Source of the DNA: Octopus sinensis
Lineage: Eukaryota
Assembly: GCF_006345805.1 (NCBI RefSeq)
Contig: NW_021833018.1
Coordinates: forward strand, 62,001-126,000
DNA length: 64,000 bases
Direction of reading: 5' to 3'
Of the stretch, positions 1 to 64,000 are shown piece by piece. The notes beneath the pieces are model-generated. The model did no database searches. It saw only the letters and a list, made by a program, of their open reading frames with translations, and was not told the origin of the DNA. The position numbers and the translations under genes are program-made. The stretch's first letter is position 1. Each line of letters begins with the position of its first letter.

Positions 1-255
1 TCCGCCTGTCAGCCATACTCACGCTCCTGGCTGAATGCACTCCCTTCTCCGCTTTTGGATACTGTCCTCGATAGGGATTCACTCCGTTTGGGTATCTGTA
101 ATCGCCTTGGATTCCTTGTCTGCAGACCTCATCCCTGACGTTGTGGGGATAAAGTTGACACCTTTGGGCTACATCCTCTGTCTTGTCGAATGAGCGCCGG
201 CCAATTTCCTCGGCACACTAAAATTAACAATCTAATTCACAAAGCTCTGAAAATT
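1..255 (+). mobile_element. CRE-like non-LTR retrotransposon fragment (zinc knuckle upstream of the REL endonuclease)
   Basis: Translates to SWLNALPSPLLDTVLDRDSLRLGICNRLG..CRPHP*RCG..GLHPLSC..PRH..INNLIHKAL, the C-x-CG/HPLSC/RH motif also seen in the other CRE-like copies here; contains an internal stop. Confidence 0.8.
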
Positions 256-875
256 TTATGGCGTGAAACATGAGAAAAAATCCCTAAATAATACCAGTCT
301 GGAAAATGAAGCTATAGGCTATATAAAACAATTTTATAAAGCTCTTTAATTAAATGACTGGGTTTCAGTGGCGTACCACTAGTTTGCAGAGGTAAAGACA
401 GCGTTATCGGTTAAATTCTTAGAAAAGTAATTGTAGAGTGCTGTATTTCAGTCACTAAAAACATTCACTCTAATTTGCCGCACTCGTGTCTCTGATTTTG
501 CTGATGTGTCATTTAATCCGAGAAGCCTAACAATAATAAATGTATAAAACTCTTGTCCCCATACATATGCGATTTTCAAAATTCATTATCAAGAAAATAA
601 TACGGCAATCAGTCACTTGAATATGTCAATTTACTACTTTCATTTTGGGTTAATAAATATCTTAGTTTCGTTTAGTAAAAGGGTTTCACTCAAATATAGA
701 TTTAGCACAAAAATATCCTTCGCTTGTTAATTTCAAATTTAGCTATTCGCTGCGTTATGTAAACCTCCAATTAACTTTGGTCTCACAGAAGATCATTGAG
801 GTAGAGGAGATTAATTTATAAATTCCCAATATGTGTGAAATTAAATAATATCAATTTTATTCTCTCAAATATAAT

Positions 876-1802
876 TCATGAATCAAATCGAATGCAAGCC
901 TTTTTCCATTTGCACTGGTTACACCAAGAATCCCTCCGATGAATTCCATAAATTTTACGACATTTTCCTGTTTTTTGAGCTTTTCTGGGCTGTTTACGTG
1001 AAATGGCTTCCTTTTTGACTTTATAAAATTGGGATTTCTTTTATATAAGGATTACGTCAAGAAACCGATTTATTAAACGAATTTATTTTCCCCTTTCCGG
1101 GAAGTACAAATTCCGAGATTTTAGATACTTTCAAATTTCTTTTTAACTTTTTACCTTCTCTTTGGTTTATGCTGCAGTAAATCGACAATTCCAAATGCAC
1201 GTAGCTATATCTAAAAATAAACATCACTAATTGTTTTAATATTTATTCTAATTAAAATGAATCGTACAATGGCAAATTTGCTGGTACTTGGTTGTCATCG
1301 CTTACGTCACTGTCAGAAAAATTTTGCAGTTCAAAAAAACTTTCATCGAGAAAAGGCATGTCCTCGCTTTCTGAAGACTTCTAAAAATTATAGTTAAGAG
1401 GATTAATCTATTCTTAGACAAGCCGCAAAATTATACGAATTATTCTAAGTTGTGTCTATTAAATCGGCATGCATTTTAAGGGTATATTTATTATCTAAAA
1501 TGCTAAAATTGCAATTGACTTGTCAGAAACCATCCGATAGCGATGAAATAGTCATACCGGCATATTTGAATCCTTGTTCGAAAGCATTTTAATGGTTTCA
1601 TTGAGGCGTCGAAAAACAGAATTGTCACTATCATTTGATGAGACATTAGCTTTTAGTTAACATTGTGTAAAAATACCTCCAAACGCATCTTTAAAGTCCA
1701 TGACGTACTGTTCCATAATTGAAAGTTCATTTGACCCACATTGAGTAGATCTAAGCTTGGAGGCATTGATTACAATTACCTGGAGTAACTGTTGTTAATC
1801 AT
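876..1802 (-). CDS. C-clamp domain protein, ZNF395/ZNF704/SLC2A4RG (Glut4EF)-like, multi-exon
   Basis: Last exon reads [36 protein letters not shown], matching the C-terminal C-clamp of the HDBP/Glut4EF family. Upstream exons join in frame through GT-AG introns of about 29, 27, 177, 57 and 28 nt from the ATG at 1802. The middle exons are less certain. Confidence 0.8.
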
Positions 1803-1949
1803 CTTAAACAGTATTACGTACGATGCGGCAAATAGTTTTGTAAATATTAATTATACATGTATAGTTATTTAGGTCCGCCTTTGTAAAACTAATTTTTATA
1901 TAATTTCAATAAAAGTAAAGTTGCATTTAAATTAATTGTGATTAATAAA

Positions 1950-2410
1950 TTTTTTTTTTTTTTTGGAGTAATAAAAGGGTAATTTTTTTTTTTTGTTATT
2001 GTAGTAAATTTATTGTTAATAAACGAAAAAAGTTAAAATGCGCAGCGAATCGACTGGCAATTCCCGCGCATGATGGCCAATGAGATCCTTTGAAAGAGTC
2101 TGATCGACTCGTTGGGATCTTTCGTGGCAACCACGAGCTTAGATCCAAGGCGGAGGAGAAACGATAGCGTCTGCGGACCGATGACTCCAGAGGTTTCCAC
2201 CGCGACTCCTGTGAATAGGTGATTCATTGCCAGGACCCGGTACTTCTTCTGTTTTGTTTGTTCCGCCTGCTTTGCAACTGAGCCCGGTTCCGCAGCGGAG
2301 GCAATTAGATTCTTGGCGGAGAAAGTGTCGGAACAGGTGGCGTCACAGATAAGGCATTTCCCCTTTTCAAACGGGAAGATTGACATGCCATCCGGACGCT
2401 TACCGTTTCA
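1950..2410 (-). mobile_element. CRE-like retrotransposon 3' end (REL endonuclease) with A-rich tail
   Basis: RPDGMSIFPFEKGKCLICDATCSDT..KKY..AVETSG..QRISLAIMRGN; the T-runs at ~1950-1995 correspond to the poly(A) tail. Confidence 0.85.
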
Positions 2411-2419
2411 ATTTATTTC

Positions 2420-3075
2420 CTTCACATGGTAACAGGTCATCCTGTAGTCTGGGCTGAGTGTTCCTTTGATCCTGATTTGTGATGCCCAATTGGGAATTTT
2501 CTGCTACTTGAGTCCAATCTCAGTGCTTAAATTCATGCTATGAAGGTCATTCTCAGATCGACGAACTATAGATATATGCTCTCACGGATGCCTCAATCTT
2601 GAATGAATCCATGTATGTTTATATCACTCTAAAACAATTCCGGCGCAGGATAAAACGACCGGGACATTTTTAGAGTTGCCTCGTGGATCAGATCCAGCTC
2701 AAAAACCAGGAGGTCGTATTTATGAAACTTCTTCACTTGCACTAGCTTCAGTGGGATCTCGTTCTGGCTCCGTATTTAATGACCATTTAGCATTCCTCCG
2801 CACTTTGTTACTAGTCGGTCCACCGTCGTCGACCCTTGTAATCCACAAACACATTTTGGTTCTTCATATATAGGATTGGTTTGCTAAGGAGTTTTTACTA
2901 CACTTTAGCCAACAAGAGGACTCAATCATGTCCACTTTGAATTAATTTATAGTGATATTGTTTGATTTTTTTCTCAATAACAGATGTCGGCAACCTTGCT
3001 GCTTATAGGGCTATTTATGATCCTGATGACAGTTCTAATCCGAGGGGGTTGTGGAATTTGACTTCTGTCAAATAA
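2420..3075 (+). pseudogene. Decayed coding-like remnant of unknown identity
   Basis: Higher GC, broken frames, and an intron-like segment ending ..CAATAACAG followed by DVGNLAAYRAIYDPDDSSNPRGLWNLTSVK*. No family recognised. Confidence 0.25.
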
Positions 3076-3559
3076 AAGAGTTTTATTAGTTCTGTTTATT
3101 AAATTTTAACAAATACAAATTTTTCTTTAAAAAAATCAATTTAATTGAACACAAAACTTTGTAAAAATTGCCTAAAAATCTACCTACAAATAAAATTTGC
3201 AACTTTATTTATATATAAAGTAATTTGAACAAATTAAAGTAATTTTATTCATCTTTTATCAAATTATTCACAATTAAATAATATTTTACATAATTCGTTT
3301 AAGATTCCTATCTTTGACTAAGATTTTGTCAAGAATCAAAAATGATGGTTCCACTGCGCAAGATGAAATGATTATCAAAATTCATTACTTTTGTGATATC
3401 ACTACAATTTATTTCTTTGTGAACCTTCGCAAAATGGCCAATTTTTAAATTGGTCATTTTTTTCAATTTACTAGAAAAAATTAATTTTCTTAGTAAGACA
3501 GACACGTTATACTCGGCTCACTTTTCTGAAAAAACACAAATTATAAACTACAAGGAAGA

Positions 3560-3823
3560 AAATGACAGTGTTTCGTGTTAGCTTATGGCTGACAGATTCT
3601 CACATTCTATTCTTCAAAACTTGGATTGTATTAAGATTTTATTTTTTCCTAAAAATTCTACTGGATTACTACAACCAATGGATATTGGAATTATAAAAAC
3701 CTTCAAGACTCATTTTATGAGAAGAAAGCTACAGTACTTAACTGATTTGCTGGAGACTGAAAATATTTCTGTATACAATTTATACAAAAATTGACATTAA
3801 AAGATGCAATTTTGTTTGTAAAT
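3560..3823 (+). mobile_element. pogo/Tigger DDE transposase fragment (5' part; continues at 13457)
   Basis: FFPKNSTGLLQPMDIGIIKTFK motif; LKDAILFVN joins in frame to MGWGNVSTEIIQNCF at 13460. Confidence 0.85.
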
Positions 3824-4019
3824 ATGTCACATGGGCGGCGCGTTACGCATGGGCGGCCTGTTACATTTTTTGACCTTGAAAATGCCTTTTGATTATTATC
3901 CGACATTTAATTTTGTATATTCGATTTTTATCGTTATTTATCCTATTAGATTAGTTTTTTATTTATAAATGTTATCATTATAAAGATTTTATTTTTTATA
4001 GCGGCAAACCTTAATTTCT

Positions 4020-6154
4020 CCATACAACACCAAGGACAAGCCTACCTTCCCCGATCTGACCCTCTGTTCTTCCAACCTCGCACCTCTGGTCAAATGGGGC
4101 GTTACCTACGATCTACGGAGCGATCACAATCCGTTAATTATAAAAGTCCAAGTCAAATCACCCATTAGAAAGGGGTTCCGCAACCTGAAATACGACTACA
4201 AGCACGCAGATTGGGTCAATTTTGCTTATTCCATTGACAAAGCACTGGTTAACTTTGATGTACATGATTTCGACTCGATCGACAACGCCCTCAAGCACTT
4301 CTACCGAACAATTTTGATTGAAAAAAAATCATTCTTAAGAATGAGGAAAATTTATCCAAAACCAGTAAGAAAATTTCCGTCGGGGATTCTACTTCTAATC
4401 GAGGAACGGAACTCATTGAAAGGTCGCTCTCATCTTACAAAAGATAACCGGCACCGGATCAGACTACTGAACAAAGTCATAGAACAATCTGCAAAAGACA
4501 AACGGTACGGGAGGGCCGAAAAGTTTGCCAGAGGATTAAATGCGGAGGTCCCACTAACAAAAGTATGGGCATCCCTAAGAAGATTCACAAACCCTGAGAG
4601 ATTTAAATCGAGTGAGGATAATGCGGTTCCCTTCACCAACAAACTGATAAAGTTCTACGCTGGGATCAGCAACATCCCCCACAGGAAATACGATGGACCA
4701 TGCTTGAAGTCGTTGAAACCTCGAAGATGTTGGGACTTGATTATCCTCACTCAAGAGGAGGTGTCTCAGACCGTCAGAAATTTAAGGAGCACTGGCTCTT
4801 GTGGACCTGACGGAATTCCTACTATTCTGGTGAAAAACCTAGAACAGGTGGCAATATCAGCTCTTTGTCAAATTTACAACTTTTCTATAAACAACAACGC
4901 AATACCCACACTATGGAAAATGCCACACATTCGCCCTATTCTGAAACCAGGGAGACCAAAAGACAACCCGGCGTCCTACAGGCCAATATCTCTCCTCTGC
5001 GTCCTTTCCAAAGTTCTGGAAAAACTTATACTCAACCACATCAAACAATATCTCCCGGATTTGGACTTTCAACATGGATTTAAATGTGGTAAATCAACTA
5101 CCTCGCACCTTATCACTTTGACGAACTTCATCTCAGATGGACTATCTACCAAACCGTATAACCAAAAAACGGTTATGTGCTCAGTGGATATCCATAAGGC
5201 TTTTGACTCCGTTCCCAGAAAAATACTGACCAGGAAAATATACCTTAGTGGAATTCACCCAAGACTGAAAATGTGGCTAGCTAACTTCCTCAGCGGCCGA
5301 AGAGGCAGGATCCAACAAAACAATACAAGATCGATGTCACGATATTTTCCAAACGGAGTCCCTCAAGGCTCACCCCTTTCACCAGCCCTTTTTAACTTAT
5401 TCTTATCGGATCTCCCGCTACCAAACGACAAAGACTCAATCGTACTATCATACGCTGACGATATCGTAATTGCTACCCGGAGCCGTGAGGTGAACACGGC
5501 GAGTACAAAACTGCAGAACTACCTTAACAATCTCGAAAGTTGACTCTCGCTAAATCGACTATCAACGAGTCCGGAAAAATCGGTCACCACGCTTATGACT
5601 TCAGCAAGGAAGCTTGGGAAAACGGTGGTGAACCTGTATCTAAATAACATGGAAATCCCGTTTAAAAAATCCCAGAAAATCCTCGGGGTGACTTACGATA
5701 GTCATTTGTGTTTCTCCCAACAAGTTGAAAATGTTACAATTAGCTACATGAAGAAACTGAACATCTTAAAAGTGTTCCTCCGAAAATGCAAACAATGGAT
5801 CAGCTTCCCCACACGCCAATCAATCTACCGGCAATAAATCGAACCCTCCATTATTTATGCTTGTGGGGATGGTTTGTCAGTGAACGAACCGTGAAAAATC
5901 GAAAAAACTCAAGAAAGATTTCGAAAAGCACTACTAGGACCGAATGAACATCTACTCATCGCCCCATTTAATGAAATCTTGAGAAGAAACCTCGGGGCTA
6001 CAGGCCCTAAAACACCACCACCGCGCCCTCACAGAAATTGTGATGGGACAAGGGAGGAGCACCGGGCAAAGTTGAGGACCCTCCTCAGAGAAGCCGGGAT
6101 CACCTGATTAATTAGTTTTATGTTTTGGACGGTGATCTTGGTTCTAATAATAAT
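4020..6154 (+). mobile_element. 5'-truncated APE-type LINE (RT ORF 4314-5543), inactivated
   Basis: End of the APE domain (SDH), RT motifs YRPISLL, FQHGF, GVPQGS, YADD; (TAA)n tail; 14-bp TSD AAACCTTAATTTCT at 4006-4019 and 6155-6168; stop at 5541. Confidence 0.95.
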
Positions 6155-6183
6155 AAACCTTAATTTCTAGCGTGATATTTAGC

Positions 6184-7098
6184 ATGAATGATTATTTTGT
6201 TGCAATGGCTTCTTACAAGGGTTTTGTAAAAGATTGCGTTGAATATCAAATTTTAAAAGATGCTTTACATGATAAATTTCCCGAAAATCTTCCGAGGCAC
6301 CGAAAATATTGACTTATAAAGAAGATGGAGAATTTCACTATCATGAATGATAGGTAATGTAAATCTGCAATAAATTTACAGACTTTATCTTAAATCATCG
6401 CAAGTTAGTCATCACCCTCCCTAATGAAACCGAAATGGAGCTTGTGGCGAAATCATTACATGTGTTTTCTCACGGAAGAGTAAATAAAATTAAATATGAA
6501 TGTCGACAAAGATATTTCATTATCAAGAATGAGATTATCAGAAAAGTCATTCGAAATTGTAAAGTTTGCAAATTTTCGCGCCCTTTAAAAGTTCAAGATT
6601 TTTTTTAATTGTAGATTGGAGATATAAATCACCATGTGTTTGCTTCTTGTCCAAATGAACGTTTTCAAATAGACATAATAGATCTGAAAAGATTTTCAAC
6701 ACTAAACGAAAATTTCAAATGGATTTTAACGGTCATTGACATTTATAGTAGGTTGGTTTCTTGAAATTTTTTTATAAATTTGCATTTGCACGATCACTTT
6801 ATAATAAGTCTGGTAAAGAAGTGTGTCAAAACTTGAGATCTTTGTTTCGCCTAAATGGACCATGCAAATTTCTTCAATCAGACAATGGGTCTGAATTCAA
6901 AAATCAAGAAATAACACAACTATGCGTTGATTTTAACATCATACAAATCCACGGAAGGCCCAATAATTCTCGGGCTCAAGGAATTGTCGAAAGATTCAAT
7001 CAAACGATAACCAGGAAGTTGAAAAAAATGATGGACAACAGTGAAAAAAAGTGGGTTGATAAATTAGAAAATGCTGTGTACAGTTATAACATATCTGT

Positions 7099-7134
<36 letters not shown>

Positions 7135-8862
7135 CTGTGACAGTTTATAAGGTAAAGAAATCACTAATTAAGAGGCGGAACCGCAGCCGAGAGGAGGATC
7201 GAGGAACAGTTCCCCCTTAGAACTGCGAGAGAGATGCGCTCAAAAAGCCACATCAGTTCACGGGGGTCGTTCCTTGCCCTTCCCAATGACCTTCCGATCT
7301 TCGAGAGGAAACGGAGAGTAGACGGGCCAAGTACACCGGAAGTTTCCACTGACACCGGTTCGAAGATGAAACGGTCCATCAGGGAGGCGTACTTAGATGC
7401 CTTCTTCGTCTCCGCCCTCTTGGCTGCTGAGCCAGCCTCGACCGCCGACAAGGAAAGACATGATGATGCGAAAGTATCAGAGCATGTCGCATCCCAGACG
7501 ATTGCTTTCCCGTTCTTGTAGGGAAAGAGTGAGACCCCGTCAGGTCTCTTACCATCCTCCCTTAGAAGGCCAGGAGGCTCCAGCTGACAGGAAATCCGGC
7601 TGCTTCAAGTGCATGTTTTACTACGGAATTTAATTCAGAATGCCTGGGAATCCGGCCAGGGCTTTTGCGACAGGAAAGTGGATGGAGACCTTTCCGATCT
7701 ACGACAGAACCACAGCGGCAAGTGTGTGGAAAGCAGATGTCCAGACCAAGTCTAAGAGAAATGCCAATCTGCACACTTTTTGGGCCAGCAGGGTTCCCGT
7801 ATTTCCGGAAGGGTATGCGTTGAGCCAAGCGCCACTCCATTCGGAGGATGCGGCCAAAAGACAAGCGCGCCGGTTGATCACAGGAGGATAATAGCGAATT
7901 GTATAACTGAAGAAACATTGTTTCCGTCCACGCCTTTGTATAGCAGGGATAGCAAGGAATGTCGAAGCCACGGGAAGACCAAACTTCGATACCATGAGAA
8001 AGCTCTTGGTCCAGAACGGATTCGGAATGGGGAGAAAGAATCCTAAGGACAAGCGGACTACAGCGGTATGACGAAGAAAGGTAGAAAGGGAGAGCCAAAA
8101 CAGAAGGAGCTTGCAGACCTAGTCCGCCGTGACGGACTGGCAGGATCGCTTGTTGCCACCCGGCATCATCAAAATTGACATTAGTATTAGCCGAAATTGA
8201 GTTTCTAGCAAAAGATCGAAGTGCTGAAGAGCACAATGATGGCGGTGACAAGGGGCGGACTGTAAGAAAAATTGTAACCGAGGGAAAGCAAGGAAATTTT
8301 TGATCAGGAAGAAGGCAGCATGTGCGTCGACTGTTTTAAGTGTGGCTATAGATTCTTGTATTTTTGTGAGCTTAAGCTCCAGGAAGGAAGGGATAGCCGA
8401 GGAAAAGATTGGGGAGCCAAGGACAATAAGATCAGAGGATGTAACAGCCTTGATATTAGGGAGAAGCGAATTAAATAATGGATAGATAGATGTGTTAAAA
8501 TAATTGGGATCATAAGAGATGTTAAAAATCTCAGATTTCGAAGGGTTTATAGACAGGCCAAGGGAAAAAGTGCGGGGATTATATCTGTCCATTTATTTTC
8601 TAACGAAAGTCCTTTCGAAAGATATCAAGCAATAAAGGGAATAAATTCAATAATCCATGGTTATACATATATCTTATGTCTTAGATAATTTAAGTGATGA
8701 GTGTGTGACTTTGGAAGAAATGGATGATTTGGTTAATTGTTCGACTCCAGAATCTATTGAAAATTCTTGTAATTTGATTTAAAATATATATTTAGATTAT
8801 TCCCAGTCAGACAATTTGTTGCCAACTGCGAAGAGATTCAATTTCGAAATTAACCCAATTGA
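6184..8862 (+). pseudogene. Ginger-like transposase (H2C2 zinc finger + rve integrase core) with micro-introns, split by a CRE insertion
   Basis: H..H..C..C, ERFQIDIID, LQSDNGSEF, QGIVERFNQT, YNISVH; introns at 6354-6381 and 6591-6614; one in-frame stop. Confidence 0.85.
7105..8580 (-). mobile_element. 5'-truncated CRE-like retrotransposon
   Basis: End of RT, GGLG, HPLSC, RPDG..WDAT, ETSG and RGN motifs; poly(A) tail of about 30 nt; TSD ATATCTGTCCATTT at 7091-7104 and 8581-8594. Confidence 0.95.
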
Positions 8863-9535
8863 TAAGACAACGAAAATCGTTAAGTCCCAGCGGCAAGGAC
8901 GCAGTGTGCGTTGCCCCGAACAATGGCCAGACCGATGCGCTGGCGGAACCAGAGGCCCTCCCTCGTGTCCTTGAGCCTCCTCCCAATGGACTGCCCGACC
9001 TCGTTGAGGAACGAGTCAGTCTCCTTTCCCGCAGCTCCAGCGGTCTCCAGGGCGATTGCCGTAACGCGGTAGCGGTCCGCGAGCGAAGAATATTTTTGTA
9101 TTTTGATCTTTTCGGCGTGGTTTGCAGCCGAACAAGGGTTTGCGGCGGAATGGATCCTCGATTTTGAAAAGGTATCCACAACGGTAACATCCCATACGAG
9201 GGCCTTCCCCGACAAGTACGGGAATATTGTCATCCCGTCAGGCCTTTTGCCATCTCCCCGATCGAGTCCGACCGGTTCGAGGAGGCACGAATGGCCCGCC
9301 GATTCGAGACCGGCCTTCACGATTTCATTGAGGGCCTTGTGTCTGTGTTCCCTGCCTGCGCTCCTCTTCCAGGAAAGTGGGTGCAGTCCCTTTTCGTCAA
9401 CGTCCTCACCGCATCTGCAGCGGTGTTTTACGCAAACATCCAGGCCGGTACGGTGAGCGACTCCGATGCGTATGGCAGCATCGTCTAGCCACGTCCCGAT
9501 GCTGGAAAGAGGAAGAGCATTCAGCCAGCTCCCTT
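8863..9535 (-). mobile_element. CRE-like retrotransposon 3' fragment (distinct family)
   Basis: ORF 8880-9320 EPVGLDRGDGKRPDG..WDVTVVDT..ETAG..RGN, with upstream SWLNA and C-CG motifs. Confidence 0.9.
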
Positions 9536-10199
9536 AACGATTTTCGTTGTTAATTAAATATCTGAAATTTAAAAAAAATAATAAAAAATCGCTATAAAAA
9601 AATCAACAGCTAATTTAATCCCAATCTACCTCCCAACAAATTTATCTATAAAATAAGATAAATAAACCAGAAATAATCAGAGTAAGTAAATAATCACACT
9701 TGCTTGTCTAGAAATACACAAAACCAACCGTATTTATTAGGATCGAAATTATCGAATTTAATAGTCATTTAGAACGTCTTTTGCGCATCTTTAGGTACTC
9801 AGTTTTTTGTACTGTTAAACGTAAAAGTCACAGCAATCCACTTTGTGCCGACTCTAAAGAGAACTGTCTGGCATATTTTAGTTAAGGATCATATTCCATT
9901 ACATTCCAAAACGAATCAGTAACCACCAGTATCTTTTTCAATGTCTTTAAAAAGTTGATCAGGTACACACCTATTGACTATCGAATTCGTGCAGGACATT
10001 TCCTCAAGTTGGGGTGATTCCCGACCATCAACCGCAGAATCTTTCCAGCAGTAGCGACAGGATTTGCGGATTTTTCCTCAGCTTGCTAAAACCTTACTGA
10101 ATTGAGGTCCACCCGATCACATTAACCATCTATTATTAATTTAAGTTATTAATTAAATAAAAATGTTTAAAAAATTGACTAAAAGTCCATCGTAATTGT

Positions 10200-10470
10200 T
10201 CTTAAGATTTTTTGGCGTTTATTGTGGCCAGCCTCGAACACCAGATTGATGCTAAGAGATATGTGAACAAAAATATTTCTGGGTAGATAACTTCCGATGC
10301 AAGATATTCCAAAAAATTAGGAAATTCAATCTGTACGGTTTAAACCAACAGGCTCCATTTGAGTGGGAAAGCATTCTGATTTTAGAACACATAAGCCAAT
10401 TGTGTCTAGTTTGGAATCTCCTTGTTGATTAAACTTTATTTCGTTATCTCTCCAGATAAAATCCCTAAAT
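10200..10470 (-). mobile_element. Heavily decayed CRE-like fragment
   Basis: Minus strand reads FPTQMEPVGLNRTD, the EPVGL.R.D motif. Confidence 0.45.
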
Positions 10471-10869
10471 GAGTGGTACATCAGCTTGTTCTATTGATTA
10501 GCGTCGACTTTCATATTGATTATCAAATTCTCAATTTATAAATGTAAGCTTTCATGTATTAGGTCTCAGAAATAACGATTTTAACTATTATAAAACCTAC
10601 CTTTTACAACATTTACAGTTTATCAATGACAATTTAAATCCTTTGGGGACTATTGGTTTGTATTCTTAGATCAGCTTTCATGGGAACCAACTCGAAAATG
10701 TTAGCAGGTAAAAGAGTGCGTGTTAAAAACATAGTTGAATTATTAAAACTATAAACGAATATACTAGTTGTAGCCTTGATGTTTTACAGTTATTTGACCT
10801 GCCGATATGTTAGCAAAATAAACGCGGTTTTTCGTAGGCTATAAATACCGATTTTACGAAAGATTATTA

Positions 10870-11385
10870 ATGTCGGAACAGGAGAATTGTAAATGCAAGA
10901 GGATTCCATGTACATGTGTAAAACAAGAAAGCCCCTGTACTGAGTTTGAATTTATCTTGCCTAGGGTGGGAAACGACTGACAATAATCGAAATGAAACAC
11001 AATCGACTAGATATTTTGATTTCAATAATCAAAGTTATCCGACTGGGCCGAATGATTTTAATTATTTTCAAAATTCGTATTCTCAGCAATGGACCCAGAA
11101 TTTCCAGAATTGTATTCTCCGCAATGGAACCAGAATTTTCCACATTGAATCAATTTTGGAGAATAAAGCCAATTCGTTTATTATTTCAAATTATTTTTAG
11201 GTATCATTGACATTTCAGACTCATACGAAAAGTATTGGAGAGAAGCAATGCTATCACAGTTTGATTTCGATATTGAAGTAAAACCAAATGCGGGTTGTAA
11301 GAATTATATTTACAAAAAAAATGAAAATGGTTAGTTTTTATCAGTTTTAAATTATATTTAGATAAAAAAAAAGATGACCGGGTAA
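10870..11385 (+). pseudogene. Intron-containing cellular-like gene remnant (Cys-rich N-terminus, Asn/Gln-rich body)
   Basis: MSEQENCKCKRIPCTCVKQESP, three GT-AG micro-intron candidates, and a 35-bp imperfect tandem repeat near 11078-11148; frames do not join cleanly. Confidence 0.4.
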
Positions 11386-12499
11386 ATTTAATAATATTAA
11401 TTAAACTTATTTAGACAAATCCTCCGGTTTGGTTTTTGCGTTCTTAGCTTCTTAATAATGGCTGTTTTTTTTTTGCTTTCTTTTCCTAATACATGCTTTG
11501 ACCTTTGAGTAGTATTTACTTTGATGATGATCATGAATTTAATAATAATATAAAAATCGATTAGAGTAGATATTGTATTTAAATATTAAATTGACTGTGA
11601 GTTTAATGCATTTTTTAAATAACTCTATACCATTAACGTCAAACAAATCAAATTACTACAGAACTACATTTTTACACAGTTGGAGTGCAAAAAAGCACTC
11701 AAGCCCTTTAACGAAATCGTGTCCTTAATTTGAATACAGAGGGGAATTGAGATTCCATGTTATTGTTTTCTTCAGTCATGGCGTTATAACTTCAAAAGCC
11801 AAAAAATTCCAAATCTTTATAATTTTTATTTCAAGCTAACTATCTCCCCACTCCGTAGATAACCTTCATGATATAATTTCTACCTTTTTTGAAATATGAA
11901 ATTATAGCTTTCATTTAGAGATAAAAACCAACTTCGTTATTAATATCGTGCAGTTGTATTGAGTTTTTGTATAAACAAAATGTGAGAAAATTTAAATATA
12001 AACTTAGCATATCTCCTTATGTGCCAAGTGCAATTTACTAAAATAATTCGCTTTTACGTTGTCGAAAGCATGTCGTTCAAAATCTGACATTAGTAGCGAA
12101 CATCAAAAAGCAATATACTTAGATATTTCCTTGGATCTCCTTTTTTCTCGTAATTATTGTCCAGGAATGTCTAATTTTTTCTACTAGAGCAACTGTGTGG
12201 ACTTTTCTAGATCAATTTAACTCCCTGCTACGGTAAAATCAAAGATCTAAAATAATTGCTTAGAAAGTATTTATTGAACGTTTCCTTTGATAAAGATCAT
12301 AGACATAAATACTTTTTTATGTTTCTTTCTGTCACTTTCTGTGTTTCTTTTGGTGGTCGAGAATGGGTGAAGAGGAGACTGGGTCTAAGTGGATCACGAA
12401 TGTAGTTATTAAAGTAAATAACCTGAAACTTTGAAAACATATAATAAACATATACTTATACTTAGCTATCTTGTCGCGATACTTGTTGAATATATGTTT

Positions 12500-12690
12500 G
12501 TGCACAAATTCTGGAGCTTTGAACTTTTGAGGATTCTTTGGTTGATCGGGAAGCTCATTGGAAAAAAGACAAATGACTCCCGGGAAACCAGCTGGCTGTA
12601 CCAGAGGGTATCGATAACAATCTTGCAAGGAAACTCGTTTGCTATCCGCGCTGCGGCCACTGGCGAATTCTGATTTGCGAGTTTTTACAA
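12500..12690 (+). mobile_element. CRE-like 3' end
   Basis: IGKKTNDSRETSWLYQRVSITILQGNSFAI. Confidence 0.8.
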
Positions 12691-12692
12691 GG

Positions 12693-13455
12693 AGAAGTAA
12701 ATAAAATTGAATATGAATGTCGAAAAAGATATTTCACTGTCAAGAATTAGATTATCAGAAAAGTCATTCGAAATTGTGAAGTTTGCAAATTTTCGCGTCT
12801 TTTAAAACTTCAAAAAATATGTTTAATTGTAAATTGGGGATATAAATCACCATCCGTTCGCTTCTTGTCCAAATAAACGTTTTCAAATAGACATAATAGA
12901 TCTGAAAAGATTTTCAACATTAATTTAACATTTTTATCATGTAATTCGATTTTGAATCTAAATCTAAATTATTCCCAGTCAGACAATTTGTTTCCAACTG
13001 CGAAGAGATTTAATTTCGAAATCAACCCAATTGATGAAAATTCAAGTTATTACAAAGCTATGAACAGGAGAATGAATGTTCATAATAGTAAGTATACTTT
13101 TAGCGTGGGAGATAAAGTAAGAATTAAAAACATTAATAAATATGTACGGGTTAAAAAGGACTTTGGAACAAATCCTTCATTGCGACTGGATAAGTTTGAG
13201 TCTCCGTATTCTTCCGCTGCAGAAATAATTAATATTTTATCGAATAATCGCGTTGAGATAGTTTTAAATATTTTAATTTAATAGATAAAAAATTCGAAAG
13301 GAGAAATATCGACAGTACTAATGACCAGACTAAAAAAATAGTTACCAAAATTTTACTCTTTGTGGTTTTATTAAAAAATAAAATTAATTGAAGTTAATCT
13401 TAATTCAAGGTCCGTGTAACAGGCTGCCCATAGGTATAGCGTAACCCATGTGACA
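12693..13455 (+). mobile_element. Second, internally deleted Ginger segment carrying the right TIR
   Basis: 12693-12922 is a diverged copy of ~6475-6705 and 12968-13034 of ~8796-8862; followed by the C-terminal FSVGDKVRIK..F..PY region and the TIR. Confidence 0.85.
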
Positions 13456-13456
13456 T

Positions 13457-13845
13457 AATATGGGTTGGGGTAATGTATCTACTGAAATTATTCAAAATTG
13501 TTTTAAGATTTTAAATAAATCTAGTCACAAAAATCCATTAATTGAACATTATGACATCGAAATTGAAAGAACTGATATTTTCGATCCTTTAATGAGTGAA
13601 GATTTTTTAAACATCGAATGCACAGAAAATAAAGATATCAAGACGAAAATTGTTTACAAGAGGATAAAGAGTCTGAAAGTAGCGACGAAGAGACAAAAAT
13701 CATATATCCACTTGATAGAAAAGATATTGCAAGATGATTAACTGAATTAGAAAGGGAACTTTACTGTAATGCAGAAAACGAGAATGATGTTTTGCTCATT
13801 ACTGCAATAAAAAATTACAAAGCAAAGTTAAAAAGAACTGTATAA
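13457..13845 (+). mobile_element. pogo/Tigger transposase 3' part
   Basis: MGWGNVSTEIIQNCF continues the ORF cut at 3823. Confidence 0.8.
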
Positions 13846-14229
13846 TTTTTTATTCCATATAAGTCTTCTTTTAGATCCAATTTTTTCAAATAATTGTATG
13901 CTTTATTTATAGTAAAATTGATTTATTCGAAATCATCAAGCAAATGTAATAAAAGTGAATATTGTGATATTCTTGTCGTTAGATCTCCATGAAGTTGTTC
14001 ATTTAATTAACATTTTTTGCTCTTTAAATAAGCAAAGACAGTTGGGGAAAACTCGCTAGAATTAAAAATTATTCTATGGGTAAATAAATACATAATGTGA
14101 TGTTTTTTGTATTTTGTACAATAGAGTAAAGGCAAATACCTAGGCTTATTATGATGGATTTTGAATTTGTTATTGGTCAAAAAGGCGGAAAACTTTTATT
14201 TTCCCGGGTTTGTTCAAACAATCTCAGAA

Positions 14230-14400
14230 ATCATGTGTAACAACAATCGTGGAATCTTTTTTGAAAAGACCTATGAAACAATGATCGAAACCGCCGCGCC
14301 ACTTTTATCATCGGATTTTCAACTTGATGTTTTGGAACATTTTGATTTTTGGATCATTGACGGAACTTTTAAATGTGTTCCAATTAAATTTAAACGTCCA
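14230..14400 (+). mobile_element. MULE/Mutator transposase fragment
   Basis: WIIDGTFKCVP motif. Confidence 0.65.
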
Positions 14401-15172
14401 GGGAAATTATTTAGAACAAGTAATTCTGGTGAGTTGTGGCCCTATTGGATTTGTCCAATTCGAGAACAACCGGCTTACAGGCGAGTTGTCATACATCCAT
14501 TGTGATATTATTGTCGTTAGATCTTCATAAAACTGTTCATTAAATAAACATTTTTTTGCTCTTTTAATAACGAAAAAATCCCTTTCTAAGGAAAGTGCAT
14601 ACTTGAATAAAATTTGGCAGTTTTGTAACTAAGAAACAGCTTTAAACCAATTCCCTAATCTCGCAATTATTGGTTCTGGTGGGTATCCAATTTGTTTAAA
14701 GAATTTTTTTCGATAATTGTTCTTTACCCCTATTATACTTATTTTAATTTACTCTTATAACGTAAATTGTGTTTTATGTAAAAATCGTCCACACATGCAC
14801 TCTTCCGGACCCTTCTATTATGGAAATTAAATATACTACGCTCTGCCTACCGACATGCTCAGACAACTTAGTTTTGACTGGAATCTTAAACTAATACAAC
14901 TCTGGGTCACTCAATTATGACGTCTTATTTCGAAAAGCTTATTTTTATACCCACTAATTTCCTATATGATATTCAATTCCGTGTAAATAACTTTTTATTG
15001 AGCATCACAATTCACTAAATAATAGCATATTGCCTCTAGTATAGCTATCGAAGTTCTTAATGAGACGCCGGTAAACCCCACCTTAAAAATGATGTCTCCA
15101 ATTTATTTGATCAGATTAAATTTGTATCATAAAGTCAAATTATTGGGAAAAAATCGACTTATAAAAAAGAAA

Positions 15173-15599
15173 TTAATCATCCTTCGAATCAATTGCATCC
15201 TGAACCTTATTCAAAAAGTGAAAAACCTTAAGACGTTCTTCTAATAAGGAAAACTCGGAATTCAAATCGGAAATTGCATTTTTGAGTGCGTCCAAAGGAG
15301 TGTACTCAGAACATGATGTCTGTACTCGAATTATGGTTTCGTAGACAAATGGATGGGGAACTTTATACCCAGCAAAAATTACATTCTTGTCCTTACGAAG
15401 TTGCCTGTTTAAATTAGAAGCTACAAACACTGCTAATAAGTTTCCTAGAGTATGGTCTTCTTTTAGTATTTTGAATATTGCAGCATTTCTTACTTTAGCT
15501 TCAGGTTCCATTGTGATCCTATAACATTTAAATCAGATTTAAAAACTTCTTTTCGCCGTCAAAAAGTAGAAATGATTCAAAAGATGGCGGGGCATTCAT
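15173..15599 (-). CDS. POLR2J: RNA polymerase II subunit RPB11
   Basis: MNAPPSFESFLLFDGEKK|ITME..EDHTLGNLL..VIFAGYKVPHP; introns of 28, 24 and 27 nt. Confidence 0.96.
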
Positions 15600-15729
15600 T
15601 TATAATATCAAATAATATACCAACAAAAGACTAAATATTATTTAAAATTTTTATAATAATGTTTACTGTTATTTTAAAGTGTTATGAAAACTATAAATTG
15701 AAATCTGCTTATTTAGAGGCACCCTCTAT

Positions 15730-16901
15730 AATTATTATTGAAGCAATCTCGCGGAATCAAAAAGTTAATTAAGATTCCACTTTTGCCATCCGACTCAGGA
15801 TACGCTCTGTTAGTCGTATCCACGCTCCCCTGTTACGTGCGAGGTATCTCAGTTCGTCCAGATCATCGGCCGATTTCAGTTTCCTTCCAATCGACGTGAG
15901 ATCATGGTCGAGCATAGTCGGTAACATTGATATTTAGTCGTCCTTTGTAAAAGGCTGCACTTTTGTTTGCTGATTCTTGGTCATTGATTATGGTCTTTCC
16001 CGCATCATCGAAGATTACAATTCTCTCCGGTTTGGTATTCTGGGATAGTTTCTTAGCTGCAGCGAACAATTTTGCTCCATTTTTGTATCTGTCGATGTCC
16101 TTTGCCAGGTTATCTAATGTAAGCCTAGCTAGCTCTTTGACCCTTTTCTTTATTCTGTATTTAATTTCGTTGCGTTTTCTTTTAAGAGAATCAACGAGGC
16201 CGGTCAAGTTTGACGATTCAATTAGGAGACGGAGTTTCCTTTGTTCTTTTGCAAGTTTGTCTATTTTTTTGTCAAAAGTCCCCTTGAATCCTCTTGGACG
16301 ATTTCCCAGTACCGTCTGTGCGGCCTTCTTAACTCTGATCAAAATATGCTTTCATAGTAGTCGGGAGGCGCATTCGAGTCGATATGTCCAACAGTTTGAG
16401 TATTTCTCGCCATACTTTATACAGTATGGTCTGGAACACATAGGGTCTCCACGGCAAAGTTCCTGCCCTGTGTGCGAGCTGCAAGTACTCCAGAGATTCC
16501 AAAGCGTCGCTTAGAATGAGGCGTGCCACCAGTAGTCGTGATCACTCGAGGTAATCATGCCATTGTACGTACGGGAGTCCGTGAGTAACGCCTTCTGTGT
16601 TTGTCTGCATAGTATGTAGTCGATTAGGTTAAATATGTGAACAAGATTTCCATAGCAGTCTCTCCTCTGGCCTGTCCACGTCGTAATATGTCGAGCTGAA
16701 TGTCGGAATGCCGTGTTACAGAGGAACAGACCGAATGATTCACAGAAGTGTATGAGTGCCTCCCCAGACAGATTTCTGAACCCTCGAGCGTGTCTTCTCA
16801 GGCAATTCGATTCTTCAAGCTTTTTTCCCACTTTGGCATTCCAATCCCCAGCTATAAAGAGCATGTAGGAGCTGGACAGTGATGAATAAGCCGATGATAG
16901 G
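15730..16901 (-). mobile_element. RTE-like LINE derivative lacking the RT domain
   Basis: APE motifs GDWNAKVG, IDYIL, SDH; RTE-type C-terminus LARNRGAWIRL; (AAT)n tail; 14-bp TSD GAGGCACCCTCTAT at 15716-15729 and 16902-16915. Confidence 0.88.
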
Positions 16902-17035
16902 GAGGCACCCTCTATTAAATTTATTTAAATTATTTTGTATTAGTTATAAATTAATTTAAAAATAAATATCGTGATAAACTGTTTCTACTGTTGTTTTTTT
17001 GTCTTTTTATTCTCTTAGAAATAATTCTGAATAAA

Positions 17036-17512
17036 ATGCCAGTTCCTCAATCTTTAGTGATACAAGAGCAGATAAGCTCAAAATCGAACCAAATTGACCG
17101 AGAAAAGGTAATTAAAGTGTATTTATACTATCAGACATGTCCTTCTCTCTTACGAGTTTTTTGCAACATTGCCAGTCACCACCAACTATGTGATTTTGAA
17201 AAAGGAAATCTCCCTTCGAGTGAATATAGAATTTACACGTGGAAAGATGCTAACCTCAAGGAATTGACGTCCCTACTTCGGAAGGTCAAACCTGAAGTAC
17301 GAAGAAGGGACACGGTCATCAACTTTATGGAGGTTTATCCAGACACTAGAAGTCCCCGATTTCAAAGTAGAGACATTGGGACTGTCATTGTTGGGGAGAA
17401 TACTGACGACGACAACGTTACTCTCGATTCCAGAGGATTTCGGATTGGGAATTATATTGACGTTTCTATTACTCCCCCTGGTCATGTTCCTCCAAGAAGA
17501 AGAAGGTTTTGA
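17036..17512 (+). CDS. SAP18: Histone deacetylase complex subunit SAP18 (Sin3/ASAP)
   Basis: IDREK|TCPSLLRVF..IYTWKDANLKELTSL..FRIGNYIDVSITPP; 27-nt intron at 17108-17134. Confidence 0.96.
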   Translation: MPVPQSLVIQEQISSKSNQIDREKVIKVYLYYQTCPSLLRVFCNIASHHQLCDFEKGNLPSSEYRIYTWKDANLKELTSLLRKVKPEVRRRDTVINFMEVYPDTRSPRFQSRDIGTVIVGENTDDDNVTLDSRGFRIGNYIDVSITPPGHVPPRRRRF

Positions 17513-18404
17513 TTTGTCTTCTTTTTTCCTTTAATTCCATGATTTGTTTTTCTCTGTCTTTTTATACATGTTAAACGGACAATTTAGTAGTTATTTACAG
17601 AAATTAACTTATTCTTAAGTCTTAAACTGTAAAATCGCTGATGACTAGGGGCTGTTCTAACCATTTAGCTAAGGTATTCTGATACCCCTTTGTACGTGGA
17701 GTAGGAAGATTCTGTTTGTTAATCTCACTTATTGTTTAAGCCTATATCATAGTCTTTTGTGAATCACAACATATGTTGAAGCCGTTGCAGATTTTTGTTT
17801 GTTCTCTGATAGGCTTCCGATGTCAGCGAGACAGTGCCTGCCATAAAAAATTAAAATTGGAAAAATTGGAATTTTTATTAGAATTTTTTTGTTTGTAACT
17901 TGAACTATTATTCACCGGATTGCAAAAATACCTTATTTATCGATTTAAGTATAATACATATTTGTATTTCAAATCAAACGTTCCTAATTTATTTGACAAA
18001 AAATTGAATTTTTTAATTTTAAGTAACAAGGCCAAAAATGACATGAAAAAGACCATTCATTTTCCTTGTAGATGTTTAAATTTCTTTTTTTTATTTAAAA
18101 AGACGAGATTTTGTAAAAACGTTTTAGGTATAGATTCTAGTAAACATCGTATTTTCGATTAATTAATTGATCATTTGAATTGCATTAATATTGAAGTATT
18201 TGTACATAAAAAATCAAAAATCTACTGCATTCTAGTGCAGGGCATTCCCCAAGATCAATGACTTTTGAGAAAATTAGAATTAAGCTAAGAACCTTATTGA
18301 GGAAATTTAAAATTCTCAGCTTTTCCTCAAAAGATAACCAAGTACACTTCCACATGGTTAATAAATGTGTAAATTATGCCAATTTTGTTTTACTCAAAAA
18401 AATC

Positions 18405-18520
18405 ATTATTATTGTGTAACCTGGCGGATTGTCAAACTGTTTCCCCGGATAATGGCGATCGAGAACCGTTGCAATAGCCAGTCCACCTCCCGAGGATCGT
18501 GAGTGCGCATTGAGATTTTA
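18405..18520 (-). mobile_element. Short CRE-like 3' end
   Basis: RTHDPREVDWLLQRFSIAIIRGNSLTIRQ followed by (TAA)n. Confidence 0.85.
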
Positions 18521-19112
18521 TCTCCGAGATTTTTATTTTAAAGCGATATTGGAAAAACAAAAGTTAATCTTTAAAAAAATTGTGGCCTAAACAACAAAGA
18601 AAAACCAATTTAAAATATATTTAGTCAACCAAAACATTTAAAAACCACTTCAACTTTTTTTCTTAATTATTATAGAACTATTTGTCTCAGATTTGATTTA
18701 TAAAACTTTTTCTAAAAATTTTAGTTGACAATATATTCATACTCGATATTCCTTTGTTTGTTCTGAAAAACTTTATTTTCATTCCAAAACCACGTTTCTC
18801 AATTTTCAATCGTTTGTTTGTTGTTAAATTTTATTGTTTTTACTCTCTGCTTATTTTAAACAGTTTATTTTAAACAATGTTTGTCTGATGAAAAACAGCT
18901 AACGGAGAAAATATTAGGAGTGTTGTCCTTGATTTAGAGTTTTTAGATTTATATATTCTATTCTTGATGTTTAAATTAATTAATTTAATTAAAAATTGAA
19001 TAATTAATTAATTTTCGTTCTAAATATATTTAGAGCCTTCAATACTTGCTAGTTGAGGTGTATTTAATGAAAAATTAAAAATATACAAAAACTACACAAA
19101 ATCCAGAAATAA

Positions 19113-21100
19113 ATGTCATCAAATACTCTTAAAAAATGCTTTGTATGCGGTAAAGATATTTGTGATAAATGGACATACGATCAAATAAACCAACATCTTA
19201 ACAGATGTCTTGACACATCAGAACAATGTCGTTCAGAAGAAGATAATTCACAATTGACTTGCCCAATCTGCAAAAAAGTATTTAAAACGTCACGAGTTGT
19301 TTTTAAAAATCAATTTATAAGGGGAAAACGACTCACTTCAAAAAATGTGCCATGAAATATAATGTTTCTCCCCTTGCTGCTGGCAAACTGATTGAAAATC
19401 AAAAAGAACTTAAAAAACCAATTAAAAAACAGTATTTAATTCATTAACGTCACAGTTTAATATCAAAGTACTTCCCTAAAAATACTTCGCCTTTCCTGAC
19501 AGAACCAAAAAAGTATTATTTGTATTATTTTTTAATCAGTGTTGAAAATGAACATTTGCAACTTGCCAAAGCACTTTCACTGTCCATGGCGCCCAAGAAA
19601 GGCGGAAGGACAGACAAGCCAACTGAGAAATTACCATTTTATTTGTTAGAAGATCATGAAAAGGTAACTGACCGAATTAGACGCCGCATTTCTCGAATTT
19701 TAACGGTTAATATATTTTTATCATTTTTTAAGAATAATGAAGTAAGTGGCGAGGTTCGTGAATTTAGGAGTGATCCGCCAAGGGCATGGATTGGTGGAAT
19801 TAATTATAGTTGTGGTCAATGGCATGTCAGGAACGCCCAATCGAGGAGATTAGAGTAAATATGGACTCACCCTTCAATGGTAAAGTCCTCTGTTCTGATT
19901 CACTCGAAATTTCACAACAAAATACAACTCATTATGAACACTTACACCCAATTACCACTGGTGGGATGTCTATTTGTTAGAGGCATATTTAGTGCTGGAA
20001 TCACAAATTGCAGACAGTCATATTTCCTCTGATTTGAATTCGCCTTTGTTGTGCCATTCTCAGAATGTTTATTCCGAGGATGCTGATGGTGATCATTTTT
20101 GTATTAAAAACGATAGACGCTGGGTCAGATGTCGAGGAATGTGTTGTTACTACTAGTATCTCTTTAAATAATAAGGACGAGGATGTCCAATCACCGTGGA
20201 TGGGGTGTGAGGATTATAATCTGTCAAAATGTGGCCCCATAATTAAACCATCCCCATCACCTCAACCTGATATGTCTGTGGAAGCATTGTGGATGGGATG
20301 TGATGAGGAAAATGGATTTAACTTTTCATTTGATGTGCCTAAAAGACCTTTGACTTCGTCTCCCGTCATTTCAACAATCAAAAAAAGAGTAAAATTGAAT
20401 ATTCCCGCCAATGAATGTCTGACTCCTCCGCCGACGAAGAGTCTATTGCCATCGGAAATATCCCCGTTCACTCCTCTTCCCAACTACTCGGTGATGAAGA
20501 CTCCTGAAATCACGGTTTATTGATTATGTAGATTGATTAGGCATGTGCTAAACAATTTGGATTGCGTAAAATGAGTAAAAACCGGATGGTGACTGTGTTG
20601 AAGGATATTTACAGACAGACCCATCTCTGTTGGATGTTTTGTTTGCATTGCATAGATCGACTTGGGGATGGAGCAGAGATTTCTGCGTTAGATATTCACA
20701 CCGTCCTTAATAAATGTGGTAAAAGACAATCTGTGGTGGAAGAATCTCTTTATAGTAATGAACCCTTGGAAGACGATGACAGGCTTGGTAATTTACAACA
20801 AGAAATTCGTTCATTCATCATATCCAATGACGAACTTTACCTTAAGATTTTGCGTTATGAAGTGAGGAGTTTTTTATATTGTTAGCCTTTAGATATTAAT
20901 GACTTTAAGAACATGATTCTTTCTGCCTCAAACCCTATCAAATGCAGTGTTCGTAGTTTAATGAATTGTCTTGACAGTCTGGTTATTTATATTAATGATG
21001 TTTATAGGGGGTTATTTTTACATTAAAATCAATGAGACAAGGAAAATCTAAATTTTTTAATGTTGGATCTAGGCGGGGCCGTTTTAAGAAAAAGAGGTGA
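19113..21100 (+). CDS. SLX4: Structure-specific endonuclease scaffold SLX4, compact form (~560 aa, 11 micro-introns)
   Basis: Two UBZ4 fingers (CFVC..HLNRCLD; CPIC..HFKKC), MLR-like LQLAKALSLS..LWSMA, SAP domain TPLPNYSVMKTPE..FGLRK, SLX1-binding domain LYLKILRYEPL..CLDSLGVIF. Confidence 0.9.
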
Positions 21101-22342
21101 TCAATATGCTTCAGTGTTTTTTTAAATATTGTGTATCAAGATATTATGATTTTAAATTATAAATTTTTGTATTCTTTTTTACTGTACTGTAACATTCTCG
21201 TAAGTCCTCAGATAAAAGTGCTAGGAAGGGTGTAGAGGAATTTAGACAATTAATATAGTTAGTTGCAGACACGCGGAGACTGAGTATTGATTTCCATAGT
21301 ATGTCTTACATTTTGAGACGAATCTTTAATTTGAAATTGTAGGAACATGTGAAGGAGGTCGAACTAGTTAATATAGTCGACAATCGTGGGGGACGGTTTT
21401 CCTGAATAAATCAGGTCGATTGGTTTTACACAAGTGGAGAACTCGGATATCAAGTTTCTGATTTTCTTAATGTCTTACATTTTGAGACGACGTATCACGA
21501 ATCCTTAGTGGGAGATTATAGAAAGGGTTCAGAGGAATTCTAATAAGTTAATAAAGTCGACAATCACCGGAGGAGATCAACATGTTAGAAGCACCAAATG
21601 AGCTCGCTCTTTTTTAAACGACCTCTAATGGCATCCGTCCCTACGTGGATGAAAATTAACAAGTTAGAAGCACCAAATGAGCTCGTTTTTTTCAAATGAC
21701 TTCTTTATACGGCCTGAACTCAACGTTATCATCTATACCCCGATTTGTGCACACAATAAAGTCATTCCCCACCTCTTATAGTGTCGATCCTCGCATGGGA
21801 GAATGTCAATCTGTTAAAGCACCAAATGAGCTTGTTTTTTAAATGACTTATTTCGACGTCTTAACTCAACGGTGTCAATAAACCTGAACTGAGCAGGGAA
21901 AATACCTTCCTTGATGAGAAGAGGCATTCTGAGGGAGAATATGCGGGATAGTCCGTCAAAATACAAAACAAACGTGTCAACCCATTCCAAATGAGCAATG
22001 GCGTTGAGGACAGTCTTCCAAATCATGGTCCGTATGTCGAAGAGGCCTTTGAGGGGTGTAGCCCACTGGGACTCCTCGATGGACTTGTTACTACCAGTAA
22101 TAGCCGAATAGAGTGAGTTGACGGCAGACCGATGGAGGGAGTATCTCTCATCCATGTAGCAGACTGACAGATTGGCAAATTTGTGATAGAACATATCCGG
22201 GTGCGTGTGCCTGGAACACATCTGGTCGCACATTCTCCACTACCAGTAATCCAATGCAAGACAAACTCGTTTTCAAGTCAACCTCCCATGACGAAAACTG
22301 GACGATCAGATCAGTGAGAATGTGAACATTTTCCACACACCT

Positions 22343-23330
22343 TTATTTATTTAACCCCATTCCTCCTGAAATTGGGAGGAATGCGGCACGAAGAAAACTG
22401 ACAGACTTCTTAGGGTCACACCATAAGTTTGAGAGGGAGTTAATCTTATATGATCTTCTTTATAGCAGTGAGGTTTTTGCATTCCAGGACGACGTGCGTT
22501 ACTGTATGTCGTCCGTCATGGCAGATTGGACAGGACGATTGACGTCCTTATCAAGTTTGTTTTGATAGTTGATGAGTAAAGGATGATGCCCACAGCGAAA
22601 TCTTGCAAGTTCGACCCGATCTTTGCGGCTGAGATCCTTTTCAGCTGTGTTTATTTTTAAGGAGATTGTTGAGGATATTGTTTGCGGTTAGTGCGTTCAA
22701 AAAGGATTTTGTTATTAGTTCTTTTATTTCTAATGGTTTTTTGCTAGATGAGTTTAGAATAATGCAGTAGTAGAGTGCTGGTGTGTTTTTGATGTTCCTG
22801 TCAGGGGTTGGAGTTGTCGTGAGATTGTGACTTGAATGGTTTTTGATTATACTCGCTGAGGCAAAGAATTGGGTTTCATGGATGTCGAAATAGTCTGCAA
22901 GTTTGATCATGTTGGTTTCCTGCTGGATATGGTCGGTTGGAGTAGACTTCATTCAACCCGTAATGATTTTGAGCGCCCATGATGGACTTGCAAAGTCTAA
23001 TGTTGGAAGAATGTATTGTTTGTATAGGAGTATTAGGCATTCCTTGTTTTGTCCCAAGTCTGTTCCAGTGAGTGAGCGAAGGGCATTCATTTTGCATTTG
23101 TGAATCAGGTTTTCAATGTTTTGGCGAAATGATAAGGAGGTATTGTACGCTATCCCTAAATTTTAACTAATATTTGTACTGATGATTTTGTTTATTATTG
23201 GGAGTCGTGGAATGGAATCAAAAGCTTTGCTTAGATCTAGAGTAATTAATATTGTCCGAAGCGGAGGATTTTTTTGTTGAATCCGTTTGATATTGTTTTT
23301 GTCATATTTGTGCGTAGAGTTGTCGTTGAA
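22343..23330 (-). mobile_element. 5'-truncated, internally deleted LINE
   Basis: LDLSKAFDSI, KILGIAY, LARFRCGHH..CPIC..H..C knuckle; (TAAA)n tail at ~22343-22353. Confidence 0.88.
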
Positions 23331-23684
23331 TGATACCAGGATATCATAAACAGATTAAAGGACTTGACAATGTCCTCCAAAATAAGAAAAATAAGCAGAC
23401 GTCCCCAACGTGTTCAGAAAGAAGGTCAGTTTGGCCACCATGTCCTTCACCTGGTCATAGATCAGATTTAGCAAATGTGCACCAGTAACCGAGGGTGCCT
23501 CCCCCATATTGAGACTAGACGATTAGGAGTGTCACTCACCAGTGCACTGAGCATCGTCCGTGTAGACCAGTTTAATGAGTGAAGAGAACACGTTTCCGAC
23601 ACGGCACCTCAGTTGATCATAAAATTCCGCAATTCCGTGATTTTGACTCCATAAAACGGATTCACTTCAGCAGAGAGCAGAATA

Positions 23685-25604
23685 CAGTGCTCGTCAAAAA
23701 AAATTGCTCACCAATGTTTATGTCTTTATATAGCATTATTCTGATTTATTTTTTTTGTAAACATCTTTAAGTAGTATTTTATTATTATACCTTAATTTTT
23801 GTAATAAAATTTTTCTTTTTTATTTACAAACTTAAACAAAAACAAAAAATTGCAAGACAAAAAACATTAGCACAAATTTGGAAATCTCATTATCAGTAAT
23901 TAATATGTCCTCCCCTTGCTAAATATAAAGAATAACTTCTTTTTCTCATTGAATTTAATAAGTTTTGTAAAAAACTTTTAGGAATTGACTGCCAAATTTT
24001 CATAATACTTGTCTTTAGATTCTCTTTACTTTTCGGGGGATTTTTAGCTAATTCTCTTTTCATAAAGCACCATATATGCTCTATTGGGTTAAGATCCGGT
24101 GATTGCGATGGCCAATCAAGAATAATATATTTTTTGGTTTCAAAATATGCCTTAACCATACGAGATGTATGGCATGGAGCATTATCCTGTTGAAAAATAA
24201 ACGAGGATAAGCCCATTTTTTCAGCTGATTGGTCCAGATTATTAGACAGTAAATTTATATAATATCCAGAGTTCATAGTTTCTTCGATAAAAACCAAATT
24301 GCCTACACCACTATATGATATACAGCCCCAAATCATAACTCTCCCTACTCCGAACTTAACAGTCGGCAGCAAATATACCCCATTTTTATTCAAAGTTCTC
24401 CGAATTGTCTTAGGGGAAACATCAATATTGAAAGTTTCTTTAGTTTTGTTGGACAAATCCACTGCCAACAATGTAGGATGTGATTCGGTTTCATTACATA
24501 AAAATTGTATTTGGGGGGAACTTAGTTTCGGAAGACGTCCTGAGCCCGGTCTCCGATGCAGTGTTCCAAATTCTCGAAATTTTCGAATATTAAATGAAAT
24601 TGTGGAATACGGCAAATTAAGTATTTTTGAGATTTCTCTGATTGATTTACCCTCTTTAAAGTACGCAATAATCATCCCTTTTTTAAATTCAGTTAACTTT
24701 TTCTTGGGAGAACGTGATATATACAATAACAAGAAAAGTGAGCAATGTTTTTTGTCACGAGATTTAAATTTTGATGCTTTAAATTCCTTATATTGAAATA
24801 AAATCGCATTAATAAATTAATATACTTGAGAATCGCTAAAGATGTGTCCTGGACTAACTTCGCTCATACATTGCAACGCTAAAGATGTGGACTATAGAGA
24901 AGGGTTTGACCCTAGCACCGGAGAAGAGCACCATTTCATGGTTGCGGAGAGGGAGTCGCTATGCGGAGTCTTGTGCATATGCGATGAGTAGCTATGTGAT
25001 GGATCTCTCGAAAAGAAAAAATCTTTCTTACCTGGGAGCAACCATTAACTGTCGTGGCTCGTACGTAGAGCATATAGCAAATCAGAGAAAGAGGAGTGTG
25101 AGGATCCTCAAAAGCTTAACCAGGTTCCATCTGGATCCGGAAACGTACATCTACGTATACAAAACGTGTGTGCAGCCAGTCCTCACATATGGCTACGAGG
25201 GCTGGTACGGTACGGAGGAGAGTGACTACCTGATCGAACAGTTGGAAAAGACAAGACGTTTCGCTATGAAATTGGCTTACGGAGTACAACTTGACGGAAG
25301 GCTAAAAGACTCACAAGAATCCTCTGTGCCCACGATCCGGATGGTCTTGGAGAATTGTCGTCAAACATGACTAGTATTGGGGATACGCATGGAAAGAGAC
25401 ACTTCGGTGCCTTGTTTTTATCTCCCCGCCGATGTTTTTCTTCCTTGTTTTTCTTTTTCTTTTCGCTCAATAAACACTATTCTATTCTATTCTATTCTAT
25501 ACTTGAGAATTAGAATAAAAAATGAAGCGTAAGATTAAATTTTTTATTAATTTGTCAATAAAAGCATGAAAAAATGGCTGAGCAATTTTTTTTGACGAGC
25601 ACTG
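23685..25604 (-). mobile_element. Tc1 (DD34E) element, family A, with internal deletion and a nested LINE
   Basis: TIR CAGTGCTCGTCAAAAAAAATTGCTCA at both ends with TA TSD; near-identical to 47954-49395 but missing ~200 bp that includes the first catalytic D; start ATG mutated to ATA. Confidence 0.96.
24834..25497 (+). mobile_element. 5'-truncated LINE nested in Tc1
   Basis: RT thumb region (YLGATI..YKTCVQPVLTYG), (TTCTA)n tail, 13-bp TSD TATACTTGAGAAT at 24821-24833 and 25498-25510. Confidence 0.92.
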
Positions 25605-26079
25605 TATGTACTCAGACTCACTTTGATGGCTTTTAAGCCTACCACATCAAAACATGACAAAACCAGAAAATCAAATGTCCTGAAAAGCAATCTCATCACT
25701 TGTTGTCTAGTTGAAAAAAACATGCGAAAATATTGATTTTCGAAAAATTAAATGATGACGATGTAATATAAAATGAATTGAAGTGGGCATTGGAGATTTG
25801 TGTTTTAGAAAGAATAAAAAACCACGATATTTTGCAATCATAACCATTGCGCCATCAGTTGCGCACAATAAAATACGTTCAAATGGAATATTATTTCAGA
25901 ATAAGATTCAAACATTTTGAATATTGAAATCCTGTAGTATCCGTGCTAAAGATTTTGCAAATAATAAGTTTTCTTGCAAAATAGAATCATCATCGAAATA
26001 TTTTTATAAAAAGTAATACTTTAAATATGCCATCAAATTGACTGGTTTAAACGACAACTAATTTGTCAAGTTGGACTGA

Positions 26080-26550
26080 AAACTTGCGTTTTCTGAGAAA
26101 TAGTTAGTTAAGAGTCCAGAACTGCCCGACTTGTGGGAAGCCGGCGCTCCCAGAGATCCCAAAGCGCTGTGCGTGGTAGCGAAGTTAGTCCAGGACAGGA
26201 AAACAAGTAATGGACGGAGGTTACACACGTGGCAGGGCCTTATGTCTGGTTTTTTCATGAAATTGCGTTCAAGGCAGGAGTGATGTCTGCAGCGCAGTCT
26301 TGCGAGAGTCACTTTCTTGGCAATAGTGATTCTGATCCATCGATTTCCGGGGACGTTCTTGGAGTATTTGGTTCGGTGATATTCTCCAGATGCCCCTCGT
26401 GGAGATAAGAAGGCCTGCTCATTTAAGAAGGCCTGCTCATGTAAGCAGTTATCGATCAAGTCACCACTGTTGACAGGATTCAGTGGGCAACAGAAGTGGT
26501 TCACTCCGTCTGACAAAGATTTGGAAGGATTCCTCGCGGTGGATGGACTA
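26080..26550 (-). mobile_element. LINE 3' fragment
   Basis: TLARLRCRHH..CHVC zinc-knuckle region. Confidence 0.7.
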
Positions 26551-27040
26551 TTACATAATTATCATTATTGAAAGCAAAGAATATAAATTTACCAAGGTTC
26601 CGTGTGTGTCACACGCTTTGAGATTCTATTCACCAAGCTTTTTCACTGGTCTCTGTTTTTGAGACTGCTCGTAGTTCTTCTAGGTCGTCCGCACATTTGA
26701 GTTTTTTTCTAATTTTATTAAGATCCTTGTTTAGAAGAATAGGGAGAGTGACTCTAGGTTTTTTTTGAACGATGTCTTGTTTTAATTGTCAAAGCAATCG
26801 TCTATTTGCGGGAGTGATTATGTCCATTATAAGTACATGCTTAATAAAAAGAAAAAATTTTAAACTTATTTAATTCCAGAGGCGTTAAATTTATCAGATT
26901 CTTTCGCCTACCGGATGCTGAAAAAGATCTTAATTCAGAGAAGTTAGGCAAAATAGTTAAAAATAAGGAAAATAAAAACCGAAAATATCCCAATGTTATA
27001 AGATTTAATTCAATTTAAATAATTAAGAAATCATTTAAAA

Positions 27041-28008
27041 ATGAGACTGATGTTACATTTTAGATTAGTAAACATATTTACTCAAAGGGCTTTGAATTTT
27101 TGACAAATTATATTTCAGAATAGACAAAAAGATGAGGTGGACAAGTTTTCAAACAGGTCAGATCGATTTGGGGATAAAGAGGGACCACTTTCAGCTTTAT
27201 ACATTCTTTGAATGACTTGGGCGTTCCATTTATATTCAGCGCTTTATCTATAACGAATTCAAAGCTGATCAACCTCTGGCTGGGTATCGAATATTAGACT
27301 TTGGTTGTGGTACTGGAATTTTAATTGAACCGTTGGCTCGTCTGAGAGCTAATGTGTTGGGGATAGATCCTTCAGAAAAATGCGTCCGGGTTGCCCAAAC
27401 AGGGGGGAAATTATTTCCAATACATTTATGTCGATTTTTTTGTCGTAAGAATTATTCGTAACGCACACTGCGTATTTGCCGCTGGCACATAACTTTCATA
27501 CGAATAATTCTTGCGACAAAAAAATACATTTATTAATGGATCTTTAAATTATCAACACAATTTTCTTGAACAACTTTCTAAAGATTTTTATGGGGCTTTT
27601 GATTGTGTCGTTGCATCCAAAGTTAAAGAGCACGTTTCAGACAAATCAAAATTTATATCAAGTGCTTCTATAATCCTTACTGTTGAAATACATTTGAAAT
27701 GTACTTTATAAAATTCAGATAGTCTTATCGGTACAACAATAAACAAAACATTTATTTCTTTGGTTTTTGGGATATATGCTGTTGAAAAATTGCTTAGACT
27801 TGTTCCGAACGAAATCCACAATTGCGATCTTTTTGTCCCCGAAAAATTGAATCATTTATTTGATAGTTGTTTGATCATTTATTAATTTGGTTTAGACGGG
27901 TTAGTTGCACATAAATGGCATGGAATTGAATATATCCTATTTACAGATCAATGGTATTTGTCAAACATTTTTAATATAAACTATGGTTTTTACGCAGCTA
28001 AAACATAA
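27041..28008 (+). pseudogene. COQ3: Ubiquinone biosynthesis O-methyltransferase COQ3 pseudogene
   Basis: EVDKF..EGPLSAL/HSLN, ILDFGCGTGILIEPLARL..GIDPS, FDCVVASKVKEHV, TINKT, NINYG; frameshifts, motif substitutions and a MITE insertion. Confidence 0.9.
27430..27524. mobile_element. 95-bp Mutator-like MITE
   Basis: 26-bp inverted repeat TTTTTTTGTCG(T/C)AAGAATTATTCGTA with one mismatch; direct repeat TACATTTAT at 27421-27429 and 27525-27533. Confidence 0.75.
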
Positions 28009-28010
28009 TA

Positions 28011-31000
28011 CAGTAAAGTCTCTCGAATCCGCCAATTTCGGGGATCGGCAAAATCTGACGGATTCGAGAATTTGGCGGTTTCGAGAGACTTATCGATTTT
28101 TTAATCCATTAATAATTTAAATTATTAAGCCAAAATAATTAATTAAAAACAAAAAAATCAGTAAGTTTCGACTTGTTTCTTCTTAGAGTTTGGATCATTG
28201 AAGATCCAATGTTTTCAATATACTCAAGATTTTCTATATTAAAGAATTCTTATGATTATAGAACTCTTTTAATTTGTTTTTAAAGCAATAAAAGCCTCGT
28301 GAATGGTAACAACTTTCTGACTTTGTTCACACGGTTCTTCGCTAATTTCTTGTTCTATTTTTTCTGAATTATTTAATTCAAGTTCTTCACTTTCATTATA
28401 TTCAATCTCAATATAAAGACTTTCTTCTAACGGATCAATACACTAGGTGCAAAAAAAACCGTTTTTTCGAAATATCAAAAATTTACTATGCAGCTATATT
28501 GTTTTTATTAAAGAATTGAATAATTTATCATTTTTTAACACTAGTTTTATTTTTATATTTGAACTTGTAATCATTTTTACTTAACAAATTATAACTAACA
28601 AAAAATCAAACGCAATAAAAAACCGTTTTATTTTTGATTATTTAAAGTTAGTATTCAATATGGTCCCCTTTTGCCTTAAAAAGCTTTTGTGCTCTATTCG
28701 GCATGCTTTCGATTAATTTTTTTTATAAAACTAATCGGTATTTCGTCCCAAATATTTTCGATTTTTTCTTTCAATTCCGAAACATTCTTTGGATGAAAGG
28801 TGTTTAATTCCCTCTTCATATGAGCCCATATATGTTCGATCGGATTTAAATCCGGTGATTGAGGTGCCCATGGTAAAAGGTTTACTTTATTTTCTTGAAA
28901 AAATCGCATAGTCATCTTGGAAGTATGACATGGTGCCATGTCTTGTTGGAAAATAAAGTCACTAAGCTCAATTTTTTGCAGATTCCCATAAATGGTTACA
29001 TAGTGTGTTGATATAAAGTGCGGAATCATATTCCCGTGTATAAGCAAGCGAAGCCCATTCCGTAATAGAAAAACAGCCCCAGACCATAACTTTCCCCCCA
29101 CCAAATTTTACAGTAGGCGAAAGGTTGCTTTTTTGAAGGCCTGTATTGTTTTTCCGATAACAATATTGCCGTTTTTTAATATTAAAAACTTCGAAACTGC
29201 ATTCGTCACTGAAAATTGTCCTCATCCATTCAGTGTTTGGCACAGTAATGAAATGCTTTGCCATGTATAGCGCGTTTTTCACTATTTATTTTGTTCAATG
29301 ATGGTTTTTTTCTACATACACGAGCATATATTTGCTCCCTTCTTAAATAATTTGCGATGGATCTTTTACCGACTGTTCTTCCGGTTATTTTACGGAGATC
29401 ATTGCTTAAGCAATCAGCTTTTTTTGGGGGGTCCTCTTTAACCAGGTTGAGTAAAATAAGGATATCGTCCTTATTAAGAATTTTTGGTCTCCCCGAACCT
29501 TTCATTCTTTCAGTCGTACCATATTTAATGAATTTTCGGATGAAGTCAGCGATAGTTGATCGCGGGATATTAAGCTCGTTAGATATTTTTTTAGTGGTCC
29601 AATTTAACGCATTCAAGCTTAGAATCTTTCCTTTGTTATTACATCAAGCATTCGTAATTTTATCGAGGGTTAAAATTCTAAAAAAAGTAAAAAATGTCAC
29701 ACTCACCAGAATAAACGGTTTTTTATTGCGCTCGTGTAATTAAAATTTTTAATTTAGACATATAACACAATACAAAAAAAATATAACAAAATTGATTTAG
29801 GGTTAATTTAATGATCCCTTTCGATGTCGACAAAGAAAAATCACAGTTATCTTTGCAAAATATGCCGTATTTAAAAAAACGGTTTTTTTTTTGCACCTAG
29901 TGTATATCCATTTTTTCCAGAAAATTATCATATTTTCAATTAAGGGATTTCATAATTAATATTTTCATTGTTTTGAGTCCATTTTGCATGAATGAAACAA
30001 TTTAAAATTAAGGAACTTTCTATTTTGTTCAAAGCATAATATGTAAATAATATTGAATCTTTTATGCTTAGTTTTTGTGTGCAACATAGGGGTTTGTCCC
30101 AGCTTCAATTTTTTGAATTATATTAAAAAATTTTAGAGAATTGAATTTACATTTATACGATTTAATTATGCCCTGATCCATGGGCTGTAAAAAAGATGTT
30201 GTATTAGGTGGTAGAAATAACATCTAAATTTGTTTTTTTCAATCAATACCTAATGTAAATTTCATGAATTCACCTTATGTGCGGGAGATTGATCTACAAC
30301 AAGCAAAATTTTTCTATCTGTTTTTCGCAATTCCATTTTCCCATTTTAATAGAAATTGATTAAAAATTCTGCTATCCATCCATGCTCTCTTTGAATTTGA
30401 ATATATAACATATTTTTTGATATCGAAATTCTTGAAACATCTTGGATTTTTAAACAACCCAATTAGTAAGGGTGTTCGCTTATCTGTACCGTCAACATTT
30501 GTACATAACATAACAGAAACTCTGTCTTTCAGGATTTTATAGCCAGATTTAATGGTTTTACAAACACTCTTAGACGGTATCATTTTGTAAAATAAGCCAG
30601 TTTCATCGGCATTATAAACATTTGAGCTCCGTAAAGACTGATTTTTTTTTGATTAATTCAATGAAATCTGATACTAAATTAGGGTCAAAATTTGGAGTTG
30701 CAGATTCTCCATGCATATTACGTAATTTCAAACCATTCCTCTTTTTAAACTTAACTAACCACCCTTTGCTTCCTTTGAATTCAGTAATCCCGAGATTCAA
30801 TGCAAAGGCTTTTGCTTTCTCAGTAATAATCCTATCATTTAAAATGGCTCCTTTAAGATCCATTGAATTGACCCAAGGAATAGTATTATCATCGATTACA
30901 GCAAACTTTAAATATTGTTTGCGGGAAATGTCAGATCTTAGATTATGAAACATAATGTTGAATCCTCTTTTACTTTTCAGATCATCAATAAATCGGCGAG

Positions 31001-31346
31001 AAACAGGCAAGTTGTATTTTTTTGAAAAAATCTCAGAAATTTTTAGTGAAGATAATTCATTATTTGTTTGAATAAACTTCAAAATCTCAATTTTTTGATT
31101 GTTCTTTAGTCTTGTACAGTTACGTTTCATTAATACAACAACAAAGACAGATGTAACGTGTTAATAAATTGATTATATATCAGTAAATTTAATTAAAAAA
31201 ATTATTTAAAATTAGGACACATGGCGGATTCATTATAAAAAATATGGCGGATTCGAGAATTTGGCGGATAAGAGAATTTATTAATTATAATTGGCGGATT
31301 CGAGAGTCGGCGGATTCGAGAGTCGGCGGATCGAGAGACTTTACTG
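28011..31346 (-). mobile_element. pogo/Tigger transposon, full length but frameshifted, with nested Tc1
   Basis: TIRs CAGTAAAGTCTCTCGA, TA TSD, subterminal GGCGGATTCGAGA repeats; CENP-B HTH (FKGSKGWLVKFKKR), NADETGLF, LQPMDQG. Confidence 0.95.
28441..29902 (-). mobile_element. Tc1 (DD34E) element, family B, frameshifted
   Basis: TIRs CACTAGGTGCAAAAAAAA..CCGTTTTTT with TA TSD; GSGRP, IFSDE, FQQD, SPDLNPIE. Confidence 0.96.
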
Positions 31347-31364
31347 TATATAGTTTTAATCCTT

Positions 31365-32570
31365 TATTAAAAAAGAAACTAATTAACTAAATAATTCTAC
31401 TAACTAAGTCCAGAGCCTTCGAAGTGAGCAGAAGGTGGCACTCCGCGCACCTCCTCCTCTTCCTCCTCCTCTTCTCTGGCACTGTAGACCTTCGAGAAGG
31501 TGCAGTCCAGCGCCTCTCGCTGACTAAACGTCAGGAAAGGGTTGGATCGGCGAGCATCAAACGAGACACTTTCCAGAGTCCTCTTAAGAACAGTTGACTG
31601 TATATAAGCCTGTAGAGACTTATCTACATCCAACTGTCTTAAGTACCGCTTGTGGTATTTTGTGACCAGTCCATCCCATGTCATCACACACGGGATGACA
31701 TGGACTTTGCACTGGTGCATCAGTCCTAGCTCGTTTGCAAGGAGGTCATCTTCCTCTTTTTCTCCACTTCCACTATCTGCAAACGGTCTAGGCACGTGAT
31801 GCCCACCTCCACGATAACAATCTCCCCGGTGACCTTATCGTGGACCACAATGTCGGGTCTGTTGTGTTGGACAACAATCGAGGTGCGTATGGGGGTATCC
31901 ACCTTAATGCACACCCGCGAGTTCTCACACACCGATTGAACTCGATGGGTTCGCAACACCGCCTCAAGCCATACTTATTGCAGAGCAAAAGATGGAGGGA
32001 CCTCACCACCTCGTTATGCCTCCATGTGTAATCATGGTAAAGCATACTCCCGCACTTCGTGGCTAAATAATCAACGGTCATTGCCTTACTCATACAGTGG
32101 TTACACTGTTTCCGTTGACCATTAAAAAAGTTTCTATCCTGCAAATATGAGAACAACCCCTCTGATCGGGGAGAGTTATTCCCATATTTCAGCCACGTTG
32201 ATGACGACGATATGTCAATGTGCGGGTTGTCCAGGCTGCTAAAGAGAGTCTTGTAAAGGACTTTTAAGTTGATCTTTTTAATTAAAGACTCCTTTTGAAG
32301 TTTGATCAACTCCTTCACATTAACTTGGGTAGCACCTAGACCATACTTAGCCGACACATAGCCTTTTATGGTCCCTAGGTGTGTACCACGCGCTTTTTCA
32401 GCAGCAAGGATGGCAGCCTTCCTTTGGGATACACTCGACCCACTCCACAATGTGTCGTGCATCTTAGTAAGAATTCGCTCACTTAAGTGTACGATGTTAC
32501 TCAATCCACGTCCTAGCTGCCCGCGAGACAAGTACAATCTCTCCTTATTGCTTGCCAACACGTGGACATG
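31365..32570 (-). mobile_element. 5'-truncated R4/NeSL-like REL retrotransposon
   Basis: ERLYLSR..GRGL, QDRN, C..C..YTWRHNEV, RPDIV..EVGIT, DLLANELG..VMTWDGLVTKYHK; 12-bp TSD GTTTTAATCCTT at 31353-31364 and 32571-32582. Confidence 0.92.
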
Positions 32571-33379
32571 GTTTTAATCCTTATATAACTTGCTAGTTTT
32601 AAATTTCGAACAATATTATACTCTCCACATGTGAATGAAGTATAAGTCATCGTGTTCTTCAATATAGTATTCGTTTCTATATATAAACTAGTGGAAAAAG
32701 TTTTGTGGCAGTCTCAAACCGATTATTTGTCTCTCTAATATATAGTAAGGTAAATATTAATCGTATCATTAGTTTTATTCGTTTCCTCATATTTTTCGAT
32801 TTATTTTGTCCGATTTTTTACTATTCCAATTTCAATCATTGAATTGTGGTACCTTTTCAACCGAAAAAAAATTTCATTTCTCGCAATCTGTTCTTACATT
32901 TTTAATCATATTTTGGACTATTAAAAGTCAATTTCAAGTTGATTTCTCTTGTAACTGCCAACTTTCTTGTTTTCCCTATAACCCTAGATGTACTTAGTCG
33001 TTTCTTCTATTAAGTCTATTTCGAATACAAAAAGTTCCTGATTTTTTTACATCCTTAATTATTTCTGCTTATGCGAGTCCAGAAATCCTAAGGTTTAGAG
33101 TTTATAAAACAGTTTCAATTCTTAAATTAATGAAAAATTATTTGAATATGTATGTTTTATAATTTATTTTTAATTTATGATTTTTATTGTCAAGCAAAAG
33201 AGAGCAGAGAAGAAACATTTCAACTACCAATTAAGAAGTTATCTTGTTTTCAAAGATAAAACCGAGATATTTAAAATTTTCAGCTTTTAGAAATTTTTAT
33301 CAATCAATAAAATCTTGGATGTCTTGCAGAAAATCTAAAATAAGTTGGAAATTAAACAGATTACAAACCAAAAACAAGT

Positions 33380-34030
33380 CATCTTAGACGAACAAAGACT
33401 TAAAAGGTAAAACTGTAACCATATTAAAAAACGAATATGACTAATATAAAATCAGAGTTGACACGTCAATTATGACTGAAACGAAAGTTCAATTCAATAA
33501 ACCTGATATTTTCGTTTATGACAAGAGGAAAAGAAAAATCCATTTAATCGAAGTGGGAGTTACCTCGCAAGACCGTTTAAAGCAAGTTGAAGTGGGGAAA
33601 TTTCACAAGTACGACCTGCTTGCAAATGAACTGTCGGTTCTCTATGAAGCAAAAGTGAAGATTATTCCAATTGTCTTGACATGGGATGAAGTTGTCTCAA
33701 AGTTCTTTAAAAGTCATATGGACAAATTATCCATTGAAGAAGGAACGAGGACATACATCCAGTCTTTTGTGCTAAAGAGGACTCTAGAGAGTATGCTTAT
33801 TGAGCACAGACATGGGATAAAAGTGGACAACGAGGAGTACGCCTCTGCAGCCAATCAACTTGCGGAGCTGGCATGTCGTGAGGACACTCAGTTGAACAAT
33901 TACTTTGACGCAGAAATGAAAAATGATGAGAATTTTGTTGCAAACTCTTCTTCCAAGCGAAGAAGAGAAACCACTGACGATCTGGATTCTTAAATAATTT
34001 AAGATAGAATTTACATAATTATTATTAACT
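33380..34030 (+). mobile_element. R4/NeSL-like REL retrotransposon 3' fragment (second family)
   Basis: NKPDIFVYDK..IEVGVT..KYDLLANEL..IPIVLTWD..YIQS.VLKRTLES. Confidence 0.9.
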
Positions 34031-34734
34031 TTGTTTATGTTGTTTAAGAAAAGGTGACTAATATTATTCTTTTAAAACGAGTTTATTATGATAAATAAAT
34101 AGATCCGCAAGATAAAAACCTTATTCGCTGATTCACATTTTTTCAATTTTCCATCATAAATGTTTTATGTGGAAATCTTTTTAACTTTGTTGATAATCTT
34201 TTAATAGTTGAAATTGATTTTGTCGCTGTATTTGAATCATGAAATATTTCACTTAATTAAGTAAAAGTATTATATAAAAGATTAGCTAAATGGCACTTAA
34301 AGTAGATTAGTTGTTATTATGCACATAAACATATTTTGAAAACAGACTTCTTAATATTAAAAAATGAAGTATTATATTTGTTAAAGTAATTTCATGATAT
34401 CAATAATTATTGACATGCGGCGTTATATTAACTTATAAATGCGTAATTTTTCATTTTTTTCCAATTTAGTAAACACCTATACTCATTTTCAATTAAATAT
34501 AAAATTCCAAAATGAAATCAAATGAAAAAAAAGAGTTTTCAAGGTTTGATATAACTGTGTGGATAAAAATACTCTAATATACAAGTAATAAATAAGCGAA
34601 GTACTATTAAATTAATAATTTTTTTCTTCGAGATAAGATCACAAAATTATACTGTTTTGGTTAAGGATTATCATTGTTTAATTTTCTATTAACTAATTCG
34701 TATAACATAAAATATTTTGTTATAATCAATTTAG

Positions 34735-35597
34735 TGAAACTTTAAACTCAAGTGATCAAAATTTGTTAACAAATGATATAAATAAAAGTGTTCACAGACA
34801 GATAAATAATAATGTAAACCATACACAATCCGTATGTGCTTCTTTCAATAGAGATCAAGATATTGAATCAATTAAAATCTTTCAAAATAAAGGTATTTTA
34901 ATTTAAAAATATATATTTTCATATTAAAATTTTTTAGATGGACCTTTGAAAGAGAAACGAAAAAGAATAACATACTCAAAAGAACAAAAAGAAATATTGG
35001 GAGCTTATTTTGACCAATCAAAATTCCTGATATATTCATTCGTGAAGAAATATCAGAAAAAATTGGATTACCAGTAGAAAAAATTAAAGTTAATTTATGT
35101 ATTTCCTACTTTAGTTTTGGTTTAAAAATAGAAGGATGAAGGTTAAAAATGAAAAAAAAATAAAAAGCATTTGTTTAGAAAAAGACTGGATTCAACAGAA
35201 AATAAAGAAAAAAACAGCAAAAAATATAGATAAAAGCATTACTGATGTTCAAACAATAAATTCAAGGTATGAAGAATATAAATTCAATTACAATCAAAAC
35301 TATAATACTTTTTATCCACCATATTATAATAATAATCTGACTCCATATTATGAATATGGTCACCCTGAAGTCTATTTGAATAAAGGATATATGTCTAATA
35401 TTGAAGAGCAATTTTATAATCCTTATCATAATAATTTTGTCGAAACATTGAATCCACACATTTTTTCATTTGACCAGAATCGCAAAATTACCAACAACAA
35501 ATGTCTCAAAATTGATGAGGGTGTCGGAATTCTCCATGGTTGTCAACCATTTAATGATGGACTAGAAAATAGAAGAACAAATATCCAAAGATATTAA
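34735..35597 (+). CDS. PRD-class K50 homeobox gene with a 1-nt frameshift (pseudogene or assembly error); 5' end unresolved
   Basis: KRKRITYSKEQKEILGAYFDQSKF/PDIFIREEISEKIGLPVEKIK|FWFKNRRMK, with a 26-nt intron at the PRD-typical position in helix 3. Confidence 0.85.
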
Positions 35598-35700
35598 AAT
35601 CATTTTCTGCGCCTAATTATGTTTGAAAAATTTTTTTATTGTAATAAAAAAATCATAACTTTTTGTTTAAACTACTTTTTAAAACTTCTTTCAATTATTT

Positions 35701-37810
35701 AGCGGTTCTCAACTTTTTATACTGGAAACCATTTTTGCGCTATAAATTTTATGGAAACCACCTTAAACTTCAAGAGCCGCTGGTTTAATAAACTTTTCCC
35801 AAAAATTATGTGCAGATTTGTTTTTTGCAATAATCACAAATTAAAATTACAGCATATGATGCTTTAATTTCGATTTATCTTGGGATTTATTAAACCATTC
35901 AAGCTTTGGCTGTGAATCAAACTTCGTTCTTTTGACTTTAAAATATTCATGTGACCAACAATTTTCAGAGTGTATAGACTATGTGGCCCCTAAGTTGAGG
36001 TTTCAGTGAAATTTTGTTTCAAAATTCTATGACAAATCAGGCATTTAGCCTTTATTCCATTATTTAAGGAAATGAATTTAGTAAATCCAAATTGAACGTA
36101 GGAATCGGACTAAAGATGACGATTCTTGTTAACCATAACTATAATGATAAAACACTAATAAAATCATGTTAATTTCAATGTTTTTGATTTATACTTTGTC
36201 ACAGTAAAGACATGAGCCATGCCGGCCATGAGTCACTTTTCAAAAATGTATAAAAATAAATAAATAATTATTAAATAGATATACCTTACTTCAACTATAC
36301 CATATTAGTGTTTTTTATGTTTTTTTTGGATGAAAGTTCATATTTTTCACCCACAAAAAACAAACATAACGCATTTTTCACCCGACATAGCGTTTTATCG
36401 AATAACTTAATTTTTTTTTATTTAGAAACAATTTTAAAATATTAAAATACTTCCTTAGCCGACTAAAATGTACTTTTTCAATAATTTCCCCCTCTTAATT
36501 TTTAAATCTAATGTGCCTCCGTCCTGTTTTATCACTCTGTATGCAGATGTATTTATCTGGTCATACAGAGGATATTTTCTTATGTTTTCATTTATATCTT
36601 GATCCATCCGTAAAAGTCCGTAATCTCCAACTGATATTTCCTTTTCATCGAATCTCCATTTTTTCCTTTTTTTCATTTTCCAAATTGTTAAGTAGGTCTT
36701 CTTGCATTTTATTTACTTCTTTGCTTTCTTGATACACAAAATCTACGTTAGGGTTAGGGTTAGGGTTAATCAAGTTTTTTTCATATCCCACTCCCATAAA
36801 AATGTTAAATGGAATATGCTTCGTAGTGTCATGTTTAGAATTATTATATTCGTAGACAATTTTTTTAATAATCGCATGATATTCCTCAAAAATTTCATTT
36901 GAAACGCTTGTAGAAGAGATCCATCGTTTTATAGATTGGTTAAAGTTTAAAATTAACAAATTAAATATACCGTTCTACCAGATATGGTATCCAAGAGGCA
37001 CGTGGTCTTCCAGATATGTGCTAAGTGCTAAATTTTGCACACATTTCTTCCATCATATTGTTTTTGAACTCCTTTCCATTATCTGTTTGCAAGATTAATG
37101 GAGCTCCAATCATCATAAAAATGTTTTCAATAATAGGCACTATTTCTGTGGCGCATTTGGTTCTCGCAAGTTTAACAACCCCATATTTTGAAAAAGAGTC
37201 AATTAAAACGAGAATCTGGATAAATCGTAATAAATACCCATTTAAAGCTGTTATTTATTTCTGAATATCTTTTTGAATCGATCAAATCAGTAATGTATCT
37301 ATCTCTTGGGCCTCTTGCAATAATAGGAGTGATAATCGGCCTTGTAGCTAGCAATTTTTTGGACTGAAATCGAATAATTTAACTAAATACCTGACAATAA
37401 CCACATTTTTCAATTATTTTGCTAATCTATTCCCGAGTTGCATCATATATCTTTTCCTTAAGCATAAAAAACATTTTATCTCTTCCAAAATGTACATAAT
37501 TGTGCTCACACTAATCATAATTAAATAAATTAATACTTCTATATATTTCAGCGTTAACTCTTGTTCTTCTATGCAGAATAATCTGACTTTTTTATTCCTT
37601 TGTATATGTAGGCTATATTTTCCTCAATAAGTATTCGGTTAGCAATCCTACGTAATCTAAAACGTTTTCTTCTACTGATTCCGTCATCAAATGATCCAAA
37701 TTGTTTAAAAGTTGTTATTTTCAATAAATCCTGTTAATTTTAATATATTTTTATTTTTTAAAAATCCTGAGGACGACTGGAAATTTTCTGCGAACCACGG
37801 TTAAGAACTG
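35701..37810. mobile_element. Possible hAT (Buster-like) non-autonomous element ends enclosing the Ginger fragment
   Basis: AGCGGTTCTCAAC at 35701 and GGTTAAGAACTG at ~37810 form a degenerate inverted pair; no TSD identified. Confidence 0.3.
36197..37690 (-). mobile_element. Second Ginger-like transposon family, decayed, intron-containing
   Basis: Terminus TGTCACA at 36197; HNYVHFGRDK..C..C, ILVLIDSFSKY, LQTDNGKEF, VER, YNNSKHDTTKHIP; 27-nt intron at 37364-37390. Confidence 0.85.
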
Positions 37811-38018
37811 CAAAAGAGGCATACGTTGTCACATTAACTTTCTCTTTCTTTTTTCGGCTTTTCCTTTTAAATAAATTCATTTATTCAACTGATGATTTAG
37901 GACATTTGTCTTATTGTGAACAGTATAATACTGTGTTCTCTACACTTATAAATAATTAAAGGTTCAAATTAGTAAATTAATTAAAGTGGAGAAACATCTC
38001 ATCCAAATAATATTGGTT

Positions 38019-38809
38019 TCAGCTTCCTCCTCTTTCTCCTTCTGAAGACTCATGGGCAGGGATACAGGAGTGGATTTCCGTGACTCTCTGGGGATACTTT
38101 CACTTCTCGATTTGCACATTTGTGATACTTTTACCTTCTATGAACCTCTAAATTTCCACTTTCAAATTCGCTGCGTTTTCTCTGTTTTGGCTGATCGCCC
38201 TAGCCTTATTGGCCTTCTTTAGACTCATCAGTTTCTTGACATCACACGTTCTTTGGATATCGTCACAATAAGTTTTCACAAGCCTCTTGAAATCCAGCAT
38301 CGACAACATGAGAGATCCAGTTGGGTTCAGAGCCATTAAACTCAATGATGAATACTTGAGTGAGTGGAGGTTTATTAACATCTTCCTGATTCTATTGACA
38401 GAACTACCCAAGCAATTTTCTATGGATTCTTAAACCCCGACAGAAAAGTTCCCTGTTTCCTTGAGACTCGTGATTTTATTTTTCAGCAGGGTGCCCATAG
38501 GATTAGACTTTCCATAAATAGCAAAATCTGATATACAACACCACACAAAATATTTTTGTAATAATCTAACAATATAAATTGATATGAAATTTTGGTTGAG
38601 GGGATGATGTGGTTCTTCATAGTCATGACTGGAAAAAACAAGAATTTCGACTTGTGCTTTTCTCTCACGTCAGGGGACTCAGTAACACGTGAAAAAGAAG
38701 ACCATTGGAACTATAAATCAATATTACTTTCCTGACGATATAAATCGTTACAGGGTTGGTATCACTGTAAGAAAAGACACCACCAGCAAAAATAATACTA
38801 ATTCTTCAT
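38019..38809 (-). CDS. Hypothetical spliced protein, head-to-head with CYFIP
   Basis: ORFs 38483-38668 and 38148-38411 can be joined by GT-AG introns of 25-34 nt to a stop at 38019; no family recognised. Confidence 0.45.
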
Positions 38810-38903
38810 ACTGATTTGATTGATTTATTTATTTATAAACAGTAATCCTTTGATAATAAATATTTAATTGTTATCTAACAATACCCGCCAGTTGTAGTGG
38901 AGA

Positions 38904-41900
38904 ATGAGCACTGACCGCGTGTGTATAACAGATGTGTTAAATATAATTGAAACAATGGAACAAATGACATTTTATAATGACCAACCATCCACATCCCCTC
39001 CTTCCGCCTTATCATACTGCCCTAACCACGACAGACACTTTGCAGACATTCGAGAATTCCCCTCTTCATTCCACCACGAAGTCACTCGTCAGTCCTCCCT
39101 TGTACTCACTACCACTCACTCCTAGTCGCACATTCTCGACATAGGCCAGCACTACTGCCATCAACTGTACACGTGGAGTAGTTTGACTCAATCAATTCCC
39201 GCCGTTTTGTCTATCCATTCTAGCTTTAGGAAATTCTGAATAGTGAGAACATTGATGACCAAGTCAATATATACGACTATATGAAGCCACATATCAATCA
39301 ATTAGCAGACTTAATTGGCTTTACTGTTAATTATTTATGATTACCCAAGAAAAACTCAATCGATACCATCAAAGCAGAAGTGGAGATCACCTGTGTTCAC
39401 CTCGACAGACTGACTTGGTCAAATTGTTATTATTTGGGGAGGCTAATCTGCGTGATTTATAAACTGAGTATCCTCAAGGACAAGAACGCCTACATCAGCA
39501 CTGATTTCTCTATATTTAAAAGGTTGAGTGACTAGTGTAAGTATTAGATGCCTGCTTTCCATTGATTCGGCCAGTTCTCACCAGATAGTTCAAGACAGTA
39601 AGGAAATTGTCGTCTTTCTGGCCGAAGTGAATTCTATTTGGAACCTCTTTACTGAATCTGTGTTCACAATTGACAATTTTCCTCAACTTCTTCTACAAAT
39701 TCTGTCCGTGTATGTTGAGAGAATCACTTCTCTGGCTTACCTGACCCCGGATATATATTTCTCTGATGTTCTGGTAGTATAAAGTGTAATATTTTTAGAC
39801 TATAGCAATATTGACTGGATTAATTGACCGTGTTTCGTCTTTGAGTAGACTCGACCATAGAAAATCGTTTAGTGTTAGCAAAATCGATTCAATTTTATCT
39901 GTGTGTAAAAAAACGTGTCATTTTGTTTAGAAAACACCTCAAGTGGAGATTTGTGGTGATGTAGTGATAAATACGTTTGATATAATCACCAATCAGTCTA
40001 ATATCGATTTGTCAAAATGGCCCTTGTCGTCGAATAAGGCAAAAAATGTTCCTCAGCTGAATATGGGGGATCTCAGGACTCGTTGGGATTTGTTTAGCCG
40101 GCAGATGACACTTCTCTCCTTACAGAATGATCAGCACACGTGGAGGGATGCTTCGGAATATTATGCTAAAATTGCTCGTATGACATTTGACTGTGTCGAG
40201 TTTTTATGTCAGCTTAGAATAGTCGTACAAAAAATGGTATAAAAATATACTAATAGTAGTATATGTACAAATTGACACATCCGGCAGTGGGACACCACAA
40301 GAGCGAACTTTATGATAAAGTATTTGTTATTAATAATTAGGCAATTCGATTTAATATGAATAAAAATGACTGTTCTAATATAATTGAAATAATTTCCATG
40401 TCTAAATCCCTGCATGTGAAATTGGACTCGATGCACTCTTTGTTGGAGGAAGCAATATCTGCCCACACATATACCACCACCCAACTCCTCTGCTCTTCCA
40501 TCGAACGAGTCATTTCCCGAAAGAACTGTCCAGTCTCCTCCAAGAGGTCTCCCATTTTATTAGGAGTGCTCAGTACTGGCCGACTACTACTGGAAATATG
40601 CCAGGATGTGCCCGGAGACCGAAAAGTCACACCATCGACCACCCAAATATATTTATTCCTTCAAGTCTATCGAGAATTAATGGGAAAGAAAGATTTTGTT
40701 CGGTTGTTTAAGAAGGAAGTAAAGCATTGGTTGGACTGTGAGCAGATTGTGAGGGAAATTGAGTGTTGGAATGAACTTGCTGACTTGAAAAGTGGGTGAC
40801 TGTACTCCTGACTTGCAGGGACTGTCGGAGTGTGTTGTAGTTACTCCTCCCTCCTATTCAGAGAGTACCATTCCTCACTTCAGATGGAAAAGTGTGTTTG
40901 TCTCCCATTGGAGAGTTCACTAGTTTGGATATTGGTTGAACATTTGTTGAATATTCGAATGCAGTGGGATAATTGGGGGTTAGTCTGGTTATACTATTTG
41001 TAGGTGTTTGTTATACTTGTTTGATATATATAATGATGCATGTCATGACTGTTTATACAAGTACAAGAAGGCACAGCTCTTTTATCAGGTGGAGGCTGAG
41101 GTTGTCCTATCTGGGCTACTTGTAGGCGGATGTGGCACTCAGTCTGACTGTCTTGAGGATGAGTGAATGCATATACGCCAATTATAAAGAGCGGAGTGCA
41201 TAGTTGAATTGGTTTGAATATACTACTGTAGTATTCTGCTTAATAAGTCATTTCGGAATGCAATTCTGGATGTATGTGCAGTCACTCCTCCATGTCGACT
41301 CACCGCTGTTTCCTTAGGACGTATTCGGACATTTAAAGTTGTCTCTTTTAGTTATTGAGTGACAGTTGATTGGTCGAGATGTGGACTTTGGAGGTCTGTT
41401 GAGTGATAGACTGAATGTGTTGTTCTCTCTTAGTTTAGAGCAGATTGTTCTACGACTGAGAACGAGTGATGTGACACAGATATTTGTATTCACACGTGAA
41501 TTATTTATAAAAGGAATTCGATGGTTTGATGGAATTGAATAGAATTTGTCACCGTCATTTGAGTCAGTATTTCGAATTAATTGACTTTGATGTTATGTTT
41601 GGGAAGTATATGGCGACGGAGTGTTGTGAGAGAGTCGTCAGTGAGATTATGAACACGGTTATTCTGCGGTATTCCTTTGATCTGACTTGGCGGTTTAAAA
41701 AGTGTAAAAATGACACGTGTCGTCATAAAATAGTATCTCACTTGCACAATTGGGGAAATAAGGTGAAATTGTTTAATATTTATTAAAAGACTCTAAATTC
41801 CCTGTTTGCTTACATTTATAAGCAAAAAGAAGAGTTTCTGACATTGTGTCATGTCGAGATTATGTACAAGTTGGGAGGAGACAAACTGTTGGACACACTG

Positions 41901-42645
41901 ATTGCGGAGATGAAAAAATTGGTTCAATTTTTGGTATTTTGTGAGATCAAAATGTGATAGGGTGACCGTATTCTTGCTCTCAGTTGCAGAATATATGATT
42001 TTGTTGAAAAGGGTGATAATTTGTCAGAGACTATCAAAAGAATGTTCACAAAGAGTGATGCGCATACCACAAAGAGCTGTCAAGCTCTTATTGAAAATTC
42101 AAGTCTGTGGATTGAGTTGTTGGGTTATTTGAAACAACTTGGGAACTGTTATGGTTTAATGGCCATGTTTGACCGGGCTATGGTCAGTCTAGTTCATTAT
42201 CCTTTAGAATCCTCAGAACATGGCCCAATTGAGAATGGAAAAAGAGGGTACACTGTGTAAAAGACTGTTGTCTGAAGTTTATTGTCACTCCTTGTCAAAG
42301 TATGACCAGGAAATGTATTTATATAGGAAAAGTAATATGTTTGTGAGAGTATGGGAGACTGTGACTATGTTGTGTCTTCTTCCAGAGACAACTGAGTATT
42401 TGTGGCTGAGATTATAGTTTTATAGTGATTGGCTGTGTCATGGGGCAGTTTTGGGAGGTGTGGTTGTGTTGGTCAGTGGAGGAGTGTGTCCTATGCCTAG
42501 TATTACTCATGCCATTTTTACTGAGGAGAATAGTACAGTTAGTATTGCTGAGTTTTGATTGGCCTAGGTTTTTGGAGGTAAAATGAAAAAGTATATTGAT
42601 TGTTATGGAAGTTGTATATCTCTGGTAGAAGGATTTTATTATTAA
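38904..42645 (+). CDS. CYFIP: CYFIP/Sra-1 (WAVE regulatory complex subunit), highly diverged, ~19 micro-introns
   Basis: GQHYCHQLYTWSS..IP, DFSIFKR, YKLTHP..AIRFN..IEIISMSKSL, LVWILVEH, LFDIYNDA..LFYQVEAE, LIGRDVD, LKQLGN; removing 21-30-nt GT-AG introns gives one open frame. Confidence 0.9.
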
Positions 42646-42732
42646 GTTTGTATTGATGCTAAATACTTTTTTAATTAATTATTTTGTTAATCATTTTTTT
42701 GAATATTAAAATATTTATTCAAGTTAATTTAA

Positions 42733-42835
42733 TTATTAATCGAACGAATATCTATAGCCATAGTCATAGGCAATACTCTGCCTATCTGCCAATGACGATT
42801 TTTCTCTTGTACTTTTATTAATAAATAAAGACTAC
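42733..42835 (+). mobile_element. ~100-bp CRE-like 3' end (same family as 57560-59400)
   Basis: LLIERISIAIVIGNTLPICQ* plus a 3' UTR and (TAAA)n tail shared with the copies at 56343 and 57560. Confidence 0.85.
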
Positions 42836-42849
42836 TATAATACAAAAAA

Positions 42850-43410
42850 TTATTAATCAATTAAACTTCTCCTTCTGGTTGCTATATTCTCTATTTGCAA
42901 AGTGATTCAGGTAGGCAAGCCCGCCTCTTTCCGTTCGAGTTTGTCTAGTTCAAGCGTCCTTTCCCATGGTTCAACTCTGTTTCTATAAGAAACAATCATG
43001 CTCTCAAGAGTTTTCTTTATAGTGAGAGATTTAATGTATGCGTACGTTTTCTCACTGATGTTAAGCGAATTTGCATATTGTAGAAATTTTTGAGTAACCA
43101 GCGAATCCCATGCTAATACAATAGATACTATTTTCACTTTCGCATGATAGATTAATTCCAGCTCTTTGGATAGCAGGTCATAGTTCCTCATTTTTTCGAT
43201 CTCCACTTGTTGTAAGTTTTGGGAAGATGTTATCCCAACTTCAACCAACAAAATTTGATTTCTTATCTTGTCAAAAACAAACAAATCGGGCTTGGTCCAA
43301 CATACATGTTATACGCCGTAGCTCTTATGGGACACAGGATGTTCACAAATCGAAATAAGATATGTCACCCGTGTGTAAAACTAATCTCCAGTAGTGGTTT
43401 CTCTATTTAT
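42850..43410 (-). mobile_element. R4/NeSL-like REL retrotransposon 3' fragment (third family)
   Basis: KPDLFVFDK..VEVGITS..YDLLSKEL..IVLAWDSLVT..IKKTLES. Confidence 0.88.
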
Positions 43411-44079
43411 TACATTAAGCATCTGTTCGAAGATTGACTCGTGAAGAGATGTGAGCTTCTTCAGGAAAAATCATACACACCATCGCAGCCTGTGGCCTTC
43501 CAATTTGCAAATATTTAATGATCTTTTGAAATAAACATTTCGAGACTTGAACTGTTACACCTTCTACTCCAGTCATCCATTTCTCAATCTCCACAATCTG
43601 ACCGCTCAACTGTTTTTTCTGGCAGATATTCTGCCAATACGTTCCACAATCTTCGAGCCAAGCATACCAACCCACAACAAACCCTTACACGTTTTTTTTG
43701 TTAATCATTCAATTAATTTAAATTATATAGTACCTGTCCTTGCAAAAATGGAGCCTGATTGTGATCATCAAAAAATTGAAATCAGAAATATCTTAGTCCC
43801 AACACAAGACTTTGGTTTATTAATAGAGAATATTTCGGAAATCTTGGCAGGCACAAAACAAACAAACCTTAACGATGTTTATTTTCTCGCGTGTCCTTTC
43901 AAAAAGTCCGAGTTGCAAAACCTTCTGCGAGCTAAGACTGTCGAAATGTTCTTTATTCTGAACTTTTTTCTCTACTTGACTTTTTTCTTAAAAATTGCAT
44001 CCATGTTCCCAAACTATTATATTTATTGAGATGCTCATAATGCTACATACACGATGAAATATTGCATTCTATTAATTGC

Positions 44080-44700
44080 ACGTTAAGATTGTGTTCCGAT
44101 TCGATCCTAAACATTTGTTTCGGTGGACGCAATTTAAACTAGCACTTAATTCTGGCGCAACTGGCCTAAGATTAGCCCAGGACCTTTTCCTCCCGGCTTT
44201 CCTGTCCTCTCACCCATTCTGTCGAAGGCTATCCTTGAGATTATTCATAAACCCCTCGAATCTTCTTTGGACACGCCTTTTAAAGATGAATGTATGCTGT
44301 GAAAGAATTTAAGATTAAAATTCCCACTTCAAACATCTCCCCACGGAGCTGGGACAATTTACGCTGTTAATTTACTTTAGAGAACCAGCATCGCCTTGCA
44401 TGTTTACGCTTTGCAGCTGTGCCGCACAACGGGTCATGGCATACCCAATTGCTGGCCTTGAAACATTATTAGAGGATGCATCGGTACTGCCCTGAGACTT
44501 GGACATCTGCGAACAACATTGTTGCAAATGTAGAAAAATGGTTGACGTCAAAGGTGTCCACGTACTGTTTGGCAAATGAAGTGTTGGGCGAGCTCCTCGG
44601 CACTTTGCTGTTAACAATGTTATCATAAGAGATCTTGATTCAGCGGATTTCCCCTCGGTGCTGGAGCCAATGAAAATTTTGGACAATTGTTTAGGGATCT
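44080..44700 (+). mobile_element. Decayed CRE-like fragment
   Basis: WTQFKL..GLRLAQDLFLPAFLSS, H-C-C and RH..VN..IIRDLDSADFPSVLEP remnants. Confidence 0.7.
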
Positions 44701-44789
44701 CGTCTGAAAATCTAAGCAAAATTATTTTTTCGATGAAACAAAATTCGAGTTATTTTCAACAAATAAACGAAATAAGCTTCAATATTTTT

Positions 44790-44990
44790 TCGGTGAGAGA
44801 TATCATTTGGCGACAATATGCCTACGTTTAAATTTGTGTAAGGAAGTGTTCTAGCCTGGGACTGTATTTCGTCTAAAGGAGTAGGCCAGCTCGTTTTTAT
44901 TGATGGGATTATGGCGGCTGCACATGATTTGCAAATCTTACTACAAAATTTAAATCAGTCCGTGGGAGAAATGAGTTTAACAGCGATGTT
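44790..44990 (+). mobile_element. Tc1 transposase remnant
   Basis: SVLAWDCISSKGVGQLVFIDGIM. Confidence 0.7.
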
Positions 44991-45302
44991 AGTGAAGTCA
45001 TTCACTTCCTACAACAAAATACTCAATGACAGGTTGAGGATGACGGAATCGTACTCACTAAACAAAAATGCTTTAAAAAATATCAAATTGGTGATGGTAA
45101 AAAAAGAGTGCAGTTAGAGAGGTAAGGAATAACTCGAAAAAGAATAAATGCTTACAGCAATAAATAGTTTAATTCTGTCTTGTTATTATTTACATTCGAA
45201 ACTTTTAATTCTTTAATATCGTTAAAATATTTTTTAATTTTTAGTATCACTTCATTCTTTACAATCACTAATTAAAATGATTTTTTACACAGCTAATAAT
45301 TG

Positions 45303-45558
45303 TCAAAAAATAAATTGCTTCAACAATATCCAACCACTCCCTGATAAGAGGACAATTTTAAGTGAAATGTGAGTCGGAGTGTAAAGACATCTAACTCAAC
45401 TAGCAAGAGAGGGCATATCGAACTCTGACCTTAATCTGGAACTGTTCTTGAATGACTTGAAAATTAAAAAATTAAACAGGCGATAGGAATGTACTAATTG
45501 CAGTATTAGGACGCAAGAAAGATGTCCACTCTAAGCATGTGTACATTTGCCTAAACAT
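45303..45558 (-). CDS. Candidate small gene divergent from IDH3A
   Basis: MFRQMYTCLEWTSFLRPN.. and a hydrophobic last exon ..KIVLLSGSGWILLKQFIF* separated by intron-like segments; splicing not resolved. Confidence 0.25.
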
Positions 45559-45620
45559 TTTCTTAGTACAACACTAAATATATTGTATTGCTATTTTCTA
45601 ATAAAATTACGATCAAAGTA

Positions 45621-46803
45621 ATGTTTCGTGGAGTATGTACTTATTCAAATGTTGCAGGGACTCCGCACTGTCACTCTCATCCCTGGAGACGGAATCGGCC
45701 CTGAAATATCCGCGTCAGTTCAAAAGATATTTTCGGCAGCACAGGTTGATCACCTCTGAGGAGACAGGCCCCCATCGAATGGGAGACTGTGGCAGTGACC
45801 CCCGTCCGATCCATTGATGGATCCTACAACATTCCCAAGGAGTGCGTCGAGTCGATGAGCAGGACGAAGGTGGGACTGAAGGGTCCACTGGCCACGCCCA
45901 TTGGGAAGGGTCACAAGTCCCTGAACCTGCTCCTCCGCAAGTTGGTGTATTGAGAGGAATATTAGGACATTCAATTTATATGCTAACGTGAGACCCTGCA
46001 GATCGTTGGCCGGGTACAAGACGGCTTATGAGAACGTGGATATTGTCACTATCCGTGAAAACACCGAGGGGGAATATAGTGGAATAGAACACGTCGTAAC
46101 TCCGGGGGTTGTTCAGAGTATCAAACTCATTACTGAGTCCGCCTCTCGTCGGGTGGCAGATTTTGCTTTCAAATATGCCCGAGATAACAACCGCAGTGGA
46201 GTGACAGCAGTCCACAAGGCCAATATAATGTTCGTCCGACTATTCACTCGTAGGCGAATGTCTGACGGGCTTTTCCTCAAGTGTTGTCGCAGGGCAGCCG
46301 CCGACAACCCAGACGTTCCCTTCAGCGAGATCTACCTCGACAAAGTCTGTCTGAATGTACTCCTTCTTTTCTACTGTAGATGGTCCAGAATCCTTCCAAC
46401 TTTGATTTGCTGCTCATGCCCAATTTGTACGGGGATATTCTTAGGTTGTTTAATTTTATCACTGCAGTGACTTGTGTGCGGGTCTAATCGGTGGACTGGG
46501 GGTCACTCCCAGTGGCAACATTGGCGAAGATGGGGCCATATTCGAGTCCGTGCATGGAACTGCCCCCGACATTGCAGGACGTGACCTAGCCAATCCCACT
46601 GCTCTCCTCCTGAGTAGTTGCATGATGCTTCGATATCTCAACCTTCCCGACCATGCTGACCGGATCGAACGGGCCTGCTTCCGCTCCATTCAGGACGCCT
46701 CGGTTTCTTTACTTTTCTTACATCTCAGGCTCTCACTAACGACTTGGGAGGTTCTAGTACTTGTTCGCAGTTTACTGCTGCCGTCATCGATCGGCTTGAC
46801 TAA
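45621..46803 (+). CDS. IDH3A: Isocitrate dehydrogenase [NAD] subunit alpha
   Basis: [75 protein letters not shown]; seven introns of 23-26 nt. Confidence 0.97.
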
Positions 46804-46984
46804 TTATTCTAATACTCATTCTGATCATTACTATACTATTTTTAGTTCGATTCTGACATTTTTAATATAATATTTTACAACGCGATATTCAATATTTACA
46901 ATGCGATATTCTATTTTGACATTTTATATCAATTTTAGCAATGCTACATTCCTTTTGACTATGTGATACTTTATTATGAATTTT

Positions 46985-47790
46985 TTCTCGCAGTGGACCA
47001 TATTTTCTAAAGACTGTCAAGCATGCTTAATTTCTGGTATCTTGATGATATCATTTTGGGTGCTTCAATTGAATCGGTGGTATTGGTATCCGCTCCCTCC
47101 CTTGCTTTCTATCTTCTCTTTCGGCATTGAGAAATTTTGTCAAATCTGTTTTTTTTCCTCTCCTAAACATTAGAACTGACTGAATTTTCTTCTGCACTCA
47201 ACGTTTGGACTGCATCTTGTCTTCCCATCCCCGAGCTGGATTATTTTCAAAAAAGTTGAGATTCCATTCGGTTAAAGAAATTGTGGAATCCCTGAAAACA
47301 AGCGCCAATCAAATCGAACTCGCCTCAATGAACGCGACAGCACAACCACACTTAGGGATCAGGTTAAATGCCATCCCACTATCCTCAGCCGGTTTACTCT
47401 TCGATGATAAGTCAGTTCGACTCGGTACCTGTCTTCCACTCGGAATCCCTTTTTGCAACCCCCACCCGTGCAAGTGTAGGCGTTTGATAGACTCGAATAG
47501 CCTCCTTCCTGCCGTTAAGCGCTGGAAGTACCTAATCCCGTGACACTCCAGTTTAAACAAAGTCGTCAAACGGGGTTTTAATGCCGCAAGCTTCCCTTCG
47601 GTTCTGAAGTGCCGACTCTTTCGCTAAGGGAGCCTTGAATTCCACGGCTTGTCGACCCGATTCGTCAGCCGAGAAGGCCGAATTCGCGAAACTAACGAAA
47701 TAAGAGGATTTACGCGATCGATTTTGCTTTTGGGTAATTGCTATCGAGACTTTCTGTGTTTTCGGGGCCAAGACGCTTGCCGACCAGGAG
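46985..47790 (+). mobile_element. Decayed CRE-like fragment
   Basis: WYLDD-like RT motif (TGGTATCTTGATGAT), LNAIPLSSAG, HPCKC, AIET remnants. Confidence 0.75.
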
Positions 47791-47953
47791 TTGAAGGTTA
47801 TTCAATTAATACTTACTTAAGGTTCATTAACTTAAATGACATGTAATCAGTACCCAGTGACTATAGCTAACATAGTTCTCCATGAAACACCTTTTCTTGA
47901 CGGTTATCTGATGAAGTGAGTTGGTTACAAAAATAAGCGTTACAAATTAATTA

Positions 47954-49395
47954 CAGTGCTCGTCAAAAAAAATTGCTCAGCCATTTTTTCATGCTTTTAT
48001 TGACAAATTAATAAAAAATTTAATCTTACACTTCATTTTTTATTCTAATTCTTAAATATAATAATTTATTAATGCGATTTTATTTCAATATAAGGAATTT
48101 AAAGCATAAAAATTTAAATCTCGTGACAAAAAACATTGCTCACTTTTCTTGTTATTGCATATGCCACGTTCTCCCAAGAAACAGTTAACTGAATTTAAAA
48201 AAGGGATGATTATTGCGTACTTTAAAGAGGGTAAATCAATCAGAGAAATCTCAAAAATACTTAATTTGCCGTATTCCACAATTTCATTTAATATTCGAAA
48301 ATTTCGAGAATTTGGAACACTGCATCGGAGACCGGGCTCAGGACGTCTTCCGAAACTAAGTTCCCCCCAAATACAATTTTTATGTAATGAAACCGAATCA
48401 CATCCTACATTGTTGGCAGTGGATTTGTCCAACAAAACTAAAGAAACTTTCAATATTGATGTTTCCCCTAGGACAATTCTGAGAACTTTGAATAAAAATG
48501 GGGTATATTGTCGTGTAGCAAAAAGAAAGCCATTGCTTTCTCAAAAAATATCATTTCGAGATGGTCTGCGTCACTACGATTTTTATCGATATCTGATAGT
48601 ACATGGAAATCGGTGATATTCTCAGATGAGTCAATGTTCGATGTTTTTAACAACAGAAAACATCAGCTTGTTTACAGAAAAAATAAAACGGAGTTAAAAA
48701 ATGCACATTTGCTGCCGACTGTTAAGTTCGGATTAGGGAGAGTTATGATTTGGGGCTGTATATCGTATAGTGGTGTAGGCAATTTGGTTTTTATCGTAGA
48801 AACTATGAACTCTGGATATTATATAACTTTACTGTCTAATAATCTGGACCAATCAGCTGAAAAAATGGGCTTATCCTCGTTTATTTTTCAACAGGATAAT
48901 GCTTCATGCCATACATCTCGTATGGTTAAGGCATATTTCGAGACCAAAAAATATATTATTCTTGATTGGCCATCGCAATCACCGGATCTTAACCCAATAG
49001 AGCATGTATGGTGCTTTATGAAAAGAGAATTAGCTAAAAATCCCCCGAAAAGTAAAAAGGATCTAAAGACAAATATTATGAAAATTTGGCAGTCAATTCC
49101 TAAAAGTTTTTTACAAAACTTAGTAAATTCAATGAGAAAAAGGAGTTATTCTTTATATTTAGCAAGGGGAGGACATATTAATTACTGATAATGAGATTTC
49201 CAAATTTGTGCTAATGTTTTTTGTCTTGCAATTTTTTGTTTTGTTTAAGTTTGTAAATAAAAAAGAAAAATTTTATTATAAAAATTAAGGTATAATAATA
49301 AAATACTACTTAAAGATGTTTACAAAAAAAATAAATCAGAATAATGCTATATAAAGACATAAACATTGGTGAGCAATTTTTTTTGACGACCACTG
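47954..49395 (+). mobile_element. Full-length Tc1 (DD34E) element, family A, with one frameshift in an A-run
   Basis: TIRs with TA TSD; ORFs 48161-48616 and 48508-49188 overlap; IFSDES, FQQD-x34-E. Confidence 0.97.
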
Positions 49396-49439
49396 TATGC
49401 TTATGAATATTGATTTATTCACACTTGTATTTTTCACGT

Positions 49440-50100
49440 CCTCAATTTTTGATAAAACCCCAAAACTAATTTGGGAGAGAATAATCCGTCCTCAATCCAG
49501 CTTGGGGTATCAAAAATTGACTCCACGTGAAATACAACGAGTGGTTGATCGTATCTATTATTCTCCTTCATCAAAAAGACAAATTGAAACATAGCAACGA
49601 TTACGCAAGAAAAGTCCCAAAATTAATGAATTTGTTTATATTTTAATACAAATAATCTCTTTTAGAATAAAAGATTGTGTTCTAAACAAAGACCAGTTAA
49701 AGAATCTGATTGAAGACAAATTTCCTTAATAGTTTGAATTGTAATAGTTTACTGGAGTGGACGTTGTCGGGACCACAGGAAAAACAAGGGTTTTTTATTG
49801 GAAACTAAATAGTTCTCAAAAAGCTTTTATTTAGAAACTTTTTAGTCTCAAATATTTGTAAAATGATTTCACAATTTAAGGGTTTAACACTACTTTGAGA
49901 TACCAATTGCTTTAATAAGCATCTAAAAACGTTTAAAAGGCGTCAGTGACAGACTTTTAATAATGACAGTTATCAAAATAGCAGATTTAATGGGATTTTC
50001 ACAATTCTCTTCATCATGCTATTGAAATTAGTCAATGTTCTAAAAAATCATCATAGTGAACACCGGTATCATAAATGGTAATATCGAAAATTAAGGACGA
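49440..50100 (+). mobile_element. Very decayed gypsy/Ginger integrase remnant
   Basis: GVDVVG-like and SD-like motifs in broken frames. Confidence 0.3.
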
Positions 50101-50257
50101 AAAGTCAGAATGAATAATTTGAAAAAAAGCTTTAAGCATAGATCTTATTTAAGATCAAATTTATTTTATATGAAATATAATGTAATTTATTAATTATTAT
50201 AATATTTTATTTAAATAATATTCTTTAATTTGATTGGATATTACGTTGTGATATTTT

Positions 50258-50802
50258 ATGATTAATAACGAATTGGAATTTAATCGTAAGCTATTTAAAG
50301 AAATAGTAAATAAAAAGTCTATAAATAAGTAATTTTTAAATAATAATGTTTTAGTCATTCACCCTCAAAAAATACCACTTTTTCAAACCAAAATTTGGTA
50401 TTCTGATATATTAACATAAAGTGGGATTCAAATCTTTTTCCACAACGTTCTTCAATTGAAGGCAATAACTGCGGAAATTCGCGAAGGAGTGAGGATTCCA
50501 TTCAACTATTTGGCAGATACATATCCTTTAGTGACTTGGAAGATTCTCATTCTCTGTATTCCCTAGCAAGAAGTTGGATAAACAACAAATCTGGGATTCC
50601 AACAAATAAATCGGAAATATCTGTCCAGGGTCATTTCCGTACTCATTCGACTCCAATCTCTGAAGAAAAATTAAATACGGCTATTGAACGAATTAATCAC
50701 GCCTTCTGGCATTCCGAATCACAATCCCTGCAAGATTTGAGGAGATCCTTTTTTAAATGGACCAAAAATGTGCGGACTAGTTTTTTACGCTCACATTTAT
50801 AA
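50258..50802 (+). CDS. LIN37: LIN37/Mip40-like MuvB (DREAM) subunit
   Basis: IQLFGRYISFSDLEDSHSLYSLARSWINN matches the LIN37 LF.R....LY...R.W..N motif, then KWTKNVR; two introns of 27 and 24 nt; 3' end uncertain. Confidence 0.75.
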
Positions 50803-51399
50803 TTTAATATTAAATTCTGGTCGATTTTAGTCGCTACTTTTCATTGTCAATCTGGTTAAATTTTATTTAAGTTACCTTTTGTGCCTTATTTTGAATCAGC
50901 CGCTTAACAAAACTAGTTCATGGAAACGAAGTAAGTTTATATGCATACAAATAAATTACATGCCAATCTGTTTAAAATATTTGAAAAATTATTACTAAAA
51001 AGTATTCAGAAAAAAGTAGAATGCGAAAGCATTATAATTGCGAACGAAACATTTGGTATTATAAAGAAGGTCGATTGTCAACTAGAAACAGATGAAAAGC
51101 CGTTCTCCCCAAATTGTGCTCATATCTATCTTAATTTTGGAGTGTGGGGATCGGCTAGATGCCATTTCAAAACATGAATAATGACTCCTTGGGACGTAAT
51201 ATAAATATACTTAATTATTGACGTTACATGGGTTGGTACTCTAGGCAACTTTTCAAACATCACCAATATTTCACAAATTAGATGTTTCAATCGAACTTTA
51301 TATTAAAGCACTGGATTAAGAAAGACTCTAAAACGCATGCGGATTAAGTACAGAAATTAATGGAATTCCATCTTTTATTAATTTGATATTTACTAATTA

Positions 51400-51720
51400 T
51401 TTTCGTCATACGGCATTGTCCTGTGCACTCCTCACTACCCTCTAGAATCTACAATGCCTTTGTAAAACCCGTCTTAATGTATAATTTATCTACATGGGGC
51501 ATTTCCGATACCGAACTGAGGAATCTTGACTCCTTTCACAAAAAACAGCTTCGTTTCTTAAATGGTGTACACTGGCCTTAGAAAATCAACAACTCATCCA
51601 TCTACAGGTTCAGCAACTAGGCGCCAATCAGCCGTGACATCAACAACTGCGATGACCTGGACGAACTTTGCAGGTAGCCTCAAAATCGAGGAAAGTGAAA
51701 AACGACGGTTAAGAAGGTCA
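51400..51720 (+). mobile_element. RTE-like LINE 3' fragment
   Basis: LRIYNAFVKPVLMYNLSTWG..LDSFHKKQLR. Confidence 0.75.
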
Positions 51721-52120
51721 TATCGTGTGTTGCACGTGTGTGAATATGACTTATTCTGTTTATGTTCCTACTGGAAATACTTATTTTCGTCATTAATTTG
51801 CTTGACGTATAGTGGTGAGTGCATCATAAAAATTATGTTAAAAATATTACAAATTATTTATAATTCTGGTGACTCAGCTTGGCTTTTATTATATTGAGTT
51901 TAATTATGGAAATAACTCAAATATACTTCCAAAAGGACAATTTTATGAAGGATAATTTCGCTATCAAATCAGCTGCATTCATTAAAATATATTCTACAGA
52001 AAGCATGAAAGATTTCTAATTTCTTTAATTTTCGATGTGAGAAAGAACTGATAAAACCCCGCCTACGACAAAATCCTGTTATAAAGGCAATAAATAAAAT
52101 ATTAAATGAATATTGGTTAG

Positions 52121-52638
52121 TCAAAAGGAAAAGCTCTCTCCACACCCGCAAGTCGATTTTACTGTTGGGGAGAAAAAAACAAATTCGCATCCCAGTTCAG
52201 TATAAACAAAATCAACATGAGTTCCAATAACAGGAAGAATAGCCTTGGAATCAATCACAAGACAGGACCCTGCGGGATAACGCTCAATACCCACCTTCTA
52301 GATCCACAACTTCGTCAAATTTCTCGATTTTGTCGCAATATTGCATTTTGAGTCCAAAACCGTGGCATCCCTTCCGACTTATTCCTAATTTGATATAGCC
52401 CTAGGACAAAGTTATAATTATTACTTGTTCGTTATTTAGAGACTGCAGTTCTTTGATGCGGTCAATAGCAGCCGGTGAAAGTGTAATTATTTTTTTAGAA
52501 GAATTGGGAACTGTTGTTTTATAAATTTTCACGGAGGAATATCTCAAAAATTGAAAAATTTTCAATTTGTTTTTTGCATAATTAAAAACTGTTAATCATT
52601 TTAATGAGCAAACCTTTGAACATACCAGGTGAGTTCAT
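52121..52638 (-). CDS. ISCA1: Iron-sulfur cluster assembly protein ISCA1
   Basis: ITLSPAAIDRIKEL..KGCHG..KFDEVV..IDSKA..IGTHVDF..EFVF..TCGCGESF*; three introns of 24-25 nt. Confidence 0.93.
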
Positions 52639-52756
52639 ACAACATAACTAGAAAAAATAATTTAAATTAATATTTAAAAAATCATCATTATTACTAATAA
52701 GTAAAATAAAAAAAATAAAATAATCCATTAAAAAATGATAAATATAATAATAAAAG

Positions 52757-53020
52757 TCAGGTAGCAAGTTTTTGCTCTTCTTGTTGAGTTATGGTTGCCA
52801 GTTTTTTTCCAAGACGTTCGTTGACATCAAAGTATTTCGCCACACAACGGTCAAGACAAACACCTTCTCCTTTAGTCAAATCACCCTCTTTAAAATTCGT
52901 AGAAATGCACTTTTTGGTACAAATAGCAGACATTCTAATTTGAACTAATGAAACAGTCTACTTTTGAAACATATCCGCCATCATTTCTATTTCGAGTTGC
53001 TGCATGGCACCACTGGACAT
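52757..53020 (-). CDS. TIMM10: Mitochondrial import chaperone TIM10
   Basis: LEIEMMADMFQKMSAICTKKC..EGDLTKGEGVCLDRCVAKY (twin CX3C); 27-nt intron. Confidence 0.96.
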
Positions 53021-53340
53021 GATCTGTTACACGTGAAACTAGAATGAAGCTACTTAAAAACGATAATTTAATTATTTAAAAATATCATAGTTTAAACGAA
53101 TCTAAATTAAAAAAATAAAAATTATTTTGTGTTAAAAAAGACTTTTCAGGTTTATTATCATTAATAAGGGACTTTTATATGTTTTCTTTGAGGGTGTTGA
53201 AAAATGTTTTTTTCAAATTATACTTATTAATGATGTGATTATAAAATATTTTTTAATAATTAGTAAAATTGAATACATTTTGTAATATAATAAATTCCGA
53301 TTGTCTCACGTTACAGTGATCGGTTCTGTAATAAAGTCTG

Positions 53341-55120
<1,780 letters not shown>

Positions 55121-55799
55121 GGATTTTTACTATTGCTTTTTGTTGAATTACTTTTCCGAGTTTTTTGGTACTCAAATTGTTTATTAATTCTTATTTATTA
55201 ATAAAAGTAAGGAAAAAAAGTTCACATAGTATAAATTTTCATTTCAATTAATTCTTCATTGAAATAAATAAACCGATAAACTCGGCGAAGCTTACTCCCA
55301 CGTCTCGTGATTATAAAATCAACTGTCGTAACTTTTCTATGTCGTTAAACTGTTTTCGCTGACTGTTGCAAAAGTTTCTATTTCAAAATATGAGAAAACC
55401 CTTCTTGACCAAGAATATAAACATGCAGGGTACAGAAAGAATGTTATAAAGGACTTTTATGTTAATTTACTTATTTAAGGATTCAGTTTAGGCTTTTACA
55501 TCAGACCAGGTAGTACCTAAATTAACTGATAGTCCGTAATAATCGCCTGATTTTCCTATGAAGATGCTAGTCTTCCTTTACGATACATCTGACTACCTTA
55601 AAATTTTCATCTCAGTCAAATTTTGCTAAATTATAATAAAAAGTCCCGATTGGATAAAATAATTAAATAAATCTCAAAGTTTGCATAGACCGTAACTAAG
55701 ATTACTAAATTCATCCATTTTATCCATACAAAATACTTTTTAAAACTATCAAAATTGTGTTATTTTCTAGAAAAGAAAAAAGCTAGATGTTAGCTAGAG

Positions 55800-55950
55800 T
55801 AAGTGGCTGAAAGGGTATTCGAGAGCCTAAGGGTCAGCTAAGCGACGCAGCACTCCGTTTTGAATGGCAGTTTCCGCAGAGCACGGCGACCAAGATTCGC
55901 TGAATGTGCCAGCCCGATCGTTTTTGAGGAAATTCTCCTGCCTATGTTTA
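55800..55950 (+). mobile_element. Decayed CRE-like 3' end
   Basis: GC-rich patch ending in an RGNS-like remnant and an AT-rich tail. Confidence 0.4.
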
Positions 55951-56342
55951 ATTATTAAATAGTTTGTTTTATTCTCTAGGACCAATGCTAGATTTCCGAC
56001 AGTCAAGGCTCAATTTCTTAAAGGGCTTAAAAGATATCGATATTTGGTGTACTCGAAGATAAGAATACAGTCAAACCTTTAGTGGTCCCATAAAAATTAA
56101 AAATTTCTAAAGAAACCTCTATTCCTCGCCAAATTCTAAATCTTGCCATTAGTTTTCATTATTAAGAAAAATTTTTTTTGGTTGCAACATGGGCAAGTGT
56201 ACTAGACTGAAATATGGAATTCCATTCCTGATAAATTTTGCTGTTTAAAAAAATTAGCGATTGCGAAGGTTTAAAGCTTGAATGTCATCTTATCATGTTT
56301 TTTTAATTAGTTTGCTATTTTTTGTTTCGAGCTGGTTTATTA

Positions 56343-56441
56343 ACCATTATTTATTAATAAAAGGACAAGAGAAAAATGGTCATTGGCAGATAGCCAGAGT
56401 ATTGCCTCTGACTATGGCTTTAGATATTCGTTCGGTTAAAT
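56343..56441 (-). mobile_element. ~100-bp CRE-like 3' end with TSD
   Basis: YLTERISKAIVRGNTLAICQ*; TSD AGCTGGTTTATTA at 56330-56342 and 56442-56454. Confidence 0.9.
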
Positions 56442-56519
56442 AGCTGGTTTATTAGTCAAAATAAAGAAAATAAGTTTCTATTTGAAAACATTTTTAGGAA
56501 CAACAGTTAGATAATCTAA

Positions 56520-57170
56520 TAATGTTTTTTTCTTTTTCACTGATCTTTGTTTAGTATGTTTTCGATAGTTTTTAATGCAACTATAGGCAATCATTCGAAA
56601 AATTTTCGAGCCCAACAAAAAATGTTTTGAAATTGTTGAAGATATTCACAGCATCTTTGACTTTAATTTTTAAATTTTCAGTATCTTAATTTTCGGTATC
56701 TTCTATTTCCATTTCATATTTCTCCAAGTTTTCGTCATTAAGCATGCTTTCGTCAATAAGCCGATCTTTTACTCCTAAGTCGAGCTCTAGGATTTCCTCC
56801 TGATCAGCTACATCAATAATGTTTAGTTAATTTAGTAATTCTCTGAATCCCTTGATTTCACATGAAAAATCATTCCACAATTTTTGATAGTCTTAGAAGA
56901 AATGTGACTCCAAGCATATGATGTAAAAATTACTGCATCATTTATATTAATCGGTTTAAATAGTGACTCAGCGTTCACAACATGAAAAAGTTAATAATGA
57001 TAATATCGAGACTTGAATCACTTGATTATTCCTGCGTCCAATGGCTGTATCTTGTTGAGTTTTTTGGAAGAAACAATAGCTCAATAAATTTACTGTGATA
57101 ACTAATTTTATACTTGGACAATTGTCTAAAATCAATAATATTTTTCTACTTAGCTACATATCTATATCCA
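56520..57170 (-). mobile_element. pogo/Tigger transposase remnant
   Basis: LILDNC, IQPLDAGIIK, AWSHISSKTIKNC. Confidence 0.8.
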
Positions 57171-57559
57171 TCAATCATAAATTGAATTCATTTGAAGACA
57201 TCTACAAATATTGGCCTCCAAAGAATTTGAGTCGTACAACATTTTCAGTGATGTAGATGCTTGCAATTCAATCAAATCGTCTTTAACTTCGTTTCTATCA
57301 TTTATCTTTTCCATTTTGAAAACAGATAGATTAACGATCCAGATATCAGAATCTTCGATATTTCCGAGTAGAAAATATCCATTAAATGAATTTTTTGAAC
57401 ATTCAAGATGATTGTTGATTTCTTTTTTTATATTTTTATCAAAAATAAAGTCGGAATCAATAGCAACTTTATCCAACGTTGGAAAATTGGCAAAATTATT
57501 GTCTTGAATACGGCAAATTCATAACAAAAGTTTATTCCTAAAGGCATTTTTTCTATAGT

Positions 57560-59400
57560 ATTATTTATTTATTAATAAAAGGACAAGAGAAAAATTGTCA
57601 TTGGCAAATAGCCAGAGTATTGCCTCTGACTATAGCTATACACCCCTCGACATAAATATTGGTGAATCTTCAACTTACTTCATTCATACAAAGAATGATT
57701 TAATTTTTTCTTCAGATATATTTTAAAATCTGATAAAATTGATAAAAATTAATTTAATTGTGTAAATTTTGAAATTTTGTCTAAGAAATTTGGAAAAAAC
57801 AACGACTTTCATTGGCATAAAATTTGGTTATTGTGAGATTAATATGTAGAATAACCTCCTTTTGCCGAATAGATCTCCCAACACCTTTTTTTCATTGACT
57901 CAACTAATTTTTCAAGTGTTTTTGATGGAATAGAATTCCAAATATCTAATAGATTTTCCTTCAGTGCCTGAATGTTCTCATTTTTTCTTTGCCTAATTTG
58001 AACCTTCATATAAGCCCACAAATGCTCTATCGGATTTAAATCCGGAGATTGCGAAGGCCATTCTAATTTTTTAATATTTTTTTCGCGAAAATATTGAATA
58101 ATCATTTTTGATGTATGGCAGGGAGCGTTGTCTTGTTGAAAAATATAGTCAACAATTCCCATTTTTTGTACAATTATTTTCCCTTTCATAAACGAATCGA
58201 GAGTATTATATCTAAAAATATTTTTTTATTAAGATCAATCTCTAAATACTAGCATAATTTGACGGTTTAAATTTTATAACCAATTTTTATGTCACTAACC
58301 TAATTGCCGACATGCTTTAAATTTCTTGCAATATTAAAATTTAAATCTATTTTAATTATAAATACAAAATAAATATTATTTTAGAAGATCTAAAGGATCT
58401 TAAGTATGAATTTATTCGTTTTTAAATGAAAAAAAGCAGGAAAGATTAAATAACCAAATTTTTTGTCGAGGGGTGTAGATATTCGTTCGATTAAATACCG
58501 GTGCTCACACGGGTCGCCGGTAACCCTTTCAGTTAGTGAGCCAATCCGCTGAAGTAGGGTGCGAGTAGAAGGCCCCAGTGTTCCTGACGTCTTAACAGCC
58601 AGGGAGACAAACACTCTGCCATTCCCAATTCCAGCGTATTTCTCACTCTTCCTCTTCTCAGCCCGTTCAGACGGGGCTCCCGGATTTTCGATACATAACT
58701 TGATATTCTGATTGGAAAAGGAGTTCACGCACGTGACGTCCCAAACCAGACACTTTCCCCTCTGAAATGGAAATGTGGTCATCCCATCGGGTCTTCTGCC
58801 GTCCTCTACGAAAATCCCTGCAGGTTCCAATTGTGTGTGGAATCCAGCAGTTCTGAGAGATCGACAGATGATCTGGTTCAGTTCGGAATGTCGTGAGGAA
58901 CGTCCAATTCCGTTTCAACATGAGAGGGGGTGATATCCAAACTCAGCGGCATTGGACTGCCAGGAGGGACAAAAAATTGCCACACGTCGTAGCGGCATTG
59001 GTGTTTTGCATAAACTGGTAGACCGAGGCGTAGACAGACTCCAATTCTTACGGAAATGGGAGTCCCAGCTTTTCCCATACGGCGACGCAATCATCCACAG
59101 CAAATGATTTCCTCTGTTCGTTTATTTAAGAAAGAACAGTGTCGATCATATCTCTGGACGAGAGTACTGAGGAAAAATATGCGCCGTGCGCTAAGTCTGC
59201 CGGGGTGATCAAGCCGATCTCTCCAAGGGAAATTGGAAGAGTTGCCTGTCTCCACGACTGCGTATCGAAGCTGAGGTTGAGGATGTCCTCAGTGCAAGCT
59301 CTCATGTGCTTGGAATAGTCTTCAAGAAGATCCGTTTCCTCATAGCACTGGGCCGTCTTCAAAACGTATGTTAACTTTAGAATAGATAGACAGTTCCTCA
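57560..59400 (-). mobile_element. CRE-like retrotransposon split by a Tc1 derivative
   Basis: WRQATLP, HPLSC, RPDG..WDVT, YLIERIS (58476) joins IAIVRGNTLAICQ (57640) across the Tc1 insertion. Confidence 0.9.
57641..58475 (-). mobile_element. Internally deleted Tc1 element, family C
   Basis: TIR CACCCCTCGACA at both ends with TA TSD; only the FQQDNAPCH..SPDLNPIE half is retained. Confidence 0.93.
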
Positions 59401-60649
59401 ATAAAAGGCATTTAGATTGTCAGAAGCATTAATAATGCTTATCCCTTTCCCTTGAATTGAAAGATTCAACTCGTTAAGGTGATTGAAAATGTCAGCTAAA
59501 TATGGCACAAAAATAACAAAACCAGGAGATTTGAAACAATCAAGTAGCTCAGAGTTTTTTTCAAATAGAAATTGCTTGATTTCAAGTCTGAGAATATAAA
59601 ATCTTTGTTAAAACACGACCTCTTGAAAGTCATCTAACATCAGTATGATACAAAAGAACAGTGGCGTCAGCATCATAATAAATACATAATGCTTTGAACA
59701 ATCTATGATTCAAAGCTCTTCCTCGAATAAAATTCACAATTTATGCTTCGGAAGCGTTCCTTTAATATCATACCTGACCCTTTAAGCCTTCAAACATTCG
59801 AAATCATTTCCTGAACGTTTTATTCCCTCGTGCATAACCTAAAAATGCTTGTTCAGCGTTTTATTCCCCCAATCAGGAAGCACTACTCTATGACCATTTT
59901 CAAGAAATTTTTGGTCATTCTATTTAATAGTATGAGTCATTCTATTTGAATTTATTCGTCATATTAAACATTCAACTTCTCTGTATAAATTAACTGATAC
60001 GATTTTTCATGGTTTATGTTAAATCTTTGTTTTTTAATAATAAATTAATTCTTTGATTTATGATAAAAAATTAGGAAGATCAAGAAAGTCAAAACGCCGT
60101 CATTCTATTCTGCTGCGGCGAATAAGGTTTTTGAAATAAGAGTGGATACGACAATCATAACTGATACTGCTGTCAAAAACAAGCTAAGTATCTTTGTGTG
60201 ACAAGACATGAAGCACGATCACGCTCACCGAAATTGGAATAAACTCAACAAAATCAAGTTGCTTGAAACAGGTTGAAAAAAAACATGTATAAATATGACT
60301 TTTTATAAAGTTAATTATTCATGGTGAAAAAGTGAGAATAACTCCTTGTGTGGTTAAATGAAACCGGATTGTCTCAAAATACTACAAAAGTCACTTGGAT
60401 TTTCTTTGCATAGAAAAAGGAACCAAATCATATACCTAGTCAGTCGTGCTTCGGAAGACATTAGAGAGCATGCAAGTGTATAGAAAATAACAGATAGATC
60501 TGGATTGCAGATAGAGGACCAAAGACAATTATCTATCCTGGTTTCTCTAGGAAGAGAAGGTTGTGCACAACGTGGACTCAGACAAATAAATTAACCAGTT
60601 TGATAGGAAAAGATTATTTAAATAATATTCATATTTTATTAATTTAGTA

Positions 60650-60910
60650 GGAAATGAAATCATCAATCGAGAATCTTAGACCTCCATTTTAGCGAAACGA
60701 AAGAAACGTAAGAAATATGCTGATGTCGGAAATGGCAATTTTTTGTCCCTCCTGGCAGTCCAATTAACATCCACTCGGAATTTTCTTTGGCAAATTGGGT
60801 CGCTTATGGAGAGGGTTACAGACGACCAATCTGAGAACTGTTATTTACTTAAGCGAGTCTCCCTGGCTATACTAAACCATAATTCACGGACTTTCGCCAA
60901 AACCCTTTTC
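60650..60910 (+). mobile_element. Decayed CRE-like 3' end
   Basis: KRKKYADVGNG..QIGSLMERVTDD..YLLKRVSLAIL. Confidence 0.8.
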
Positions 60911-60966
60911 CTATTTAATAAAATTAATTTATCAAAAAAATATTATAATAATTAAATTAATTCTTG

Positions 60967-61474
60967 ATGTCTGATGGTGGTCCTTCTGATTTTGAAAAAA
61001 TTCAAATTTTTAATCGAAACGAAGTATTTTTAAACAATAAACTTAAAAGTCATGTGATTCGGATATTTGGGATGACAGTGCTCTTATAAATGCTTATCAA
61101 TCTGCTCTTGGAAGGCCAAAGAAAAAAAGAAAGAATAAACTGAAAGAAAGGATCTCCAAGAAACCAAAAACCTTAACATCTGTTGATAGGAGTTAAAATT
61201 TATGTAGAATTCTGCCGACGGCCTTTCCTACGTCGAAAAAATTACGGAAATGAACGAGGCAGAGAATATAACTCCTGAATTCAGCCAGGAAAGGGAAGAT
61301 TTCTCCGAATTGAAAAAGCCAGAGATTTCCCCTCCACTCCCCCCCGATTTGATTTCCGAAGAGAGTGGTTCATTATTAGATAATTTGCTGATATCTTGGT
61401 ATATGGCTGGGTATTATGCAGGTTTTTACAAGGTCTACTGATGTCTCATATCCTCTTAGGCTTCGAAAAAGTGA
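60967..61474 (+). CDS. SMN: Survival motor neuron protein, 142 aa, with no Tudor domain
   Basis: Gemin2-binding SDIWDDSALINAY, Lys-rich stretch, PPLPP, YG box LLISWYMAGYYAGFY; introns at 61024-61049, 61182-61207 and 61433-61459. Confidence 0.93.
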
Positions 61475-62198
61475 TATCTTCTTCATTTCTCTTATTTTTT
61501 GAAACTTTTTTTTTATAAATACTGTTTTTATAAAATAATTATAACCTATAAATGCTATTCCTGCTTCAATTTTATAAGAACATTTTTGCCAAAGAACCGG
61601 AGAGAATGACTAAAGTTTTTAGATGAACAAGATTATCAAAATAGCTATTTATCTCTGTGACATAGGTCAAGCTTGAAGCACTGACTAGGCATATTAATAA
61701 TGTGAGCGATTGGTAAATATAAGACTATATAGTGTGTATTTTACCTTTCCTGCCACGACCTGTCATATGGGATCACAATGACTGTTCTGTGTGGATATAG
61801 TTATCTTAAATGATTTAATAAAGTTTGGACTGTCCAATTTGTTATTTCTTGGTTTCTAACTTTCTAGCTGACTTATTAAAATATTTGTTCAGGAATTAAA
61901 ATTAAAATTTTCTGAATAGCTAGAATTTATGATTAGTGGTATCATTAAGAAAATTATATCTCCGTAAGCTCAATTTTCTACAAGTGGTTCACTAGAATGA
62001 GGAAACTTTTTAATTTAAAGCACAAACAATGTTTTTTGACTCCGAAATCTCTCAATTGAATATTGGTATGCAATAAAGTTCCAAGAAATAGTTAATTATG
62101 CATTTCTTCAATATAGAAAGAGAAAATGCGTGTTAAGAATAATTGGCCTTATAAAGGTAACAGTACTATATAGATCAGCGAATTATATTATTCATAGA

Positions 62199-63908
62199 AT
62201 GGACTATAAAGATAGAAAATCAACTCAGACGAGTATTCAATCCGATGTGTCTAGAACTGTCAAGGTTCCGCCAACTAAGACTGGTATAAATTATGGAAAA
62301 TGTCTTGTGTGTGGAGACAAGTCTTCAGGAATACACTATGGAGTGTTGACGTGTGAAGGTTGCAAGGTCTGGTGACCAACTCTAATCTTAGGGCTTTTAT
62401 AGACGGTCATTAAACGAGAAATCTGATATTATGTCAAGAAAATGTTATTACAATAAGAATTGCGAAATCAACATACACACAAGGAACCGATGTCAGTACT
62501 GCAGACTAACTAAATGCTTTAGTGTGGGAATGTCAAAAGCAGGTTCTTGTTTTTGGTTCAATTTTAGCTGCTCGGCTGGGTCGAAGGTCTAAAAAAATGA
62601 AAGACGAAATGGAAGAGATGATTCTAAAGGAAAACATTAAATCAGAAATTGCGTCAGCAAACCAGGAACTCAAATTAAAATATGACTCTACGACAAATAA
62701 CACTCCTAATCGACCCGAGCCTGTTAAATTCACCGACACATATTTTAACGAAACTTATGAAAGTGCGACAAACTCTTTCAAATTTAATAATCTCGATTCT
62801 GTCGGTAGAGTAAGTGGGTATTATGATATGTTTCCCCATGTCAGCAGTACTGCTTTTACTAGTAGAAATGATAAGTTCCATTTAACCAATCATAATCAAA
62901 TGGATTCGATTGTTTCTGGCGTTTTTGATTCGACTAACCCAAGATTTTTTAATCACAACAATGACAGTTTTGGATATCCAGACGATTATATTTTTCCAAT
63001 GAACGACTGTGATTCGTTGAGGACGTCGATAATGCAAAATATGATAAACGTGGTGGACATCAACATGTACAACTCTTTTCCCGTCGTTTTCAACGGACAA
63101 ATGGACTTAGACTACACGCTTTCTCAATATTTCATTAACAACTTTATTGACATTATCAACATTTATCAAGATAAACATATCTTCCAACCACTTCACATCC
63201 ACGTCAGTTGTTTTTTTAATTTTTTTAGACTGAGGAATCATTTTACTGTCAAGATTTTAACTACATGAGGCACACTTGGCTGACTTTTCAAAATTTCTTT
63301 ACAAATACGATTGGATCAGTGATTCGATTCACCAAATCTTTTCCTGGGTTTTCACTGTCTTTGATGGAAGACCAGCTCTACATCGTCAGGAGTTCTGCAA
63401 TCGATGTAAGCAGTTGTATTGAGTGACAAGGTTTTTCACGTTCTCTTATCGATGTGCATCAAAGAGGAGACTATCGTATACTCTTTGAATAGTTCGGGGT
63501 TTACCCTTAAAAAAGAATTTGTGAAAACTCTTGGTTTCTCTGAAGAATTTATTGAGTCCATCTGTAACCTTTCGAACATTATGAACACTTTAAATCTCAC
63601 AATGACAGAATATTCATTGTACTGCGCCCTACTTATATATAATCGTTTGTGTCACAATAGTCAAATATTTAGTAAACGTTCTCAATCTCAAGATACAGTC
63701 AGCTTTTATCGATAAAAATGAAATTTTAAGCAACTTGCGAAACAATGTTAACATGAATCGGGGAAATTCTGATGTTTACGATTGTCTAATCGTAAATGTG
63801 GTTCCCCTACTTCAGGAAATCAAAAGAGCTCACAAAAAAATGACACTTGGTGCTGTTGAATGCAAGCTGGAAATTTCAGACATTTATTCCGAAATAATCG
63901 ATTTTTAA
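62199..63908 (+). CDS. Nuclear hormone receptor, NR1F (ROR/HR3)-like
   Basis: [22 protein letters not shown]|[32 protein letters not shown]; LBD signature [11 protein letters not shown]; AF2-like IYSEI; five introns of 25-28 nt. Confidence 0.9.
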
Positions 63909-64000
63909 TAGCGGATTAGGGTCATTAGTATTTATTTCTAATAATTTAATTTTAAATACATCATTTCTTAATTTTGAATAAGTAATAAAAAACATTAAAT

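What the first reader, a model, noticed from the sequence alone, without database searches (positions are those of the whole stretch)
31353..34030. Microsporidian-type R4/NeSL retrotransposons that have transposed in an animal genome
Seen: three distinct families (31365-32570, 33380-34030, 42850-43410) share PD..EVGIT..KYDLLANEL..IP.V.TWDG.VTKY..AYIQS.VLK.TLES. One has a perfect 12-bp TSD and they lie between intron-rich animal genes, so they are integrated rather than contaminating contigs. From recall, not a search: this C-terminal signature characterises non-LTR elements abundant in microsporidian genomes, and microsporidia are known hyperparasites of dicyemids and other parasites. Inference: repeated horizontal transposon transfer between a microsporidian and this animal. 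The AT-rich Tc1, pogo and Ginger elements may share that history.
Basis: partly seen in the sequence, partly recalled or inferred. Interest (0 to 1): 0.7.

Follow-up and report, generated by a model that had tools for sequence, protein, structure and literature searches.

The report
Microsporidian-type retrotransposons in a dicyemid
These are three broken copies of recently multiplying jumping genes in a tiny-intron animal, likely a dicyemid parasite sequenced along with an octopus, and their closest named relatives come from microsporidia, which likely means the elements crossed between unrelated parasites long ago.

Summary
Confirmed, with corrections. The three stretches are truncated copies of single-ORF non-LTR retrotransposons (RT, CCHC, restriction-like endonuclease). 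E1 has a 12-bp and E2 a 10-bp target-site duplication. Intact, about 3.5-kb copies of both families exist elsewhere in G000.

The window is not DNA of the 2.7-Gb host. Its genes have 23-26-nt introns and the host has its own long-intron orthologue, so this is likely a co-assembled dicyemid. The elements are integrated in that animal.

Trees place them inside a long-stem clade (100/100) of microsporidian, piroplasm, Mikrocytos and unnamed metagenome elements, far from the host's own R4-like LINEs (27-28% identity). They form two lineages (E2+E3; E1). AU tests reject their monophyly (p 0.010, 0.003) and microsporidian monophyly (p 0.0002 or less).

Identity to named microsporidia is only about 46%, so any transfer is ancient, not the predicted high-identity event. 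No donor is sampled and direction is partly unresolved. NeSL membership fails; R4 membership is likely but untested against named references. The extension to Tc1, pogo and Ginger is unsupported. Best reading: old horizontal transfer from microsporidia, probably twice (0.62).

The parts
31353..31364 (.). Target-site duplication, 3' side of E1 (12 bp)
31365..32570 (-). E1: 5'-truncated copy (last 1.2 kb: end of thumb/linker, CCHC, endonuclease, short AT-rich 3' UTR), two frameshifts; lineage B; GC 47%
   Evidence: 96.5-97.4% to 19 other copies; intact family members L095, L096, L105
32571..32582 (.). Target-site duplication, 5' side of E1
33438..33447 (.). Target-site duplication, 5' side of E2 (10 bp)
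33449..34054 (+). E2: 5'-truncated copy (endonuclease domain, C-terminal tail, 3' UTR and a 26-nt non-family tail); lineage A
   Evidence: 95.7% to intact L031; 150 scored protein matches in G000
34055..34064 (.). Target-site duplication, 3' side of E2
33366..34078 (.). Stretch, including all of E2, that is absent from a second allele; one contig joins 33365 to 34079
   Evidence: run X1 record 5, 1109 nt, depth 70 like neighbouring unique contigs
42817..43654 (-). E3: older, internally deleted copy (endonuclease core 42817-43294; RT remnants 43310-43654); lineage A
30314..31347 (-). Context: decayed pogo/Tigger-type DNA transposon (HTH_Tnp_Tc5 + DDE_1); by eye its end lies about 6 bp from E1's duplication
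45621..46803 (+). Host marker: IDH3-alpha-type gene, 337 aa, seven GT-AG introns of 23-26 nt
   Evidence: a contig of run X4 lacks 121 nt, the sum of the five introns it spans
60094..60532 (+). Further decayed fragment of the same clade (endonuclease region)
55288..55540 (-). Further decayed fragment, DNA-level similarity to E1
2665..2862 (-). Further decayed fragment of the same clade
26433..26552 (+). Fragment matching the N-terminal part of a lineage-A ORF
44964..45149 (+). Fragment matching the C-terminal part of a lineage-A ORF

Best explanation
The three stretches are truncated insertions of single-ORF non-LTR retrotransposons whose families still have intact, near-identical copies in this tiny-intron animal (likely a dicyemid), and the two lineages they belong to likely entered it long ago by horizontal transfer from microsporidia. 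Mechanism of spread (anatomy shown, chemistry inferred from R2-group elements): a transcript of about 3.5 kb with a very short 5' UTR encodes one 1150-1170-aa protein; its restriction-like endonuclease would nick AT-rich DNA without a fixed target; the RT would copy the RNA from the nick; early stops leave 5'-truncated copies between 10-18-bp duplications. History (inferred): an animal R4-like element was established in microsporidia, where it diversified. Microsporidia living inside dicyemid cells would have passed on at least one and probably two lineages. Lineage A (E2, E3) then radiated inside the animal to families about 50-80% identical; lineage B (E1) stayed smaller in diversity.
For: Anatomy: intact ORFs with RVT_1, C-X2-C-X8-H-X4-C and a PD..E endonuclease motif. 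Same-family intact copies differ by dS about 0.01 (2 pairs). Duplications of 12-18 bp in 6 of 12 E1-family loci (one doubtful), of 10-14 bp by eye in 9 of 9 full-length lineage-A copies whose ends could be set, and of 10 or more in 3 of 12 truncated E2-family loci. Between families dN 0.12-0.15 against dS 1.1-3.6. Host: seven 23-26-nt introns; among 51 animal genomes such introns were found only in dicyemids and myxobolids (PMC13644364); a ROR/HR3-like receptor; a second IDH3-alpha with long introns on the 174-Mb contig C3; D. japonicum has the same repeat classes, Dong-R4, CRE, TcMar, Ginger (PMC6736024 Fig. S2 labels). Integration: an intact copy (L032) shares contig C6303 with a tiny-intron IDH3 subunit gene, and microsporidia lack the TCA cycle (PMC3614468); an allele without E2 joins the two flanks; run X7, from another sample and study, holds related genes at 92-94% and both element families. 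Affinity: 45-48% identity over about 800 aa to Enteropsectra and Vairimorpha elements against 27-28% to the host's chromosomal R4-like elements; a shared C-terminal signature and N-terminal R.PRxGW motif; clade support 100/100 with Dictyocoela and one Enteropsectra lineage branching outside the dicyemid rows (98-100 support); AU rejects one dicyemid clade (p 0.010 LG+G4; 0.003 mixture) and one microsporidian clade (p 0.0002; 7.5e-5). Contact: Dicyemida is a recorded microsporidian host phylum (PMC8262960).
Against: No close donor exists in the databases searched: best 54% (unnamed P0051), named microsporidia 45-48%, so the usual dS test of transfer cannot be applied. Outgroup R4-like elements are 43-46% identical to the host's copies, so 46% alone is not exceptional. 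The nearest relatives of both lineages are mostly unnamed metagenome proteins of unknown organism. The clade also holds piroplasm, Mikrocytos, mite, wasp and moth labels. The sister of lineage A is unstable: Enteropsectra P0020 (81/50 and 93/77), but under the mixture model the two dicyemid lineages form a grade below a microsporidian-plus-Theileria subclade (81/81), which fits one entry plus a back-transfer equally well. AU groups were named after the first tree was seen. The stem is very long (0.75-1.54), so the root inside the clade is uncertain. The host identity rests on gene structure, not on a phylogeny or rRNA.
Confidence: 0.62

Rival explanations
1. Horizontal transfer is real but the route differs: an unsampled third eukaryote gave elements to both, or dicyemids passed one lineage on to microsporidia and piroplasms after a single entry.
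For: The mixture-model tree puts P0019, lineage B with P0051, and lineage A as successive branches below Enteropsectra P0020, Vairimorpha, Hamiltosporidium and Theileria (81/81). Closest relatives are unnamed. The clade is in three eukaryote supergroups.
Against: Dictyocoela and an Enteropsectra lineage branch outside all dicyemid rows with 98-100 support. Five microsporidian genera carry the clade. The LG+G4 trees join lineage A to an Enteropsectra element.
Confidence: 0.25
2. Vertical inheritance: an old R4-like branch survived in dicyemids and was grouped with microsporidian elements by long-branch attraction or by shared ancient paralogy with loss elsewhere.
For: All carriers are fast-evolving parasites; the stem is 0.75-1.54 long; divergence is saturated; taxon sampling of protein databases is thin (no orthonectid, flatworm or named dicyemid row was returned).
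Against: Attraction does not create 46% identity against 27%, nor shared motifs (53 of 83 against 0 of 37). The grouping holds under a site-heterogeneous model (100/100). Two dicyemid lineages interleaved with microsporidian ones would need two paralogues in the opisthokont ancestor, and in the ancestor of Apicomplexa and Rhizaria, lost nearly everywhere else.
Confidence: 0.1
3. Artefact: the elements come from a microsporidian sequenced with the sample and were chimerically joined into animal contigs.
For: The assembly already holds a second organism. No read spanning an element-flank junction of E1, E2 or E3 was seen, because only short contigs were available.
Against: Duplications of flanking host sequence at many independent loci; an empty allele joining both flanks of E2; E1 abuts a pogo end and decayed fragments are scattered through the window; the same families in an independent sample with related animal genes; no intact TLC/NTT gene in G000, the only match being a decayed copy.
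Confidence: 0.03

Closest known systems
LINE/Dong-R4 elements of microsporidia (Nosema bombycis, PMC3614468 Table 2; Microsporidia sp. MB, PMC13174016)
   Same: Same clade by tree with Vairimorpha, Hamiltosporidium, Astathelohania, Enteropsectra and Dictyocoela proteins; same signature; dispersed and abundant, as reported for MB.
   Different: Here in an animal; two lineages; 45-48% identity only. The papers give the RepeatMasker label and no phylogeny in the passages read; I did not align the N. bombycis or MB elements themselves.
LINE/Dong-R4 class in the Dicyema japonicum repeat landscape (PMC6736024, Fig. S2 labels and Table S3)
   Same: Same repeat classes as the window (Dong-R4, CRE, TcMar, Ginger); multi-copy RT ORFs noted.
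   Different: No origin or microsporidian link is discussed; 'microspor' has 0 hits in the supplement text held. The figure itself could not be seen.
Microsporidia-metazoan transposon transfers (Parisot et al. 2014, PMC4202319: Merlin into Schmidtea, piggyBac with insects)
   Same: Microsporidia as likely donors to a spiralian animal; bidirectional exchange.
   Different: Those cases are DNA transposons at 70-98% nucleotide identity; this is a non-LTR retrotransposon, ancient, followed by a large radiation in the recipient.
LINE-like elements of Babesia and Theileria equi (PMC9141347)
   Same: T. equi and Babesia proteins fall in the same subclade; patchy distribution noted by the authors.
   Different: The paper has 0 occurrences of 'microsporid' or 'horizontal'; the link seen here is not made there.
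Animal R4/Dong/Rex6 clade, including cephalopod Dong-R4 (PMC8967140)
   Same: Single ORF, RT plus C-terminal CCHC and restriction-like endonuclease, no N-terminal zinc finger; nearest outgroup in all trees.
   Different: 27-30% identity; different endonuclease signature; no fixed target (R4 rDNA and Dong TAA targets are recalled, not from a call).

Membership tests
Non-LTR retrotransposon with restriction-like endonuclease (R2 group) | Single long ORF with non-LTR RT | tested here: met
   1154-1236-aa open frames; RVT_1 over cut-off; PDB hits are L1 ORF2 and R2 proteins
Non-LTR retrotransposon with restriction-like endonuclease (R2 group) | C-terminal CCHC knuckle and PD-(D/E) endonuclease | tested here: met
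   Motifs read; weak BsuBI_PstI_RE hint in 2 of 8 proteins. Activity not tested.
Non-LTR retrotransposon with restriction-like endonuclease (R2 group) | 5' truncation, fixed 3' end, target-site duplications | tested here: met
R4/Dong clade | No N-terminal zinc finger, Myb or protease domain (recalled) | tested here: met
   No zinc-finger pattern in the first 330 aa of 7 of 7 intact ORFs; Pfam over cut-off gives only RVT_1
R4/Dong clade | RT phylogeny with named R4, Dong or Rex6 references | tested here: inconclusive
   No named reference was returned; the clade emerges from unnamed R4-like rows and abundant host-chromosome elements, which papers label Dong-R4 in cephalopods
R4/Dong clade | Target specificity for rDNA or microsatellites (recalled; not universal) | tested here: not met
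   Flanks differ from copy to copy and are AT-rich
NeSL clade | N-terminal zinc finger and, in NeSL-1, a Ulp1-type protease (recalled) | tested here: not met
NeSL clade | Insertion into spliced-leader or other small-RNA genes (recalled) | tested here: not met
   Unrelated flanks at the loci printed; flanks were not scanned against Rfam
Horizontal transposon transfer | Element is integrated in the recipient genome | tested here: met
   Duplications, empty allele, tiny-intron genes on the same contigs; no junction-spanning long read seen
Horizontal transposon transfer | Tree conflicts with species tree | tested here: met
Horizontal transposon transfer | Patchy distribution | tested here: inconclusive
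   Named hits are limited to microsporidia, piroplasms, Mikrocytos, four arthropod labels, bacterial MAG labels and this assembly's label; protein databases under-represent transposons and many hits are unnamed
Horizontal transposon transfer | Element divergence lower than host-gene divergence (high identity, low dS) | tested here: not met
   45-48% aa to named microsporidia; synonymous sites are saturated even between the two resident lineages; host-gene comparison could not be run
Dicyemida (host identity) | Introns mostly under 30 nt | tested here: met
   7 of 7 introns 23-26 nt in one gene; dicyemid median 27 (PMC6543705)
Dicyemida (host identity) | Placement by 18S rRNA or phylogenomics | not tested
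   The rRNA family search returned no answer twice; no named dicyemid sequence was available

The most novel reading that the evidence does not exclude
One retrotransposon clade has been relayed among unrelated parasites of three eukaryote supergroups (microsporidia, piroplasms, Mikrocytos) and an animal parasite. The dicyemid was not only a recipient but a hub: it took the element from microsporidia, amplified it, and passed a lineage back that now dominates Vairimorpha, Hamiltosporidium and piroplasm genomes. A decayed NTT ATP/ADP-translocase gene on the same contig suggests this animal's germ line takes up DNA from intracellular microbes more generally.
Probability: 0.15. Interest if true: 0.8.

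Novelty: new variant of a known kind. Interest (0 to 1): 0.52.

Why it matters
Documented microsporidia-animal transposon exchanges are DNA transposons. This would be a non-LTR case, across kingdoms, that went on to become a major, recently multiplying part of an animal genome, and it links the unexplained patchy LINEs of Babesia and Theileria equi to the same clade. It makes a concrete test of whether hyperparasitism moves retrotransposons. It also shows that public proteins labelled as octopus are likely parasite elements, which would mislead any transfer screen into reporting an octopus-microsporidia exchange. The signature motif gives a simple marker for screening other assemblies.

Tried and rejected
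1. C12470 as an allelic contig of the window: only the IDH3 region matches (93%), so it gave no empty-site test.
2. Run X8, listed under the same sample as X1, had no depth in the bins over most of E1 and over IDH3 and only 41-44-nt matches among the pieces listed. This fits a host-only library, but lack of cover in contigs is not proof of absence, so it is not counted as evidence.
3. No RNA holder was listed. X4 looks spliced and holds an E1-family contig, a hint of transcription only.
4. Summed depth over E1 and E2 (about 10,000-39,000 against about 70 on unique flanks) suggests many copies but is no copy number.
5. Search for a co-assembled microsporidian: PTP2 0 matches with no working control; the microsporidian SSU rRNA search gave no answer; TLC/NTT gave one decayed locus. 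Not a proof of absence.
6. Organism of the nearest unnamed relatives: cluster look-ups gave no names; the metagenome scan gave 3 loci of 2.4-3.8 kb, little more than the element. Names for the outgroup clusters could not be obtained.
7. The 61-row careful mixture tree did not finish; only its quick version is used, plus finished 36-, 47- and 23-row trees. Rows dropped: 6 of 187 for short coverage, 51 of 181 as near-duplicates; later subsets were chosen by hand.
8. Tc1 (48556-49185): top clusters Chordata, Mucoromycota, Arthropoda, Nematoda, Rotifera; none microsporidian; a lead only. Pogo and Ginger were not tested.
9. Pfam found no family for the endonuclease ORFs themselves.
10. Earlier-scan look-ups by words and by sequence found nothing.
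11. Donor search for the NTT pseudogene in bacterial genomes gave 5 weak loci, none informative.

Full report
Observation. The three stretches exist. E1 (31365-32570, minus) lies between two exact 12-bp words at 31353-31364 and 32571-32582, their only occurrences in the window. Nineteen other E1-family copies, 96.5-97.4% identical, run on upstream where E1 stops and share its 3' end. E2 begins at 33449, is 95.7% identical to an intact copy, and has a 10-bp duplication at 33438 and 34055. In 1461 random AT-rich pairs a shared word of 10 or more arose in 2.5% and of 12 or more in 0.2%. E3 is older: best copy 90%, internal deletions, core 42817-43294, no duplication found. E1 has two frameshifts, so the quoted signature is not in one frame. 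The three are 44-51% identical over the endonuclease. Five more decayed fragments lie in the window.

What the elements are. The E2 protein gave 150 scored matches in G000 out of 22,885 first-look candidates. Fourteen of 15 fetched stretches held ORFs of 1177-1236 aa and one of 950 aa; 3 of 12 E1-family stretches held 1154-1159-aa ORFs. Full-length elements are about 3.5-3.6 kb with a very short 5' UTR. They carry RVT_1, a CCHC knuckle and a PD..E endonuclease motif, and no N-terminal zinc finger in 7 of 7. Duplications of 12-18 bp were found in 6 of 12 E1-family loci, one doubtful, of 10-14 bp by eye in 9 of 9 full-length lineage-A copies with definable ends (four more share a larger repeat), and of 10 or more in 3 of 12 truncated E2-family loci. 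Flanks differ among copies. Intact copies within a family differ by dS about 0.01; between lineage-A families dN is 0.12-0.15 and dS 1.1-3.6. This is the anatomy of recently multiplying elements that insert by target-primed reverse transcription; the chemistry is inferred from R2-group elements.

Whose genome. G000 is 2.72 Gb, and sources label its proteins as an octopus. The window's IDH3-alpha gene has seven GT-AG introns of 23-26 nt, and a contig of run X4 lacks exactly 121 nt across five of them. A second IDH3-alpha with long introns lies on the 174-Mb contig C3, 57-73% identical by exon. Among 51 animal genomes such introns were found only in dicyemids and myxobolids (PMC13644364, passages); the dicyemid median is 27 nt (PMC6543705, passages). 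A ROR/HR3-like receptor and the repeat classes listed for Dicyema japonicum (PMC6736024, passages and supplement text) fit a dicyemid, the kidney parasite of cephalopods. This is inference from gene structure; no rRNA or phylogenomic test succeeded. Earlier notes on this genome reached the same reading, which is not independent evidence. None of the 150 and 134 best element matches lies on C1-C30, whereas an outgroup R4-like query hits mainly those contigs.

Integration. Besides the duplications: an intact copy shares C6303 with a tiny-intron IDH3 subunit gene, and microsporidia lack the TCA cycle (PMC3614468, passage). One X1 contig joins 33365 to 34079, an allele without E2; it also lacks about 85 nt of flank, so it may be a deletion rather than the exact pre-insertion state. 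Run X7, another sample and study, holds the neighbouring genes at 92-94% and both families. No junction-spanning long read was available.

Relatives. Outside this assembly the best hits are unnamed metagenome proteins (48-54%), Enteropsectra and Vairimorpha (45-48%), a mite label (41-43%) and Theileria equi (41-44%); the host's chromosomal elements give 27-28%. Named hits also include Hamiltosporidium, Astathelohania, Dictyocoela, Babesia, Mikrocytos, four arthropod labels and bacterial MAG labels. A full HMMER scan shows the same fall-off to 26-32% outside the group. The C-terminal signature marks 53 of 83 clade rows and 0 of 37 outgroup rows; an N-terminal R.PRxGW motif is shared by the dicyemid, Hamiltosporidium, Enteropsectra and T. 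equi ORFs and absent from the 5 octopus rows printed.

Trees. FastTree on 130 rows, IQ-TREE LG+G4 on 36 and 47 rows and a mixture model on 61 (quick) and 23 rows all give one long-stem clade at 100 support. Dictyocoela and one Enteropsectra lineage branch outside the dicyemid rows. The dicyemid rows form lineage A (E2, E3 and many families, 100/100) and lineage B (E1, with unnamed P0051, 100/100). AU tests reject A+B as one clade (p 0.010; 0.003) and the named microsporidia as one clade (p 0.0002; 7.5e-5); the groups were named after the first tree. Against a simple story: the sister of A is weak, and the mixture tree makes B and A a grade below a microsporidian-plus-Theileria subclade (81/81), so one entry plus a back-transfer is as parsimonious as two entries. 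Also, 43-46% identity occurs between outgroup elements and the host's copies, so the identity alone does not prove transfer.

Known and unknown. Dong-R4 LINEs are reported in N. bombycis, Microsporidia sp. MB (PMC13174016, passages), D. japonicum and cephalopods (PMC8967140, passages). Microsporidia-to-animal transfer is reported for DNA transposons (PMC4202319, passages). Piroplasm LINEs are reported as patchy without a donor (PMC9141347, passages). PMC7313128 (passages) does not mention Dong. Dicyemida is a recorded microsporidian host (PMC8262960, passages; Czaker 1997 seen only as a reference title). No paper linking dicyemid LINEs to microsporidia turned up in the open-access searches; subscription papers and Repbase reports were not searched. 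Defining features of R4 and NeSL are recalled; two searches found no usable source.

Verdict. Real, integrated, recently multiplying R4-like elements in a likely dicyemid, nested among microsporidian elements in two lineages. Old horizontal transfer from microsporidia 0.62; transfer by another route or direction 0.25; vertical descent 0.10; artefact 0.03. The predicted high identity is not met, NeSL is not met, and the extension to DNA transposons is unsupported. A side result, a decayed NTT translocase gene on the same contig, deserves its own follow-up. New variant of a known kind; interest 0.52.

Noticed in passing
G000:C9489:41545-42993 (-), about 19 kb before the window; L137:2545-3993: Single-copy, intronless-looking, decayed NTT/TLC ATP-ADP translocase gene (stops and frameshifts; a CRE-like fragment lies at its 5' end). 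It is the only PF03219 match in G000; 4 of 4 pieces match TIGR00769; the best PDB match is a 586-aa ADP,ATP carrier protein 1 (9j3n; chlamydial by recall), ahead of the plastid carrier. No microsporidian NTT was available to compare; the motifs look bacterial by recall. Animals are not known to have this family (own knowledge), so it is a likely old gene transfer from an intracellular microbe. Not checked with reads.
   Followed up: partly
(e.g. P0001-P0006, P0415): Many public proteins labelled as an octopus are members of these families; none of the 150 and 134 best matches in G000 lies on contigs C1-C30. They are likely mislabelled parasite elements.
   Followed up: yes
P0058, P0072, P0098, P0101, P0109: Theileria equi, Babesia and Mikrocytos elements fall in the same clade as the microsporidian ones; the piroplasm rows nest in the Vairimorpha/Hamiltosporidium subclade (99-100 support).
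   Followed up: partly
P0039, P0422, P0055, P0074, P0110: Wasp, moth and mite labels inside the clade; the Polistes protein pairs with a Vairimorpha apis protein (95/97). Contamination or further transfers; the Blomia one is on an 8.8-Mb scaffold.
   Followed up: no
L067 (G000:C12470:327516-329078): A second tiny-intron IDH3-alpha copy, 93% identical in DNA and not syntenic with the window: a duplicate or a second parasite species in the assembly.
   Followed up: partly
L031, L035, L036, L037, L040, L041, L045: Full-length copies have a 5' UTR of only about 20 nt and carry variable 3-25-nt extra tails between the conserved ends and the duplication; L037 and L045 share both extras, suggesting flanks copied from a source element.
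   Followed up: no
L033, L034, L043, L044: One intact family copy sits inside a larger 7.7-kb unit repeated at over 99% on four contigs.
   Followed up: no
window 2033-2407, 7164-9533, 47184-47543, 58390-58914: Several fragments of a second endonuclease-bearing LINE type (CRE-like by recall), plus Tc1 copies at 23893-24816, 28694-29643, 48110-49188 and 57839-58225.
   Followed up: no
window 62040-63908 (+): ROR/HR3-like nuclear receptor gene; also SAP18 (16955-17512), RPB11 (15173-15532) and a CYFIP-like gene near 40341, the first two with apparent tiny introns.
   Followed up: partly
L002: A short telomere-like repeat run sits at an internal deletion joint of an E2-family copy.
   Followed up: no
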